Virus record (IMG/VR): IMGVR_UViG_3300032225_000532
Coordinates: 1 to 48,847 of that record
DNA length: 48,847 nt
Source of the DNA: a virus
Lineage: Duplodnaviria; Caudoviricetes
Strand: one strand, 5' to 3'
Numbering within the stretch: position 1 is the stretch's first letter; each line of letters opens with the position of its first letter. A program made the position numbers and the translations under genes. Below are positions 1 to 48,847 of this stretch, piece after piece. The notes below the pieces were generated by a model that was given only the letters and a program-made list of their open reading frames with translations, was not told the DNA's origin and did no database searches.

Positions 1-175
1 GGATGGTGAACAGGGTTGTAGTAACGGTAGATGCAGCTACGGCGTTGGTATAGTTTACCTTTTTAGTCTGGGAGACTAGGGTAACGCCGGTGTTTTGAAT
101 AGTGCCAGCGGTAGTGCCAGTGGTGTTTTTGACTGTGCCCAAAAGCCAAGGGCCAAGGTGAGTAGCGAATCCCAT
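1..175 (-). CDS. Virion structural protein, probably minor capsid/decoration; truncated by window start
   Basis: ATG at 175 preceded by AAGGA; reads MGFATHLGPWLLGTVKNTTGTTAGTIQNTG... and stays open to base 1; T/G-rich; follows the MCP gene. Confidence 0.7.
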   Translation of the reverse strand, partial: MGFATHLGPWLLGTVKNTTGTTAGTIQNTGVTLVSQTKKVNYTNAVAASTVTTTLFTI

Positions 176-179
176 GATG

Positions 180-260
180 AGTCCTTACATACAAGTGGAG
201 CGCATCAATCGGTATGTCGTCCAGCCGGGACTGGTTTGATGCGCCGGTAACCCCGGAGTG
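180..260 (-). ncRNA. Candidate structured leader RNA (9-bp stem plus two possible pseudoknots) upstream of the 1-175 gene
   Basis: GCGCATCAA/TTGATGCGC stem (200-208 with 236-244); loop ACAUAC complementary to GUAUGU next to the SD; loop UCCCGG complementary to 5' CCGGGG. Confidence 0.5.
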
Positions 261-265
261 AGAGC

Positions 266-294
266 AATATACACCAAAAAGAAAAGGGGCACAA
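266..294 (-). promoter_or_regulatory. Possible sigma70 promoter TTGTGC-N17-TATATT overlapping the MCP terminator
   Basis: Exact 17-nt spacing on the minus strand; would start transcription just 5' of the structured leader. Confidence 0.4.
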
Positions 295-306
295 GGCCCC
301 TTTTCT
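276..306 (-). terminator. Intrinsic terminator after the major capsid gene
   Basis: GAAAAGGGGC-cttgt-GCCCCTTTTC followed by a T run on the minus strand. Confidence 0.8.
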
Positions 307-313
307 CACTCTT

Positions 314-1225
314 TTAGGACGAGCCCGGCGAACCGAACATACCCAGAGGGTCAGACCAGCCGAACGAATAACGCTCACGGGCCTTGTAACGGACGTTGCC
401 GGTATCAAAGTCGCCGTCCATGCTATTGGTCAGTGGCATACGCTCAAAGTGCTTCATACCGTTAGGCACGTCAGTGGTCAGATACCAGCCGTTGGTGTCT
501 GTCAAGAAGTGGTTGACAGTGTAGCCTTCGGGGATAGAGCCATTGTTCTTCAGTGCGTTGATATCGTTGTCGGTAGTGCCAACGCGGAGGCTGGTTTCCA
601 ACAGACGGGTAGCAACGAACATCAGATTGACGGGGATAATCAGCTTGCGAGGCTTGGCTGCAATCAACAGGCCCTTCTCGTCAGTCCAACCAGCGATTTG
701 AATAACGGCGGCTTCCAAGGAAGTCTCGTTTAAATCAGTGCCAGTGGCAGGACGATTGCTGTTGGTTCCGCCATTCACCAGAGGGTGAGCAGTGCTGAAC
801 AACGAAACGCTGTCGCCGCCAATGTAGTTGGCAGAGAAACCGTTGTTGATAACAGAGGCTGCTTTAACCTGCTTGGTGTAAGCCATACCACGAGCCAAGG
901 CCTTGGTGTAGCGGGCAGACAGACTGTCGTACAGATTGTCTTCCACTGCTTCCTCGGTGATGGAGAAGCCCAGAGCGATGGTTTCGTGGTTGTAACGGGA
1001 AGTGAAAGCTTCCTGCGCATTGTCATAAGCAATGGCTTGGCCCTCGTTCTTCACCGGTGCAGCACCGAATCCAGCGAGCTTGGTTTCTTCTTCAAAGCTA
1101 CGCTCCGATTTCTCGGTCTCGTAGATTTCCTTGTGCTCTTCGCCATAGCGGGCATATTCCAGACCAAACAGAGCGTTAAGTCCGGGAAGGAGTTCCTTCA
1201 ATAGTTGTGCGCGTGAAATAGCCAT
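314..1225 (-). CDS. Major capsid protein
   Basis: 303 aa; MAISRAQLLKELLPGLNALFG N-terminus and DFDTGNVRYKARERYSFGWSD C-terminus typical of this phage MCP family; AGGAG RBS. Confidence 0.9.
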   Translation of the reverse strand: MAISRAQLLKELLPGLNALFGLEYARYGEEHKEIYETEKSERSFEEETKLAGFGAAPVKNEGQAIAYDNAQEAFTSRYNHETIALGFSITEEAVEDNLYDSLSARYTKALARGMAYTKQVKAASVINNGFSANYIGGDSVSLFSTAHPLVNGGTNSNRPATGTDLNETSLEAAVIQIAGWTDEKGLLIAAKPRKLIIPVNLMFVATRLLETSLRVGTTDNDINALKNNGSIPEGYTVNHFLTDTNGWYLTTDVPNGMKHFERMPLTNSMDGDFDTGNVRYKARERYSFGWSDPLGMFGSPGSS

Positions 1226-1236
1226 GATTTAGCTCC

Positions 1237-2070
1237 TTATGCACCGGTGGCAGAGTAGTAACCGTGCAGACCTTGGTTCAACTTAACCAAGATTTCAGGA
1301 TACTGGGTGAAGACAACGGTTGCTCCGTACACGCCCGAGTTCAAAGTGAAGCTTGCGGCTTGGTCGAGGACGACAGAAGTGTCTCCGGCGGCGGCTGCGG
1401 TTTTCACAAAAGAACCAGTTTGTGCAACTTGACCACTGGTGGTCAATACAGAAACGTCCGTACCAACTGGCAATGCGTTAGGCAGAGCACTTACGGTCAG
1501 GGTGGTAGTACCCGAACTGAAGGTGGCAGTACCCAAAGCAACTGCGGTCTCTTGAACCAGACCAACCATGCGCAAAGGCAGAGTGGTGGTAACAGGAGTA
1601 GCCGTAGGAGCCAGAACAGCATTGGCAGAATTGCCGGTATTCACGCTGCCGGTGTTGTTGATGGCTGACAGGTTAGTGCCAATCATCGCCATAGCGCCAG
1701 AAGCAACGGTAGTACCGGAACTGCACACAACCGCTTTAAACACAGCATCAGGGTCATCAAAAACATAGGCTTGGCAGTCACCGGCAGCGGTGCTTGCGGG
1801 CCAATATTGAGAGAACAACTTTTGCTTAGTCGTGGGGTTGGTGTAGGTGCAACCCAAGAAAATACCAACGGTCTGATTCAGACTAGAGCCAGTAGAGACT
1901 GAGGCGCGTGTGGCAAAGCCACGGGATAGAACAACAAAATCACCGTAGAAGATGTTGGTCGCATAGCCATATTGGATGTTGTACATGCGGGTAGAACCTG
2001 CAAATACTTGACCGCCAATTAGGTTCTGCGGCAACAGCCCGTAAGGTGCTGATACAACAGGGTAAGCCAT
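1237..2070 (-). CDS. Capsid-associated (decoration/cement-like) protein
   Basis: 277 aa, beta-rich, T/A/G-rich; between the scaffold region and MCP; AGGAG RBS. Confidence 0.65.
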   Translation of the reverse strand: MAYPVVSAPYGLLPQNLIGGQVFAGSTRMYNIQYGYATNIFYGDFVVLSRGFATRASVSTGSSLNQTVGIFLGCTYTNPTTKQKLFSQYWPASTAAGDCQAYVFDDPDAVFKAVVCSSGTTVASGAMAMIGTNLSAINNTGSVNTGNSANAVLAPTATPVTTTLPLRMVGLVQETAVALGTATFSSGTTTLTVSALPNALPVGTDVSVLTTSGQVAQTGSFVKTAAAAGDTSVVLDQAASFTLNSGVYGATVVFTQYPEILVKLNQGLHGYYSATGA

Positions 2071-2091
2071 AAAGGACTCCTAAAATAAAAT

Positions 2092-2523
2092 TTAAATCCG
2101 TCCACGCGTTGTACTAGAGCGTTTTTCCATAGTCAACGGCATTCGCGGGTCACTCTGACGCATAAAGCTATTGTCTACCGCTTCCATTTGCGCTTGCGAT
2201 TGCCCGGTGTAGTACTCAGACATGCCTTCAGCGATTTCAGTGGGTATCTTGCAAAGCATGAGACCACCAATTTCAATGTTGCCTGTCTTTTCGTTACCTT
2301 GAAGCATAAGCTCCGGGTAATCAACTGCCTTACACGGAACATATCCGTCCCTGAGTTTGCGAGACATATTCGTAGGTTCAATTTGACCTAGAAGATGAGT
2401 CATAACCCAGCGGTGTGTGAAACCGGGGATAGGGTTCGGGTCTGGCAATGCGCTAGAGGGCCGATAAACAAAACGAGCACCTTTTTCACGGGTGGATAGG
2501 TCACGAGAATCACGAGTTGCCAT
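2092..2523 (-). CDS. Conserved head-module protein of unknown function
   Basis: 143 aa; overlaps the upstream gene; GGAGG RBS; GGLMLCKIP motif. Confidence 0.75.
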   Translation of the reverse strand: MATRDSRDLSTREKGARFVYRPSSALPDPNPIPGFTHRWVMTHLLGQIEPTNMSRKLRDGYVPCKAVDYPELMLQGNEKTGNIEIGGLMLCKIPTEIAEGMSEYYTGQSQAQMEAVDNSFMRQSDPRMPLTMEKRSSTTRGRI

Positions 2524-3451
2524 TTGAGGCCTCCAATTTAGCTACTTGAGCAGCGTATTGCTGCGGGGTTAATCCAAACTTCTTAGCCAACGCCAAAGCG
2601 GTGGTAGTCATCTGAACCTTTTTTGCGCCCGATGAACGAGCAGCGGGTGCAACAACCGAAGCAGGTCGTCTGGGGGTCTCTTTAGACTTCTCATTCCCAA
2701 ATATTTCTGGGAACTTGTCTCGTACGCGAGTATCGATTGCCTCAAAATACTCGTCACTGCGCGGGTCTACACCCGAATTCACTAGCTTTTGGTGCAGCCC
2801 TAGTGAGTAGCTGGTAACTTCTTCAAATCCTTCAGAACCAAACCACTGGTTTTTTGCTTGCCAGCGCAAGGTTTTGGCATCTGCCTTGGTTTCAGTTGGC
2901 TGTTGGACTTGTCGCGGGGTTTCTTCACGCTCTTCCTGACGGATTTGCTGTCGAGAACCCTTGATAGCGGCGATTTTCATCTTCGCTTCCAGCAACGCTT
3001 CTTGCGCAACCAGTATAGCATCAGAATCAAATGCCTCTTGGGCAGTTTTATACTGTTTCCGGGCATTTTCTAGCTCGTTTTCCGCCAATTGGACGGATTG
3101 CTGTTGAAATTGCTGGCTTCCTTCATTGACATACTTCTTCAATTGTTGATTTTCAGCAACAATTTGCCTTGCCATGTTCTCAAGCTCCAGCTTTTCACGC
3201 ATAAGAGCTTCTTTGGCACGACGTTCGTCATGTCGGGCGTGGGTTAATTCCTTAATCCGCACCTTAACTTTGTCACCATATGAGGCAATCTCCTCATCGG
3301 TGGGGTCTTCAACCTCTTTCTCCAAGGCTTTACGGCCTCGGTCGGCTGGTGGTGTGTCGTCTACGACTTCAATCTCAATCTCATCTGCGTTAGATTCAAT
3401 CTCAACTGTCTTTTCGTCTTCCAACTCATCTGGAAATTTAAACTCGGACAT
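2510..3451 (-). CDS. Putative capsid scaffolding protein
   Basis: 313 aa; acidic N-terminus, long coiled coil, short C-terminal helical tip (LAKKFGLTPQQYA); between portal and MCP. Confidence 0.7.
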   Translation of the reverse strand: MSEFKFPDELEDEKTVEIESNADEIEIEVVDDTPPADRGRKALEKEVEDPTDEEIASYGDKVKVRIKELTHARHDERRAKEALMREKLELENMARQIVAENQQLKKYVNEGSQQFQQQSVQLAENELENARKQYKTAQEAFDSDAILVAQEALLEAKMKIAAIKGSRQQIRQEEREETPRQVQQPTETKADAKTLRWQAKNQWFGSEGFEEVTSYSLGLHQKLVNSGVDPRSDEYFEAIDTRVRDKFPEIFGNEKSKETPRRPASVVAPAARSSGAKKVQMTTTALALAKKFGLTPQQYAAQVAKLEASNGNS

Positions 3452-3460
3452 GGTATCTCC

Positions 3461-3889
3461 TTAAACGTGGGTGATTCCACGGGGGTCTTGCACAACACCT
3501 TCCACTTGGTCATCGTTGATAAGGCGCATTTCCTGACCGTACATCTTGAATCGCGTACCTGCGTAGGTGCGAACCATGACGAAATCTCCCTGCTTGCACC
3601 AAGGGCCGCTAGGAAATTTCTCTTTGTCGGAGTATGCGTCTGGGCCAACTTTGACCACAAACAAAACTGCTGTGGTTACTTCTTCACGCTTCATCATGTC
3701 TTTTGACTTGAGAAGATTTGTGCCTTCAATCTTTTCATCGATTGCTGGCAGCACACATAACAGCTTGTATCCAGAGGGTTCTGGAAGCTGTTTAGCTTTT
3801 TCTGCATCTGTCATTTCTGCGTCAGGTTCTTCTGACGTTTGGATTGGCGCGGGCATTACTACCCCCGGAGGCAAAATGATGTTACTCAT
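3461..3889 (-). CDS. GroES/Cpn10-like co-chaperonin
   Basis: PSGYKLL..., VVKVGPDAY, GDFV...YAGTRFK...RLINDDQVEGVV match the Cpn10 pattern; start placed at MSNII (3889). Confidence 0.8.
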   Translation of the reverse strand: MSNIILPPGVVMPAPIQTSEEPDAEMTDAEKAKQLPEPSGYKLLCVLPAIDEKIEGTNLLKSKDMMKREEVTTAVLFVVKVGPDAYSDKEKFPSGPWCKQGDFVMVRTYAGTRFKMYGQEMRLINDDQVEGVVQDPRGITHV

Positions 3890-4076
3890 CTGATTCTTCA
3901 ACTTTCTTTAGCAAGGCCAATAGGTGGGACTCTGCGAGAGCTAGGCCTTGAATCACCCCGCATAGTTTTTGATACTCGTCAAAGGAACGACAGGCCCCAC
4001 CAGCCAAGTCGTCTGCATAGTTATTCATGTCCTCACGTATTTTGGAGCGCAATACGCTTGCGAAGTTTTCGTTCAT
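3882..4076 (-). CDS. Small conserved head-module protein
   Basis: 64 aa; overlaps the portal stop and the GroES start. Confidence 0.75.
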   Translation of the reverse strand: MNENFASVLRSKIREDMNNYADDLAGGACRSFDEYQKLCGVIQGLALAESHLLALLKKVEESDE

Positions 4077-6583
4077 AGTTCACCTGTAGGTTGGTTTGCT
4101 TGACCCATTTGGTCTTTGGCTATCTGAGCGCCAAGCTTTACACCGGCGTGTTCTTGGTCAAACTTCTGTTTAGCTTGAGACTCTCGGATAGCCGCACCAG
4201 TTTTGACACCTTCTAACTGCATACGAGCAGCAGATTCTTCTTTGCGCAAGTTGTTAGCGTCCGCTTTAGCAGATGATTCCAAAACCATGCGTTGTTTTTC
4301 CAGTTCCAGCTTTGCTTGTTCAATTGCAAAATCTTGCTGAACCTTCTGGGCTTCCAGTTGCAGACTGCCTTGTTTCAGTTGAAGCTCTTGCTGCTGCATC
4401 ATAACCATCGGGTCTTGAGCTTGCTGTTGAGCTTGCTGCTGTTGGGCTTGTTGCTGATTAACCTGCAATGCTTGTTGAGCGGCCTGAGCCATCATTCCAG
4501 ACAAAGCTTGTTCAATCTGCGGTGGCAGGTCTTCATCTTCTGGAGGAAGAGCCATTCCCAATTGGGCTTCAATTTGCTGACGGTATTGGAATCCCGCATG
4601 CTCTGCAAGGTGAGCCATCATGGCTGCTTGGATAGCAGGAGCCCGGGGGTTTTGTCCAACAGTCGCCATAATCATTGGGTCTTGCAGCATTGCCATATGC
4701 ACAGCAATATGCGACTTGTGGTCTTGGGTAAGGAATGCCTTGACGGGCTCTCCTTTGAGAACACACATATTCTCCGTGACGGGGTCTCGGGGTTTTTGGT
4801 CTTCCGGTAGCTTGACCAGCTTCTCTGCATTCTTGATACCCAAGACTTCCAACATCCGGCGGTGAAGCTGTGGCATGTCATAGATGTCAGGAGCCATCTG
4901 CGCCATTTGAATCACAGCTTGGTACTGAACCACACGCTGGCTCATAGTGGCTGCGTTCGGGTCACTTACGGGGATGATTTCCACGTAGTCGTAGTCAGCC
5001 TTCTTTGCACTACGGTTAGCTGTGTCAGGGTCGTAGTCGTAGCTGGGGTCTGTGTAGTCTGCAATGATTTCAGCAAGTAGACCCAGCTCTTGTTTAAACG
5101 TGTAATGAAGGCGGGCTTGTACAGCCGTCATCACCTTCAGTTGACGTTCCAGAATTGCCAGCGTTGTTCCGACCGGAGACTGGGCAGACATATCGCTGAC
5201 TTTGATATCTGCTGTAGCCGCAAAGCGACGGCCTTCATCAACGATGGTTCCCAATAGGGCTGCAAGAACTTGGCTAGGTTCTTTGTAGGGCAGAGGTAGG
5301 ATGTTGTCCCGCAGAGCCCCAGAGCCGATATCCACATCGCGGAACTCACCCGGCTGGATGGGGGTATCGTCGCCCTTGATACGAAGACCACGGGATTTCA
5401 ATCCGCCCGGGAGGTTGCTCAGAGTTCCTGCATCAATAAGCTGACGCATGATGCTGGTGGCGCTCTTGGCAAAACCACCGATAAGGTGGAACAGACCAAA
5501 TCCATACGCTCCGAATCCGGGGATGTATTGGTAGTGGACAAAGTGCTGGCGCTTTAAACGCAGTTCGTCATCTGGTTCCCAGTTGCGACGAATAGCCAGA
5601 ACATCATTCGTGCCCTTGATGAAGGTGACTACATAAGGCAAACCAATCTCTGTTTCTTCTCCGTCAGAGTTGGTGTCCTCATACCCGGGCAGGTCTAGGT
5701 CTACGTGAACTTCGTACAGGGTGTAACGGTCATCGTTTAAATCACTAAAGCCGGTCTCTTTATCTTTAGCCTGTTTAATATCGCTGCGTTCTTTGGTGGG
5801 CTCTCCTAGCTCCACATCCCGATAGAAACCGCTTTCCTGCAATTTCATAATCTCGTTCTTGGTCTTACGCATGACATGGGTCAGGCGATAGCAAGTGTCT
5901 AGGTCGGTCGTTCCATAAGGGAGGATGATGTCCTCTGCGGGGACAAACATAGAGACCTGCCGTCCAAGGTTAGGGTCGTAGTAGACCTTCTTGAACGCAG
6001 AACCGGTAGCTGGAAGACTCCACAGCATCCGCTCATGCTCAGGGCGGAACTCACGCATCACCTCGGTGAGCTCATAGTTCATGTCTTCCTCGACACGAAC
6101 TGCTGCTTCCTTCTTCTCTGGGGTTTCTTTACCGATAATCTTTGTCCGAACAGGCCCTTGGGCTGGGAACATTTCGGTGATGGTCTCTGATTGAAACCTT
6201 ACAACTGCCTCGGTAATCATGGGATGGAAAACCCCTGAGGCTCCTTGCCACGGCTCAGTTCGCTCTTCAAACTGCAATCCAAGTAGCTTTAAACCATCGG
6301 TGTAGGCTTTCTCCCAGTCCTTGCGACTGTTCCGGTCGTTGTCAATGTCCTCTTCTAGGTCACTGGCAATTGACTGGAGTTCTCCATCTTCAATCAGTTC
6401 TGCAAGGTTTTGATTAAATTCGTCTTCGTCTTCACCGGGCTGAATGGAGATGTCCATATCACCCATATGAATATTCACTTCCTCGGGGTCAACAATCTCA
6501 ATCTCAATGGGCTCTTCATCTTGAGCCAGTTGCTCTAGTCCCACTGGGGCTTGGTACAAACCCTTGTCTACATTGGTTGCCAT
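4073..6583 (-). CDS. Portal protein (P22-like, long Q-rich C-terminal coiled coil)
   Basis: 836 aa directly after TerL; GSAFKKVYYD, YGFGLFHLIGG motifs; poly-Q helical tail. Confidence 0.9.
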   Translation of the reverse strand: MATNVDKGLYQAPVGLEQLAQDEEPIEIEIVDPEEVNIHMGDMDISIQPGEDEDEFNQNLAELIEDGELQSIASDLEEDIDNDRNSRKDWEKAYTDGLKLLGLQFEERTEPWQGASGVFHPMITEAVVRFQSETITEMFPAQGPVRTKIIGKETPEKKEAAVRVEEDMNYELTEVMREFRPEHERMLWSLPATGSAFKKVYYDPNLGRQVSMFVPAEDIILPYGTTDLDTCYRLTHVMRKTKNEIMKLQESGFYRDVELGEPTKERSDIKQAKDKETGFSDLNDDRYTLYEVHVDLDLPGYEDTNSDGEETEIGLPYVVTFIKGTNDVLAIRRNWEPDDELRLKRQHFVHYQYIPGFGAYGFGLFHLIGGFAKSATSIMRQLIDAGTLSNLPGGLKSRGLRIKGDDTPIQPGEFRDVDIGSGALRDNILPLPYKEPSQVLAALLGTIVDEGRRFAATADIKVSDMSAQSPVGTTLAILERQLKVMTAVQARLHYTFKQELGLLAEIIADYTDPSYDYDPDTANRSAKKADYDYVEIIPVSDPNAATMSQRVVQYQAVIQMAQMAPDIYDMPQLHRRMLEVLGIKNAEKLVKLPEDQKPRDPVTENMCVLKGEPVKAFLTQDHKSHIAVHMAMLQDPMIMATVGQNPRAPAIQAAMMAHLAEHAGFQYRQQIEAQLGMALPPEDEDLPPQIEQALSGMMAQAAQQALQVNQQQAQQQQAQQQAQDPMVMMQQQELQLKQGSLQLEAQKVQQDFAIEQAKLELEKQRMVLESSAKADANNLRKEESAARMQLEGVKTGAAIRESQAKQKFDQEHAGVKLGAQIAKDQMGQANQPTGEL

Positions 6584-6591
6584 ATATGTCC

Positions 6592-8091
6592 TTAGTAATA
6601 CTCATACTTGCGACGGAAGATGGGCTCATCATCTTGTTCGTCGGAAGCAATCTGGATAAATCCACCTTGGCGAAACCTCATCAATGCTTGGCTGCTTGAG
6701 TCCACCAAGTCATCGTTATCGCCATTAGGAAATGCTGCCATTTCCTCCATAACCTCATCTGCATCACGAGACAACGTACACCAGACAATCCCAGAGGCAA
6801 ATAGGTCTGCAATAGAGTTTACACGGCTAACTTTGTCATTCCCTTTACTGGGTGTGTACTCAGACAGGGGTACTCCAATCTTGCGGAGTTCATAAATCAG
6901 AGGAGCCCCGGCGGCTCTCTTCTCAATAATCAGGGTGTCAGGCTCCCACTGTTTGTACAACTCCAGAGCCATCTTCTTTAGCTCAGGGAATTCCATCCTC
7001 TGTTTAAACGCATCTAAGAGAATGATGTTAGTCTGGTCTTTTCCTTTGTCGTCGGGATGGTCAAAGACACCCCATGTCGTACAAGCTGAGTAGTCTGCAC
7101 GGTTGTTCTTCTCAAAGGCGGTGTCCCAAGACTGGATGATGTAGTCACAGAACGGAAGCTTGTCCTGTTCCCAAATTCTCCACTGGTCGCGCTTGATAAT
7201 CGCACCCTCATTACCCGTAGGATTCTGTTGGTACTGCGCTTCCCACTTGGCAACGGGAATCTCTGCCTTGATAGCCTCTAGTTCCTTCTTAGACCAGAAG
7301 GCAGGCCACAGGGGAGTGCCAGACGGAAGGATTGCAGGGAACTCAATGACTTCCCAATCATCTACCCCATCTCCGCCGGACTTCTTCAGAATCTGCCCCG
7401 TAAGGTCTCTCTTAGACCAGCGGGTCATCACAATAATAATCGCCCCGTTAGGCTGTAAACGCTGACGAGGGCCGGAGGTGTACCACTCATACACTTGGTC
7501 AAACACCGCAGGATTGTTCTGCTTTGCTTCCTGCTCTGAATGAGGGTCATCAATAATCAGAAGGTCAGCACCCTTACCAGTGACTGCACCACCTACACCA
7601 ATAGCAAAGTAGTCTCCGCCTTTGTCGGTGTTCCACCTTCCTGCGGCCTTTGAGTCGCTAGACAGCTTTGTCTGAAAAATCTTCTGGTACACATCAGACG
7701 ACACCAGATTCCGTACCTTCCGTCCAAACCCCGTAGATAGCTCTGCGGTATGAGCAGTCTGAATAACCTTCTTCTCAGGAAACTTTCCCAAGAACCACGA
7801 CGGCAGAAGAAACGAAGCAAACTCTGACTTGGTATGCCGAGGAGGCATATTGATAATCAACCTCTTCAGTTCTCCTCTAGCTACTCTCTCAAAGGCATCT
7901 GCCATGATTTGGTGATGCTTACCGGAGATGAAGATAGGCCACATCTCCTTAGTGAAAGACAAGAATGATTCCTTGCACCGCTCAATCCTATCCATCTCCA
8001 GCAAGGTTGTAATCTTCACTCTCTCTGCCGCAGGAACCTTATCTACGATACTGAGGTAGTCTTGCACTTCCTTATGGGTCAGGAGGGTCAT
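6592..8091 (-). CDS. terL: Terminase large subunit
   Basis: 499 aa; MPPRHTKS Walker A, LLIIDDPH Walker B, MTRW motif III, SWDTA and DDLVDS nuclease acidic residues. Confidence 0.95.
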   Translation of the reverse strand: MTLLTHKEVQDYLSIVDKVPAAERVKITTLLEMDRIERCKESFLSFTKEMWPIFISGKHHQIMADAFERVARGELKRLIINMPPRHTKSEFASFLLPSWFLGKFPEKKVIQTAHTAELSTGFGRKVRNLVSSDVYQKIFQTKLSSDSKAAGRWNTDKGGDYFAIGVGGAVTGKGADLLIIDDPHSEQEAKQNNPAVFDQVYEWYTSGPRQRLQPNGAIIIVMTRWSKRDLTGQILKKSGGDGVDDWEVIEFPAILPSGTPLWPAFWSKKELEAIKAEIPVAKWEAQYQQNPTGNEGAIIKRDQWRIWEQDKLPFCDYIIQSWDTAFEKNNRADYSACTTWGVFDHPDDKGKDQTNIILLDAFKQRMEFPELKKMALELYKQWEPDTLIIEKRAAGAPLIYELRKIGVPLSEYTPSKGNDKVSRVNSIADLFASGIVWCTLSRDADEVMEEMAAFPNGDNDDLVDSSSQALMRFRQGGFIQIASDEQDDEPIFRRKYEYY

Positions 8092-8312
8092 AGACGGGAA
8101 ATCTCCTGCACTGACCTATCCACAATCCTGATGGAATGAAACTTGTAAGGCTTCAGGTCTAGAAGACCCTCATCCCGTAGCCGATGAACAATCCGATGGA
8201 TGTTGGACTTAGAAGACATCCCTATGCCCTTAGCTATCACTTCATAGCTAGGCGACACACCATGATTCCTGATATGGCTCTTGATGAATTCCAGTACCTT
8301 CTGTTTGCTCAT
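8088..8312 (-). CDS. LexA-type winged-HTH DNA-binding protein (no peptidase domain)
   Basis: 74 aa; VLEFIKSHIRNHGVSPSYEVIAKGIGMSSKSNIHRIVHRLRDEGLL matches the LexA N-terminal domain pattern. Confidence 0.85.
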   Translation of the reverse strand: MSKQKVLEFIKSHIRNHGVSPSYEVIAKGIGMSSKSNIHRIVHRLRDEGLLDLKPYKFHSIRIVDRSVQEISRL

Positions 8313-8319
8313 GCTAGAA

Positions 8320-8377
8320 GTTTAAACGATTTTGAGAACGTTCGCAAGTGGTGTAAACAGACATGAGAACGTTCGCA
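8320..8377. promoter_or_regulatory. Tandem operator-like repeat GTKTAAAC-N5-TGAGAACGTTCGCA x2 (31-bp period)
   Basis: Units start at 8320 and 8351; the 14-mer is a 12/14 palindrome; begins 8 bp upstream of the LexA-like gene. Confidence 0.65.
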
Positions 8378-8399
8378 TCCTTATGCAAATTTTTATATA

Positions 8400-8600
8400 T
8401 ACCCCCGGGGGTGGGGAAATGGAAGAGAAGGGGGTGGGGAGCTAGGAATCGTTTGAGGGAAGCGGGGGAAAAGAATCGTTTGAGTGGAATAGAGCGTAAC
8501 GCGAAGCTGGGTCGATGCCGGGCCAAACAGGGTGGTGGGGGTACGGTGGGCTCACCCCTAGAGGCCCCCTGCCGTGTAAACGCACTCCCCCCCATCGATG
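8400..8600. other. G/C-run-rich non-coding segment between terS and terL; candidate packaging site or genome end
   Basis: CCCCCGGGGG palindrome, GGGGGTGGGG twice, GAATCGTTTGAG twice; no convincing ORF. Confidence 0.4.
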
Positions 8601-8612
8601 CCAGTAGAGCGG

Positions 8613-9188
8613 CTACTGCTTGAGCAGCTTGAGATGGCCTGCCAGTGCCTGCTTGAGTTGCGCTGCACTTGGTGCTGGTGCTTCCTGTGGTGTTGCATTG
8701 GTGAATGCACCTGCTGCACGTCCCAAGAGTTCCAATGCTTTGAGTCGGGAGCCTTCCTGCTTGGCTGACTTACTCAATGCAATGAGTGACTGAATGACGT
8801 ACCGCTTGCTTGCAGCCATGTCCTCTACCAGTGCTTCCTCTGTCTGACCCCATGCGTCCTGTAATGCTTTTGCCACTAGTGGGTGCTTGCTCAGTTTGTA
8901 CGCATTGGCACTGACCGTTGCATCGCTGCTCTTGTCGTTTGGGTATGCCTGACGGTATGCGTCTCTACTGGTAGAACCTGCCAGTTTGGCTGCAATGAAT
9001 GTCCTCATGCCATGAGTCATTTCTCTATGACGTACTAGTGCTACTGGAGCCTGCGCCATCTGTTCGGCTTCGCCTAGGGTCACGGGGTTTTCAAAATCAG
9101 TATCAGCTAGGTGACCCTCATCTGCCCCGCTCTCAGGCACTGGCTCCGCCATTGCATCTAGTTCCTCTATCGTAAGCTTGTTTGCCAT
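8613..9188 (-). CDS. terS: Terminase small subunit
   Basis: 191 aa; TFIAAKLAG..RDAYRQAY...ANAYKLSKHPLV HTH and RLKALELLGR; upstream of TerL. Confidence 0.8.
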   Translation of the reverse strand: MANKLTIEELDAMAEPVPESGADEGHLADTDFENPVTLGEAEQMAQAPVALVRHREMTHGMRTFIAAKLAGSTSRDAYRQAYPNDKSSDATVSANAYKLSKHPLVAKALQDAWGQTEEALVEDMAASKRYVIQSLIALSKSAKQEGSRLKALELLGRAAGAFTNATPQEAPAPSAAQLKQALAGHLKLLKQ

Positions 9189-9203
9189 AGTGTGTTCCTA
9201 TTC

Positions 9204-9237
9204 CTGTACGTTAACGCAGCACTGTTTAAACACTCAG
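9204..9237. promoter_or_regulatory. Two tandem SOS (LexA)-box-like sites over the putative terS promoter
   Basis: CTGTACGTTAACGCAG (9204-9219) and CTGTTTAAACACTCAG (9222-9237), both CTG-N10-CAG; minus-strand TATACT at 9236-9241. Confidence 0.6.
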
Positions 9238-9253
9238 TATACACCCCATAAAG

Positions 9254-9330
9254 TTATCCCCAGCTTTATCCACAAAAGTTATCCACAGCCTGTGGACAAT
9301 AAAAAGTTATCCACAAGCTTCTGTGGATAG
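9254..9330. promoter_or_regulatory. Cluster of six DnaA boxes
   Basis: Perfect TTATCCACA at 9266, 9279 and 9307; one-mismatch boxes at 9254 (+), 9291 (-) and 9322 (-). Confidence 0.9.
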
Positions 9331-9483
9331 ATTTTCCAACTAAAGTGCAGAAAACGCGCTGGTGAGGTTTTCAGAGACCGTCCAAGGGCTAGGTAGCCTG
9401 AACCCCAAAAAAACGCTCTAAGGCCGTTTAAATCGATTTCGGGAGACAAACAGTTGCAACCGTAGTTATGCACTTCAGTTGCT

Positions 9484-9499
9484 TGGCATGGCCTGTGCT
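9484..9499 (+). promoter_or_regulatory. sigma54 (-24/-12)-like site
   Basis: TGGCATGGCCTGTGCT versus consensus TGGCACG-N4-TTGCW, with correct GG-N10-GC spacing. Confidence 0.45.
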
Positions 9500-9815
9500 A
9501 CGCACGCGCATCACGCGATTGAGTCAGTTCTACGGTGTTTCGGTTAGACCTTGGTAGACCTTGGTAGAGTTAAATAAATCCAACTGTGGTTGCGATTTGC
9601 ATGGAGTGCTGGAAATAGGGGTGTAAACGATAGTACATTTCGTTTCAAGGCAATATCGTTTGCCGTACAAACAAACCTCCCTTAAAGAGTTGCGCTTTGA
9701 CCAGTCTGAGGCTACCGGACTGAGATGCTAGATAGAAAACCCTACCGACTAAATGCCCGTAGGTGAGGCCCATCCGCACGGGGCCAAGAGAAGAAAAGAC
9801 GGCGGCTTGTCTGAT

Positions 9816-9880
9816 ATTTCAGCGGTCTGCCCTGTTCGCAGGGCTCACCAGTGCAATATCGCACTTCATTGGAGACCATC
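9816..9880 (+). repeat. Structured early-gene leader, copy 1
   Basis: GGT-ct-GCCCTG-ttcg-CAGGGC-tc-ACC, AGTGC-N6-GCACT, GGAGA, ATG. Confidence 0.7.
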
Positions 9881-9943
9881 ATGTTCCACGTTCCTGCTCA
9901 CAAAAATACCCAAAACCCTCCCGCTCAATTCACCCCTAAGTGA
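9881..9943 (+). CDS. Possible 20-aa peptide
   Basis: GGAGA RBS within leader copy 1; MFHVPAHKNTQNPPAQFTPK; its stop overlaps the next RBS. Confidence 0.35.
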   Translation: MFHVPAHKNTQNPPAQFTPK

Positions 9944-9951
9944 GGCGCACC

Positions 9952-10119
9952 ATGAAAGCTTTTGAAGTACATAACCCTGATTTCAGCGACATGAACCTCA
10001 GCGAACAAGTTGAGGCTGGCTGCAACGATTGGTGCGTTGAGGGCTACAGCGGTCACCGCTACTACGGTCACAGCGCAAGAGCAGCCATGCAGAACGCCGC
10101 ACTGTATTTTTTCCGCTAA
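9952..10119 (+). CDS. Early hypothetical protein (55 aa, below the ORF track cut-off)
   Basis: GAGG RBS; MKAFEVHNPDFSDMNLSEQVEAGCNDW... Confidence 0.7.
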   Translation: MKAFEVHNPDFSDMNLSEQVEAGCNDWCVEGYSGHRYYGHSARAAMQNAALYFFR

Positions 10120-10121
10120 AC

Positions 10122-10189
10122 AGTCCAATGGTTTGCCCCGCGAGTCGGGGCTTACCAGTGCGCTGTTGCACTATTACCGGAGAGAATGA
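10122..10189 (+). repeat. Structured early-gene leader, copy 2
   Basis: AGTCCA..GGT-tt-GCCCCG-cgagt-CGGGGC-tt-ACC, AGTGC-N6-GCACT, CCGGAGA, ATG. Confidence 0.75.
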
Positions 10190-10399
10190 ATGAACCATCA
10201 AGATGAAATCGAGTCCATGAAACGCTGGTGCATGGACAACTACGAAAACGGCGCGTCCACAATGGTTGAGTGTTGGGCTGATTCGGATTACGCTGAACTG
10301 TTTGACGGCGTTTCTGTGCATGGCGCATGGCGCATTCTGAAGGCCACTGTTTCGGTTTACCGTGACCGTGAGGCAGACGCAATCAACTCTGCTTTTTAA
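10190..10399 (+). CDS. Early hypothetical acidic protein
   Basis: 69 aa; GGAG RBS. Confidence 0.75.
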   Translation: MNHQDEIESMKRWCMDNYENGASTMVECWADSDYAELFDGVSVHGAWRILKATVSVYRDREADAINSAF

Positions 10400-10409
10400 G
10401 GGGCGCACT

Positions 10410-10583
10410 ATGACCAACCATAAACGCACCGCCTACCGAATCATTCGGGAACTGACCAACGTGCTGAGTGCAGTCCCCCGTGAGGCGCTCCCCCATGTAG
10501 CCCGTGGAATTGCTGACCGCTATCAAATGCCAGCAAAGCCCATGCTGCAAGTGATGCGCCGATACGCCCGCCTTTATCGCTGA
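10410..10583 (+). CDS. Early hypothetical basic protein
   Basis: 57 aa from MTNHKR; AAGGGG RBS. Confidence 0.65.
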   Translation: MTNHKRTAYRIIRELTNVLSAVPREALPHVARGIADRYQMPAKPMLQVMRRYARLYR

Positions 10584-10584
10584 G

Positions 10585-10653
10585 AGTCCAGCCGCTTGCC
10601 CCGCTTGTCGGGGCTTGCGAGTGGCGCTTTTGCCATGTAACCGGAGAGTCAAT
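10585..10653 (+). repeat. Structured early-gene leader, copy 3
   Basis: AGTCCA..CGC-tt-GCCCCG-cttgt-CGGGGC-tt-GCG, TGGC-N6-GCCA, CCGGAGA, ATG. Confidence 0.75.
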
Positions 10654-11244
10654 ATGACCCTTGCCAAAATTTATGCTACCCGTGAAGAGTGGCTAACTGC
10701 TGCCGTGGAAGAATTCCGCGCAGTGTTCGCCGCTCAGGCCGTGCCTATCCCTCAGCGGGTGCGGGTGACGTGCGGTTTCCCGTCCACTGCCAAGCGCTCA
10801 GGTGCTATCGGTGAATGCTGGGCCGACACTGCATCGGCTGACAAGTCGATGGAAATCATGGTTTCCCCCGTGCTGTCCGATGCCTACCGTGTCGTTGACG
10901 TGCTGGTGCATGAGCTTTGCCACACAACCAAAGGGGCTATGAATCATGGTCTCAACTTCCAGCGGGTTGCAGATGCCATGCACCTGATTCCCTCTGCGAC
11001 TAAGGGCTACAAGGCCACTAGTGGCGGTGATGCGTTTAAACAGGCTTTCGGGGCCATCATTGACGGGCTGGGTGAGTACCCTCACGCCCAGCTATCGATG
11101 TCCACTCGCAAGGTACAGGCCACGCGAATGCTCAAGGCACTCTGCCCTACCTGCGGATACACCATCCGACTCACCGCCAAATGGGCCGCAAAAGGCTTAC
11201 CTACCTGCCATCTCGATGGCGACACTTTCACCCTTGGAGCATAA
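10654..11244 (+). CDS. SprT-like zinc metallopeptidase with C-terminal zinc ribbon
   Basis: 196 aa; VLVHELCH...NHG..F (HExxH plus third His); CPTCGY...PTCH. Confidence 0.8.
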   Translation: MTLAKIYATREEWLTAAVEEFRAVFAAQAVPIPQRVRVTCGFPSTAKRSGAIGECWADTASADKSMEIMVSPVLSDAYRVVDVLVHELCHTTKGAMNHGLNFQRVADAMHLIPSATKGYKATSGGDAFKQAFGAIIDGLGEYPHAQLSMSTRKVQATRMLKALCPTCGYTIRLTAKWAAKGLPTCHLDGDTFTLGA

Positions 11245-11246
11245 AA

Positions 11247-12764
11247 ATGGCAAATGACATCACCCTTGACCTGTCGGTCATTCCCTTGGCAGTTATCCGC
11301 ACGGCCTCTGACCGCTGGCTGGGCGCTGACAAATGGAGCAGCAAAACCAACGCCATCATTAAGCTGGCTGACTTGGTGAAGATGGGCGTTATCACCCTTG
11401 ACCAAATTCGGGCGGTTGCACCCCAGCCGCCTATCGCGCAGGGCAACTACACCATCCTGCCATATGGCATACAGGGTCAGCACTACCCAGCGCCTGATGC
11501 CTTTGATGTTGCTCTGAAGCCAGTAGCGCAGGTAGCGGACAACGCCAGTGCCACTGCGCTGGAAGCGTTGAGCAAGGCGCGGGCTATTGAGTCTTCTCTG
11601 CACTGCAAATTCGGTGATGTCAACACGGCGCTGGATGACCTGAGCAAGGCGGTTGAAAAAGACCTTGGCATTTTGGAAGAGACAGTGGCCCGTGAGATTG
11701 CAGCCATCACTTCCAAGCCGCTGGTTGACCCTGCCAAGGTATCTCAGGCGGTGACCGATGCAGTGGCAGCAGCGTTTAAACCCTTTGAGGCTGCGGTCGT
11801 GGCTGCTGGTGCTCAGGCTGCTGTGGGGTCGATGGTCTCAGTCTTGCGCACTGGATGCGAGACTGCAAGGGACGTGTTCGGTGTATCGGTGACAACCGCC
11901 GCTGGCAATGAGTTGCTGGTGAGCCTGTTCAATGACCCGTCTGCCCCTGCTGTTGACCCTTGCTTTGTGTGGACTGATGGCATCCTCAAACACCTGTTGT
12001 TGTCGCAGACAACTCAGGAAAACCTGTGGTTCGGCGGTGAGAAAGGCACTGGCAAATCGGAGACCGTGCGTCAGTTTGCAGCGAAGACTGGACGGGGCTA
12101 TACCCGTATCAACTTCAACAAATTCACCACGGCTGAGGACTTTGTCGGCGCAGTGGGCTTGGAGAACGGCGCTACGGTGTTCAAGATGGGCGATTTTCTG
12201 CGGGCATTCACTACCCCTGCAAGCCTGATTCTGCTGGATGAAATCACCAATGCAGACCCTGCGGTGCTGGCGGTGCTGAACGGTTTCCTAGAGACCAACA
12301 GCGCGGTCAACTATGGCGGTCAGGTATGGCGCAGAGCACCGGACGTGCTGGTGTTTGCGGCTGACAACACGCTGACCAACGGCGATGAGTCGGGACGGTA
12401 TGCGGGGACACGCACCATGAACAGCGCACTGGCTGACCGCTTTGCCCGACTGGTCGCGTTCAAGCATATGGACTTGGCTACTGAAATCGAGGCTGTTGTG
12501 CGCCACACTGGATGCCGCCCTGCCATTGCTGAACACGTCCTCAAGGCGGTTCACGCTTGCCGCGCCAAGGTCGAGAGCGGCGACATTGTCGATGCCCCGT
12601 CCATCCGGTCGGTGATGGCGTTTGTCCGGTCGGTTGAAGTGCTTGGTGTCGATGAGGCATGGGCTGCATCCATCGGTCACCGTCAACCATCGGAGTCGGC
12701 GACTGCAATTGCGTCAATCAAGGCGGCATATATCGATGCTGCATTTATTCAAAAAAATCTGTAA
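11247..12764 (+). CDS. MoxR-clade AAA+ ATPase (CobS/CbbQ/NorQ-like)
   Basis: 505 aa from MANDI; GEKGTGKS Walker A, ILLDE Walker B, AADN sensor, NSALADRF arginine finger. Confidence 0.9.
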   Translation: MANDITLDLSVIPLAVIRTASDRWLGADKWSSKTNAIIKLADLVKMGVITLDQIRAVAPQPPIAQGNYTILPYGIQGQHYPAPDAFDVALKPVAQVADNASATALEALSKARAIESSLHCKFGDVNTALDDLSKAVEKDLGILEETVAREIAAITSKPLVDPAKVSQAVTDAVAAAFKPFEAAVVAAGAQAAVGSMVSVLRTGCETARDVFGVSVTTAAGNELLVSLFNDPSAPAVDPCFVWTDGILKHLLLSQTTQENLWFGGEKGTGKSETVRQFAAKTGRGYTRINFNKFTTAEDFVGAVGLENGATVFKMGDFLRAFTTPASLILLDEITNADPAVLAVLNGFLETNSAVNYGGQVWRRAPDVLVFAADNTLTNGDESGRYAGTRTMNSALADRFARLVAFKHMDLATEIEAVVRHTGCRPAIAEHVLKAVHACRAKVESGDIVDAPSIRSVMAFVRSVEVLGVDEAWAASIGHRQPSESATAIASIKAAYIDAAFIQKNL

Positions 12765-12774
12765 GAGGTTCAAA

Positions 12775-14457
12775 ATGAAACGTTTAAACGGTATCCAGTT
12801 TCGCCAAGGCGTAGAACAGGCGGTCGGCAAGATTGCCTCTGACCTTGGCATGAAGGTCACCCTGCTGTGGAACGCTGGCATCTCCACTGCTGGCATTAAC
12901 AGCACAGGCATGATGCACCTTGCCAATGTCGCGGATGATGCGGTTGTCAACGCCGCACTGGTCGATAAGTACACGGGGTTTGTTGTGCATGAATTGCTGC
13001 ACCGCAAATACACCGACTTCAACGTGCGTGGCAACGGCGAATATCTTGATGCACTGCACAACGCCGTGGAAGACGCATGGATTGAGCGCACGGGTATCGC
13101 CGCCAAGCTGACAGGCAACATTGAGAACCTGCTGGTCAAGCTGGTCAATGGCATGGTCGATGAGGCTATGGCTACCGTCACCGACTGGTCAGACCCTCGC
13201 CAATACCCCTTTGTGCTGGCGGTCTACGCCCGTGGGTTTTCTAAGACTGTCCCGCTGGCGCAGGGGCTGGAGCCCATCTTCTCTGAGGCCAAGCGCCGTG
13301 TCACTAAGTGCAAATCCAGCACCGACACAATGAAGGTCGCGCAGTGGGTGTTTGACCAACTCAAGGCGCTCGACAAGCCTAAGGAAAAGCCTAAGGGTAA
13401 AAAGGGCGAGAAGGGTGACGGTCAGGGTGAAGGCCAAGGCGATGGCGAAGGCCAAGGCCAAGGTCAGGGCGAAGGTCAGGGTCAGGATGGCCCCTCAGAG
13501 GGCTCAGATGGGTCTGAGAGCGGCGAACAGGGTGAGGGTAAGGGTAAGGGTGCTGGTCAGGAAAAAACGGCTGGTAAGGCCAAGCCTGTCACCAGCGCAG
13601 ACCAAAAGGCCCGCGAGGTCGAGCCTACCCTTGAAGGCACTGGCACTGGCAGTGGCGGGGCTTATTCAAAGGAATACGATACCCGTGCAGTGGGATACCA
13701 CACTAGCGAACACAACCACCACCGCGATGTAACGGTGAGTGTGCCAGCGAAGATGCGGTATGAGGTCAAGCGCCTGTTTGAGAATTCAGCAACTGAGGAT
13801 TTCCAAACCAACCGCCGCGCAGGGTCGCTCAATGTCCGGTCGTTGCATAAGGTCGCTACCAGTGACCGTCTGTTTAAACGCCGCCTTGAGTCGGAGGGTA
13901 TCGACTCTGCCGTCATCATCATGCTGGATGTATCGGGGTCGATGTTCAACCCCCAGTACACCTATGACGATAACGGTCACGCCATGTATGACGCTAAGGG
14001 TGACTCAGTGATGCACCACTACATCGATGACGCGCTCAAGACTACAGCAGCCATGCTGGATACCTTGAACAAAGCAGGGGTGAAGACTATGGTCGTGACC
14101 TTTGGGTCGTGCGCCTCGGTGCTGAAACCTTGGGAGATGCCAGTACCCCGCGCCTTGGAGCACATTTCGCGGGTCGGTTCAGGTCAGAACACCAATGACT
14201 ATGCATCACTACGGTTCTGCCATGAGATGCTGCACGGTCGCCCTGAGTCTCGCAAGGTCGTGTTCGTTATCACTGACGGGCAAGGCGATGAACGGGCGGT
14301 GCGTGAGCAGTGCCATGCTGGCGAAAACCTAGGCATCTCAACCATCGGCGTGGGTATTGAACTCGATGTATCCGATTCCTATCCCGTCTCAGTGACGGTG
14401 CGGAATGCAGCCAACCTCGGTGAGGTTGCGTTTAAACAAATCAAACTGGCGGCGTGA
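12775..14457 (+). CDS. CobT-like protein: HExxH N-domain, G/E/Q linker, C-terminal VWA domain
   Basis: 560 aa from MKRLN; HELLH...NAVED; DVSGS MIDAS and VFVITDG; follows the MoxR ATPase. Confidence 0.88.
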   Translation: MKRLNGIQFRQGVEQAVGKIASDLGMKVTLLWNAGISTAGINSTGMMHLANVADDAVVNAALVDKYTGFVVHELLHRKYTDFNVRGNGEYLDALHNAVEDAWIERTGIAAKLTGNIENLLVKLVNGMVDEAMATVTDWSDPRQYPFVLAVYARGFSKTVPLAQGLEPIFSEAKRRVTKCKSSTDTMKVAQWVFDQLKALDKPKEKPKGKKGEKGDGQGEGQGDGEGQGQGQGEGQGQDGPSEGSDGSESGEQGEGKGKGAGQEKTAGKAKPVTSADQKAREVEPTLEGTGTGSGGAYSKEYDTRAVGYHTSEHNHHRDVTVSVPAKMRYEVKRLFENSATEDFQTNRRAGSLNVRSLHKVATSDRLFKRRLESEGIDSAVIIMLDVSGSMFNPQYTYDDNGHAMYDAKGDSVMHHYIDDALKTTAAMLDTLNKAGVKTMVVTFGSCASVLKPWEMPVPRALEHISRVGSGQNTNDYASLRFCHEMLHGRPESRKVVFVITDGQGDERAVREQCHAGENLGISTIGVGIELDVSDSYPVSVTVRNAANLGEVAFKQIKLAA

Positions 14458-14477
14458 GCCGCCTTAGGAGAATCTAA

Positions 14478-14723
14478 ATGTTTACTTGGAATTACAGAAT
14501 CGTCAACGACAAGCGCGGCAACGGCGGCGAGGACTGGTATGTCTTGCAGGAGGTTACTTACAACAAAGCAGGACAGCCCAATGGATACGCCGCGCCTTGC
14601 GTTGGCTCTGAAACTATGGAGGGTATGCGCGAAGTGTGGGAGATGATGCAACACGCGATGGAACACCCGCCCCTGCAACCGGAAGACTTTGTGAAATACG
14701 AACGCGAGGAGGATGAAGAATGA
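14478..14723 (+). CDS. Hypothetical protein (WNYRIV type)
   Basis: 81 aa; AGGAG RBS. Confidence 0.8.
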   Translation: MFTWNYRIVNDKRGNGGEDWYVLQEVTYNKAGQPNGYAAPCVGSETMEGMREVWEMMQHAMEHPPLQPEDFVKYEREEDEE

Positions 14724-14896
14724 ATGAGATAACAGCAATCGATGCCCTGCTATTTGCATGGGCGGTCATAGCTACCGTCAAAGCATGGAATTACTACCGT
14801 TTTATTCATGCGGTGTATCTCATGCATGACGCGATGATGAGAGATGAGGCGGTGTACAAAAAAATGTCCAATAACTATTTTGAGGTGAACAAATGA
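14720..14896 (+). CDS. Small membrane-anchored protein (58 aa)
   Basis: ATGA-coupled at both ends; AIDALLFAWAVIATV hydrophobic segment. Confidence 0.65.
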   Translation: MNEITAIDALLFAWAVIATVKAWNYYRFIHAVYLMHDAMMRDEAVYKKMSNNYFEVNK

Positions 14897-15060
14897 GCGA
14901 TAAATTCTTTTATGTCCTGATGGCCTTGGTTGCATTCATATGCGTGAATTTTGGCTGGGGTAATGATGCTGGCTGGATGGGTAATCTCGCGCTGGTAATC
15001 GGCGGCGTGTTTGCTGGTGTATTGATTTCTGACATGTTGAACGAAGGAGAGACAGTATGA
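14893..15060 (+). CDS. Small two-TM membrane protein (55 aa)
   Basis: GAGG RBS, ATGA-coupled; FFYVLMALVAFICVNF and LALVIGGVFAGVLI. Confidence 0.7.
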   Translation: MSDKFFYVLMALVAFICVNFGWGNDAGWMGNLALVIGGVFAGVLISDMLNEGETV

Positions 15061-15293
15061 AAATGTCAATTAAAGATAAGCGGGCTGGTGCGGTCAATGT
15101 GTATGCGGTGACGTTCACCGTCCATGTTCACGCGCAGTCTGCCTCCGATGCGGAGTCTTATATTAAATCTGCAATTGAGGATTGGGCGGCAAAGGGTAGA
15201 AAGATTCCTTCTATCCTTGTCCAGTCGGTGACTGATTCAAACATTCGGTTTCATGTTGATGGTGTGAAATACCCTACAGAGGAGGCAGTATGA
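15057..15293 (+). CDS. Hypothetical protein
   Basis: 78 aa; AGGAG RBS; ATGA overlaps. Confidence 0.75.
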   Translation: MKMSIKDKRAGAVNVYAVTFTVHVHAQSASDAESYIKSAIEDWAAKGRKIPSILVQSVTDSNIRFHVDGVKYPTEEAV

Positions 15294-15529
15294 AACAGAT
15301 ACCCCACCTGACCTACGGCGAACAGTTTGCGCTGGATGAATGGCTATCCGACTATCCTGAGACTATGTCCTACGAGGATATTATTTTGACCCTGACGAGC
15401 GGGGACGAGGATAATGAAATCACGGTATGGGGTGCAATGACTGACCATCCGCTGATTCACATTGCAGGGTTCATTGAAAATACCCGCATTCACTTTGACC
15501 GTGTTGTTGGGAGCGCATTCAATGAGTAG
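15290..15529 (+). CDS. Hypothetical acidic protein
   Basis: 79 aa; GGAGG RBS. Confidence 0.75.
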   Translation: MKQIPHLTYGEQFALDEWLSDYPETMSYEDIILTLTSGDEDNEITVWGAMTDHPLIHIAGFIENTRIHFDRVVGSAFNE

Positions 15530-15773
15530 CTGGTACACCACCAACGTGACAGGCTCCAAGGGTACAACCGTATGGACTGATACCGCCTTTGGGGCGGTGC
15601 TGGTCGCGGACTGCACCAGTGTGTCGTTGAACCTTACTGCCCAACGTAGGAATGCGCGTCTCTGTTCGGTTGCACCTGACCTGATGGAACTGCTAGAGGA
15701 CGCATATCTGACGCTGGAGCCTGAGTATCAGGCGCGGTTTCAATCGATTGCATCCCGTGTTCACGAGGGCTAA
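15522..15773 (+). CDS. Hypothetical protein
   Basis: 83 aa from MSSWY; NARL..APDLMELL motif common in small phage proteins. Confidence 0.7.
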   Translation: MSSWYTTNVTGSKGTTVWTDTAFGAVLVADCTSVSLNLTAQRRNARLCSVAPDLMELLEDAYLTLEPEYQARFQSIASRVHEG

Positions 15774-15969
15774 GGTCAAGGACTGCCCGAATGCCCGTCT
15801 TGCTCAGGCCCGATACCCTCTGCTGGTTGAACTGGTCAAGACCCCCACAAGGGGTCGGTTCATCTACTGGAATGTGGGCTGGCAGGTCGCACGGGTCAGT
15901 GACGAGGGCTGGCATCATGTAGGTTCATTCAGCACCATTCACGGTGCAGTGTTTGCCGCTAAACGATAA
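15748..15969 (+). CDS. Hypothetical protein (start uncertain)
   Basis: About 70 aa; ends just before the terminator. Confidence 0.5.
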   Translation: MHPVFTRAKVKDCPNARLAQARYPLLVELVKTPTRGRFIYWNVGWQVARVSDEGWHHVGSFSTIHGAVFAAKR

Positions 15970-15975
15970 CCACAC

Positions 15976-16006
15976 AAGGACTGGCTAACCACCAGTCCTT
16001 TTTTTT
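15976..16006 (+). terminator. Intrinsic terminator of the early operon
   Basis: AAGGACTGG-ctaacca-CCAGTCC followed by a T run. Confidence 0.85.
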
Positions 16007-16173
16007 GGTCTACGCATTATTGTTTAAACGCACCAAATTTCTATTGTTTTGTTTTGTCAATACGCGCAGTACTTATTGCCGTTTTGCTGTGTGATTAAGC
16101 AGGACTACGTTTAAACGCAACTGTCAAGCAAGGCATCTGGTAGCAGGCTCATCTGGTGAGCCCACTGTTTAAA

Positions 16174-17883
16174 TCAGAATGCGTCCAGCACTTCACTGTA
16201 TGTTCCTGCGGTCTTGTTGTAGAGCAGGGTTGTCTCCCCTTGAGTGCCTACCCAGCGGTGTCTGCACTTCCACACAGAGATTTCTACATAGCCTTCCTTG
16301 CGATGTACGGTGATACCGCAGTCGGTCTTTGCCCACCATGCCATAGACCCTGCGATGCTCATGCCGTCCGGTCGGGGCTGCTCCACCCCTGAGCGCTGAA
16401 TCTTGGACGGGTGAGCCACAAACCAGCAATGCATATCGTTTGTCTTAACGAACTTCTGCACCTTGGATAGCATGGACGAGATGGCCTCTGTCTCTGTGCT
16501 GTTGTGCTTCAGGTCGATGTAGTTATAGGGGTCGATGACCATGCCCCGTACACCCATGCGCCGTATCGCTGCCTTGGTTCGGTCGAGGATGGACTCAATG
16601 GTTGAGGGTTCATCCCCGCCGTGGTCGATGAATACGAAGTGGTCGTTAACCCATTTAAACGCACGTTCCTTTTCAGTCTCTGTCATGCGGTCTTTGCCAT
16701 CAAAGAATCGGCGCTTGGTATACAACTCCATGAGACGAGAGATATGAATCTCGGGCTGGTTCTCAAACGAGCAGATGGCGAACTTCCAGTCCTCATTCCG
16801 CGCAAGGTTCACCATAATTTGGTCAACGAAGTTGGACTTACCCGACGAGGGGTATCCGGTGACCACCGTCAACTGAGACGGTGCTACGGTGTAGATGTTA
16901 TCGACTGACCCGTATCCGGTGCTGAACCCTTTCCCTGAGCCCTTGTTGTAAAGGTCGTTTAAACGGTCTGCGTAGGTCTCGGCGCTGCTCAGGCCAGCGA
17001 TAGGGTACGGGGATGCTGCGTCGAGGACATCCTTGATAGTCCGTGCGGGGTCGTATTCATTAGTATTCCGTGCGGGGTCGTTGAGATAGAGTTCGTTCAA
17101 ATCCTTGGTTGTGAATTTGGCAAGTCTGCATTTCTCTTTTCCTATTCGTCTTGATAACTCCTCAGCTAGGGCTTGTCCTGCGGTGTCTTGGTCTGTGGCT
17201 AGGATGACATACGGGGCTGCATCTAAATAGTCTGAAGCATTCCATACATAGGAGAAACGCTTGTCTTCACTGGGCAGAGACTTGCCATCTGCCACCTTGA
17301 TGGGAGCGCCTGATGGGACGCTGACTACGTTGGGTATGCCTACCTCCATGAGGGTCAAGGCATCAATCTCTCCTTCAACAATGACAATGGGCTCACCCTT
17401 CACGAGGTTATCAATCCCAAAGAAGTCATGCGCCCCACCGGAGTCTTGTGTAAACGCTTTCTCGGGGAAGCTGCGGTACTTGACTGCAACCAGCTTGCCT
17501 TCTCGGTAGTAAGGGAATGCTATGGAATCTGAGTTCTTCTCCAGTTTGGCAAAGTACTTGTCTGCACCGAAAAGACCCATCTTGTCTGCGGTCAATGGTG
17601 AGATTCCTCTAGTGGCTAGGTATTCGTAGTGGTAGGGTTTGAGTGCTGATTGTTCTACTGTTATGGCGACGGGCATTTGCTTGACCTTGTACAGCTTGGG
17701 CTGCGTTTTTTGAGGTTGAAGAGAACCATTGGCAGAGCAATGGTGGCAGTGGTAGAGGATTGCACCGTCTGTTTGAACGGTAACAGTCATGTCCTTGATG
17801 TTGGACTTCTTCCTGTCGGAGGAGCAGTACGGGCAGACTATGCGCCCTGCATTGTTTGACTGAGCGATTGCTTCTGCAATCAT
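16174..17883 (-). CDS. Primase-helicase (T7 gp4/Twinkle-like)
   Basis: 569 aa; CPYC...CHHC zinc domain, EGEID and DQD TOPRIM motifs, GYPSSGKS Walker A, VIDPY, VAHP. Confidence 0.92.
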   Translation of the reverse strand: MIAEAIAQSNNAGRIVCPYCSSDRKKSNIKDMTVTVQTDGAILYHCHHCSANGSLQPQKTQPKLYKVKQMPVAITVEQSALKPYHYEYLATRGISPLTADKMGLFGADKYFAKLEKNSDSIAFPYYREGKLVAVKYRSFPEKAFTQDSGGAHDFFGIDNLVKGEPIVIVEGEIDALTLMEVGIPNVVSVPSGAPIKVADGKSLPSEDKRFSYVWNASDYLDAAPYVILATDQDTAGQALAEELSRRIGKEKCRLAKFTTKDLNELYLNDPARNTNEYDPARTIKDVLDAASPYPIAGLSSAETYADRLNDLYNKGSGKGFSTGYGSVDNIYTVAPSQLTVVTGYPSSGKSNFVDQIMVNLARNEDWKFAICSFENQPEIHISRLMELYTKRRFFDGKDRMTETEKERAFKWVNDHFVFIDHGGDEPSTIESILDRTKAAIRRMGVRGMVIDPYNYIDLKHNSTETEAISSMLSKVQKFVKTNDMHCWFVAHPSKIQRSGVEQPRPDGMSIAGSMAWWAKTDCGITVHRKEGYVEISVWKCRHRWVGTQGETTLLYNKTAGTYSEVLDAF

Positions 17884-18119
17884 TTCATGCTGCCGTCCGA
17901 CCTGCGTTTAAAAGACCGGTTCTTGCTGGGTGATTCCAGCTTGATGCCAGTAGCATTTGACCCTCCCTTGCTCAAGGCTTTGACGTGGGCTACGTCCTTG
18001 CCTTTGCGGGAGACTCCCTCTGCGTCTAGCTTGCGTCTTGCTCTCTGTCGTTCCATCCGGTCGGGGAGTTCGCCCCGTTCTTTTTGGGTCTTGTACTCTT
18101 GCTTGTAATCTCTAGCCAT
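17880..18119 (-). CDS. Small HNH-like protein
   Basis: 79 aa; RDYKQEY...KDVAHVKALSKGGSN...SKNRS. Confidence 0.75.
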   Translation of the reverse strand: MARDYKQEYKTQKERGELPDRMERQRARRKLDAEGVSRKGKDVAHVKALSKGGSNATGIKLESPSKNRSFKRRSDGSMK

Positions 18120-18252
18120 TGTTTTTCCTTTCAGCTACTGACTTACACCAAGCAACAAAACAATCGATGCAGCAGCATTGCTGACCGTTACGCTTGGCTT
18201 CAAATTCTTTCTTGCAGTGGAGACACTCTTTGATGTCGTATGTCTTTGCCAT
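18112..18252 (-). CDS. Small zinc-finger protein (46 aa)
   Basis: AGGAG RBS; MAKTYDIKECLHCKKEFEAKRNGQQCCCIDC. Confidence 0.7.
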   Translation of the reverse strand: MAKTYDIKECLHCKKEFEAKRNGQQCCCIDCFVAWCKSVAERKNNG

Positions 18253-18540
18253 TTGCTTCTCCTATGATAAACCCCGTGACTCCCTGTCCTTAGCCCGCTT
18301 GGGCGGGCAATACATAATTTCACCCAAAGACCCCCCTTCCCCAGTAAAGAGGACGAGAGGGATTGGTTTCACCGCCTTACGGCATCTGCATGTTAGGTTG
18401 CCCTAACCCCTGTGCTTGCAGCTTAGACCAGCACCACGGATTGTTGAGGGTAGTTGCCCCGCGCCTTTACGCTTACCGTGTAACCCTTTTCTTCCACGCA
18501 GTCAGGTTGAACCCTTGCTAACGGATGGAGTCCGGTCGGA

Positions 18541-18662
18541 GTCGAAAACGAAAAAAGCCGTTACAACTGCACTGGGTCGAAACCTCCGAGTATCCCCAGA
18601 GGCCAATGCATGTGTAACGGCTTTCACTTGTTGCTTTCGACGACAACAACTTCACTATAACA
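18541..18662 (-). promoter_or_regulatory. Extended -10 promoter plus attenuator-like leader of the replication operon
   Basis: TGTTATAGT; short hairpin with loop GTCGAAA; long hairpin AAAGCCGTTACA...TGTAACGGCTTTTTT with TTTCGAC in its loop and again after the U-tract. Confidence 0.6.
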
Positions 18663-18734
18663 TAAACGGCTGGGGACTGCCTTGCAAGGATGGTTCTAGT
18701 ATCGGCGAACCACAATCCCCATGCGTTTAAATTG

Positions 18735-18838
18735 TTGGTGGCTGGCGCTGAACCCCAGCTTGCTGGCTTTCAAACAGTGATTCCATTAAGGCCTGTATCC
18801 AGCAGGTCATCTTGCGTATCAGCCTACGCATTCACCAA
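18735..18838 (-). ncRNA. C4-antisense-like three-way-junction RNA
   Basis: TTGGTGAATGCGTAGGCTGATACGCA...GCTGG..CCAGC...GCTGGGGTTCAGCGCCAGCCACCAA; closing TTGGTG/CACCAA stem; TATGAT just upstream; family assignment from memory. Confidence 0.6.
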
Positions 18839-18945
18839 CCCCACAATCATACAACGGGATGCGAACAGTTGGGTAGGGACTTACCCTAGCTCAGGTTTAA
18901 ATGTACAATGCACCTGCCCCGTCCTCCCCGGGGTCATTTGCTTCT

Positions 18946-19389
18946 CTATTTGCCCCGCTCGGCTAACCCCTTGCGGGGCTTCTTTTTTGGCGCTACCTCA
19001 GGGATGCAGGAGACCTCTATCTCTGCCCTTGGGGACTCAGGGTCAAGATGCCAATACGTATGGCGCTCTTTGACCTGACGGTCGTTCTCATAGACCACAC
19101 CCTGCATCAAGTCCAAGATAAGACTTTCATCCAAATCAGGACGGCGTGATGCGTAGTAGATGTGCATCGTGATGGCTAAATCCCCTGTCAGTAGTGGGGT
19201 TATTGGCTCCCATTGTTGCAGGAAAACTTCCTTGTAGCTGAGGGCTTTCTTGCTCTTTATCAGACGAGACATCCCTCCGAAGTGGACGAGACGGCGACTG
19301 TTAGATTTTGACGCAGGTTCGCCAAAAATAATTTTTGATAGTGCTTGATTTTTTGTTATACAATCACTATCATTAGAGTCAGGGAACAT
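18946..19389 (-). CDS. RusA-like Holliday junction resolvase (start uncertain)
   Basis: GEPASKSNSRR...RRPDLD...ILDLMQGVVYENDRQV...PRAEI. Confidence 0.85.
   Translation of the reverse strand: MFPDSNDSDCITKNQALSKIIFGEPASKSNSRRLVHFGGMSRLIKSKKALSYKEVFLQQWEPITPLLTGDLAITMHIYYASRRPDLDESLILDLMQGVVYENDRQVKERHTYWHLDPESPRAEIEVSCIPEVAPKKKPRKGLAERGK
19345..19373 (+). promoter_or_regulatory. sigma70 promoter for the recombination operon
   Basis: TTGATT-N17-TATCAT, 35 bp upstream of the ATG at 19409. Confidence 0.6.
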
Positions 19390-19408
19390 AAACCACCTTG
19401 GAGAAGCA

Positions 19409-20272
19409 ATGAAGATTACCAACAAACACAATTTACCTGAAGCTATCGTGAGGGCTCTCTCTAGAGATGACTACACGAAAGGCGCAAGCGAGTATAGCGT
19501 GACGGGTCTATTGACCCCTCCTCAAGTCTCACTGTTACGCGAACAGTACAGAGGCGAGATGGAGATGGATGTGGCAGACAAGATGTTCACCATGATGGGA
19601 ACTGCCATGCACAAGGTCTTGGAAGAGGCCGACATGCCTGAGAACTGCATCTCTGAAGAGCGTCTTTTTGCCAAAGTGGATGGAACCACCCTCAGTGGGG
19701 CAATCGACATCCAAGAGCAGACCTCAGAAGGCGTGATTATTTGGGACTACAAGGTCACCTCTGTGTGGTCTGTGATGAACGAGAAGGTTGAGTGGGTTGA
19801 GCAACTCAACATGTACAAGTGGCTGGTAGAGACCGTCAAACAGCGCAACGTCAAGGCCCTGAAGATTTGTGCGTTCCTGCGTGACTGGTCAAACAACGGG
19901 CGCGGTGAGAACTACCCTGATTCATCCATCGTTGTGGTTGATATCCCCATGTGGTCTGCAACGCAATGCGAGACCTTTGTAAGAGACCGTTTAAACGTAC
20001 ACCGTATGGCTAAGGCCACGGTTGCTTTCGGAGATGACCTGCCACGGTGCTCCGACCAAGAACGCTGGATGTCGGAGACGACATTTGCCGTAAAGAGAGA
20101 GGGTCGCAAGACTGCGATTCGTGTATTAACCGATGCAGATGAAGCCAAAGAGATGGCAGTAAAGGAAAACGGATATGTTGAAGTCAGACTCGGAGAGCCC
20201 CGCCGCTGTGTTGGGGACTATTGCGGGGTTAGCAAGTGGTGCAAGCAATATGAAGGAGAGCGCAATGAATGA
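19409..20272 (+). CDS. PD-(D/E)XK exonuclease (Cas4/RecB-like)
   Basis: 287 aa; GTAMH, E, GAID, WDYK, QLNMY; C-terminal RC..YC...WC cysteines. Confidence 0.85.
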   Translation: MKITNKHNLPEAIVRALSRDDYTKGASEYSVTGLLTPPQVSLLREQYRGEMEMDVADKMFTMMGTAMHKVLEEADMPENCISEERLFAKVDGTTLSGAIDIQEQTSEGVIIWDYKVTSVWSVMNEKVEWVEQLNMYKWLVETVKQRNVKALKICAFLRDWSNNGRGENYPDSSIVVVDIPMWSATQCETFVRDRLNVHRMAKATVAFGDDLPRCSDQERWMSETTFAVKREGRKTAIRVLTDADEAKEMAVKENGYVEVRLGEPRRCVGDYCGVSKWCKQYEGERNE

Positions 20273-20969
20273 CTATGTATTAGGCCCAGTTGACCTACTC
20301 AAGTGGAACGTCAACGAGTACACCGAGAAGAAGAACGGTCTGACCTACCTGTCATGGGCAGGTGCATGGGGTGAGGCATTGAAGGCTGACCCTGCGGTCA
20401 ACTTCAAGGTCGAGATGTTTGACGGTACACCGCTGATGATGGTCGGTGGTTCTTTCATGGTGTGGGTGACCGTCACCATGTTTGGCAAACCCGTGACCTG
20501 CATGCTGCCTGTGCTGGACTACCGCAACAAGCCCATCACTACACCCAACGCATTTGATGTAAACACATCAATCATGCGCTGCCTTGTCAAGGCTATTGCC
20601 ATGCATGGTTTGGGCCTGTACATCTACGCTGGGGAAGGCGCACCGGAGGATGATGGGGCTACCCCTGAGCCTGAGAAAGTTGAGGCTGTGAAGGTTGAGC
20701 CCAAGCCTGTCGTGAAGAAGGTGGAGCGCAAGCCTAAGCCTGACGAGGTCACTGAGTGGGACAACAGTGATGCGTCCCGTCAATTATTTGCAGACGGGAT
20801 GATTGAGTACACACACATCTGCCAGTCACTGGAGCAGTTGCAAGGTTTTTGGGGCAAGAATCATCTACAGCTTGACTCATTAAAGCAAACACACCCTGAG
20901 CTTTACAAACGGGTGCTTACCAAGTTCTCTGAACTCAAACAATCTCTCATCAAAAAGGATAACGAATGA
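20265..20969 (+). CDS. Single-strand annealing protein (Sak3/DUF1071, Rad52-like)
   Basis: 234 aa from MNDYV; LTYLSWAGAW, LPVLDYRNK, MRCLVKAIAMHGLGLYIYAGE. Confidence 0.85.
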   Translation: MNDYVLGPVDLLKWNVNEYTEKKNGLTYLSWAGAWGEALKADPAVNFKVEMFDGTPLMMVGGSFMVWVTVTMFGKPVTCMLPVLDYRNKPITTPNAFDVNTSIMRCLVKAIAMHGLGLYIYAGEGAPEDDGATPEPEKVEAVKVEPKPVVKKVERKPKPDEVTEWDNSDASRQLFADGMIEYTHICQSLEQLQGFWGKNHLQLDSLKQTHPELYKRVLTKFSELKQSLIKKDNE

Positions 20970-21262
20970 AATACGACACACCGTATCAAGCAAAGCCCGA
21001 TTCGGGAACATTGAAAGCAACCCTCAGCAAGGGAAAAGAATCAGCGCCTGACTACTGGGGTGACCTTCACATCAACATGGATGACATGACTGCCATCAAG
21101 ATGGAGAACGGCCTGACTGTGGTCAAGCTGAGTGGATGGAAGCGCATTGACAAGAACGGCAAGACCTACCTGTCTTTGTCTGTTAACCGCTGGGTTCCAC
21201 AAGACCAGCCAGCACCGGCTCCACAAGAGCCTGATTTCCCCGAAGAAGATTTGCCGTTTTGA
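20966..21262 (+). CDS. ssDNA-binding protein (OB-fold, DUF736-like)
   Basis: 98 aa; PDYWG, LSGWK, YLSLSV; acidic EEDLPF tip like SSB. Confidence 0.75.
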   Translation: MKYDTPYQAKPDSGTLKATLSKGKESAPDYWGDLHINMDDMTAIKMENGLTVVKLSGWKRIDKNGKTYLSLSVNRWVPQDQPAPAPQEPDFPEEDLPF

Positions 21263-21267
21263 GGTTG

Positions 21268-21639
21268 ATGAGAAGTTTAAACGCTTCTCATATTGACTTC
21301 AATGGGTTTGCTGGAATCATACCCAGTAACCCCAAGTTTCTTCCATCAGATTTGGACATGATTCTTGAGAGAAGAGATTGTTTTTTAGTCGGTGAGTGGA
21401 AGCGTAGCGGTGAGGAGATGAGTTATGGGCAGTTGATGCTACTGAAAAGTTTAGCTAGGCAGTCCCAATTCATAGTACTAATCATCTCAGGTAACACTGA
21501 TGATGAGACCATAGTGACCGACGTAAGGTGGGTTACTCCAAGAGGAAGACTCCAGTTAATTGGGTCTTCATTTGATGATTTGAAAAATATTATCGCCCGT
21601 TGGTATAAATGGGCAGAAGGAAATAAAGATGTCTTTTGA
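21268..21639 (+). CDS. Small PD-(D/E)XK-like nuclease
   Basis: 123 aa; PSDLD...LVGEWK...GQ motif. Confidence 0.6.
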   Translation: MRSLNASHIDFNGFAGIIPSNPKFLPSDLDMILERRDCFLVGEWKRSGEEMSYGQLMLLKSLARQSQFIVLIISGNTDDETIVTDVRWVTPRGRLQLIGSSFDDLKNIIARWYKWAEGNKDVF

Positions 21640-21943
21640 AAATACCCCTGAGCAAGCTGCAACCCCTGAAGTGGCTGCGCCCGTTAAGAAGCGTGGTCGT
21701 CCCGCTGGAGCTAAGAACAAGAAAACATTAGCTAAGAAGACCAAAGCGGTTGGTCGTCCTGTATCCAATCCATCCCGTTTAAAGGCTAAACTTGAGTCTG
21801 CAAATGCCAGAGTTGGTCTTTTGCGAGATGCGCTTGTGCGGTCAGATGAACGTTACCACACTGATATGGCTGGTATGCAAGCAATCATCAGCTATCTTGA
21901 GTCCAACCTCAAAGAGGCTTGGAAAGATGCCGCTTCAGTTTGA
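21629..21943 (+). CDS. AT-hook/coiled-coil protein
   Basis: 104 aa; KKRGRPAG and VGRP. Confidence 0.7.
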   Translation: MSFENTPEQAATPEVAAPVKKRGRPAGAKNKKTLAKKTKAVGRPVSNPSRLKAKLESANARVGLLRDALVRSDERYHTDMAGMQAIISYLESNLKEAWKDAASV

Positions 21944-22343
21944 ATGCCGGAAGGTGGCGTTGAAGCAAGACCGTACAGGTTTTGTTTTGACGCTGGCCTT
22001 GCACCCCGATGAAATCCCTGAGGAGCTTCTTAGAGATTTCGTTGGGTCACGATACGCCTGTGTGATGGTTCGTCTGCAAGATGACGAATCACCCACAGAG
22101 TACGTCAATCGTGTACAGCAAGCTGGAATGCTGTGCCGACTGCCTGAGTTTCAGCAGTTTATGACTGAGTCTTATGGCAACAACAAGCAACCTCTGACAG
22201 AAGACCAAACAGCTACTTTGCTATGCAATCTCTGCGATATCCAATCCCGCACGGAATTGAATGGCAGTGTAAACGCCAAGCAACTGTTTGATGACCTTAT
22301 GTCTGAATATAAAGAATGGAAACTTAATGCAACACCCTTCTAA
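21927..22343 (+). CDS. Hypothetical protein
   Basis: 138 aa from MPLQF; overlaps both neighbours. Confidence 0.75.
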   Translation: MPLQFECRKVALKQDRTGFVLTLALHPDEIPEELLRDFVGSRYACVMVRLQDDESPTEYVNRVQQAGMLCRLPEFQQFMTESYGNNKQPLTEDQTATLLCNLCDIQSRTELNGSVNAKQLFDDLMSEYKEWKLNATPF

Positions 22344-22629
22344 GAAGAAGCTGATGCCCTTTATGACATACCTTGAAGAGGACGAGCACAAGCGGCTGAA
22401 GAAGTTTGCCAAGTCCAAGAAGATGACGATGGCTGCGGTGGTACGAGAGGGCATTGTGATGCGCCTTAACGGAGACGAGCAGCCATACCTGTGTGGGTTC
22501 AACGATGGACTCACTCAGGCTGACATTCTTGTCAAGGCTCTTCCCGCTGCTCAGATGCGATTTCCTAGCGGTCAATCGTTCAGTGACTTGATAGCCTCTG
22601 AGTTGTTTAAACATACCATGAAAGTGTAG
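22327..22629 (+). CDS. Ribbon-helix-helix-like DNA-binding protein
   Basis: 100 aa; FMTYLEEDEHKRLKKFAKSKKMTMAAVVREGI. Confidence 0.65.
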   Translation: MQHPSKKKLMPFMTYLEEDEHKRLKKFAKSKKMTMAAVVREGIVMRLNGDEQPYLCGFNDGLTQADILVKALPAAQMRFPSGQSFSDLIASELFKHTMKV

Positions 22630-22631
22630 CC

Positions 22632-22868
22632 ATGAAGATTCTGACCGGAAGACGCAACCAGTGCCAAGGCTGTAAAGCCTACTTCAACAGTGATACACCG
22701 TTTGACATGCACCGAACGGGAGACCACGGAGTAAACCGCCGGTGCAGAACTCCAGAGGAAATGCTGGGTCTGGGAATGAGTGTAAACGCAGACGGATTTT
22801 GGATAAGCAAGAAACGCCAAGATGACTCTTGGACATCCAAGGAGGCAGAAGATGAAATTACTAGCTGA
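22632..22868 (+). CDS. Zinc-binding protein (CxxC...FDxHR)
   Basis: 78 aa; CQGC...FDMHRTG...RRC. Confidence 0.75.
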   Translation: MKILTGRRNQCQGCKAYFNSDTPFDMHRTGDHGVNRRCRTPEEMLGLGMSVNADGFWISKKRQDDSWTSKEAEDEITS

Positions 22869-22989
22869 CCTGTTTGCCCTGATTGGGCTGTGCTCCACCA
22901 TCATCGTAGCGGGGTTTTACATGGGCTATGCCACCTATCAACCTAAGTGCCACACCGTGGCATCTATGTTCACCAAGGAGTGCAAATGA
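22852..22989 (+). CDS. Small membrane protein (45 aa)
   Basis: GGAGG RBS; LFALIGLCSTIIVAGFYMGY. Confidence 0.6.
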   Translation: MKLLADLFALIGLCSTIIVAGFYMGYATYQPKCHTVASMFTKECK

Positions 22990-23249
22990 AATTTCCTGAA
23001 CATAAATGCGGTCTGTACTTGTCGCACAACCCACACCGTGATGTGTATGAGAAGCCTAAAGAGTATTACCACGCCGAGTTTTTCATCTCCCCTGAAGACA
23101 TGCAGAAGTGCATTGAAACCGATGATGTATGGGAGTTGCAGTGGTATCCCGACACGCCTATTGGTTTCCACCGAGTGGCTGGCTCATCGCTTGAGTTGGT
23201 GATGGCGGAAGCATTAAGAATTGAAGCTGAGAACAAGGAGTGCAGATGA
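22986..23249 (+). CDS. Hypothetical protein
   Basis: 87 aa from MKFPE; AGGAG RBS; WELQWYPDTPIG. Confidence 0.75.
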   Translation: MKFPEHKCGLYLSHNPHRDVYEKPKEYYHAEFFISPEDMQKCIETDDVWELQWYPDTPIGFHRVAGSSLELVMAEALRIEAENKECR

Positions 23250-23440
23250 TTGGCGCATTTAAACGACTGATGACCACTCCATCCCCGCTGGAGATGGCAG
23301 CGCGAGAACTGGTGCAAGCGCAGCGGGCCAAGCTAGAGGCCGAGTCTGCGCGGGAGTACGCCCATGCAATGGTTTGCTACAACGCAGACCGCATTTTGCG
23401 GTTGCAGGAACGCCTCAACGAAATGAAAGAGCAAGCATGA
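23246..23440 (+). CDS. Hypothetical coiled-coil protein
   Basis: 64 aa; AGGAG RBS; ATGA-coupled. Confidence 0.75.
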   Translation: MIGAFKRLMTTPSPLEMAARELVQAQRAKLEAESAREYAHAMVCYNADRILRLQERLNEMKEQA

Positions 23441-23823
23441 AAGCATTAAAAATTACACTCGCACTGATGGCTGTTGGCTATCTAGTGTCAGGCTGCAATT
23501 CAGCAGCAGACGTTGCATCTCGCAATCTATCCAAGGCAGCAGACAGCTTTGAGGTGACGCGCCGCATTGTGTTCTACAACGGCATCACGGGTGACTACAT
23601 GCTGACTGTAGAAGGTCTGTGTTCCTTGGGCAACTACGACAAGAACCGCGAACTGTCCATCACCTGCAAAGTTGGCCCTGATGCGTACAAGAAGCACTTT
23701 CTCGGACTGTCTGACAACGTGACTTACTTCGTTGAGCAGATGGAGCCAAGCAAGGCCAGCGTCTACCACTACCGCGTGATATTTAAACCATCCACCATCC
23801 TCCCCAACATCGACATGCAATAA
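23437..23823 (+). CDS. Putative lipoprotein
   Basis: 128 aa; signal peptide with lipobox-like VSGC; RRIVFYNGIT, KKHFLGLSDNV. Confidence 0.8.
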   Translation: MKALKITLALMAVGYLVSGCNSAADVASRNLSKAADSFEVTRRIVFYNGITGDYMLTVEGLCSLGNYDKNRELSITCKVGPDAYKKHFLGLSDNVTYFVEQMEPSKASVYHYRVIFKPSTILPNIDMQ

Positions 23824-23832
23824 GGAGCAAGC

Positions 23833-24048
23833 ATGAAAGAAGACACCACAACCATCGACCCCACATGGATGCAAAAGACAGGCGGCTATGCAAAGGATAT
23901 GACTTTGCGTGACCACTACGTTGGGCTGGTTATACAGAGTTTTATTTATTATGCCGGTGCAAAAGGGATTTACCTTCCGACAGACCAAGAACTTACAAGC
24001 GAAGCGTATTGTTTGGCAAACGCAATGCTGAAGGCGAGAGAAAAATGA
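23833..24048 (+). CDS. Hypothetical protein (MTLRD type)
   Basis: 71 aa; MTLRDHY...AY.LANAMLKARE. Confidence 0.8.
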   Translation: MKEDTTTIDPTWMQKTGGYAKDMTLRDHYVGLVIQSFIYYAGAKGIYLPTDQELTSEAYCLANAMLKAREK

Positions 24049-24158
24049 ACGAAGAAGATGAAGACTTGATGGTTACGTTATTTTTTGTAGCGTTCGTTAT
24101 CTTCATTTTGTTTTTTGTTGGCATTGGATTAGTTGCATTTATATGGAGTTTGTTATGA
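24045..24158 (+). CDS. Small single-TM protein (37 aa)
   Basis: ATGA-coupled on both sides; long hydrophobic run. Confidence 0.6.
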   Translation: MNEEDEDLMVTLFFVAFVIFILFFVGIGLVAFIWSLL

Positions 24159-24505
24159 AGACACCTGAAGACGAAGCGTTTGAAGAAATTGAGCGTAGAC
24201 AAGGCGGCTTCCAAGCCAAGCGGCAGATGGTTGCGGACAAGTTGCATTGGTCAGACTGTGCGGTACATAACGGGCCAGCGTACCCTGCGGGGCCGTGTGA
24301 TTGCGGCGTAGCGCAGGAGCCGCCATCGGAATGGGCGGGCATCAAAGCAATACTTGATGAGTACGGGTTGCAAGCCATTGACTTTGTGGCTGACTTCAAA
24401 GCAGCACTAGCTGGGCGGGAGTGGAACTTCTGCGAACGCTGCGGCAAGCGCACAAAGGACTTGACCGTTATCCATACCTGCACACCACCACAGGAGGGGG
24501 CATGA
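24155..24505 (+). CDS. Hypothetical mosaic protein with Cys/His motifs
   Basis: 116 aa; HWSDCAVHN..GPCDC and FCERCG...IHTC. Confidence 0.75.
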   Translation: MKTPEDEAFEEIERRQGGFQAKRQMVADKLHWSDCAVHNGPAYPAGPCDCGVAQEPPSEWAGIKAILDEYGLQAIDFVADFKAALAGREWNFCERCGKRTKDLTVIHTCTPPQEGA

Positions 24506-24756
24506 CTGCCGCACTTGACCGAGCCGTGGCAAATGCACTGGGACTTAAAAGCGTAAACAACTGTGAACAATGGAGCAAAACAATGATTGAAGATGATGAC
24601 GATATACAGGTCTACAAGAAGCCGTGGGTAGGGCTGACGGATGAGGAGACTCAAGCCTATTGGGACTGGGAAGATTGGCAGACAGGGGCTGGGCGTTCAA
24701 CCATATTGGAAATGGTTAGGGACATTGAAGCTAAGCTGAAGGAGAAGAACACATGA
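24502..24756 (+). CDS. Hypothetical protein (WVGLTDEE type)
   Basis: 84 aa; KPWVGLTDEE...IEAKLKEKN. Confidence 0.7.
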   Translation: MTAALDRAVANALGLKSVNNCEQWSKTMIEDDDDIQVYKKPWVGLTDEETQAYWDWEDWQTGAGRSTILEMVRDIEAKLKEKNT

Positions 24757-24923
24757 AGCTATATGACGTGCCAAGAAACAGCATGATTGTGCTAAGCAAT
24801 GGGCTGGAGTTGAAGTTCCATCACATCGACGGGATGTACAGCGTGTGTACAGACGAAGATGGCAATGTGTACCACATCGGTGCATCCGAAGAAGTTAACG
24901 TTAAACCAAAGGAAGAAACATGA
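24753..24923 (+). CDS. Hypothetical protein (56 aa)
   Basis: MKLYDVPRNS...FHHIDGMYS; ATGA-coupled. Confidence 0.7.
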   Translation: MKLYDVPRNSMIVLSNGLELKFHHIDGMYSVCTDEDGNVYHIGASEEVNVKPKEET

Positions 24924-25102
24924 GCAAGCGAGATTTGGCTTTAGATAGCCTGACAAAGATATGCGACATCCAGCAGCGGCTGATTAACCAGCTAATTGCA
25001 ATGGAGCAAAACTCTTATGCAAGAGGGTATGAAGATGGCATGGTGGCGCAGGCCGAGGTAGATATAGCTTTAAACGAAATAAGGGTGCAGAATGAAGATT
25101 AG
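24920..25102 (+). CDS. Hypothetical protein
   Basis: 60 aa; ATGA-coupled. Confidence 0.7.
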   Translation: MSKRDLALDSLTKICDIQQRLINQLIAMEQNSYARGYEDGMVAQAEVDIALNEIRVQNED

Positions 25103-25286
25103 CGCAACCTTTGATGATGCAGAAGAAGCCATCAAGTCTATTCACTCGGGCTATGCTTGGCAGGCTTTGAATGAAATAAATGAGGTGCTTCGTCAGCACA
25201 AAAAATATGACCTGCCTTTTGAGCAGGTCATAGAGAAGATTCAGGCATCTGTTCAGGATGCCATGCTGATGATTTACCCAAATTAA
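25092..25286 (+). CDS. Hypothetical protein
   Basis: 64 aa; converges on the inverted cassette. Confidence 0.7.
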   Translation: MKISATFDDAEEAIKSIHSGYAWQALNEINEVLRQHKKYDLPFEQVIEKIQASVQDAMLMIYPN

Positions 25287-25525
25287 GCTTCTTCAGCTTC
25301 CTCTTCATCTTCTTCGTCTTCAGACTCTTCTTCAACCAAGAGCCACTCGTTGGTCTCTTCGTTGAGCCAGTACCATGCGTCATACTCTTCGTCGTACCAG
25401 CAGTAGCATTCTGCGTCCTCGTCATAGAAGTATTCTTCATTTTCATCAAAGCAGTCAACGAACGCTTCAAACTCGTCGTCTTCCATTGCGGCGTAGTTGC
25501 TAAAAATCATCATAAACTTGTACAT
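25283..25525 (-). CDS. Extremely acidic, aromatic-rich small protein
   Basis: 80 aa from MYKF (AGGAG RBS); 34 D/E, one K, no R. Confidence 0.75.
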   Translation of the reverse strand: MYKFMMIFSNYAAMEDDEFEAFVDCFDENEEYFYDEDAECYCWYDEEYDAWYWLNEETNEWLLVEEESEDEEDEEEAEEA

Positions 25526-25535
25526 GAGAAAACTC

Positions 25536-26504
25536 CTATAGGTTGATAACTTGTCCACGAAACTCAACCTGAGTCTCGCTCCACTTGTGAACTAGCTCAG
25601 GCCACAAAAGCTTACCATCCTTGAATGTCAGAACCGCAAACCCAGACCGGTGGTTCAGCGGGTTACCCTCGCCATAATCAAACTGCGGGCCATAGGGTTC
25701 TGCTAGGGTTCCAGTGTCTACACCATATCTGTTACCGTTGTAATCGGCAAATGGCGTGACCTTCAGCGAGTGTAGATGACCGGTAACAATACTGATTCCT
25801 GCATTGACCGTGTTGTTGTGTGCTGCGTGAATACCAGACCTGTATCGATGCTTAACGATGCATTGGCTTGTGGGCAAAACCGACCAAGCAAACTCCCATG
25901 CAGGAAGGTGGTCTTGTAGTTTAAACCCTTGAACGTCTCGATACTGCGGGGCCTGTGAAGCTAGTTTGTTGGCGAATCTGGTGTCATGGTTACCCCATGT
26001 AAACAACAGCTTTGCATTGTGGCGGGCTTTTTTGGCAGCTTCTTCAATTTCACCCAAGTGGGTTTGCACTGCCTTCAACTCTTCTATGACGGTTGGTGTC
26101 TTTGACCAGCCCAGCGGGTCATGCCTACTAATACTGGCCCCATCAAATGCATCTCCGTTACTTATGACCACATGAGGTTTCAATTCCTTGATTGCCCACA
26201 GCAAACCCTTGTAAGCGGTGGTGTATTCTCCGGGCCAAAAATGCGCATCACTGAAGACGATGACGGTTTGGTTCAGTATGCCAAGCTCAATCTTGTTGAG
26301 TGATGTTTGGATGGGCTGAACATTTGAATATGCCTGTGACCTGTTATCCAAACTGATGAGCGGTTGATTTGTGTCTTGCTCAATCCTTCGCCTGCGATTG
26401 AGGACAGAGCGCTCAGAAACATCTAAACATTTTGCTACCTTTGAAGCAGAGCCAAAACGGCTCCAGATGTTGATGAACTCTTCTCTGGAAACTTTAGCCT
26501 GCAT
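25536..26504 (-). CDS. Calcineurin-like metallophosphoesterase with N-terminal HTH
   Basis: 322 aa from MQAKV (GGAG RBS); SDAH, GDAFD, GNHD, GHLH motifs. Confidence 0.9.
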   Translation of the reverse strand: MQAKVSREEFINIWSRFGSASKVAKCLDVSERSVLNRRRRIEQDTNQPLISLDNRSQAYSNVQPIQTSLNKIELGILNQTVIVFSDAHFWPGEYTTAYKGLLWAIKELKPHVVISNGDAFDGASISRHDPLGWSKTPTVIEELKAVQTHLGEIEEAAKKARHNAKLLFTWGNHDTRFANKLASQAPQYRDVQGFKLQDHLPAWEFAWSVLPTSQCIVKHRYRSGIHAAHNNTVNAGISIVTGHLHSLKVTPFADYNGNRYGVDTGTLAEPYGPQFDYGEGNPLNHRSGFAVLTFKDGKLLWPELVHKWSETQVEFRGQVINL

Positions 26505-26662
26505 AACGACTCCAAAAAGTTTGGCGGAATCTAACATCATTTTGTGTTAATTTTATGAAAGTTTATTTTGTTTGTGAAGAAGATATGGTGTCAATTTTAT
26601 AAATTGTCATCATGCAGAAATCAATGGTTTCTCATGGACAATGCAGTCACAGGAGAACGCAA

Positions 26663-26869
26663 ATGATTGATGATAAAGAACAGATAGACAGGATGAAGAA
26701 GGCTTTGGCTGAGGCTATGAAGCGGGTTCCTGTTTCTGTGATTGGCGGCAGCTACCAGCGGGCTGTTCAGTACAAGTCTGACTATCTCAAGGCACAGAAG
26801 ATTCTCAAGAAAAAAACCCCGAAGATTAACGAACTAGGATGGGCGATTACCGCCATGAACCATGACTGA
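26663..26869 (+). CDS. Hypothetical protein
   Basis: 68 aa; AGGAG RBS. Confidence 0.7.
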   Translation: MIDDKEQIDRMKKALAEAMKRVPVSVIGGSYQRAVQYKSDYLKAQKILKKKTPKINELGWAITAMNHD

Positions 26870-27071
26870 ACAAATTATTGACTACGCACTTCCTTGCATG
26901 AGAGCAGAGCAAGGTTTAAAGGATGCCCATAACGCATTCCTTGAACAAGACTTAGACAAGGCTCTCACCTGCACGATGGAAGCAATCATCAACGCACGGC
27001 TGATGTATGCAGCTTTGCGCCATGTCAAGGAAAAATCAAACACAACCTATGGGAATACTAGCCATGCTTGA
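26862..27071 (+). CDS. Hypothetical protein
   Basis: 69 aa; IIDYA.PCM.AE. Confidence 0.75.
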   Translation: MTEQIIDYALPCMRAEQGLKDAHNAFLEQDLDKALTCTMEAIINARLMYAALRHVKEKSNTTYGNTSHA

Positions 27072-27315
27072 ACCTAGATACCAGCAAATGCTCAAGGACG
27101 CGGTTGACCAAAAGCGCATTGAGAATGAGGATTATGTTTTGGAGAATCCAAAGCTTGAGGAAACTATCAGGCAGATTAAATTTGAATGCCCGAATAAGTT
27201 TCATTCTCCTCAAACACTGGCAGATAGATTGTTTTATGACGAGCCAGCATCCCCTAGAGCTCCCATTAACCATTCGGGATTTTTACGTAAGATGACTCCA
27301 CTGAATCGTTACTGA
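27064..27315 (+). CDS. Hypothetical protein
   Basis: 83 aa from MLEPR. Confidence 0.65.
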   Translation: MLEPRYQQMLKDAVDQKRIENEDYVLENPKLEETIRQIKFECPNKFHSPQTLADRLFYDEPASPRAPINHSGFLRKMTPLNRY

Positions 27316-27581
27316 TGATTCGCAGAAAAATCAAACCCATCCTTAGAGAGACACTTCTTGATAACTTGGATGGCTTGACTGTTAATGAGTTGATAAAGAA
27401 AACAGGAGTTGACGGAGACTACATAAGGAAAACTTTACGCAGCATGGAGGATGTTTATATTGATAGATGGTATATCTCTCATAGGCCAAACAGAACTCAA
27501 GCTGTGTACTGCATAGTCAAAGTTCCCGAAGATTGCCCACGACCAACAAGGAAGCAATATGAAAAGAGAGTTAATAACTGA
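27315..27581 (+). CDS. Winged-HTH-like protein
   Basis: 88 aa; DGLTVNEL...DVYIDRW...PEDCPRP. Confidence 0.75.
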   Translation: MIRRKIKPILRETLLDNLDGLTVNELIKKTGVDGDYIRKTLRSMEDVYIDRWYISHRPNRTQAVYCIVKVPEDCPRPTRKQYEKRVNN

Positions 27582-27840
27582 AGCATCTGTTGAAGCGTTG
27601 ATTAAAAACATAGACGAAGAAGACAGGCGCTCTCTTTCTGTTTACACGCACATGATGTTAAAAGCATTTGCGAAAAAGGAGGGCTACAAGATTGCGTTAA
27701 TTTTTGACAATGATGACTCATCAGGTATTGCAGCTATCAACATGACTACAGAGGAGGTAATGTATGCACTGGCTAGTGCGCAAACACATATGTACGAAAT
27801 CATCACTCAAGACATGCCGTCCAAAGACAGGTTCAACTAA
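27559..27840 (+). CDS. Hypothetical protein
   Basis: 93 aa; overlapping operon gene. Confidence 0.75.
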   Translation: MKRELITEASVEALIKNIDEEDRRSLSVYTHMMLKAFAKKEGYKIALIFDNDDSSGIAAINMTTEEVMYALASAQTHMYEIITQDMPSKDRFN

Positions 27841-28040
27841 TGAATGAACACGAAGAAAACCTCAGAGACCTAGCGGCTATGTTCGCTATGTGTGGCTTGG
27901 TGATGCGCAATGGCCCTGATGCCAGTACCCTTCCCAAAGCGTTTGTGCTTGCGGACGAGTTCATGGTTGAACGTTTAAACGTTGGTCATGGTCTGGTGTC
28001 TATCAAGCCAACGAAAGTAAAGCGTGACGTACAGAAATGA
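27840..28040 (+). CDS. Hypothetical protein (LRDLAAMFAM type)
   Basis: 66 aa. Confidence 0.75.
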   Translation: MNEHEENLRDLAAMFAMCGLVMRNGPDASTLPKAFVLADEFMVERLNVGHGLVSIKPTKVKRDVQK

Positions 28041-28323
28041 CAAACTTCTGAAGGCTGTGCGGGAAGCGCCCTGCCAGCAATGTGGGATACAGAATGGCAC
28101 TGTGGTAGCTGCCCACTCCAATCAGATGCGTGACGGCAAGGGCCGGAGCCTCAAGGCAGCAGACTACCGTATCGCAGCCTTATGCCATTACTGCCACTAC
28201 GAAATTGACCAAGGCTCCAAGCTCACCCGAGAAGAACGTTTAAACATCTGGGAAGATGCTCACCGCAAAACTATAGGGTGGCTTTTTGAGAATGGACATC
28301 TTACGGTTGTGCCATCTTCCTAA
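28024..28323 (+). CDS. Zinc-binding HNH-like protein (DUF1364/DUF968-like)
   Basis: 99 aa; PCQQCG, VVAAHSN, LCHYCHYEID. Confidence 0.75.
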   Translation: MTYRNDKLLKAVREAPCQQCGIQNGTVVAAHSNQMRDGKGRSLKAADYRIAALCHYCHYEIDQGSKLTREERLNIWEDAHRKTIGWLFENGHLTVVPSS

Positions 28324-31300
28324 CAAGCTGAATGCTACTAGTTAGCATATCTTGAGTCTTGGCAATCTCATCCAGCATCTTGCGTTTCTCATCTGCGGGC
28401 ATTGGTGTAGAACGAATCATTGCAGCCTGAGCATTTAGTTTCAGCATTTGGGTATCTACCGAGGATACATACTTCTTCACCCCAAGCATGGAGATGTTCT
28501 CGTTTACGTATCCTGCAAGGTCAGGGCTGGCTTGCTTCTCCAGTAGATTGACTGTCCGCACGGTCTGGTCAACTGAGTGCTTCAGGTCATAGAAGGCACT
28601 GACCTGACCCCTTGCTTCAGGGTCAAGCAGGAACCGTTTTAATACGGGAGTCTGTTCAAACCGCTGGGATGCCTTGGGGTTGTCGCTACCGGCGCTGTAG
28701 ACCGCATCCATCACATCAGATAGGTAAGTGCCCATCGTTCCTGTGTAGCCCTTGTATATATGGTCAAGCATGATGGGAGATGTGCCGGTCTGCTTCCCAA
28801 GGAATTCAGCAAATTTGCTAGTGCTTGCGTTGACTTGGTACTCAGGAGCAATATTCTTCATTGCTTCGCTGACAATAGGACGTTGTGTAAACACTGAGTA
28901 GTTGTCCCGAGCTTCCATCAACGGAGCTACTGCCTGCGGTACAGGGTTAAACGCAAACGTGGATTGCAGCGCCCGCTTCATGGAGTCAGCCAAGTCCTTG
29001 GATGTATCTGCGCCGTAGTAGTAGCGATAGATACGTTCTGGGATTGTTTTAAACAACGTACCCACCTCAAATGGAATGGGTAGCTTGATACCCAATGAGG
29101 GTATGAGCCAGTAATTGTCCTTGGTCTCTTGTTCTTGCTTCTCGTAATCAGGGTCGCCCATGACTGCTGCGGCGTACATAGTACTCAAGGCCATGAGAGT
29201 TGCACCACGAATCAGCATAGCCTTTTGAACCTGCTTCTCGTAAGCAGTGGCGTTCTTGTCGTAGAACGGACGCACACCTGCGCGGAAGAACACATCCAAG
29301 CCTTGGACACGGGCGTTCAAGAACGGGATAGCAGCGGCTGCAATACGAACTACGGCAGACCTGCCCTTGCGGTTGAAGTTCATCACCTCCAAAGCGCGAC
29401 GGATAGCTTCTGCTTCGTTGCCAGTTTCCTTCAAGGTGGACTCGTAGACAGCTATGCGTGTTGCAGCATCGGATGCTCCAGTTCCATGCTCAAGGAAGTC
29501 CCAGACACCGGTAAATGGTTTAAACAGTTTCTCTGCCCCGCTCTGGGTTCCAGTTTTCTTACGGAGGTCTTTGGCAAGAGCCTCTGCTCCAGCTTCCACA
29601 TTGCGAGAAAACTCGTATCCACCCAATACACCTGCATTGAGCAAGGCTTGGTAGCTTGGTGAGCGGTGCATCATTACATCGCCAAAGTTCTTGACGGTGG
29701 AGACAACTGGATTGATGTTTGCACCGCTGGTGATGTACGCAGATACAGAGTCACGCATCATGTTAGCAAGCATGAATCCGGGGTCTTTGGTGACCAAGGT
29801 ACGGAGGATATCAGCGGGCTTTGCCAGAATGCTGAGGAACGGTAGTTCTGGCAGATTTAAACTGCTGACGGCCTCAACCCAGAGCTTGTCTGCGCATTGA
29901 TATGACACCTTCTTACCATTCTCCAGAATGGTGATAGTGTCTGGTGAAGAGGAAACCGCAGGGAGCTTTGTAACCATCCCCAATATCATTCCGTTCTCTA
30001 CAGCCTTCTTGGCTGCAACATTTTTCATACTTGCCTGAATGGCAGCTTGAGTGTTACGGACAATGGTCTCAAGGTAGTCCTCAATAGGGCCAGTGCCTTT
30101 ACCCGTTAGAGTTTTGGGAGCTTTAACTCCAGCAATGCTTTGATAGATGCTTGGGCCAAGCGTATTCTCACCATCCATCTGACGGTACAGCGGAAGGTAG
30201 TCTGAGTACTTCATAAACTCTTGACCGGCTGCTTGGGTGATGATGCCTGCATCTACTTGCATCTTGACTATGCCGTTGTTGAATTTAATCCATTCCTTCT
30301 GAACGTCAACAAACTCGGGATACTTTTGTTCCAATGTCAGCGCATCTTTGATTTCTTGTGGAGTCATCAACTCAAAGCGACCCTCACGGCTTAGTCGTGT
30401 TCCCCGTTTGGCTGCACTCCAAATTTGATACGACCGGTAGATGTCAGGGTCACCGTGGCGGGCCAACGGAGAGATGATTTCCACAAGACCTTTGACAGTA
30501 CCGTTCAGGGTACTGACGGTGAAATAACCATTCTTCAGTACTACAGTACCACCCATGCGGTCGCCAACACCCAATGCAGACGCTGTAACACCAGCAGCCA
30601 TATCAGAGTTCAAAGATGCCCAATGTGCGCTTTGGTCTGCTAGTAGTTCAATGCCGCCCATTTGCTTGGCGACCATCTTGTCGTAATCGTTTAAACGGTT
30701 ATAACGGTCAAGGAAGTTTTGACGAATGTAACTAAATGCCTCTGGTGCTAAGGCGTTGGTGATTCGCTCTGCGAATCCCTTAGTCTCCCGTGGAGGAGTG
30801 ACCCTGCTCATGGTAGCCAAGATGGCTGCGCCATTGGGCATACTGCTTATATCTTTCTTGACGTTAGTGCGTAGGCTGGCACGGGCTGGTTCGCGGTTTT
30901 CTTGTTCACGTTCACGCCTACCAGTTTCTTCGTTCATCCGCACCATTAGTGCGTTTACTTTGTTAAAGTCTTTGCCAACGTAATCTTCTACCGCTTTGTT
31001 TAATCTGCGGAATGACATTGTTTGTTCGCGCTTTAGGTCTTGCGGACGCAAGTCACTGGCAACACGACCCGAGGCCAAATCCTCTGCACGGTTTACTTTT
31101 TCATGCAAATCCCAAATGTTTTGAGGAACCCAGTCCGGTGCTGTTCGCAGGCTCTTGCGAATATCAGGGTTGTTGATATCGTATGTACCTTCATTGCCGG
31201 TGGCAGACTTAATTTGGCTTGGCTCGTAGACGGCTAGGTTTTTACGACCTTGCTCAAGTATGTAGAAACCATCAAACCCAGCATCTTTGATAGCTTGCTG

Positions 31301-34300
31301 TACATCTTCACTTTCAATGGCGTTCCAATTGCCAACCTTGATAACGGGGCCAATGTCTTTGTAGCGAACCATTCTTCCATCGCCAAGCATGATGGGATAG
31401 TCGCCTACATTGTCCTTGAGTGAAGCAACAACTTTGTTGACATGTGCAGAATTTGCATAGTCAAACGGGTTCTCTGCCTTCACGTATGCAGGGACAATGT
31501 TTGGCCCGCTAGGCAGCATCTCTTTGTATGCCTCTACAAGCCTATCCGCAGCTTCACCAACAGGCTTGTCGGATTGAAGACTTTTAATAATGCTTACAGA
31601 CGTTTTGGTCTTGCCGTATTCTGACTTGACATTTTTGATTGCAAGCTGGACTGCATCCTTCATCTGCTGAGGAGTCAAAAACTCTTCAGCATGGCTTGCC
31701 ATCCAGTCAACAGACATGTTGCTGAACTTACCCGCAAATTCTGGGTCTTCCGTAAGAAAAATAGCCCCGGCCTGCTTAGATTTAAACGCAGTAATGTCTC
31801 GGGCTGTACCGTGGTACATGACCTTGGGATTGCCATTAGCGTCTACAACCTTGCTGTCACCAAACCACTGTTTAAACTCAGCAGTCTGTGGTGCAGTGCG
31901 CAAGCTGGCGCGAACATCTGGGGTGATGTTTGTATCGGTAGCCCACTGGGGCAGTAGACCAATCTTTTGGTCTGCATACTTAGTCTCTTCTCCAGACGCA
32001 GTCTTGTTGAATTCTGCGTAGGGGCCAAAGTTAACCACTGAATTCTGACCGCGAGTTCCAGCAGTCATAGCTCTCGCTGCAAGAGGTGAGTACATGCGGA
32101 CATGAGACTGGAATGCGTTCTCCTCTCCCTCTGCCCTGAAGCCAAAGCCTTCCTTGACATGACCATAGAAGTCATGCGTTGCTCTAAATACTTCAACCAC
32201 CCTAGCTGGTCTGCCGGAAATCATAATGTCCGTCAGGGCTAGTGCGGGGTTTTTCTTAATCTGCTCTTCAGTGATTGCTGCCGAGCCAAACCCACCATCA
32301 GCAGGGAAGACATACAGATGGTTATTGTTTATTACATCAAGTATGGCGTTGCGCGGATTCCCATAGGGGTCTCTGTTGTTGGGCATGAACTCAATAGTGA
32401 TGCCGGTCTTGAGCATTGCCTTGTATTGAGCAATGGTCTCATCAGCCCAAGCATCGTAAGCAGCTTTGACCTCTGGCGCTGACGGGTTGTCCTTCATCTG
32501 CAAGAATGCATCAGCCAACCTCTTGGAGAAGGCTGGGTCTATCTTGTAGTAGCTTGCCTGCTGCCGATAGGGAATACCCGATTTCTCTGCGTGAAGAATA
32601 GCGGCTTCCCGTGCCGGGACATAGGGGCCAAAGGTGACCTCTACTCCATCGACTTTTGCTTTTGCGGGGAGCCCTTCAACAGGCTCCTCAACATAGGGAT
32701 ACTTTGCCCTTGTCTCGTCATCCAATAACCGTACGCTTCTTCGTACTCCTCCTTGCTTGGGAAGTCGCTCTGCTTCGGCTTTGAGTTCTCTAGCTCTTTG
32801 ATTTTGTTCCTTAGTTCCATATCCTACGCCCTCGTTAAAGTATTTTTCAACAGCATCGTCCTGAGCTTTGATTAGGTCGTCATAGTCTTCAAAGTATTGG
32901 TCAGGAGATTTAACAGATGGAGGCGTATCATTTTCAGGGTCATAGACCATGTAAACAACATCAGGCTCACCATTATTAAACTCTTGGAATGTTTTTTTGT
33001 CCCAGTTATCTGGAATGTACTCTTCATTCCATGCGCTTCTTCCGGTTACTTTAAAGCCATTGTCATAATAAATCTGAGGGAGGATAGTATCAAATGCATC
33101 TAATTTTCTGCCGCCTTCTTGGACAGCTAATTGCAAAATAGATGAGGCAGCGCCTTTGTGCTCTGGAGAAGTGAACACAGAAACAATATCATTGTTCTTT
33201 AAAGCAAATCCAGCTTTACCATCCTTCGTAAGGAAGGTACGCATTTTTGAATACTCTTCTTCAGAGTACACGCCTACGGCAGCACCGTATTTGCTGCTAG
33301 ATTTTGATTGCTCTATAGAGTCCTTGAATGCATCAGCATCCTCAGGATTCATTTCATAGAAGGTTGGGGATTTGTGATTGAACTCACCAACCGTGTTTTT
33401 GAAGTCTTCTGTCGGCACGTAGGCCGCAATGGACTCTCGTCCTAGTACCCGAACTCCTTCGCCATCTCTAAAGCCTTCTCGCGTGTGAGAGTCGGGTGCT
33501 GCTTCATTGCGTCCTCTATAGGATTGAATGGCTGTTCGGAGGCTTGCCCGCTTTTGGTCATCTCCTTGACCGCGTTGATTAGATACCTCGACCGCTCTTG
33601 CGCCGTCATTCCCGCCGTTAGGTTGTCCAGTGAAGACCACAGAGGGTCTCTCTCGTCCAGTACCCTCTCGGGATTTCGCAATGATTGCTTCTTCGTATCC
33701 GATGTCATCTGCTGTCCTTCCAGTTAGCTTTGCGTATAACCGTTTTTCATAGTACCACAGCGCAGCTTGAATATCCGCAAGGGTCAGCTTGATGCCATCT
33801 TTCGCAAGAATACTTTGAGCTTTTTTAGCCGCATCGTACATAAACCTGCGGTCTCCAGCGCCAAACGGCGCTTCCTCAAGCATCTCGTACTCGTTCTTGT
33901 GGATGGTGTTTGCCATCTTCTCAAGGCGGTGCTCAAACTCCAACTGTGGGTACGCGCTACCAGCAACCCTTTTGGCTTTTGCAGTCCATGCAGGTTTCTT
34001 TGCGTTGGTGTCTGGCTCTTTAGACTTGGCAAGGTGCTCAAGTTCGGTTGTGTAGCCGTACTCCTTATACTTGTTACGCAGCGGTATGCTGGCTGCAACA
34101 ACCTCTTCTCTGGTTGCTTCAGGCATACCCATCATTTCGCGGAACTTATCAATCGATGCCTCAGTCGCCCGAGGGATAAGGAGACCACGCATCCTATTGA
34201 TGGAGCGAGTCCACCACAAGTCCATCGTCAGGTAGCCTTCTGAACCGGACAGGTTTGCATAGAAAGCGCCCAGCTTGGGGCCAAAGTAAATAGCTGCCGC

Positions 34301-37300
34301 TGGAACTCTGCTGTTTGCTAGGTAGTCATTGTTGGTTTTCTCACCTTTACTACGCAGGAACGCATTCATCTCCTTGACAGTAATTTCTCTCCTCAACTCA
34401 TTTTCAAAATTTGCCTCACCATAATCATTCATCAAATCTTGGATAGCCACAAGATTCTTTTCAAGAGCAGTGGGTCTGCGGTTACCCATTGCAACCAGTG
34501 GCTTACCCGTACGCAAATCTGCATACAGTTTAATGGCGTTGTCGATGTTCTTATCAACCCGCTCCCCATTGGATGTGACTGCTACAAGGGCGGAGAATAC
34601 TGAACGTGCATATTGACTCTCAGCCAACTCAGGAAAACGAGCAGCCAGCAATTTGACTGCGTTGGGGTAGTTGTGTGAATACCATCCAGTGCCTGTTCCG
34701 GTCTTGGATTTGGTTGTCAGTTGATAAGAAACCTCATCAGCCATAGCGTCAGCAATCCGCTGGACATCTTCAGGAGTGTGATTTTTCTCATCCATCCGAC
34801 CGTGCTCTTGCAGGGTCTTGTTGTTTAAAGCAATGGCAACGTCACGGACATTGTTGCTGTTGGCAGCGCCCTTCTTCTTGACAGTCTCCAGCCCAAGCTC
34901 ATTCTGAGCAAATGCAGTGTTCTGCTCCATGATGGCTCGTGTAGAGAGTGGAACACCCTCCTCTGCTGTACGCAGGCTTGGCTTGGCCTCTTCATTCTCA
35001 GCAGCCTTGGTAGCCTTCAACTCACCACGCTCCACCTTGCCAAAGATATCCTCAGCGGTCTCATAGCCTGCACCGTTCAATGCAGCACGCAGATTGCGGA
35101 AGAACTTGCGCATCGCATCCAGAAGCTGGGCAAACAATCCCTTGGGAGCGCCGTTTACATCAAAATCAGCAAATGCGTCGGCAATGGCCTCCTCACGCAC
35201 CTTGTCCATGTCGCCCTTGTAGTACTTCTTGTAGGCATCGTAACGGGACTCCTCTCCCGCCTTCAGGGGACTACCGTCTCTGCTGCGTTGTTTGAGGTAC
35301 TTGTCTGTCCATTCCTTGTCTGCTTTTTCCTCCAGAATCCTCCACTGACCGGGCGTAAAGAATCCCAAGTCCTTTAAACCGTGGATGGTCTCATGGCGCA
35401 GGACTCGGACAGGGTTAGCTGCGTCCAAAGCCACTGTGACGACACTGGCTCCATAGGAGCCTTCATCTACCATAGCCTCTTCAATCTTGAGGGCTACATC
35501 ACCTAGACCAAACTTGCGCAGCATAGGCAGGAGCTTGGCATGCAGGGCTGTAGCCTCTGCGCTTGGGCCTTTGGGTGCGGGAGGTTTAGGAGCGGGCAGA
35601 GCCAACACAGGCTTCTTGCGGCGTTCCTGTTCCTTCTTTAAACGGTTAGCAAACCCCGGGGCTTTGGTCTGGGTAGCCAACTCATTTAAACGTTCCTCTG
35701 GCAGGTTCTCCAGAGCATGCTGCTCTGCTTCTTGCCGGGTGTTGAATGCCTTCTCTTCAACGCCCTTCTCTTTGACGGTGAATGTTTTACGGTTGGTAGG
35801 CTTGCCAGCCTTCTGCACAGTCACAGGCTTTTGCAGCATCTGCTTCTTAGCATTCAGGTTTTGAATAGTCTTGTTGGCTTTATCGACAACACCAGCGTGA
35901 CGGGCCGCTGCCTGTGTGTACTGCGGTGTATTGAACTTGCCTTCTGCCTCCATAGCATCAAGAGCCTTTTGGCTGTCAGCTACGGTGGCGTTTTCCTTGT
36001 TGATTGACTTGTCTATCTGCTGGATGGCGGGCGCTGCGTCCTTGCCTAGCTTCTCAGCCTTGGCGGTGGCCTCTGCCTCATCATTGGTGGCGAACAGCAT
36101 CTTGCCGTCGCGCATGACGTTAAAGCCTGTACCTTCTGCCGGAGCAGTGCCTTCTTCAATGTTGAACTCGGCCTGAGCGCCCTTTTGTTGATAGGTAACC
36201 TCGTTTTTGGAATTCAGGTCAATGTCACCATTGCGGTTTGCTTCACGGAACAGAGTCTGTACATCCGCGTCATTCTTCAGGCCGGTCTGGTCTTTGATGA
36301 CCTGATTAGCTTCATCTATCGATACAGGCTTGGCGATAGGTTTCTCGCCTTCCTTTACCACCTCTGTTCCGCCTAGCTTGCGGTCTTCCACAAGCTTTTG
36401 GAGAGCAGCCACTGCCTTGTCGTATTGCTCTTTGCTGTAGTCAGTAGCGTTACGTTTCTGCGGAAGAATCTGGGTTTCTTCAAATCTTGGCAGGGAAGAC
36501 AATGCTGTAAACGCAGAATGAAGCTGAGGCTGAGTCAGTTGCTCAAGCTCTGCATCTCCAGTTGAACGGCGCAGGAAGTCTTTGAAACCCTCTGTAGTGG
36601 TATCAATGTTCTTTTGTTTAGCTACCTCAAGGACATCGGTGGGTTTGTATGTGATTTCACCAGTGTGTCCGCTCTTGGCTGCAATCAGACTGCTCAGGTC
36701 TGCCTGTTCAGCTTCAGGTAGCTGATTGGGCATTGCATTGCGGATGTCTTCAATTGAATAGGTATCAAGCGCAGGCTTGCCTGCTTTCTTGCGTTGTGTA
36801 TCTATGTACTTGGCAACCGTCGGGGCTCTGCTGGCAAGCTCTTCCTTAGTGAAGTTACCCAACGGGTTGTCCAGCATGTCTCCAACTGCCAGATTAGGTT
36901 TGACCGGAGGGGTTACTGTAGTCTCTTCAGCCTTGGGCTGTACCTTCAAGAGGCGGTTGTATTCAGCAGCCAAAGCTGTAACGCCGGGGCTCATCTCTTT
37001 GAGTTGGGCGGTAATTTCTTGGTTGTGTAAACGGTCTGCTGTCTCAGTCTCAGAGCCAGCTACAACCTTACGCAGTTGACCCTTCAGGTCATTCTTTGCT
37101 TGCTCTGCTGCCTTGTATTCGGCGGAGAGAGTCTGGAAATACTCAGGGGAACTCTTCTTCCGCTCTTCTTCAGCGGCGGCTAGGGCATCCAGCTTGAGTT
37201 GTTCCTGCTGGGCTGCTTGTTGCTTTGCAGCCTCACCCATGTCATAACGGGCCTGTGCATGTCCACGCTCTACATATCGACCGGCAGGGCCTAATACTCC

Positions 37301-38236
37301 AGCAAGTACTGCCCCACCCAAGAAGTTGTCAAAGTATTCCTGACGAGCTTCTGGGTCAGTGATGCTCAATCCTGCTTGGGCACGCTCAAAAACTTGTTGG
37401 CCTGCTTCAGTCAGGCCTTCAATTCCCATCGTCTTACCGGTAGTGAGCAAGTAGTCAGCAGCAGTCTTCTTCAGACCTTCTTCGGCAAAATTCCTAACCT
37501 CTTCCTTGCCAAGCTTTAAACCAGCACTCTCAAACATTTTCCCAAGACCGGGCATCATGTGCAGGCTGAATGTGTCCAGCGCTGCCTGAGGAATGGCAGC
37601 TAGTGCTGCGGCAGTGAGGTTTGTTTCCTCAAGGCTCTTGCCTTCATCCTGTTGGCGTGAAAGATTGGAGCCGGTGAATTGAGCCGCTGACGTAGCCCCA
37701 GCCAGCCCAGTTGCCACTCTAGTGCCAGCTTTGGTAAGGCCATAGCGAGTAGCTGTTCCAAGGCCTAATTCTGCTGCTGGGAGCGCCTCAGCTAATCCAG
37801 CGGCTACAGCAGCCTCAGGAGCCAATGCCACACCACCAGCCACTGCCGCACCAGCCAAAGCGGGAGCAGCCATGTATGGCAATGAGCCACCCAGCAGTTC
37901 TTTTACGTGGGTAAATGGCGCTTCTGCCCAACCTTCTTCAGTTGGTTTAAACGTGTCAGCTTGATATTTCTTTTGCTCTGCAATGTACTTCTCTGCTGCG
38001 GGCAAATCCATCAGACCGGTACGACCAGCCAGTCCAGCAACGTCTGCCTTGAGTGCAGAGTACCCAGCCTTTAGGGCAGGGAAGAACCCGCCTTCTGGGT
38101 GCGCTTCAGGCTGGGCAGGTTTTGTCTCAAACGCCTCAGGGTATTTCTGCATAGCACGTTGCCATGCATCCCTTGGGTCTTGTCCCTCTGCAACAGGGTA
38201 ATACGCGCCATTGGGTAGAGGTAGGTAGTTAGCCAT
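28301..38236 (-). CDS. Giant polyvalent virion/ejection protein: HExxH peptidase, HhH-like, GNAT-like, HDxxGH, ART-like and LPD38-like modules
   Basis: 3311 aa at the end of the ejection-protein cluster; HETIH; GPKLGAFYANL..MDLWW..QAALW; KLDAFD..LPQIY..NGF; HDFYGH..GEENA; MYHGT..GFDG..QIKS; KLPIPFEVG LPD38-like C-terminus. Confidence 0.85.
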   Translation of the reverse strand: MANYLPLPNGAYYPVAEGQDPRDAWQRAMQKYPEAFETKPAQPEAHPEGGFFPALKAGYSALKADVAGLAGRTGLMDLPAAEKYIAEQKKYQADTFKPTEEGWAEAPFTHVKELLGGSLPYMAAPALAGAAVAGGVALAPEAAVAAGLAEALPAAELGLGTATRYGLTKAGTRVATGLAGATSAAQFTGSNLSRQQDEGKSLEETNLTAAALAAIPQAALDTFSLHMMPGLGKMFESAGLKLGKEEVRNFAEEGLKKTAADYLLTTGKTMGIEGLTEAGQQVFERAQAGLSITDPEARQEYFDNFLGGAVLAGVLGPAGRYVERGHAQARYDMGEAAKQQAAQQEQLKLDALAAAEEERKKSSPEYFQTLSAEYKAAEQAKNDLKGQLRKVVAGSETETADRLHNQEITAQLKEMSPGVTALAAEYNRLLKVQPKAEETTVTPPVKPNLAVGDMLDNPLGNFTKEELASRAPTVAKYIDTQRKKAGKPALDTYSIEDIRNAMPNQLPEAEQADLSSLIAAKSGHTGEITYKPTDVLEVAKQKNIDTTTEGFKDFLRRSTGDAELEQLTQPQLHSAFTALSSLPRFEETQILPQKRNATDYSKEQYDKAVAALQKLVEDRKLGGTEVVKEGEKPIAKPVSIDEANQVIKDQTGLKNDADVQTLFREANRNGDIDLNSKNEVTYQQKGAQAEFNIEEGTAPAEGTGFNVMRDGKMLFATNDEAEATAKAEKLGKDAAPAIQQIDKSINKENATVADSQKALDAMEAEGKFNTPQYTQAAARHAGVVDKANKTIQNLNAKKQMLQKPVTVQKAGKPTNRKTFTVKEKGVEEKAFNTRQEAEQHALENLPEERLNELATQTKAPGFANRLKKEQERRKKPVLALPAPKPPAPKGPSAEATALHAKLLPMLRKFGLGDVALKIEEAMVDEGSYGASVVTVALDAANPVRVLRHETIHGLKDLGFFTPGQWRILEEKADKEWTDKYLKQRSRDGSPLKAGEESRYDAYKKYYKGDMDKVREEAIADAFADFDVNGAPKGLFAQLLDAMRKFFRNLRAALNGAGYETAEDIFGKVERGELKATKAAENEEAKPSLRTAEEGVPLSTRAIMEQNTAFAQNELGLETVKKKGAANSNNVRDVAIALNNKTLQEHGRMDEKNHTPEDVQRIADAMADEVSYQLTTKSKTGTGTGWYSHNYPNAVKLLAARFPELAESQYARSVFSALVAVTSNGERVDKNIDNAIKLYADLRTGKPLVAMGNRRPTALEKNLVAIQDLMNDYGEANFENELRREITVKEMNAFLRSKGEKTNNDYLANSRVPAAAIYFGPKLGAFYANLSGSEGYLTMDLWWTRSINRMRGLLIPRATEASIDKFREMMGMPEATREEVVAASIPLRNKYKEYGYTTELEHLAKSKEPDTNAKKPAWTAKAKRVAGSAYPQLEFEHRLEKMANTIHKNEYEMLEEAPFGAGDRRFMYDAAKKAQSILAKDGIKLTLADIQAALWYYEKRLYAKLTGRTADDIGYEEAIIAKSREGTGRERPSVVFTGQPNGGNDGARAVEVSNQRGQGDDQKRASLRTAIQSYRGRNEAAPDSHTREGFRDGEGVRVLGRESIAAYVPTEDFKNTVGEFNHKSPTFYEMNPEDADAFKDSIEQSKSSSKYGAAVGVYSEEEYSKMRTFLTKDGKAGFALKNNDIVSVFTSPEHKGAASSILQLAVQEGGRKLDAFDTILPQIYYDNGFKVTGRSAWNEEYIPDNWDKKTFQEFNNGEPDVVYMVYDPENDTPPSVKSPDQYFEDYDDLIKAQDDAVEKYFNEGVGYGTKEQNQRARELKAEAERLPKQGGVRRSVRLLDDETRAKYPYVEEPVEGLPAKAKVDGVEVTFGPYVPAREAAILHAEKSGIPYRQQASYYKIDPAFSKRLADAFLQMKDNPSAPEVKAAYDAWADETIAQYKAMLKTGITIEFMPNNRDPYGNPRNAILDVINNNHLYVFPADGGFGSAAITEEQIKKNPALALTDIMISGRPARVVEVFRATHDFYGHVKEGFGFRAEGEENAFQSHVRMYSPLAARAMTAGTRGQNSVVNFGPYAEFNKTASGEETKYADQKIGLLPQWATDTNITPDVRASLRTAPQTAEFKQWFGDSKVVDANGNPKVMYHGTARDITAFKSKQAGAIFLTEDPEFAGKFSNMSVDWMASHAEEFLTPQQMKDAVQLAIKNVKSEYGKTKTSVSIIKSLQSDKPVGEAADRLVEAYKEMLPSGPNIVPAYVKAENPFDYANSAHVNKVVASLKDNVGDYPIMLGDGRMVRYKDIGPVIKVGNWNAIESEDVQQAIKDAGFDGFYILEQGRKNLAVYEPSQIKSATGNEGTYDINNPDIRKSLRTAPDWVPQNIWDLHEKVNRAEDLASGRVASDLRPQDLKREQTMSFRRLNKAVEDYVGKDFNKVNALMVRMNEETGRREREQENREPARASLRTNVKKDISSMPNGAAILATMSRVTPPRETKGFAERITNALAPEAFSYIRQNFLDRYNRLNDYDKMVAKQMGGIELLADQSAHWASLNSDMAAGVTASALGVGDRMGGTVVLKNGYFTVSTLNGTVKGLVEIISPLARHGDPDIYRSYQIWSAAKRGTRLSREGRFELMTPQEIKDALTLEQKYPEFVDVQKEWIKFNNGIVKMQVDAGIITQAAGQEFMKYSDYLPLYRQMDGENTLGPSIYQSIAGVKAPKTLTGKGTGPIEDYLETIVRNTQAAIQASMKNVAAKKAVENGMILGMVTKLPAVSSSPDTITILENGKKVSYQCADKLWVEAVSSLNLPELPFLSILAKPADILRTLVTKDPGFMLANMMRDSVSAYITSGANINPVVSTVKNFGDVMMHRSPSYQALLNAGVLGGYEFSRNVEAGAEALAKDLRKKTGTQSGAEKLFKPFTGVWDFLEHGTGASDAATRIAVYESTLKETGNEAEAIRRALEVMNFNRKGRSAVVRIAAAAIPFLNARVQGLDVFFRAGVRPFYDKNATAYEKQVQKAMLIRGATLMALSTMYAAAVMGDPDYEKQEQETKDNYWLIPSLGIKLPIPFEVGTLFKTIPERIYRYYYGADTSKDLADSMKRALQSTFAFNPVPQAVAPLMEARDNYSVFTQRPIVSEAMKNIAPEYQVNASTSKFAEFLGKQTGTSPIMLDHIYKGYTGTMGTYLSDVMDAVYSAGSDNPKASQRFEQTPVLKRFLLDPEARGQVSAFYDLKHSVDQTVRTVNLLEKQASPDLAGYVNENISMLGVKKYVSSVDTQMLKLNAQAAMIRSTPMPADEKRKMLDEIAKTQDMLTSSIQLVRKMAQP
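32641..32820 (-). CDS. Overprinted +1-frame small protein nested in the giant gene (59 aa)
   Basis: MELRNKIKELENSKPKQSDFPSKEEYEEAYGYWMTRQGQSIPMLRSLLKGSPQKQKSME; GAGGGCGTAGGAT before the ATG; spans a module junction. Confidence 0.6.
   Translation of the reverse strand: MELRNKIKELENSKPKQSDFPSKEEYEEAYGYWMTRQGQSIPMLRSLLKGSPQKQKSME
33442..33708 (-). CDS. Overprinted +1-frame small protein nested in the giant gene (start uncertain; 33609 would give 55 aa)
   Basis: ...DPLWSSLDNLTAGMTAQERSRYLINAVKEM...NPIEDAMKQHPTLTREKALEMAKEFGY; amphipathic-helical; spans a module junction. Confidence 0.6.
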   Translation of the reverse strand: MTSDTKKQSLRNPERVLDERDPLWSSLDNLTAGMTAQERSRYLINAVKEMTKSGQASEQPFNPIEDAMKQHPTLTREKALEMAKEFGY

Positions 38237-38244
38237 GAGCTTTG

Positions 38245-40125
38245 TTAGGGGTTATAGATTGGCCCATTGGGCTTGCTAACAACTGGAGGCATAAGTGAAG
38301 ACCTCACAACATTCTTGTGCATGTTCCACATATCAACATCTGCTTTTGGATTGAATGCTGGGTTATTCATATTATCTTTTAGATAATCTTCTGCTTTTAT
38401 AAGCCTAGCTTTATCCAGCATACCTTCTTGTCTGCCAGACATAGCAATGTTATAACCTGCGACAACATCACCTTTACCCAGCGCTGCAAATAGTTTCTGT
38501 TGGTCTCCGGGCATTCCTGCAATCTCTCTATGCAAGGCAAGACCTGCCGCAGCCTGAGCAGCAGCAGCAGCGCGTGCTTTGGCGCTTTCAGTAGCTTGAA
38601 ATACTTGATTTGCCCGATTCTCACCAGATTGGTATTCTCTATTTCTAGCAGCTTCAGCCGCGTGATATGCAATTTGCTTATCAGCAGTCTTATCAGCAGC
38701 AATAGCAGCAAACAATGTTTGTGCATCAGCCCTGCTAAGTTTGTACATTTCCATAAGAGAAGAAATACCTTCATTGGTAGAAGCAATTTTTCCTTCTTCC
38801 ATAGCAACTTTTGCAGCTTCAATCTCTTTGCTGGACATGTTATTGAGGTTAAACCGCAAATCATCATGTGCGTCTTTGGCATCCTCAATCTTCTGACGAG
38901 CGGCTTCGTTCATCTTCAAGCCTTCGGTGTACTGACCAACGCCCTTCTGTGCGCCTTCAGCAATACCAGCGAGACCTTTGCCGGTCGATTGCATCATCGA
39001 CAAACCAGCGTTAATCAAAGACATGTTTAGGTTTACATCGTCTTGTTGATTTAAACGTTCTTCACGTTGTTTGATGCGCTGCTCTTTCCCGCTGAGAAGG
39101 CCCTCAATTCCTGCTTTACGTTCGTTTGCCCCAGCAAGTTTTAAATTTGCCATTTCTTCACGAGATGCTCTATTTGCTGCATGTCCCTCTGCACTTGGGT
39201 CAACTATTGGGCCTTGGTCATCTTTAGCTTGTTGAAACAAGGTTCTCAGTCCTTCGCCCTGTGCTGGCACATAAGGTACTTCTTTGTATGTGGACGCTAC
39301 AGGTGCAGTAACGCTAGTGTCAACACGAGGGCCACCGCCGCCTGTAGAAGGCGGTTGAGATGAAGGAATAGCTCGTTCAGGTGAATTAACGGCTCCTCGA
39401 TTTCCTTGACCACCGCCTGCTCCAGAATTTGGTAGTGGTATTTTGTTCCCATAATTACTACCGGTGTACTGACTCTCAGGACTATAGTCCTTTGCTGAAG
39501 AAGTTATGGGAGTAGAAGCCACGGGAATGTTTATTCCTGCGCGTATTGCTTGCGCTCTTTCAACTCCAGTTAACGGTTCATTTCGGCTTATTTTGGCTTT
39601 TAAGTAATTTGTACCTGCATCTGTAAGGCCTGCATTTACCGATTGAAGCATTTCTTTGATGCCTGTTCCAATTGATTCACCAGTTTTTCCAGCATTCTGA
39701 TACATGGCTGCTGTTTCAGCGGATATAGGTAAACCTCTGACTTGACTGCCATTTTCCCCACTGAACGCCACAATGCCACCACCAGCGGCACGTACCACCT
39801 TCTGCATATTAGGCGCAGGTATCTGAGCAATTCCTGTTTCTTCAGGCAGCTTGGCCTGTGGCTCAGGGGCCATGCTTGCCACCACCTGTTGGTTCACAGG
39901 AGGAGGAGCGGCTCCAGTTTCTTGAGCAGCCAAAGACTGAGCTTGCTTGCTGACTTGGTTATCTACAAACTTTGCAGCGGACAACATCATGGGGTCATCC
40001 ATGTGCAACTGCGCAAACTGCTTGCGCTGTCCGGGGGTCATTTCTATCAGATGGGCAATGACGGCATTGATATTCATCGGGCCGGTAATGCCAGCCGACT
40101 GGGGGTTCAATGGCTGAAGATTCAT
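38245..40125 (-). CDS. Internal virion/ejection protein
   Basis: 626 aa; A/Q-rich helical with coiled coils; position in the cluster. Confidence 0.7.
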   Translation of the reverse strand: MNLQPLNPQSAGITGPMNINAVIAHLIEMTPGQRKQFAQLHMDDPMMLSAAKFVDNQVSKQAQSLAAQETGAAPPPVNQQVVASMAPEPQAKLPEETGIAQIPAPNMQKVVRAAGGGIVAFSGENGSQVRGLPISAETAAMYQNAGKTGESIGTGIKEMLQSVNAGLTDAGTNYLKAKISRNEPLTGVERAQAIRAGINIPVASTPITSSAKDYSPESQYTGSNYGNKIPLPNSGAGGGQGNRGAVNSPERAIPSSQPPSTGGGGPRVDTSVTAPVASTYKEVPYVPAQGEGLRTLFQQAKDDQGPIVDPSAEGHAANRASREEMANLKLAGANERKAGIEGLLSGKEQRIKQREERLNQQDDVNLNMSLINAGLSMMQSTGKGLAGIAEGAQKGVGQYTEGLKMNEAARQKIEDAKDAHDDLRFNLNNMSSKEIEAAKVAMEEGKIASTNEGISSLMEMYKLSRADAQTLFAAIAADKTADKQIAYHAAEAARNREYQSGENRANQVFQATESAKARAAAAAQAAAGLALHREIAGMPGDQQKLFAALGKGDVVAGYNIAMSGRQEGMLDKARLIKAEDYLKDNMNNPAFNPKADVDMWNMHKNVVRSSLMPPVVSKPNGPIYNP

Positions 40126-40129
40126 TTTG

Positions 40130-41059
40130 TTATCCCATGCTATTGATGAGAAGCTGAGGCAATCCGCCTTTTACCAAGCCACCTTTGGCAAAAACTGGTG
40201 ATGGATTATTTTTAGTGTACTGGTTATATGAACCAAGTACACCAGCGGCTGCTGTACCTAATCCTGCTACTTGATTAAGCATAGATGGTGCTTGTTGATA
40301 AACATTGGTTCCGGTCTGAGTTAGCGGCGCACCACGAATAATGTCTGACATGAAACCGAGGTTTTTGAACGGGTAGTTCTGTTCCGCAGCGTAGTTCTGC
40401 TGGCCCACATTGAGCAAGTTCTGGGCTTGTTGCTGTTGCTGCCCGCCAATTTGGTTTTGAAGTCCCAATGCAGCTTGGCCCTGCTGTCCCAATAGGGAAT
40501 ACCCTTGGAGTCCTTTGGCTTGGTCTGCGTTGTATTGCTGCTGGGCAGAGTTGTATGCGTTCTGCATACCAGTGGCTGTAATGTCACCTTTTTGCAATGC
40601 AAGATTGCGCTCACGTTCTGCCCGCATGATGGCATCACGGCTACCGCCAAAAGCTCCTGCTTGGGTTGCTTGGGCTTGTTGCTGGGTTCCAGCTACTTCC
40701 GATTGCCGCTGCGCATCCCGTTGCTGCTGTTCAATGACGCTTTGGATGTAGGGCGACATGTACTGCTGGGCTTGTTCCTGCCCAAACCGCTGACCGGATA
40801 GCGCTTGTATTCCTTGCAGAGCAGCTTGGGAGTAGTTAGCCCCCTCACCTCCTAAACCTTCAGCTTGTTTAAATGATTGCTGCTGCAAGGGGTTAAACGC
40901 AGCTACTTGCTCACCACTCAAGCCGTACTTCTTGGCCCAATCTTGGTAGCTTTGATATGGCTGAGAAGAAGCTGCTTGGGCTGCTCCAAGAAGTCCCTCT
41001 GCATAAGGGGCAATTACCGGCGCAAAGCCTGTTTGGTACTGTACTGTTTGGTCTGCCAT
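40130..41059 (-). CDS. Internal virion/ejection (DNA pilot-like) protein
   Basis: 309 aa; Q/G/A-rich; YMSPY, AGAFGGSR; hydrophobic C-terminal GLGTAAAGVLG. Confidence 0.75.
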   Translation of the reverse strand: MADQTVQYQTGFAPVIAPYAEGLLGAAQAASSQPYQSYQDWAKKYGLSGEQVAAFNPLQQQSFKQAEGLGGEGANYSQAALQGIQALSGQRFGQEQAQQYMSPYIQSVIEQQQRDAQRQSEVAGTQQQAQATQAGAFGGSRDAIMRAERERNLALQKGDITATGMQNAYNSAQQQYNADQAKGLQGYSLLGQQGQAALGLQNQIGGQQQQQAQNLLNVGQQNYAAEQNYPFKNLGFMSDIIRGAPLTQTGTNVYQQAPSMLNQVAGLGTAAAGVLGSYNQYTKNNPSPVFAKGGLVKGGLPQLLINSMG

Positions 41060-41067
41060 GTCAACTC

Positions 41068-43065
41068 CTATGCGGGAAGGTGGCGCACAGCTTTGCTGTT
41101 CGTTGCCACTTGGTCTTTACCGACGGTCTTTGCACGACCGGCTTGGATTCTGTCCATCATCTTGTACAACTCACGAGCACCTGCGTCTGTGGAACCGTTG
41201 CCAATCTCTGACACGATTCGGGCAGGAATCACAAATTCGCCATCTGCAAGGCGGGCTGGCTGACCGTGACCAATTGTAGCTGGGATGTCGTCTGAAACGC
41301 CATCTCCGGGGCCTTTGAGCAAGCGTCCGCCATCGGAGTAGGAGCCGAGATTGTATTGGTGCAAATCGGCTATGCCGCCACCATCCGCATATACCTGCGG
41401 GCCTTTGTAGCTAAACTTGCCATTTGCATAGAACGGCTGCGGCGGGCGCAGGTGACCGCTGATGCCGCCGTGGGCCATGTGTTCAATACCGTAGGGGGTG
41501 GCAAGACCGCCTATAGCCGCTTGACTTCCGCCCACATTATCACCAGACTGAGTCATGGAATTGCTGTACCCACCGGGGTTTACATTACCTTGACCGCCGC
41601 CACCACCCTCATGTGTTCTACCAGCATCAAATGCTGCTACTCGCGCATCTTGCTGGGCTTGGGCATCTGCTCTGGCAATTGCGTCTCTTGATGTTTGTGC
41701 ATTTGCATCATTGGCAATCTGCTGCTGGGGAGTAACTGTACGCCCCGCTTCAGGCCCACCAAGAGATGGGCTATAGAAGTTTCCATTGAAATCCGCTTCT
41801 GTTTTTACCAAACCGGGAAAATCTTGTGCTGCTTGGAATGGGTCGCTTAGGCTAATACCTCCGCCAAAAGGAAGTTTGACGGTGTTGGCTATTTTGCCCA
41901 AAATTCCACCGGGCATAACAAATGTTTTAAAGCCTTCTGCAAAAGCATTTTTAATTGGATGCTCTTGTACAAATTTAGCATCTATTGCATCTCGTACTTC
42001 TTTGGGGGAATTCCAATAACCTTCTCTTGTATAAGTTGACCCTGTTGTTGGGTCAATTCCATAATCAGAAATCAATTGTTTGTTTTGCTCATCTCTTTGT
42101 TCTTGGGTTTGCCCGCCACCACCGCTGGTTCTGTTAATGACGTTCCCATACTGGTCATACTGCTGGTCTAGTATGGGCGTGGTCGGCGTAATAGGCTTAG
42201 GCATGTACGGGCTATAGTCAATCTGTGGGGCAGCGGTATGTGTAAACTGCATGGGGTTTTCTCCCCGACCCATCAGGTAATCGTAGACACGCTGCGAGTC
42301 TGTCGCTGTTCCGCCTGAAGCCATGCCATGCGCTTTCTGATACTCAGACTGTCCTACAGCACCATATGAACCGGCTGTTCCGGCTTCAGAAGACACGTCC
42401 TTATTGGGGTCACCGCCCGCTTCATAGACACCCACTTGCTTATACTGCCCAGTAACGGGGTCAAGCGCATACTTGCGGATGTAACCTTTCTTTTGTGTTG
42501 GTGTTTCTGTATCTTCTTCACCCAACATATCTGCCGCAGCAGGAGCCAAACCTGCCAATATGGGTAGACTGCCTTTCAACACACTGCCGCCACCAAGAGT
42601 TTTGAGTGAAGCCATAGGTGCATCCACAAAATTACCCGCACCGGTTCCAACAGCCGCTTGATACTCAGGAGCCGCCATAGCAGCAGTATCCGCACCCGCT
42701 GCGCCTAACCCAGCCAAACCGCCAACCATGCCAGCGCCGCCATAAGCGCCAAGGCCCGCCATCAAACCTTTGCTCAAATCCTTGGAGTCCAGCGCAGTCA
42801 CACCCCCAACAATCCCAGCAGCCGTAAGCGGGTCAATTGTTCCGCCGCTGAAATAGGAGATTCCTGCTCCAGCAACGGCTGGAAGAATGCTGTCCAAGAA
42901 TCCCGCCTCGGGAAGTCCAGTACTAGGGTTTACACCAAGTTGACCACCATGCTTTTGAGCAAGTGCATTTAAACCAGCCACTTCCCGGTTGGACATGTGG
43001 ACGAGGGTGGAGTCTGGGCCTCGACCCTTTTGGGCTAGGTGTTGGGCGACAAGTTGAAGGCTCAT
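41068..43065 (-). CDS. Internal virion/ejection protein
   Basis: 665 aa; GRGPDSTLVHM, NPSTGLPEA, G/A-rich membrane-active segment, GPGDGVSDDIPA..LADGEFV. Confidence 0.75.
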   Translation of the reverse strand: MSLQLVAQHLAQKGRGPDSTLVHMSNREVAGLNALAQKHGGQLGVNPSTGLPEAGFLDSILPAVAGAGISYFSGGTIDPLTAAGIVGGVTALDSKDLSKGLMAGLGAYGGAGMVGGLAGLGAAGADTAAMAAPEYQAAVGTGAGNFVDAPMASLKTLGGGSVLKGSLPILAGLAPAAADMLGEEDTETPTQKKGYIRKYALDPVTGQYKQVGVYEAGGDPNKDVSSEAGTAGSYGAVGQSEYQKAHGMASGGTATDSQRVYDYLMGRGENPMQFTHTAAPQIDYSPYMPKPITPTTPILDQQYDQYGNVINRTSGGGGQTQEQRDEQNKQLISDYGIDPTTGSTYTREGYWNSPKEVRDAIDAKFVQEHPIKNAFAEGFKTFVMPGGILGKIANTVKLPFGGGISLSDPFQAAQDFPGLVKTEADFNGNFYSPSLGGPEAGRTVTPQQQIANDANAQTSRDAIARADAQAQQDARVAAFDAGRTHEGGGGGQGNVNPGGYSNSMTQSGDNVGGSQAAIGGLATPYGIEHMAHGGISGHLRPPQPFYANGKFSYKGPQVYADGGGIADLHQYNLGSYSDGGRLLKGPGDGVSDDIPATIGHGQPARLADGEFVIPARIVSEIGNGSTDAGARELYKMMDRIQAGRAKTVGKDQVATNSKAVRHLPA

Positions 43066-43361
43066 GTTTTTACCTTTAGTACGTTACCGGCAGTTGTATC
43101 ATAGTAAATATCTCCAACCCGTAAATTAGACAAATCTGCTTGAGTTGGCAAGCTAGGAGTTGTTGTGTTCCCTGTTGGCGGGGCGCTTATTGCTGCAATG
43201 ATTTTAGTCCCATTTCGCTGGGTACTGATGTCCACAGGCCCTGCGTTGTCCAATTGGTTGAAGTACAGCGACAGCACTTTGAAGATGCCGTTAAAGGCCA
43301 CAGCATCGTATTCGTTTGGCACTGCCGGGATTCGGGGGGCTACTACGTTTTTTTGACCCAT
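43062..43361 (-). CDS. Small tail-associated protein
   Basis: 99 aa from MGQKN; GDIYYDT. Confidence 0.7.
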   Translation of the reverse strand: MGQKNVVAPRIPAVPNEYDAVAFNGIFKVLSLYFNQLDNAGPVDISTQRNGTKIIAAISAPPTGNTTTPSLPTQADLSNLRVGDIYYDTTAGNVLKVKT

Positions 43362-43362
43362 A

Positions 43363-45483
43363 TTACCGCCTACCGTCTGGTCGAATGTCAATACGAGGAG
43401 CACCAAGCTGCCATTGCGTACCAAGCGTGTTGGAGGTAATTTGCATTTGCATTTGACGACCGCGTATGCGAATATAGACTTGCCCCGTAAATTGGTCTAC
43501 GTTTATCACTGATGGGGCCGAGCCGGAATTTACAACATCAGCATTTCCCGACTGTGTAATACCTGAACCAGAATTATTTAAACCCTGTAGATACATAGTT
43601 ACTTGTGGTGTAGTCCCTGCTGTAGACCCACGGAATGTCAAATCAGGCAACATTCTGTATACAAACCCAAAGCTATGTCCATCTCCAATATCATACTGTG
43701 CAGAAGTAATAGATGCAGCTATAGCCACAGGAGTTCCGGTAGTATTGTCATCAACTCCATACTCGTGGTAGACGTTGTTGTTTACATAAGTAGAAGCTAC
43801 AGGGTAGTTTCTTAATGATGTATCTAGCCATGCGGAGCGGGCCATAGTACCGTAGTACCACAAATCCTCTGCATAGTTGTAGATAACGTACTTGTCAATA
43901 GTTGTGCTGGTTTGTGAACAATAGAACCACCATACTTCATTGAAGCCTTCATTTGTGCCAGAAAATATTTGGTCAAATTGTGACCGGTTAAGGTCATCAT
44001 AAATATACTGGCGTAAATCACAACGCAGAGTTTGAACCCGTCCATCATACTTATAGAATTTATCTTGCCCCATCCAATATGCTACACCACTAGCATATGC
44101 GGCTGCATTCATGCTGGAAATAGAAATATTGTCTGACAGAAGCTGATTGCCCCATACATAGGGTGGGCCAAGGTATTGCAATGAATACATAGCAGCATCA
44201 GTAAAGACCAAAATCTCTTGTCGGCTCTGCAACACAGATTGAATCAGTGAACCGTGGGATAACCTAATTTCGCCCGCTTGATTGGTGATGGATGGAGCCC
44301 ACTCAACTACGCTTTGTTGGTCTGACCAACGTATAGTCATGGGGTCATAGGTTGTGCTGCCGTACGGGTTAGCCCCAAAACACATGGTAAATCTACTAGA
44401 GTCCGATACCAGAATGGTGTTTTGTTGAAGCGGCACACTAGAAGCGGCAGGCAAATCTGCAACTGCAATCCCACGGGGTGAAAGACTTTGCGTCCCAGAG
44501 CCTGCGGAACTTGTATTGATGAATGTGCCAGCCAAGTAGTTGGCATATGAAGAAGACAGTTTAAACGTAGTAGCAGTTACGTAAGTAACATAATAGACCG
44601 TGTAAGGTACAAGCGGAGTAGGCAGCGCTCCAGTCGTTTGGAACATGATTGCTGTTCCATTGGGGATAGGCGTGGTTGTGTTGGCGGTCAAAGTCACTAT
44701 CGCTGGGGTGGCGTTAGAAATGGTTACCGTTGTGGGGGTAGCTAACGCAACTGCCGTAGTAGCATTCCAGTAATACAACTTGCCTTGTTTAGGGCCAAAC
44801 ACTAAGTTTTCACCAAAGTTCCATTGCGACCAGATTGCCAAGGTAGCGGTACTAGCATAGCCAATTCCACCCCAATTGCTAGAACTCCAGACGTTAGAGC
44901 CCCACCCGCCAAAAGATGTGCTTGTGGCAGAACCAATATGCAAGACATAAGATGCAAAAGCTACTGCGCCCCCACCTGAGCCTGTACCTGTAGCTGTCGT
45001 AGCTGCTGTGATAGTGTAGTGAGTGCTGTCCACCACAGTTTGAACTTGATACTCACCGCTTATGGTGACACCATTGAACGTGGAAGCACCAGAATAAATT
45101 ACATAGTCCCCCGCTTGGGGGTTAAAACCAATATCAGTAACCGTGACTGTCTTGGTAGTGTTTATCGTTGCAAACGGATTGTTGGTGAGAGCAATAGTCG
45201 ATGAAATTGGCGTTATGTCGTAGTAGACACCGGTAGCTTCGATATAGAATTTAACACTTGTACCAACGCCAAGTAAGTTAGCGCCCGTCAGAGTTACCCA
45301 ATTCCATAACGACCGGCATATGCCCAAAAACGTATTAGCTGAAATACGCTGCCACCCACCAATTTTTTCAGGCGTACCTTGGCGAAACCGCACCTTGTCG
45401 GACTCATACCAACCGCCCTCGTTGGTGTAGCGGGTGTTTTCCCTGTTTACACCGGGCTTAAGTAAGACTTTTTGTAGTGGCAT
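43363..45483 (-). CDS. Tail nozzle / DNA stabilisation protein (podovirus tubular-B-like)
   Basis: 706 aa, beta-rich; KVRFRQGTPEKIGGW, IRWSDQ, FNEVWWFY; two T-rich inserted beta domains. Confidence 0.75.
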   Translation of the reverse strand: MPLQKVLLKPGVNRENTRYTNEGGWYESDKVRFRQGTPEKIGGWQRISANTFLGICRSLWNWVTLTGANLLGVGTSVKFYIEATGVYYDITPISSTIALTNNPFATINTTKTVTVTDIGFNPQAGDYVIYSGASTFNGVTISGEYQVQTVVDSTHYTITAATTATGTGSGGGAVAFASYVLHIGSATSTSFGGWGSNVWSSSNWGGIGYASTATLAIWSQWNFGENLVFGPKQGKLYYWNATTAVALATPTTVTISNATPAIVTLTANTTTPIPNGTAIMFQTTGALPTPLVPYTVYYVTYVTATTFKLSSSYANYLAGTFINTSSAGSGTQSLSPRGIAVADLPAASSVPLQQNTILVSDSSRFTMCFGANPYGSTTYDPMTIRWSDQQSVVEWAPSITNQAGEIRLSHGSLIQSVLQSRQEILVFTDAAMYSLQYLGPPYVWGNQLLSDNISISSMNAAAYASGVAYWMGQDKFYKYDGRVQTLRCDLRQYIYDDLNRSQFDQIFSGTNEGFNEVWWFYCSQTSTTIDKYVIYNYAEDLWYYGTMARSAWLDTSLRNYPVASTYVNNNVYHEYGVDDNTTGTPVAIAASITSAQYDIGDGHSFGFVYRMLPDLTFRGSTAGTTPQVTMYLQGLNNSGSGITQSGNADVVNSGSAPSVINVDQFTGQVYIRIRGRQMQMQITSNTLGTQWQLGAPRIDIRPDGRR

Positions 45484-45484
45484 A

Positions 45485-45901
45485 TCAAGCTATCTTTGCG
45501 CCCGCTTGAAGCTGGGCTAAGGTCAACCCACCTGTATATTGGAAGTGCGGAAACTCCTTGAATGTCACCCAATCACCAGCCCATTCAAGCCCGCAGGACT
45601 TGCCAATTTCGCCGACTTGTTTCCACAGTGCTTGGTCATCCCAAATGGCCTTGCCGTTGACGAGGGGAACTACATCTATGGCGCAGCGCCAGTTGTGCCA
45701 CGATTGTCCCGCCTTAGCTCTGGTTACGACGTTGCCGGGTGTTGTACGTCCTTGCGCATACAGTGCATTTTGGCTTTCATTGTCACGGTAGGTTGAGGTC
45801 ACCAGCAAGTCGATGCCCTTGGCCTTAGCAGCTTCTACAAAGGCTTGCGCCCGCTGCTTGGCGGGTGGGGCTAGGTCATCAAGGCTGCGAGAGTTAATCA
45901 T
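45485..45901 (-). CDS. Endolysin, peptidase M15 family (L-Ala-D-Glu peptidase-like)
   Basis: 138 aa; STYR..Q..LYAQGR, SWHNW..AID, EFPHFQ. Confidence 0.9.
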   Translation of the reverse strand: MINSRSLDDLAPPAKQRAQAFVEAAKAKGIDLLVTSTYRDNESQNALYAQGRTTPGNVVTRAKAGQSWHNWRCAIDVVPLVNGKAIWDDQALWKQVGEIGKSCGLEWAGDWVTFKEFPHFQYTGGLTLAQLQAGAKIA

Positions 45902-46128
45902 GTGGTTTCCTTGCGCTTTGGCTTAGGTTTAGCATCTTCTTCCATCACTTTGGCTGGAGCAATGATGCAAGTGGTGTCTACCGTAGCTGTCGTGTTGGAT
46001 AAATACCATGCCTTTTTTTCCGCAACCAATGCCTTGCAGTTTTGTTCATCAGGATAGACGGCAAGCTGTTGCAGAAACTCACAATGCCCGTTCAGGCAAA
46101 TGTACAAAACGGGAATAAAGAGGTTCAT
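45898..46128 (-). CDS. Small Cys-containing protein in the lysis module
   Basis: 76 aa; FIPVLYICLNGHC...C...C. Confidence 0.6.
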   Translation of the reverse strand: MNLFIPVLYICLNGHCEFLQQLAVYPDEQNCKALVAEKKAWYLSNTTATVDTTCIIAPAKVMEEDAKPKPKRKETT

Positions 46129-46532
46129 TTGGAGGCTACGCCTTGGATTTTTTCAACAGTACGCATACCACCTAATCCCAACATGCCCAACAGAAGCGGC
46201 ATCATGGTTCCCATGTCCATAGCAGGAAACTTTACAGGGTGACCATACATAGCACTACCCCACTCAGCCAATGGGCCTACAACAAACTGAATGGCAAAGC
46301 CCATACCGCAGACCCAACCAATTCCGGGTCGCCAGCCTGATACAAATACAGAAGGGTTAGCAGCCTCTGCTTTGTTGATGTCCAACTGTCCAGCAATGAT
46401 TGACAGTTCGCCAGATTGTTGCAGTTTGAACAGTTCTAGTTTGGCAGCAGCAGCTTGAGCAGGATCAGGCCATAGCCGATCCATAACTTTGCCACCGATG
46501 TCTAGCAATGCGGATACAGGGTCAAGTGCCAT
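46125..46532 (-). CDS. Holin (GTA 3TM-holin-like)
   Basis: 135 aa from MALDP; FVSGWRPGIGWVC, LLGMLGLGGMRTVEK. Confidence 0.85.
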   Translation of the reverse strand: MALDPVSALLDIGGKVMDRLWPDPAQAAAAKLELFKLQQSGELSIIAGQLDINKAEAANPSVFVSGWRPGIGWVCGMGFAIQFVVGPLAEWGSAMYGHPVKFPAMDMGTMMPLLLGMLGLGGMRTVEKIQGVASK

Positions 46533-46764
46533 TTTCGTCTTTCTCAATGTGAGAGCCTACTTTGAGGCCGGATAACCAACCAATCAAACCACCGATGATG
46601 GTCTGGAAGGCAGGGGAAATAATTTCAAAGATGGCCTTGTTGTCCACCTCTCTAACAAACAGGCCGTGGATGAGCGCACCAATAAGAGACAGCACCACGA
46701 TGCACAAAGTGGCAGTGACCATGTACGTCACCACTGATACCAACTTGTCCTTATCGCTCATCAC
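46522..46764 (-). CDS. Two-TM membrane protein
   Basis: 80 aa; PAFQTIIGGLIGWLSG. Confidence 0.75.
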   Translation of the reverse strand: MMSDKDKLVSVVTYMVTATLCIVVLSLIGALIHGLFVREVDNKAIFEIISPAFQTIIGGLIGWLSGLKVGSHIEKDENGT

Positions 46765-47036
46765 TTTGCCCTTTCGTACAACTGCTCAATTCTTGAGCGG
46801 ATTTTAACGCTGTCGGCGTTGCCTAGTATGCCCCCCAGATTGGAGTAGAGCAACGTTAACTGCTCTTTGGTACATACCGGCCCTGACTCTTCCAACCATT
46901 CCCATACTTTGCCTGAACGCTCTTTAGGGTCATGGGTAGAGTACGCAAGGTTCACAAACTCACTGACACTGCACTCGCGCTTGACCGTTGCCCCGTAGAC
47001 CAGAGACAAAATAAGTATGGGGAGCAGCCAACGCAC
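46761..47036 (-). CDS. Small exported protein in the lysis module
   Basis: 91 aa; signal-peptide-like N-terminus; two Cys. Confidence 0.65.
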   Translation of the reverse strand: MRWLLPILILSLVYGATVKRECSVSEFVNLAYSTHDPKERSGKVWEWLEESGPVCTKEQLTLLYSNLGGILGNADSVKIRSRIEQLYERAK

Positions 47037-47042
47037 ATTGAG

Positions 47043-47447
47043 TTAAGGGTGCAATGCCTTGAGCGCATTCAGACTGTCTGCTGCATCAGCCAATTGAGTG
47101 ATGTCCCGTAGACGCTGCTTTTCAGCCACGATTGCCGTAGTGTCTGCGTTGGACTCCATTGCCCGCTGAAACGCTACATCCTGTGCAGCAAGTAGGGGTT
47201 CCCGTTCCATGCGGAGACGAGTCTTAGTGATTGCTTTGGCCTTGCCCATATTTACGGAGACGGTAGAACCGCTTAATTCCCATGCGTTGAAGAACTCATT
47301 GTGTTCGTTGGGTAACGCATCATTCTCAACAATGATAGACCCCGCAGGAGTATTTTTGGCTTGCACTTCCTCAATTGGAATCTCGCCTGTTGAATAACAC
47401 ACTGATACTCCGCCGCTGGAGTTTGTAAAAACGATTACTTTAGACAT
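47043..47447 (-). CDS. Tail fibre assembly-like protein
   Basis: 134 aa after the fibre genes; FFNAW, LRMEREPLL, KQRLRDIT. Confidence 0.75.
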   Translation of the reverse strand: MSKVIVFTNSSGGVSVCYSTGEIPIEEVQAKNTPAGSIIVENDALPNEHNEFFNAWELSGSTVSVNMGKAKAITKTRLRMEREPLLAAQDVAFQRAMESNADTTAIVAEKQRLRDITQLADAADSLNALKALHP

Positions 47448-47456
47448 CTTAATTCC

Positions 47457-48392
47457 TTACGCAAAAGAGACACAATTAACAAAAGTAGTATCTTGCAAAA
47501 CAGTATTTGCTGGGTTATATGTAATTATTTGAAATGCCGTTGTGGTAGGAGTAACGTTCGTCCCTGTTGCCGAACAGTAAACGCTTACACACATTGCGCC
47601 ATTATTGAGTGACCCAGCAGCGGAGGCAGATGCAGCTGTTGCATAAGAAGAAGTATGAAGTGCTGTTGTAAAGTTAACCGTGTAATTACCAGTAGCGTTT
47701 CGCGTGACCGATGATGTATTAAAACTACCAAAGATACTGCCACTAGTCCCATCAAATAACACCCAAGAACGGGCCATAGACAAAGGCGCTGTTCCGCCCA
47801 CAGTAGAAATGGTTGCTGAGTTAATTACGGGAGAAGTGAATGTTGGCGTAGTAAGCGTGGGGCTTGTAGATAAAACATTATTTCCGCTTCCTGTAGATGT
47901 TGTAACTCCCGTACCACCATTGGCTACAGGCAAAGTACCAGTCACACCGGTAGTTAGATTTACAAGGCCCGCTCCTACTTGAACAAAATCAACGCCGTTC
48001 CATGCACAAAGGGCAGAAGTTCCCGCCGTAACTGTTACTCCAGTAGTTGGGCCTGTGCCACACAGCTTGATGGATTGTGTGCTGGAGGTCTTGTTGACGA
48101 CGATGTAGAACTGACGGCTACCTGACGATGCAGACGGCGCAATTATGGTGCGGGTTGCTGTTCCCCCAGCCGTCCAAAGAAGGACTGCGTATTGAGAAGA
48201 TGTGCCGCTTAGAGATGTATTGGTAGTCTTGACCAGCGTGACATCAGCATCGGTACTAAGTGTGTTTGTTCCTGCCACCGCAGCGTCAAGGTAGCCAGTG
48301 ATGTAGTTGTTGACCGTATCGCCCCAAGTCCCGGACAGTTCCCCCGTAACTGGAAGCGCCAGACCAAGTAGGGATGTATATGCAGTTGTCAT
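47457..48392 (-). CDS. Tail fibre/spike protein
   Basis: 311 aa, T/S/G-rich; SGTWGDTVN attachment domain, GTLPVANGGTG, C-terminal ARSWVLFDG..GNYTVNF. Confidence 0.8.
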   Translation of the reverse strand: MTTAYTSLLGLALPVTGELSGTWGDTVNNYITGYLDAAVAGTNTLSTDADVTLVKTTNTSLSGTSSQYAVLLWTAGGTATRTIIAPSASSGSRQFYIVVNKTSSTQSIKLCGTGPTTGVTVTAGTSALCAWNGVDFVQVGAGLVNLTTGVTGTLPVANGGTGVTTSTGSGNNVLSTSPTLTTPTFTSPVINSATISTVGGTAPLSMARSWVLFDGTSGSIFGSFNTSSVTRNATGNYTVNFTTALHTSSYATAASASAAGSLNNGAMCVSVYCSATGTNVTPTTTAFQIITYNPANTVLQDTTFVNCVSFA

Positions 48393-48409
48393 GGTTTGAC
48401 GGCCTTTGG

Positions 48410-48847
48410 TTATCTAAAAGTGGCGAAGGTGATGAAGGTGGTGTCTTGAGCTACTTGATTACCCGAATGGTAGCAAAACAAAGCTGTAGTTGTGGTAGTT
48501 GGTGTGACGTTCGTACCACCCGCATTAGCATCGACTAACATAGAGCATGTGCTACCATTAACAGACCCGTTGCCAGAGCAAGTTGATACTGATGCATAAC
48601 TTGAATCAGGCATCGCGGTGGTATAGTTAACGGTATAGTTGCCTGTTCCATTTCTTGTAACGGAAGATACATTTCCTGATGCGAATATAGAACCATTACT
48701 GCCATTAAAAAATACCCAAGCGCGGGCCAAATACAAAGGTGTGGAACCGGTAATAGTTGAAACTTGTGCAGAGTTAATTGTTGGCGTAGTAAGTGTGGGG
48801 CTTGTGCCTAAAACAACACTGCCTGTTCCGGTGGATGTTGTAACGCC
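48410..48847 (-). CDS. Tail fibre protein, 5' end outside the window
   Basis: Frame open to the window end: GVTTSTGTGSVVLGTSPTLTTP...ARAWVFFNG..GNYTVNY. Confidence 0.8.
   Translation of the reverse strand, partial: GVTTSTGTGSVVLGTSPTLTTPTINSAQVSTITGSTPLYLARAWVFFNGSNGSIFASGNVSSVTRNGTGNYTVNYTTAMPDSSYASVSTCSGNGSVNGSTCSMLVDANAGGTNVTPTTTTTALFCYHSGNQVAQDTTFITFATFR

Follow-up and report, generated by a model that had tools for sequence, protein, structure and literature searches.

A recurrent serine-centered tag marks the joints between exchangeable modules of a giant phage protein and is a candidate target of its own predicted zinc protease

A giant polyvalent protein encoded at the end of a structural gene block

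The window analyzed, a 48,847-nt stretch of a Caudoviricetes virus record that is about 79% complete, contains a 3311-aa ORF as the last gene of a structural block. Genes with virion structural, tail fiber, holin, endolysin and weak ejection-protein matches lie upstream, the last of these two genes away, and the terminase, portal and capsid genes are located elsewhere in the window. Two upstream genes encode probable partner ejection proteins, one of which, of 309 aa, matches the DNA ejection protein family phrog_4287 (E 1.8e-4). Homologues of the C-terminal module were detected in 51 phage records, and in annotated podophages their genes are placed after those of internal virion proteins. Gene context and homologues hence suggest that the 3311-aa protein is probably packaged and ejected. 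The features of the locus are as follows:

28301..38236, minus strand: 3311-aa polyvalent, probable DNA-ejection protein (whole ORF; gene context, homologues)
35558..38236, minus strand: N-terminal region, aa 1-893, Ala/Gly-rich near aa 120-190 (sequence)
34994..35557, minus strand: zincin-like metallopeptidase domain, aa 894-1081 (family profile)
35381..35395, minus strand: HETIH (HExxH), aa 948-952 (sequence)
35177..35194, minus strand: EEAIAD, aa 1015-1020, likely third zinc ligand helix (invariant residues; role inferred from Iyer et al., 2017)
34967..34984, minus strand: motif 1, KPSLRT (Ser1087), pLDDT <50
33545..34978, minus strand: module 1, 478 aa, HhH-GPD DNA-glycosylase-like fold, DUF7178-related (fold comparison)
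33533..33550, minus strand: motif 2, RASLRT (Ser1565), pLDDT <50 in both models, at the model end in each
32738..33544, minus strand: module 2, 269 aa, GNAT-like by eye only; phrog_2563 (unknown function), E 1.7e-9
32726..32743, minus strand: motif 3, RRSVRL (Ser1834), degenerate, pLDDT <50
31907..32737, minus strand: module 3, 277 aa, unknown fold, HDFYGH and GEENAF; phrog_3170
31895..31912, minus strand: motif 4, RASLRT (Ser2111), pLDDT <50
31154..31906, minus strand: module 4, 251 aa, ART-PolyVal ADP-ribosyltransferase; PF18760, E 4e-19
31142..31159, minus strand: motif 5, RKSLRT (Ser2362), pLDDT <50
30878..31153, minus strand: module 5, 92 aa, predicted helical, recently exchanged cassette; near-identical copy in locus L027
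30866..30883, minus strand: motif 6, RASLRT (Ser2454), long predicted helix, pLDDT about 75-80
28301..30877, minus strand: C-terminal 858-aa module, conserved core of the probable ejection protein; LPD38
28643-29155, minus strand: LPD38, aa 3028-3198; PF18857, E 9e-37
38245..41059, minus strand: two upstream genes (626 and 309 aa), probable partner ejection proteins without the motif (profile match, motif scan)

The protein combines ART-PolyVal, LPD38, an HhH-GPD fold and an HExxH domain, i.e., at least two functionally unrelated domains, and lies among late and virion genes, as is characteristic of polyvalent proteins. Searches of the whole protein retrieved only ART-PolyVal and LPD38 from Pfam and nothing from NCBIfam, neither database matched aa 1-893, and Atlas returned only unnamed or DUF7178 viral clusters. 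PDB sequence searches with the zincin, C-terminal module, middle region and module 1 gave nothing meaningful, and Foldseek searches with the two multi-domain models returned no match at E <= 0.001.

Module 1 is predicted to have an HhH-GPD DNA-glycosylase-like fold. The top 23 VIA-align rows were all HhH-GPD-type enzymes (Z 9.0 to 5.9; next row 4.5), the best of them aligning 190 residues over about aa 1155-1515 (Z 9.0, rmsd 4.3), and GPK-x-G and T-x-D-x-W are invariant, as expected of an HhH turn and conserved Asp; the cut-out module also gave a weak DUF7178 match (E 9e-4). The GNAT assignment originally proposed for module 2 was not recovered, as neither it nor nine homologues (10 sequences) matched a GNAT Pfam family, and its model is poor (pLDDT mostly under 60). 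Module 3 fell in no named Atlas cluster and is shared with cyanophage MinM2 (family member against MinM2, BLASTP E 4e-75). Module 4 scored 70.1 bits against ART-PolyVal (gathering cut-off 31.2), and its fold resembles 6kyf (an anti-CRISPR protein, Z 7.4) and PARP catalytic domains. A fold match to the cyanophage A4 pre-ejectosome (9k3a, rmsd 32; PMC12002296) was dropped as a long-helix artifact.

A protein-level tag at the joints between modules

The original prediction described five SLRT copies with serines at aa 1087, 1565, 2111, 2362 and 2454 and a degenerate RRSVRLL (Ser 1834), defining pieces of 478, 269, 277, 251 and 92 aa downstream of HETIH, with Leu and Arg codons that differ between copies. 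The translated ORF bears out each of these points and leaves a C-terminus of 858 aa. The Ser codon, which that prediction did not mention, is AGC in all six copies. SLRT would be expected 0.04 times by chance. In post-hoc shuffles, some 4-mer reached five copies in 4 of 300; SLRTA is present in four copies, a number that no 5-mer attained in 300 shuffles.

Five of the six copies fall in low-confidence linkers rather than folded domains, although low pLDDT at joints can stem from few alignment rows spanning them; motif 6 lies in a predicted helix, modelled with no homologue rows for module 5 in the alignment. The fold alignments of modules 1 and 4 fall between motifs, that of the ART stopping ~13 aa before motif 5. 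The motifs mark module boundaries, but describing them as lying between recognizable domains was overstated at sequence level, given the two Pfam matches.

Homologue searches showed the motif to be family-wide, with a true consensus, [KR]-x-S-[LIVM]-[RK], wider than the SLRT first proposed; loci L177 and L024, for example, have RRSLRI/RRSIRL at the motif-3 joint. Across 53 complete homologues, the consensus occurred 189 times in the middle region (11.7 expected), compared to 7 in the N-terminal part (7.0 expected) and 4 in the C-terminal part (8.8 expected). With joints anchored on ART and C-module boundaries and the motif itself not used, the core motif preceded the ART start in 111/142 cases, followed the ART end in 107/131 and stood at the C-module start in 106/114; shifted control windows yielded 18/142 at ART starts and 10/131 at ART ends. 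In distant proteins, too, the ART domain is followed by a DIR[YF]S tail, which may therefore belong partly to that domain. Outside the family, the strict motif was not enriched (19 vs 21.1 and 14 vs 22.6 expected) and [FY]S[RK] only weakly (65 vs 46.6 and 50 vs 40.0). Our literature search, which did not reach subscription journals, found no paper naming the motif.

The tag also bounds cargo cassettes that are exchanged among relatives, a role as a recombination point that the original prediction missed. DNA alignments ended within 20 nt of a motif in 81/225 cases (7 at random) and protein alignments within 10 aa in 776/2052 (122 at random), so DNA breakpoints lie at the motif, and its upstream and downstream flanks track the upstream and downstream modules, respectively. 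In locus L027, the module 5 copy is 94.7% identical whereas the zincin is 60% identical. Dividing 86 proteins at the tag gave 250 modules in 43 groups, mostly without a Pfam match; no stand-alone module copies were present in the fetched loci, only pieces of one frameshifted gene (L013/L065).

Such clustering of breakpoints, with flanks that follow their modules, could mean that the tag is simply a recombination seam whose joints descend from few ancestors, the peptide being a tolerated linker or domain cap. The use of AGY for Ser at 230/259 sites (33% background) and the slightly raised third-position identity over all motif codons (0.525 vs 0.451) fit such descent. However, third-position identity is at background (0.45) for the Leu (0.43) and +2 (0.45) codons, all six Leu and all six Arg codons are used, Ser is retained through TCN at the other 29 sites, and the motif is preserved where indels directly follow it. 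A seam alone would also leave unexplained why MinM2 has another amino-acid motif at these joints (see below). We consider this explanation improbable, and the conservation at the protein level originally proposed stands. Since a cassette needs a copy on each of its ends, the tag would also supply short homology for cassette recombination.

Ser is the most conserved motif position, as would be expected if it were a self-cleaving nucleophile (N-to-O acyl shift) that needs no peptidase. Yet anchored joints lacking the motif include RYALR, RYQIR and RYNLR, where Ala, Gln or Asn replaces Ser while the basic and aliphatic flanks are kept, and the sites lie in predicted disordered linkers with no strained fold. 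Such a mechanism is very improbable.

A predicted zincin and possible readers of the tag

The domain preceding the first motif is predicted to be a zinc-dependent peptidase. RHExxH and EExIxDAF, the latter including E1015, E1016 and D1020, are invariant in 50 rows, consistent with an HExxH helix followed by a Glu helix. The HExxH..EE motif is intact in 150/150 representatives, with no family member found to carry a dead zincin. The strand region at aa 913-940 had pLDDT <50 in the model, and no zincin was among the fold matches of the two-domain model. A predicted complex of the zincin, Zn and a motif-4 peptide scored 0.14 (mark 0.32) and counts neither for nor against cleavage.

Motif variants agree within proteins. 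Between the ART-end and other joints of 91 proteins, agreement was 0.597 for the +2 class (0.456 permuted) and 0.718 for the -1 class (0.582 permuted), each at a permutation p of about 5e-4 without phylogenetic correction. A scan for zincin columns tracking these variants yielded lineage markers only. In MinM2, xESAR occurs four times at equivalent joints, beside two other zincins, and four relatives carry ES[ASK]R/DSAR-type variants; no relatives of the MinM2 zincins were found in the viral contigs searched. More widely, an HEx2-4H motif is present in 95/99 diverse LPD38 giants (5.7 expected), and three of the four proteins without it are short (1254-1679 aa). In the giants of BA3, VvAW1 and Ruegeria 45A6, HExxH is present and no repeat is evident, a weak negative since the unbiased per-protein search lacked power and missed the motif even in family members.

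We propose that the tag marks the joints of swappable modules and is likely cut by the protein's own predicted zinc protease, a reading to which we assign a probability of about 0.55. The resident zincin would cut [KR]-x-S-[LIVM]-[RK] tags between cargo modules and thereby turn each of them into a separate enzyme, probably once the protein has been ejected into the host. Zincins such as thermolysin prefer an aliphatic P1' residue, and the scissile bond would therefore probably be S|L. The original interpretation of SLRT as a cleavage or recognition site is partly supported, with module boundaries, protein-level constraint, confinement to the cargo region, the intact HExxH and a distinct motif in a divergent lineage all consistent with it. 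Counting against cleavage, family members P0112, P0135 and P0142 have no strict motif despite long middle regions, and N4 vRNAP remains in one piece despite having a similar zincin.

Protein-level constraint and within-protein agreement would fit any single reader of the tag. Candidate readers are a host protease, another protease of the phage, a chaperone and the ejection channel; alternatively, the zincin-like domain could bind the tag without hydrolysis and order the modules for packaging or refolding. Related proteins offer precedents: the HExxH domain of N4 vRNAP is uncut, with the C-terminal domain binding and inhibiting the polymerase (PMC13434306), and a phi24B preprint assigns a comparable peptidase to peptidoglycan (10.64898/2026.04.10.717836). 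Against another reader, the motif changes with the zincin lineage, as in MinM2, and none of 12 other proteins of the window, head and partner ejection proteins among them, has the strict motif, which also makes a head-maturation site unlikely. Furthermore, no head-protease gene was found among the 23 ORFs scanned in this incomplete record. On balance, a reader other than a cutting zincin is unlikely, though less so than a simple seam.

Extending cleavage by the resident zincin to LPD38 podophages at large, their ejection proteins may carry a protease-and-tag system in which a lineage-specific five-residue tag, also a recombination seam, delimits plug-in payloads freed in the host; we hold this broader model tentatively, at slightly short of even odds. 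If it is true, a small gene gaining the tag at both ends becomes a packaged, injected and freed payload, and the tag delimits dozens of uncharacterized early effectors in a protein-level cassette array. For candidate early phage effectors, the tag supplies exact boundaries. Should cleavage prove real, the zincin would be a new sequence-specific metalloprotease and the protein a naturally occurring scheme for passing several enzymes through a phage tail.

Comparison with known systems

Picornavirus 3C type polyproteins likewise comprise one ORF with short repeated sites between autonomous domains and an embedded protease. The present protein differs in having a metallopeptidase, virion delivery and hypervariable exchangeable cassettes, and its cleavage is inferred only.

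In the vRNAP (gp50) of coliphage N4, an HExxH domain precedes a large helical C-terminus (PMC5512222). Neither the zincin nor the C-module matched PDB chains by sequence. In architecture, gp50 and the present probable ejection protein both have an N-terminal membrane region, middle cargo, an HExxH domain, a helical C-terminus and flexible linkers (PMC13434306). In contrast, gp50 carries one cargo (RNAP) and is reported to be packaged unprocessed (PMC5512222), and images of the recombinant full-length protein show its polymerase and C-terminal domain together (PMC13434306). The LPD38 giant PTXU04_00025, critical for infection (10.1101/2023.09.18.558157), matches the C-module at 28% but has an HExxxH zincin and neither the repeated motif nor the modules described here. 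Another LPD38 giant, phi24B gp47, is a virion protein with proposed ejection (10.64898/2026.04.10.717836), similar to ours by description only.

The large polyvalent protein of MinM2 and Pag-Yong1 (OQ594354, OL906435) likewise has a zincin, a module-3 homologue, ART, an LPD38 C-module and a repeated Ser-centered tag at joints; its zincins, however, are missed by our family profile and its tag is xESAR. As MinM2 is cultured, it provides a testable model.

Iyer et al. (2017; PMC5512222) described phage-type polyvalent proteins that are likewise large and multidomain, with MPTase, ART-PolyVal and LPD38, and proposed that the MPTase processes them into functional units, an antecedent that the original prediction overlooked. 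No cleavage motif is given in the passages of the article compared here, although alignments in its FTP supplements may show one; nor did the papers searched define a site for the processing hypothesized since 2017. Beyond that work, we mapped a specific tag to the joints between cassettes, together with the exchange that takes place there and the variants particular to each lineage, and naming the tag makes the processing hypothesis directly testable, including in a cultured cyanophage.

Genomic setting of the giant protein

The window's virus record (48,847 bases, ~79% complete) contains terminase, portal, capsid, primase-helicase and lysis genes. Three of its features are:

28301-38236, minus strand: ORF encoding the 3311-aa giant protein, the last gene of a structural gene block
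3461-3901, minus strand: GroES-like co-chaperonin, with the portal on one side and head genes on the other
11181-14457, plus strand: CobT-like VWA protein adjoining a MoxR/CobS-type AAA ATPase

Pfam matches on the giant protein are ART-PolyVal (ADP-ribosyltransferase) and LPD38. The 309-aa product of the gene two places upstream has a weak match (E 1.8e-4) to a DNA ejection family. The 850-aa C-terminal module (C-module), which bears LPD38, matched 51 phage records at 22-29%; in two annotated podophages, these matches sit in short proteins (1254 and 1280 aa) encoded after tail-tube or stabilisation, acetyltransferase and internal virion genes. The accessible text on phage PTXU04 describes its C-module homologue as critical for infection (10.1101/2023.09.18.558157). 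From gene order and homology, we infer that the giant protein is probably an ejection protein carrying cargo in its middle, and in its testable features it fits a phage-type polyvalent protein.

A repeated tag at module joints

The original prediction of a recurring xSLRT linker was borne out: five SLRT copies and one degenerate RRSVRLL (third of the six) were located with their serines at residues 1087, 1565, 1834, 2111, 2362 and 2454 (motifs 1-6), downstream of HETIH at residues 948-952. Only 0.04 SLRT copies are expected by chance; of 300 shuffled sequences, four had a 4-mer reaching five copies and none a 5-mer reaching four. All six serines are encoded by AGC, a regularity that the original prediction did not mention. 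The placement of motifs between domains stood for motifs 1, 3, 4 and 5, where segments of pLDDT <50 separate confident or aligned domains, although the few alignment rows crossing joints may by themselves lower pLDDT there. Motif 2 also has pLDDT <50, yet lies at the model end in both models; motif 6 falls inside a long predicted helix without homologue rows.

Four scans yielded 186 loci, and 187 ORFs including the window's matched a profile for the zincin (the predicted HExxH metallopeptidase domain). These were reduced to 90 representatives, then to 86 by leaving out four distant ones (score <= 150); 53 are complete with a C-module. The middle regions of these 53 proteins contain 189 copies of [KR]xS[LIVM][RK] versus 11.7 expected, compared to 7 versus 7.0 N-terminally, 2 versus 1.6 in the zincin and 4 versus 8.8 in the C-module. 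In 39 of the 53, the final copy is no more than 12 aa from the C-module start; a first copy no more than 13 aa from the end of the zincin is seen in only 20. Because this pattern was derived from the same data, we added an analysis anchored on domain features alone, covering 163 representatives of 258 family proteins with the core [KR]xS[LIVMF]. The core precedes the ART start in 111/142 (shifted control, 18/142), follows the ART end in 107/131 (control, 10/131), occurs at the C-module start in 106/114 and lies within 63 aa past the zincin in 112/162. At the sequence level, the motif is a family-wide feature. In many of the misses, Ser is replaced by Ala, Gln or Asn; that the tag's serine would itself effect cleavage is very improbable.

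In loci L032, L034, L070, L080 and L139, a further motif copy closely precedes the zincin (e.g., KKSLREV at 1319 in L032), and in these lineages the zincin itself could be excised. P0006, a protein of 4460 aa, has the zincin four times; it does not match the C-module and shows no strict motif past the best-scoring zincin. Bryobacterales MAGs (L099-L106) each carry several distant copies of the zincin, whose ORFs span 400 to >4500 aa; the motif is absent from the three listed representatives.

Exchangeable modules and their seams

Split at the motif, the 86 proteins yielded 250 modules, whose order varies; 26 groups had more than one member and 17 modules were singletons. A motif lay no more than 10 aa from the end of a protein alignment in 776 of 2052 cases versus 122 at random, and no more than 20 nt from the end of a DNA alignment in 81 of 225 versus 7, the pairs being non-independent in both counts. 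The 92-aa module has a 94.7% identical copy in locus L027, where the zincin is 60% identical. Judged from such alignments, the motif bounds exchangeable cassettes.

Serine is encoded by AGY at 230 of 259 motif sites, versus a background of 33%, an excess that suggests common descent and would suit a tag that is purely a recombination seam. Against that reading, TCN encodes the serine at 29 sites, every Leu and Arg codon is used, and third-position identity within genes is near background (0.45) at the +1 and +2 codons (0.43 and 0.45), being raised at Ser (0.635) and -2 (0.546). Together, these patterns argue that the recombination seam is real and that the peptide is also under selection; a seam alone is unlikely.

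Two modules of the giant protein are considered further:

33545-34978, minus strand: module 1, predicted HhH-GPD fold
31907-32737, minus strand: module 3, containing HDFYGH then GEENAF

The module 1 fold occupied the top 23 structure-comparison rows (best Z 9.0, rmsd 4.3), including 8-oxoG glycosylases and the phage PaMx11 gp46 glycinyltransferase. The model makes it a candidate injected DNA glycosylase or base-modifying enzyme, and supplies a fold for DUF7178-related proteins. Module 4 has a predicted ART fold. The likeness of module 2 to GNAT is by eye only. Module 3 resembles an HExxxH zincin with Asp replacing the catalytic Glu, which makes it a candidate for a second module of the metal-binding or zincin-like kind. 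Its counterpart in the cultured cyanophage MinM2 carries HDYFGH, and it also occurs in P0286, the sole large LPD38 protein without HEx2-4H. Among other module representatives, 12 of 35 had a Pfam match at E <= 0.01, including GP88, DUF7178, ParB, L5 gp82, YunG-like and RelA/SpoT. On one contig (L013 10172-12695 and L065), the giant gene is in frameshifted pieces broken within modules, through assembly error or decay.

The embedded zincin and known systems

RHExxH and EExIxDAF are invariant in 50 rows of the HExxH domain, whose zincin fold is putative, the strand region being modelled at pLDDT <50. HExxH is retained in 150/150 family representatives, and HEx2-4H in 95 of 99 diverse LPD38 giants (from 128) versus 5.7 expected. 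Zincins show a P1' preference, and by this analogy the scissile bond would be S|L. We favor, at a probability of roughly 0.55, the reading that the embedded zincin would cut each tag there, freeing the glycosylase-like enzyme, the ART and three further modules, probably after ejection. Within the family, motif variants at the ART end and at other joints agree more within one protein than between proteins, uncorrected for phylogeny. Distant proteins show repeats of their own by eye (P0293, LFSR-type; P0331, AFSR; P0287, RYSR).

Several results counted against a zincin-tag link, and a tag read by a non-cutting or foreign reader is a real if lesser possibility. Proteins outside the family show, in aggregate, no enrichment of the strict motif and weak enrichment of looser forms; counts in 50-aa bins around the final zincin of 74 non-family proteins peak modestly, at 11 and 9 versus 3.3; no repeat is evident in the BA3, VvAW1 and Ruegeria 45A6 proteins; and distant proteins, too, have DIR[YF]S after their ART domains.

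HExxH with a downstream Glu is the pattern of zincin-like MPTases in the available text of Iyer et al. (PMC5512222), whose section 33 already proposes MPTase processing of polyvalent proteins; no cleavage motif appears in that text, and the portion of PMC9503650 available adds nothing on cleavage sites. No paper naming the motif was found in the literature searched, which lay outside subscription journals. Nearly all LPD38 giants among P0262-P0378 carry HExxH or HExxxH as a zincin motif, including PTXU04_00025 (RHEIIVHY at 1161), for which the accessible text reports no confident annotation except LPD38 (10.1101/2023.09.18.558157).

The strongest counter-example to processing by the embedded zincin is the N4 vRNAP: it is reported to be packaged unprocessed (PMC5512222), and imaging showed its polymerase alongside the C-terminus that bears HExxH (PMC13434306). 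Cyanophage records OQ594354, OL906435 and PP438419 differ in stated host, are each 65,014 long with identical match scores, and may be one phage. MinM2 has a module 3 in common with this family (E 4e-75), as well as an ART; its two zincins are not matched by the family's zincin profile and its tag is xESAR, at 1125, 1329, 1546 and 1918: after module 3, on both sides of the ART and before the C-module.
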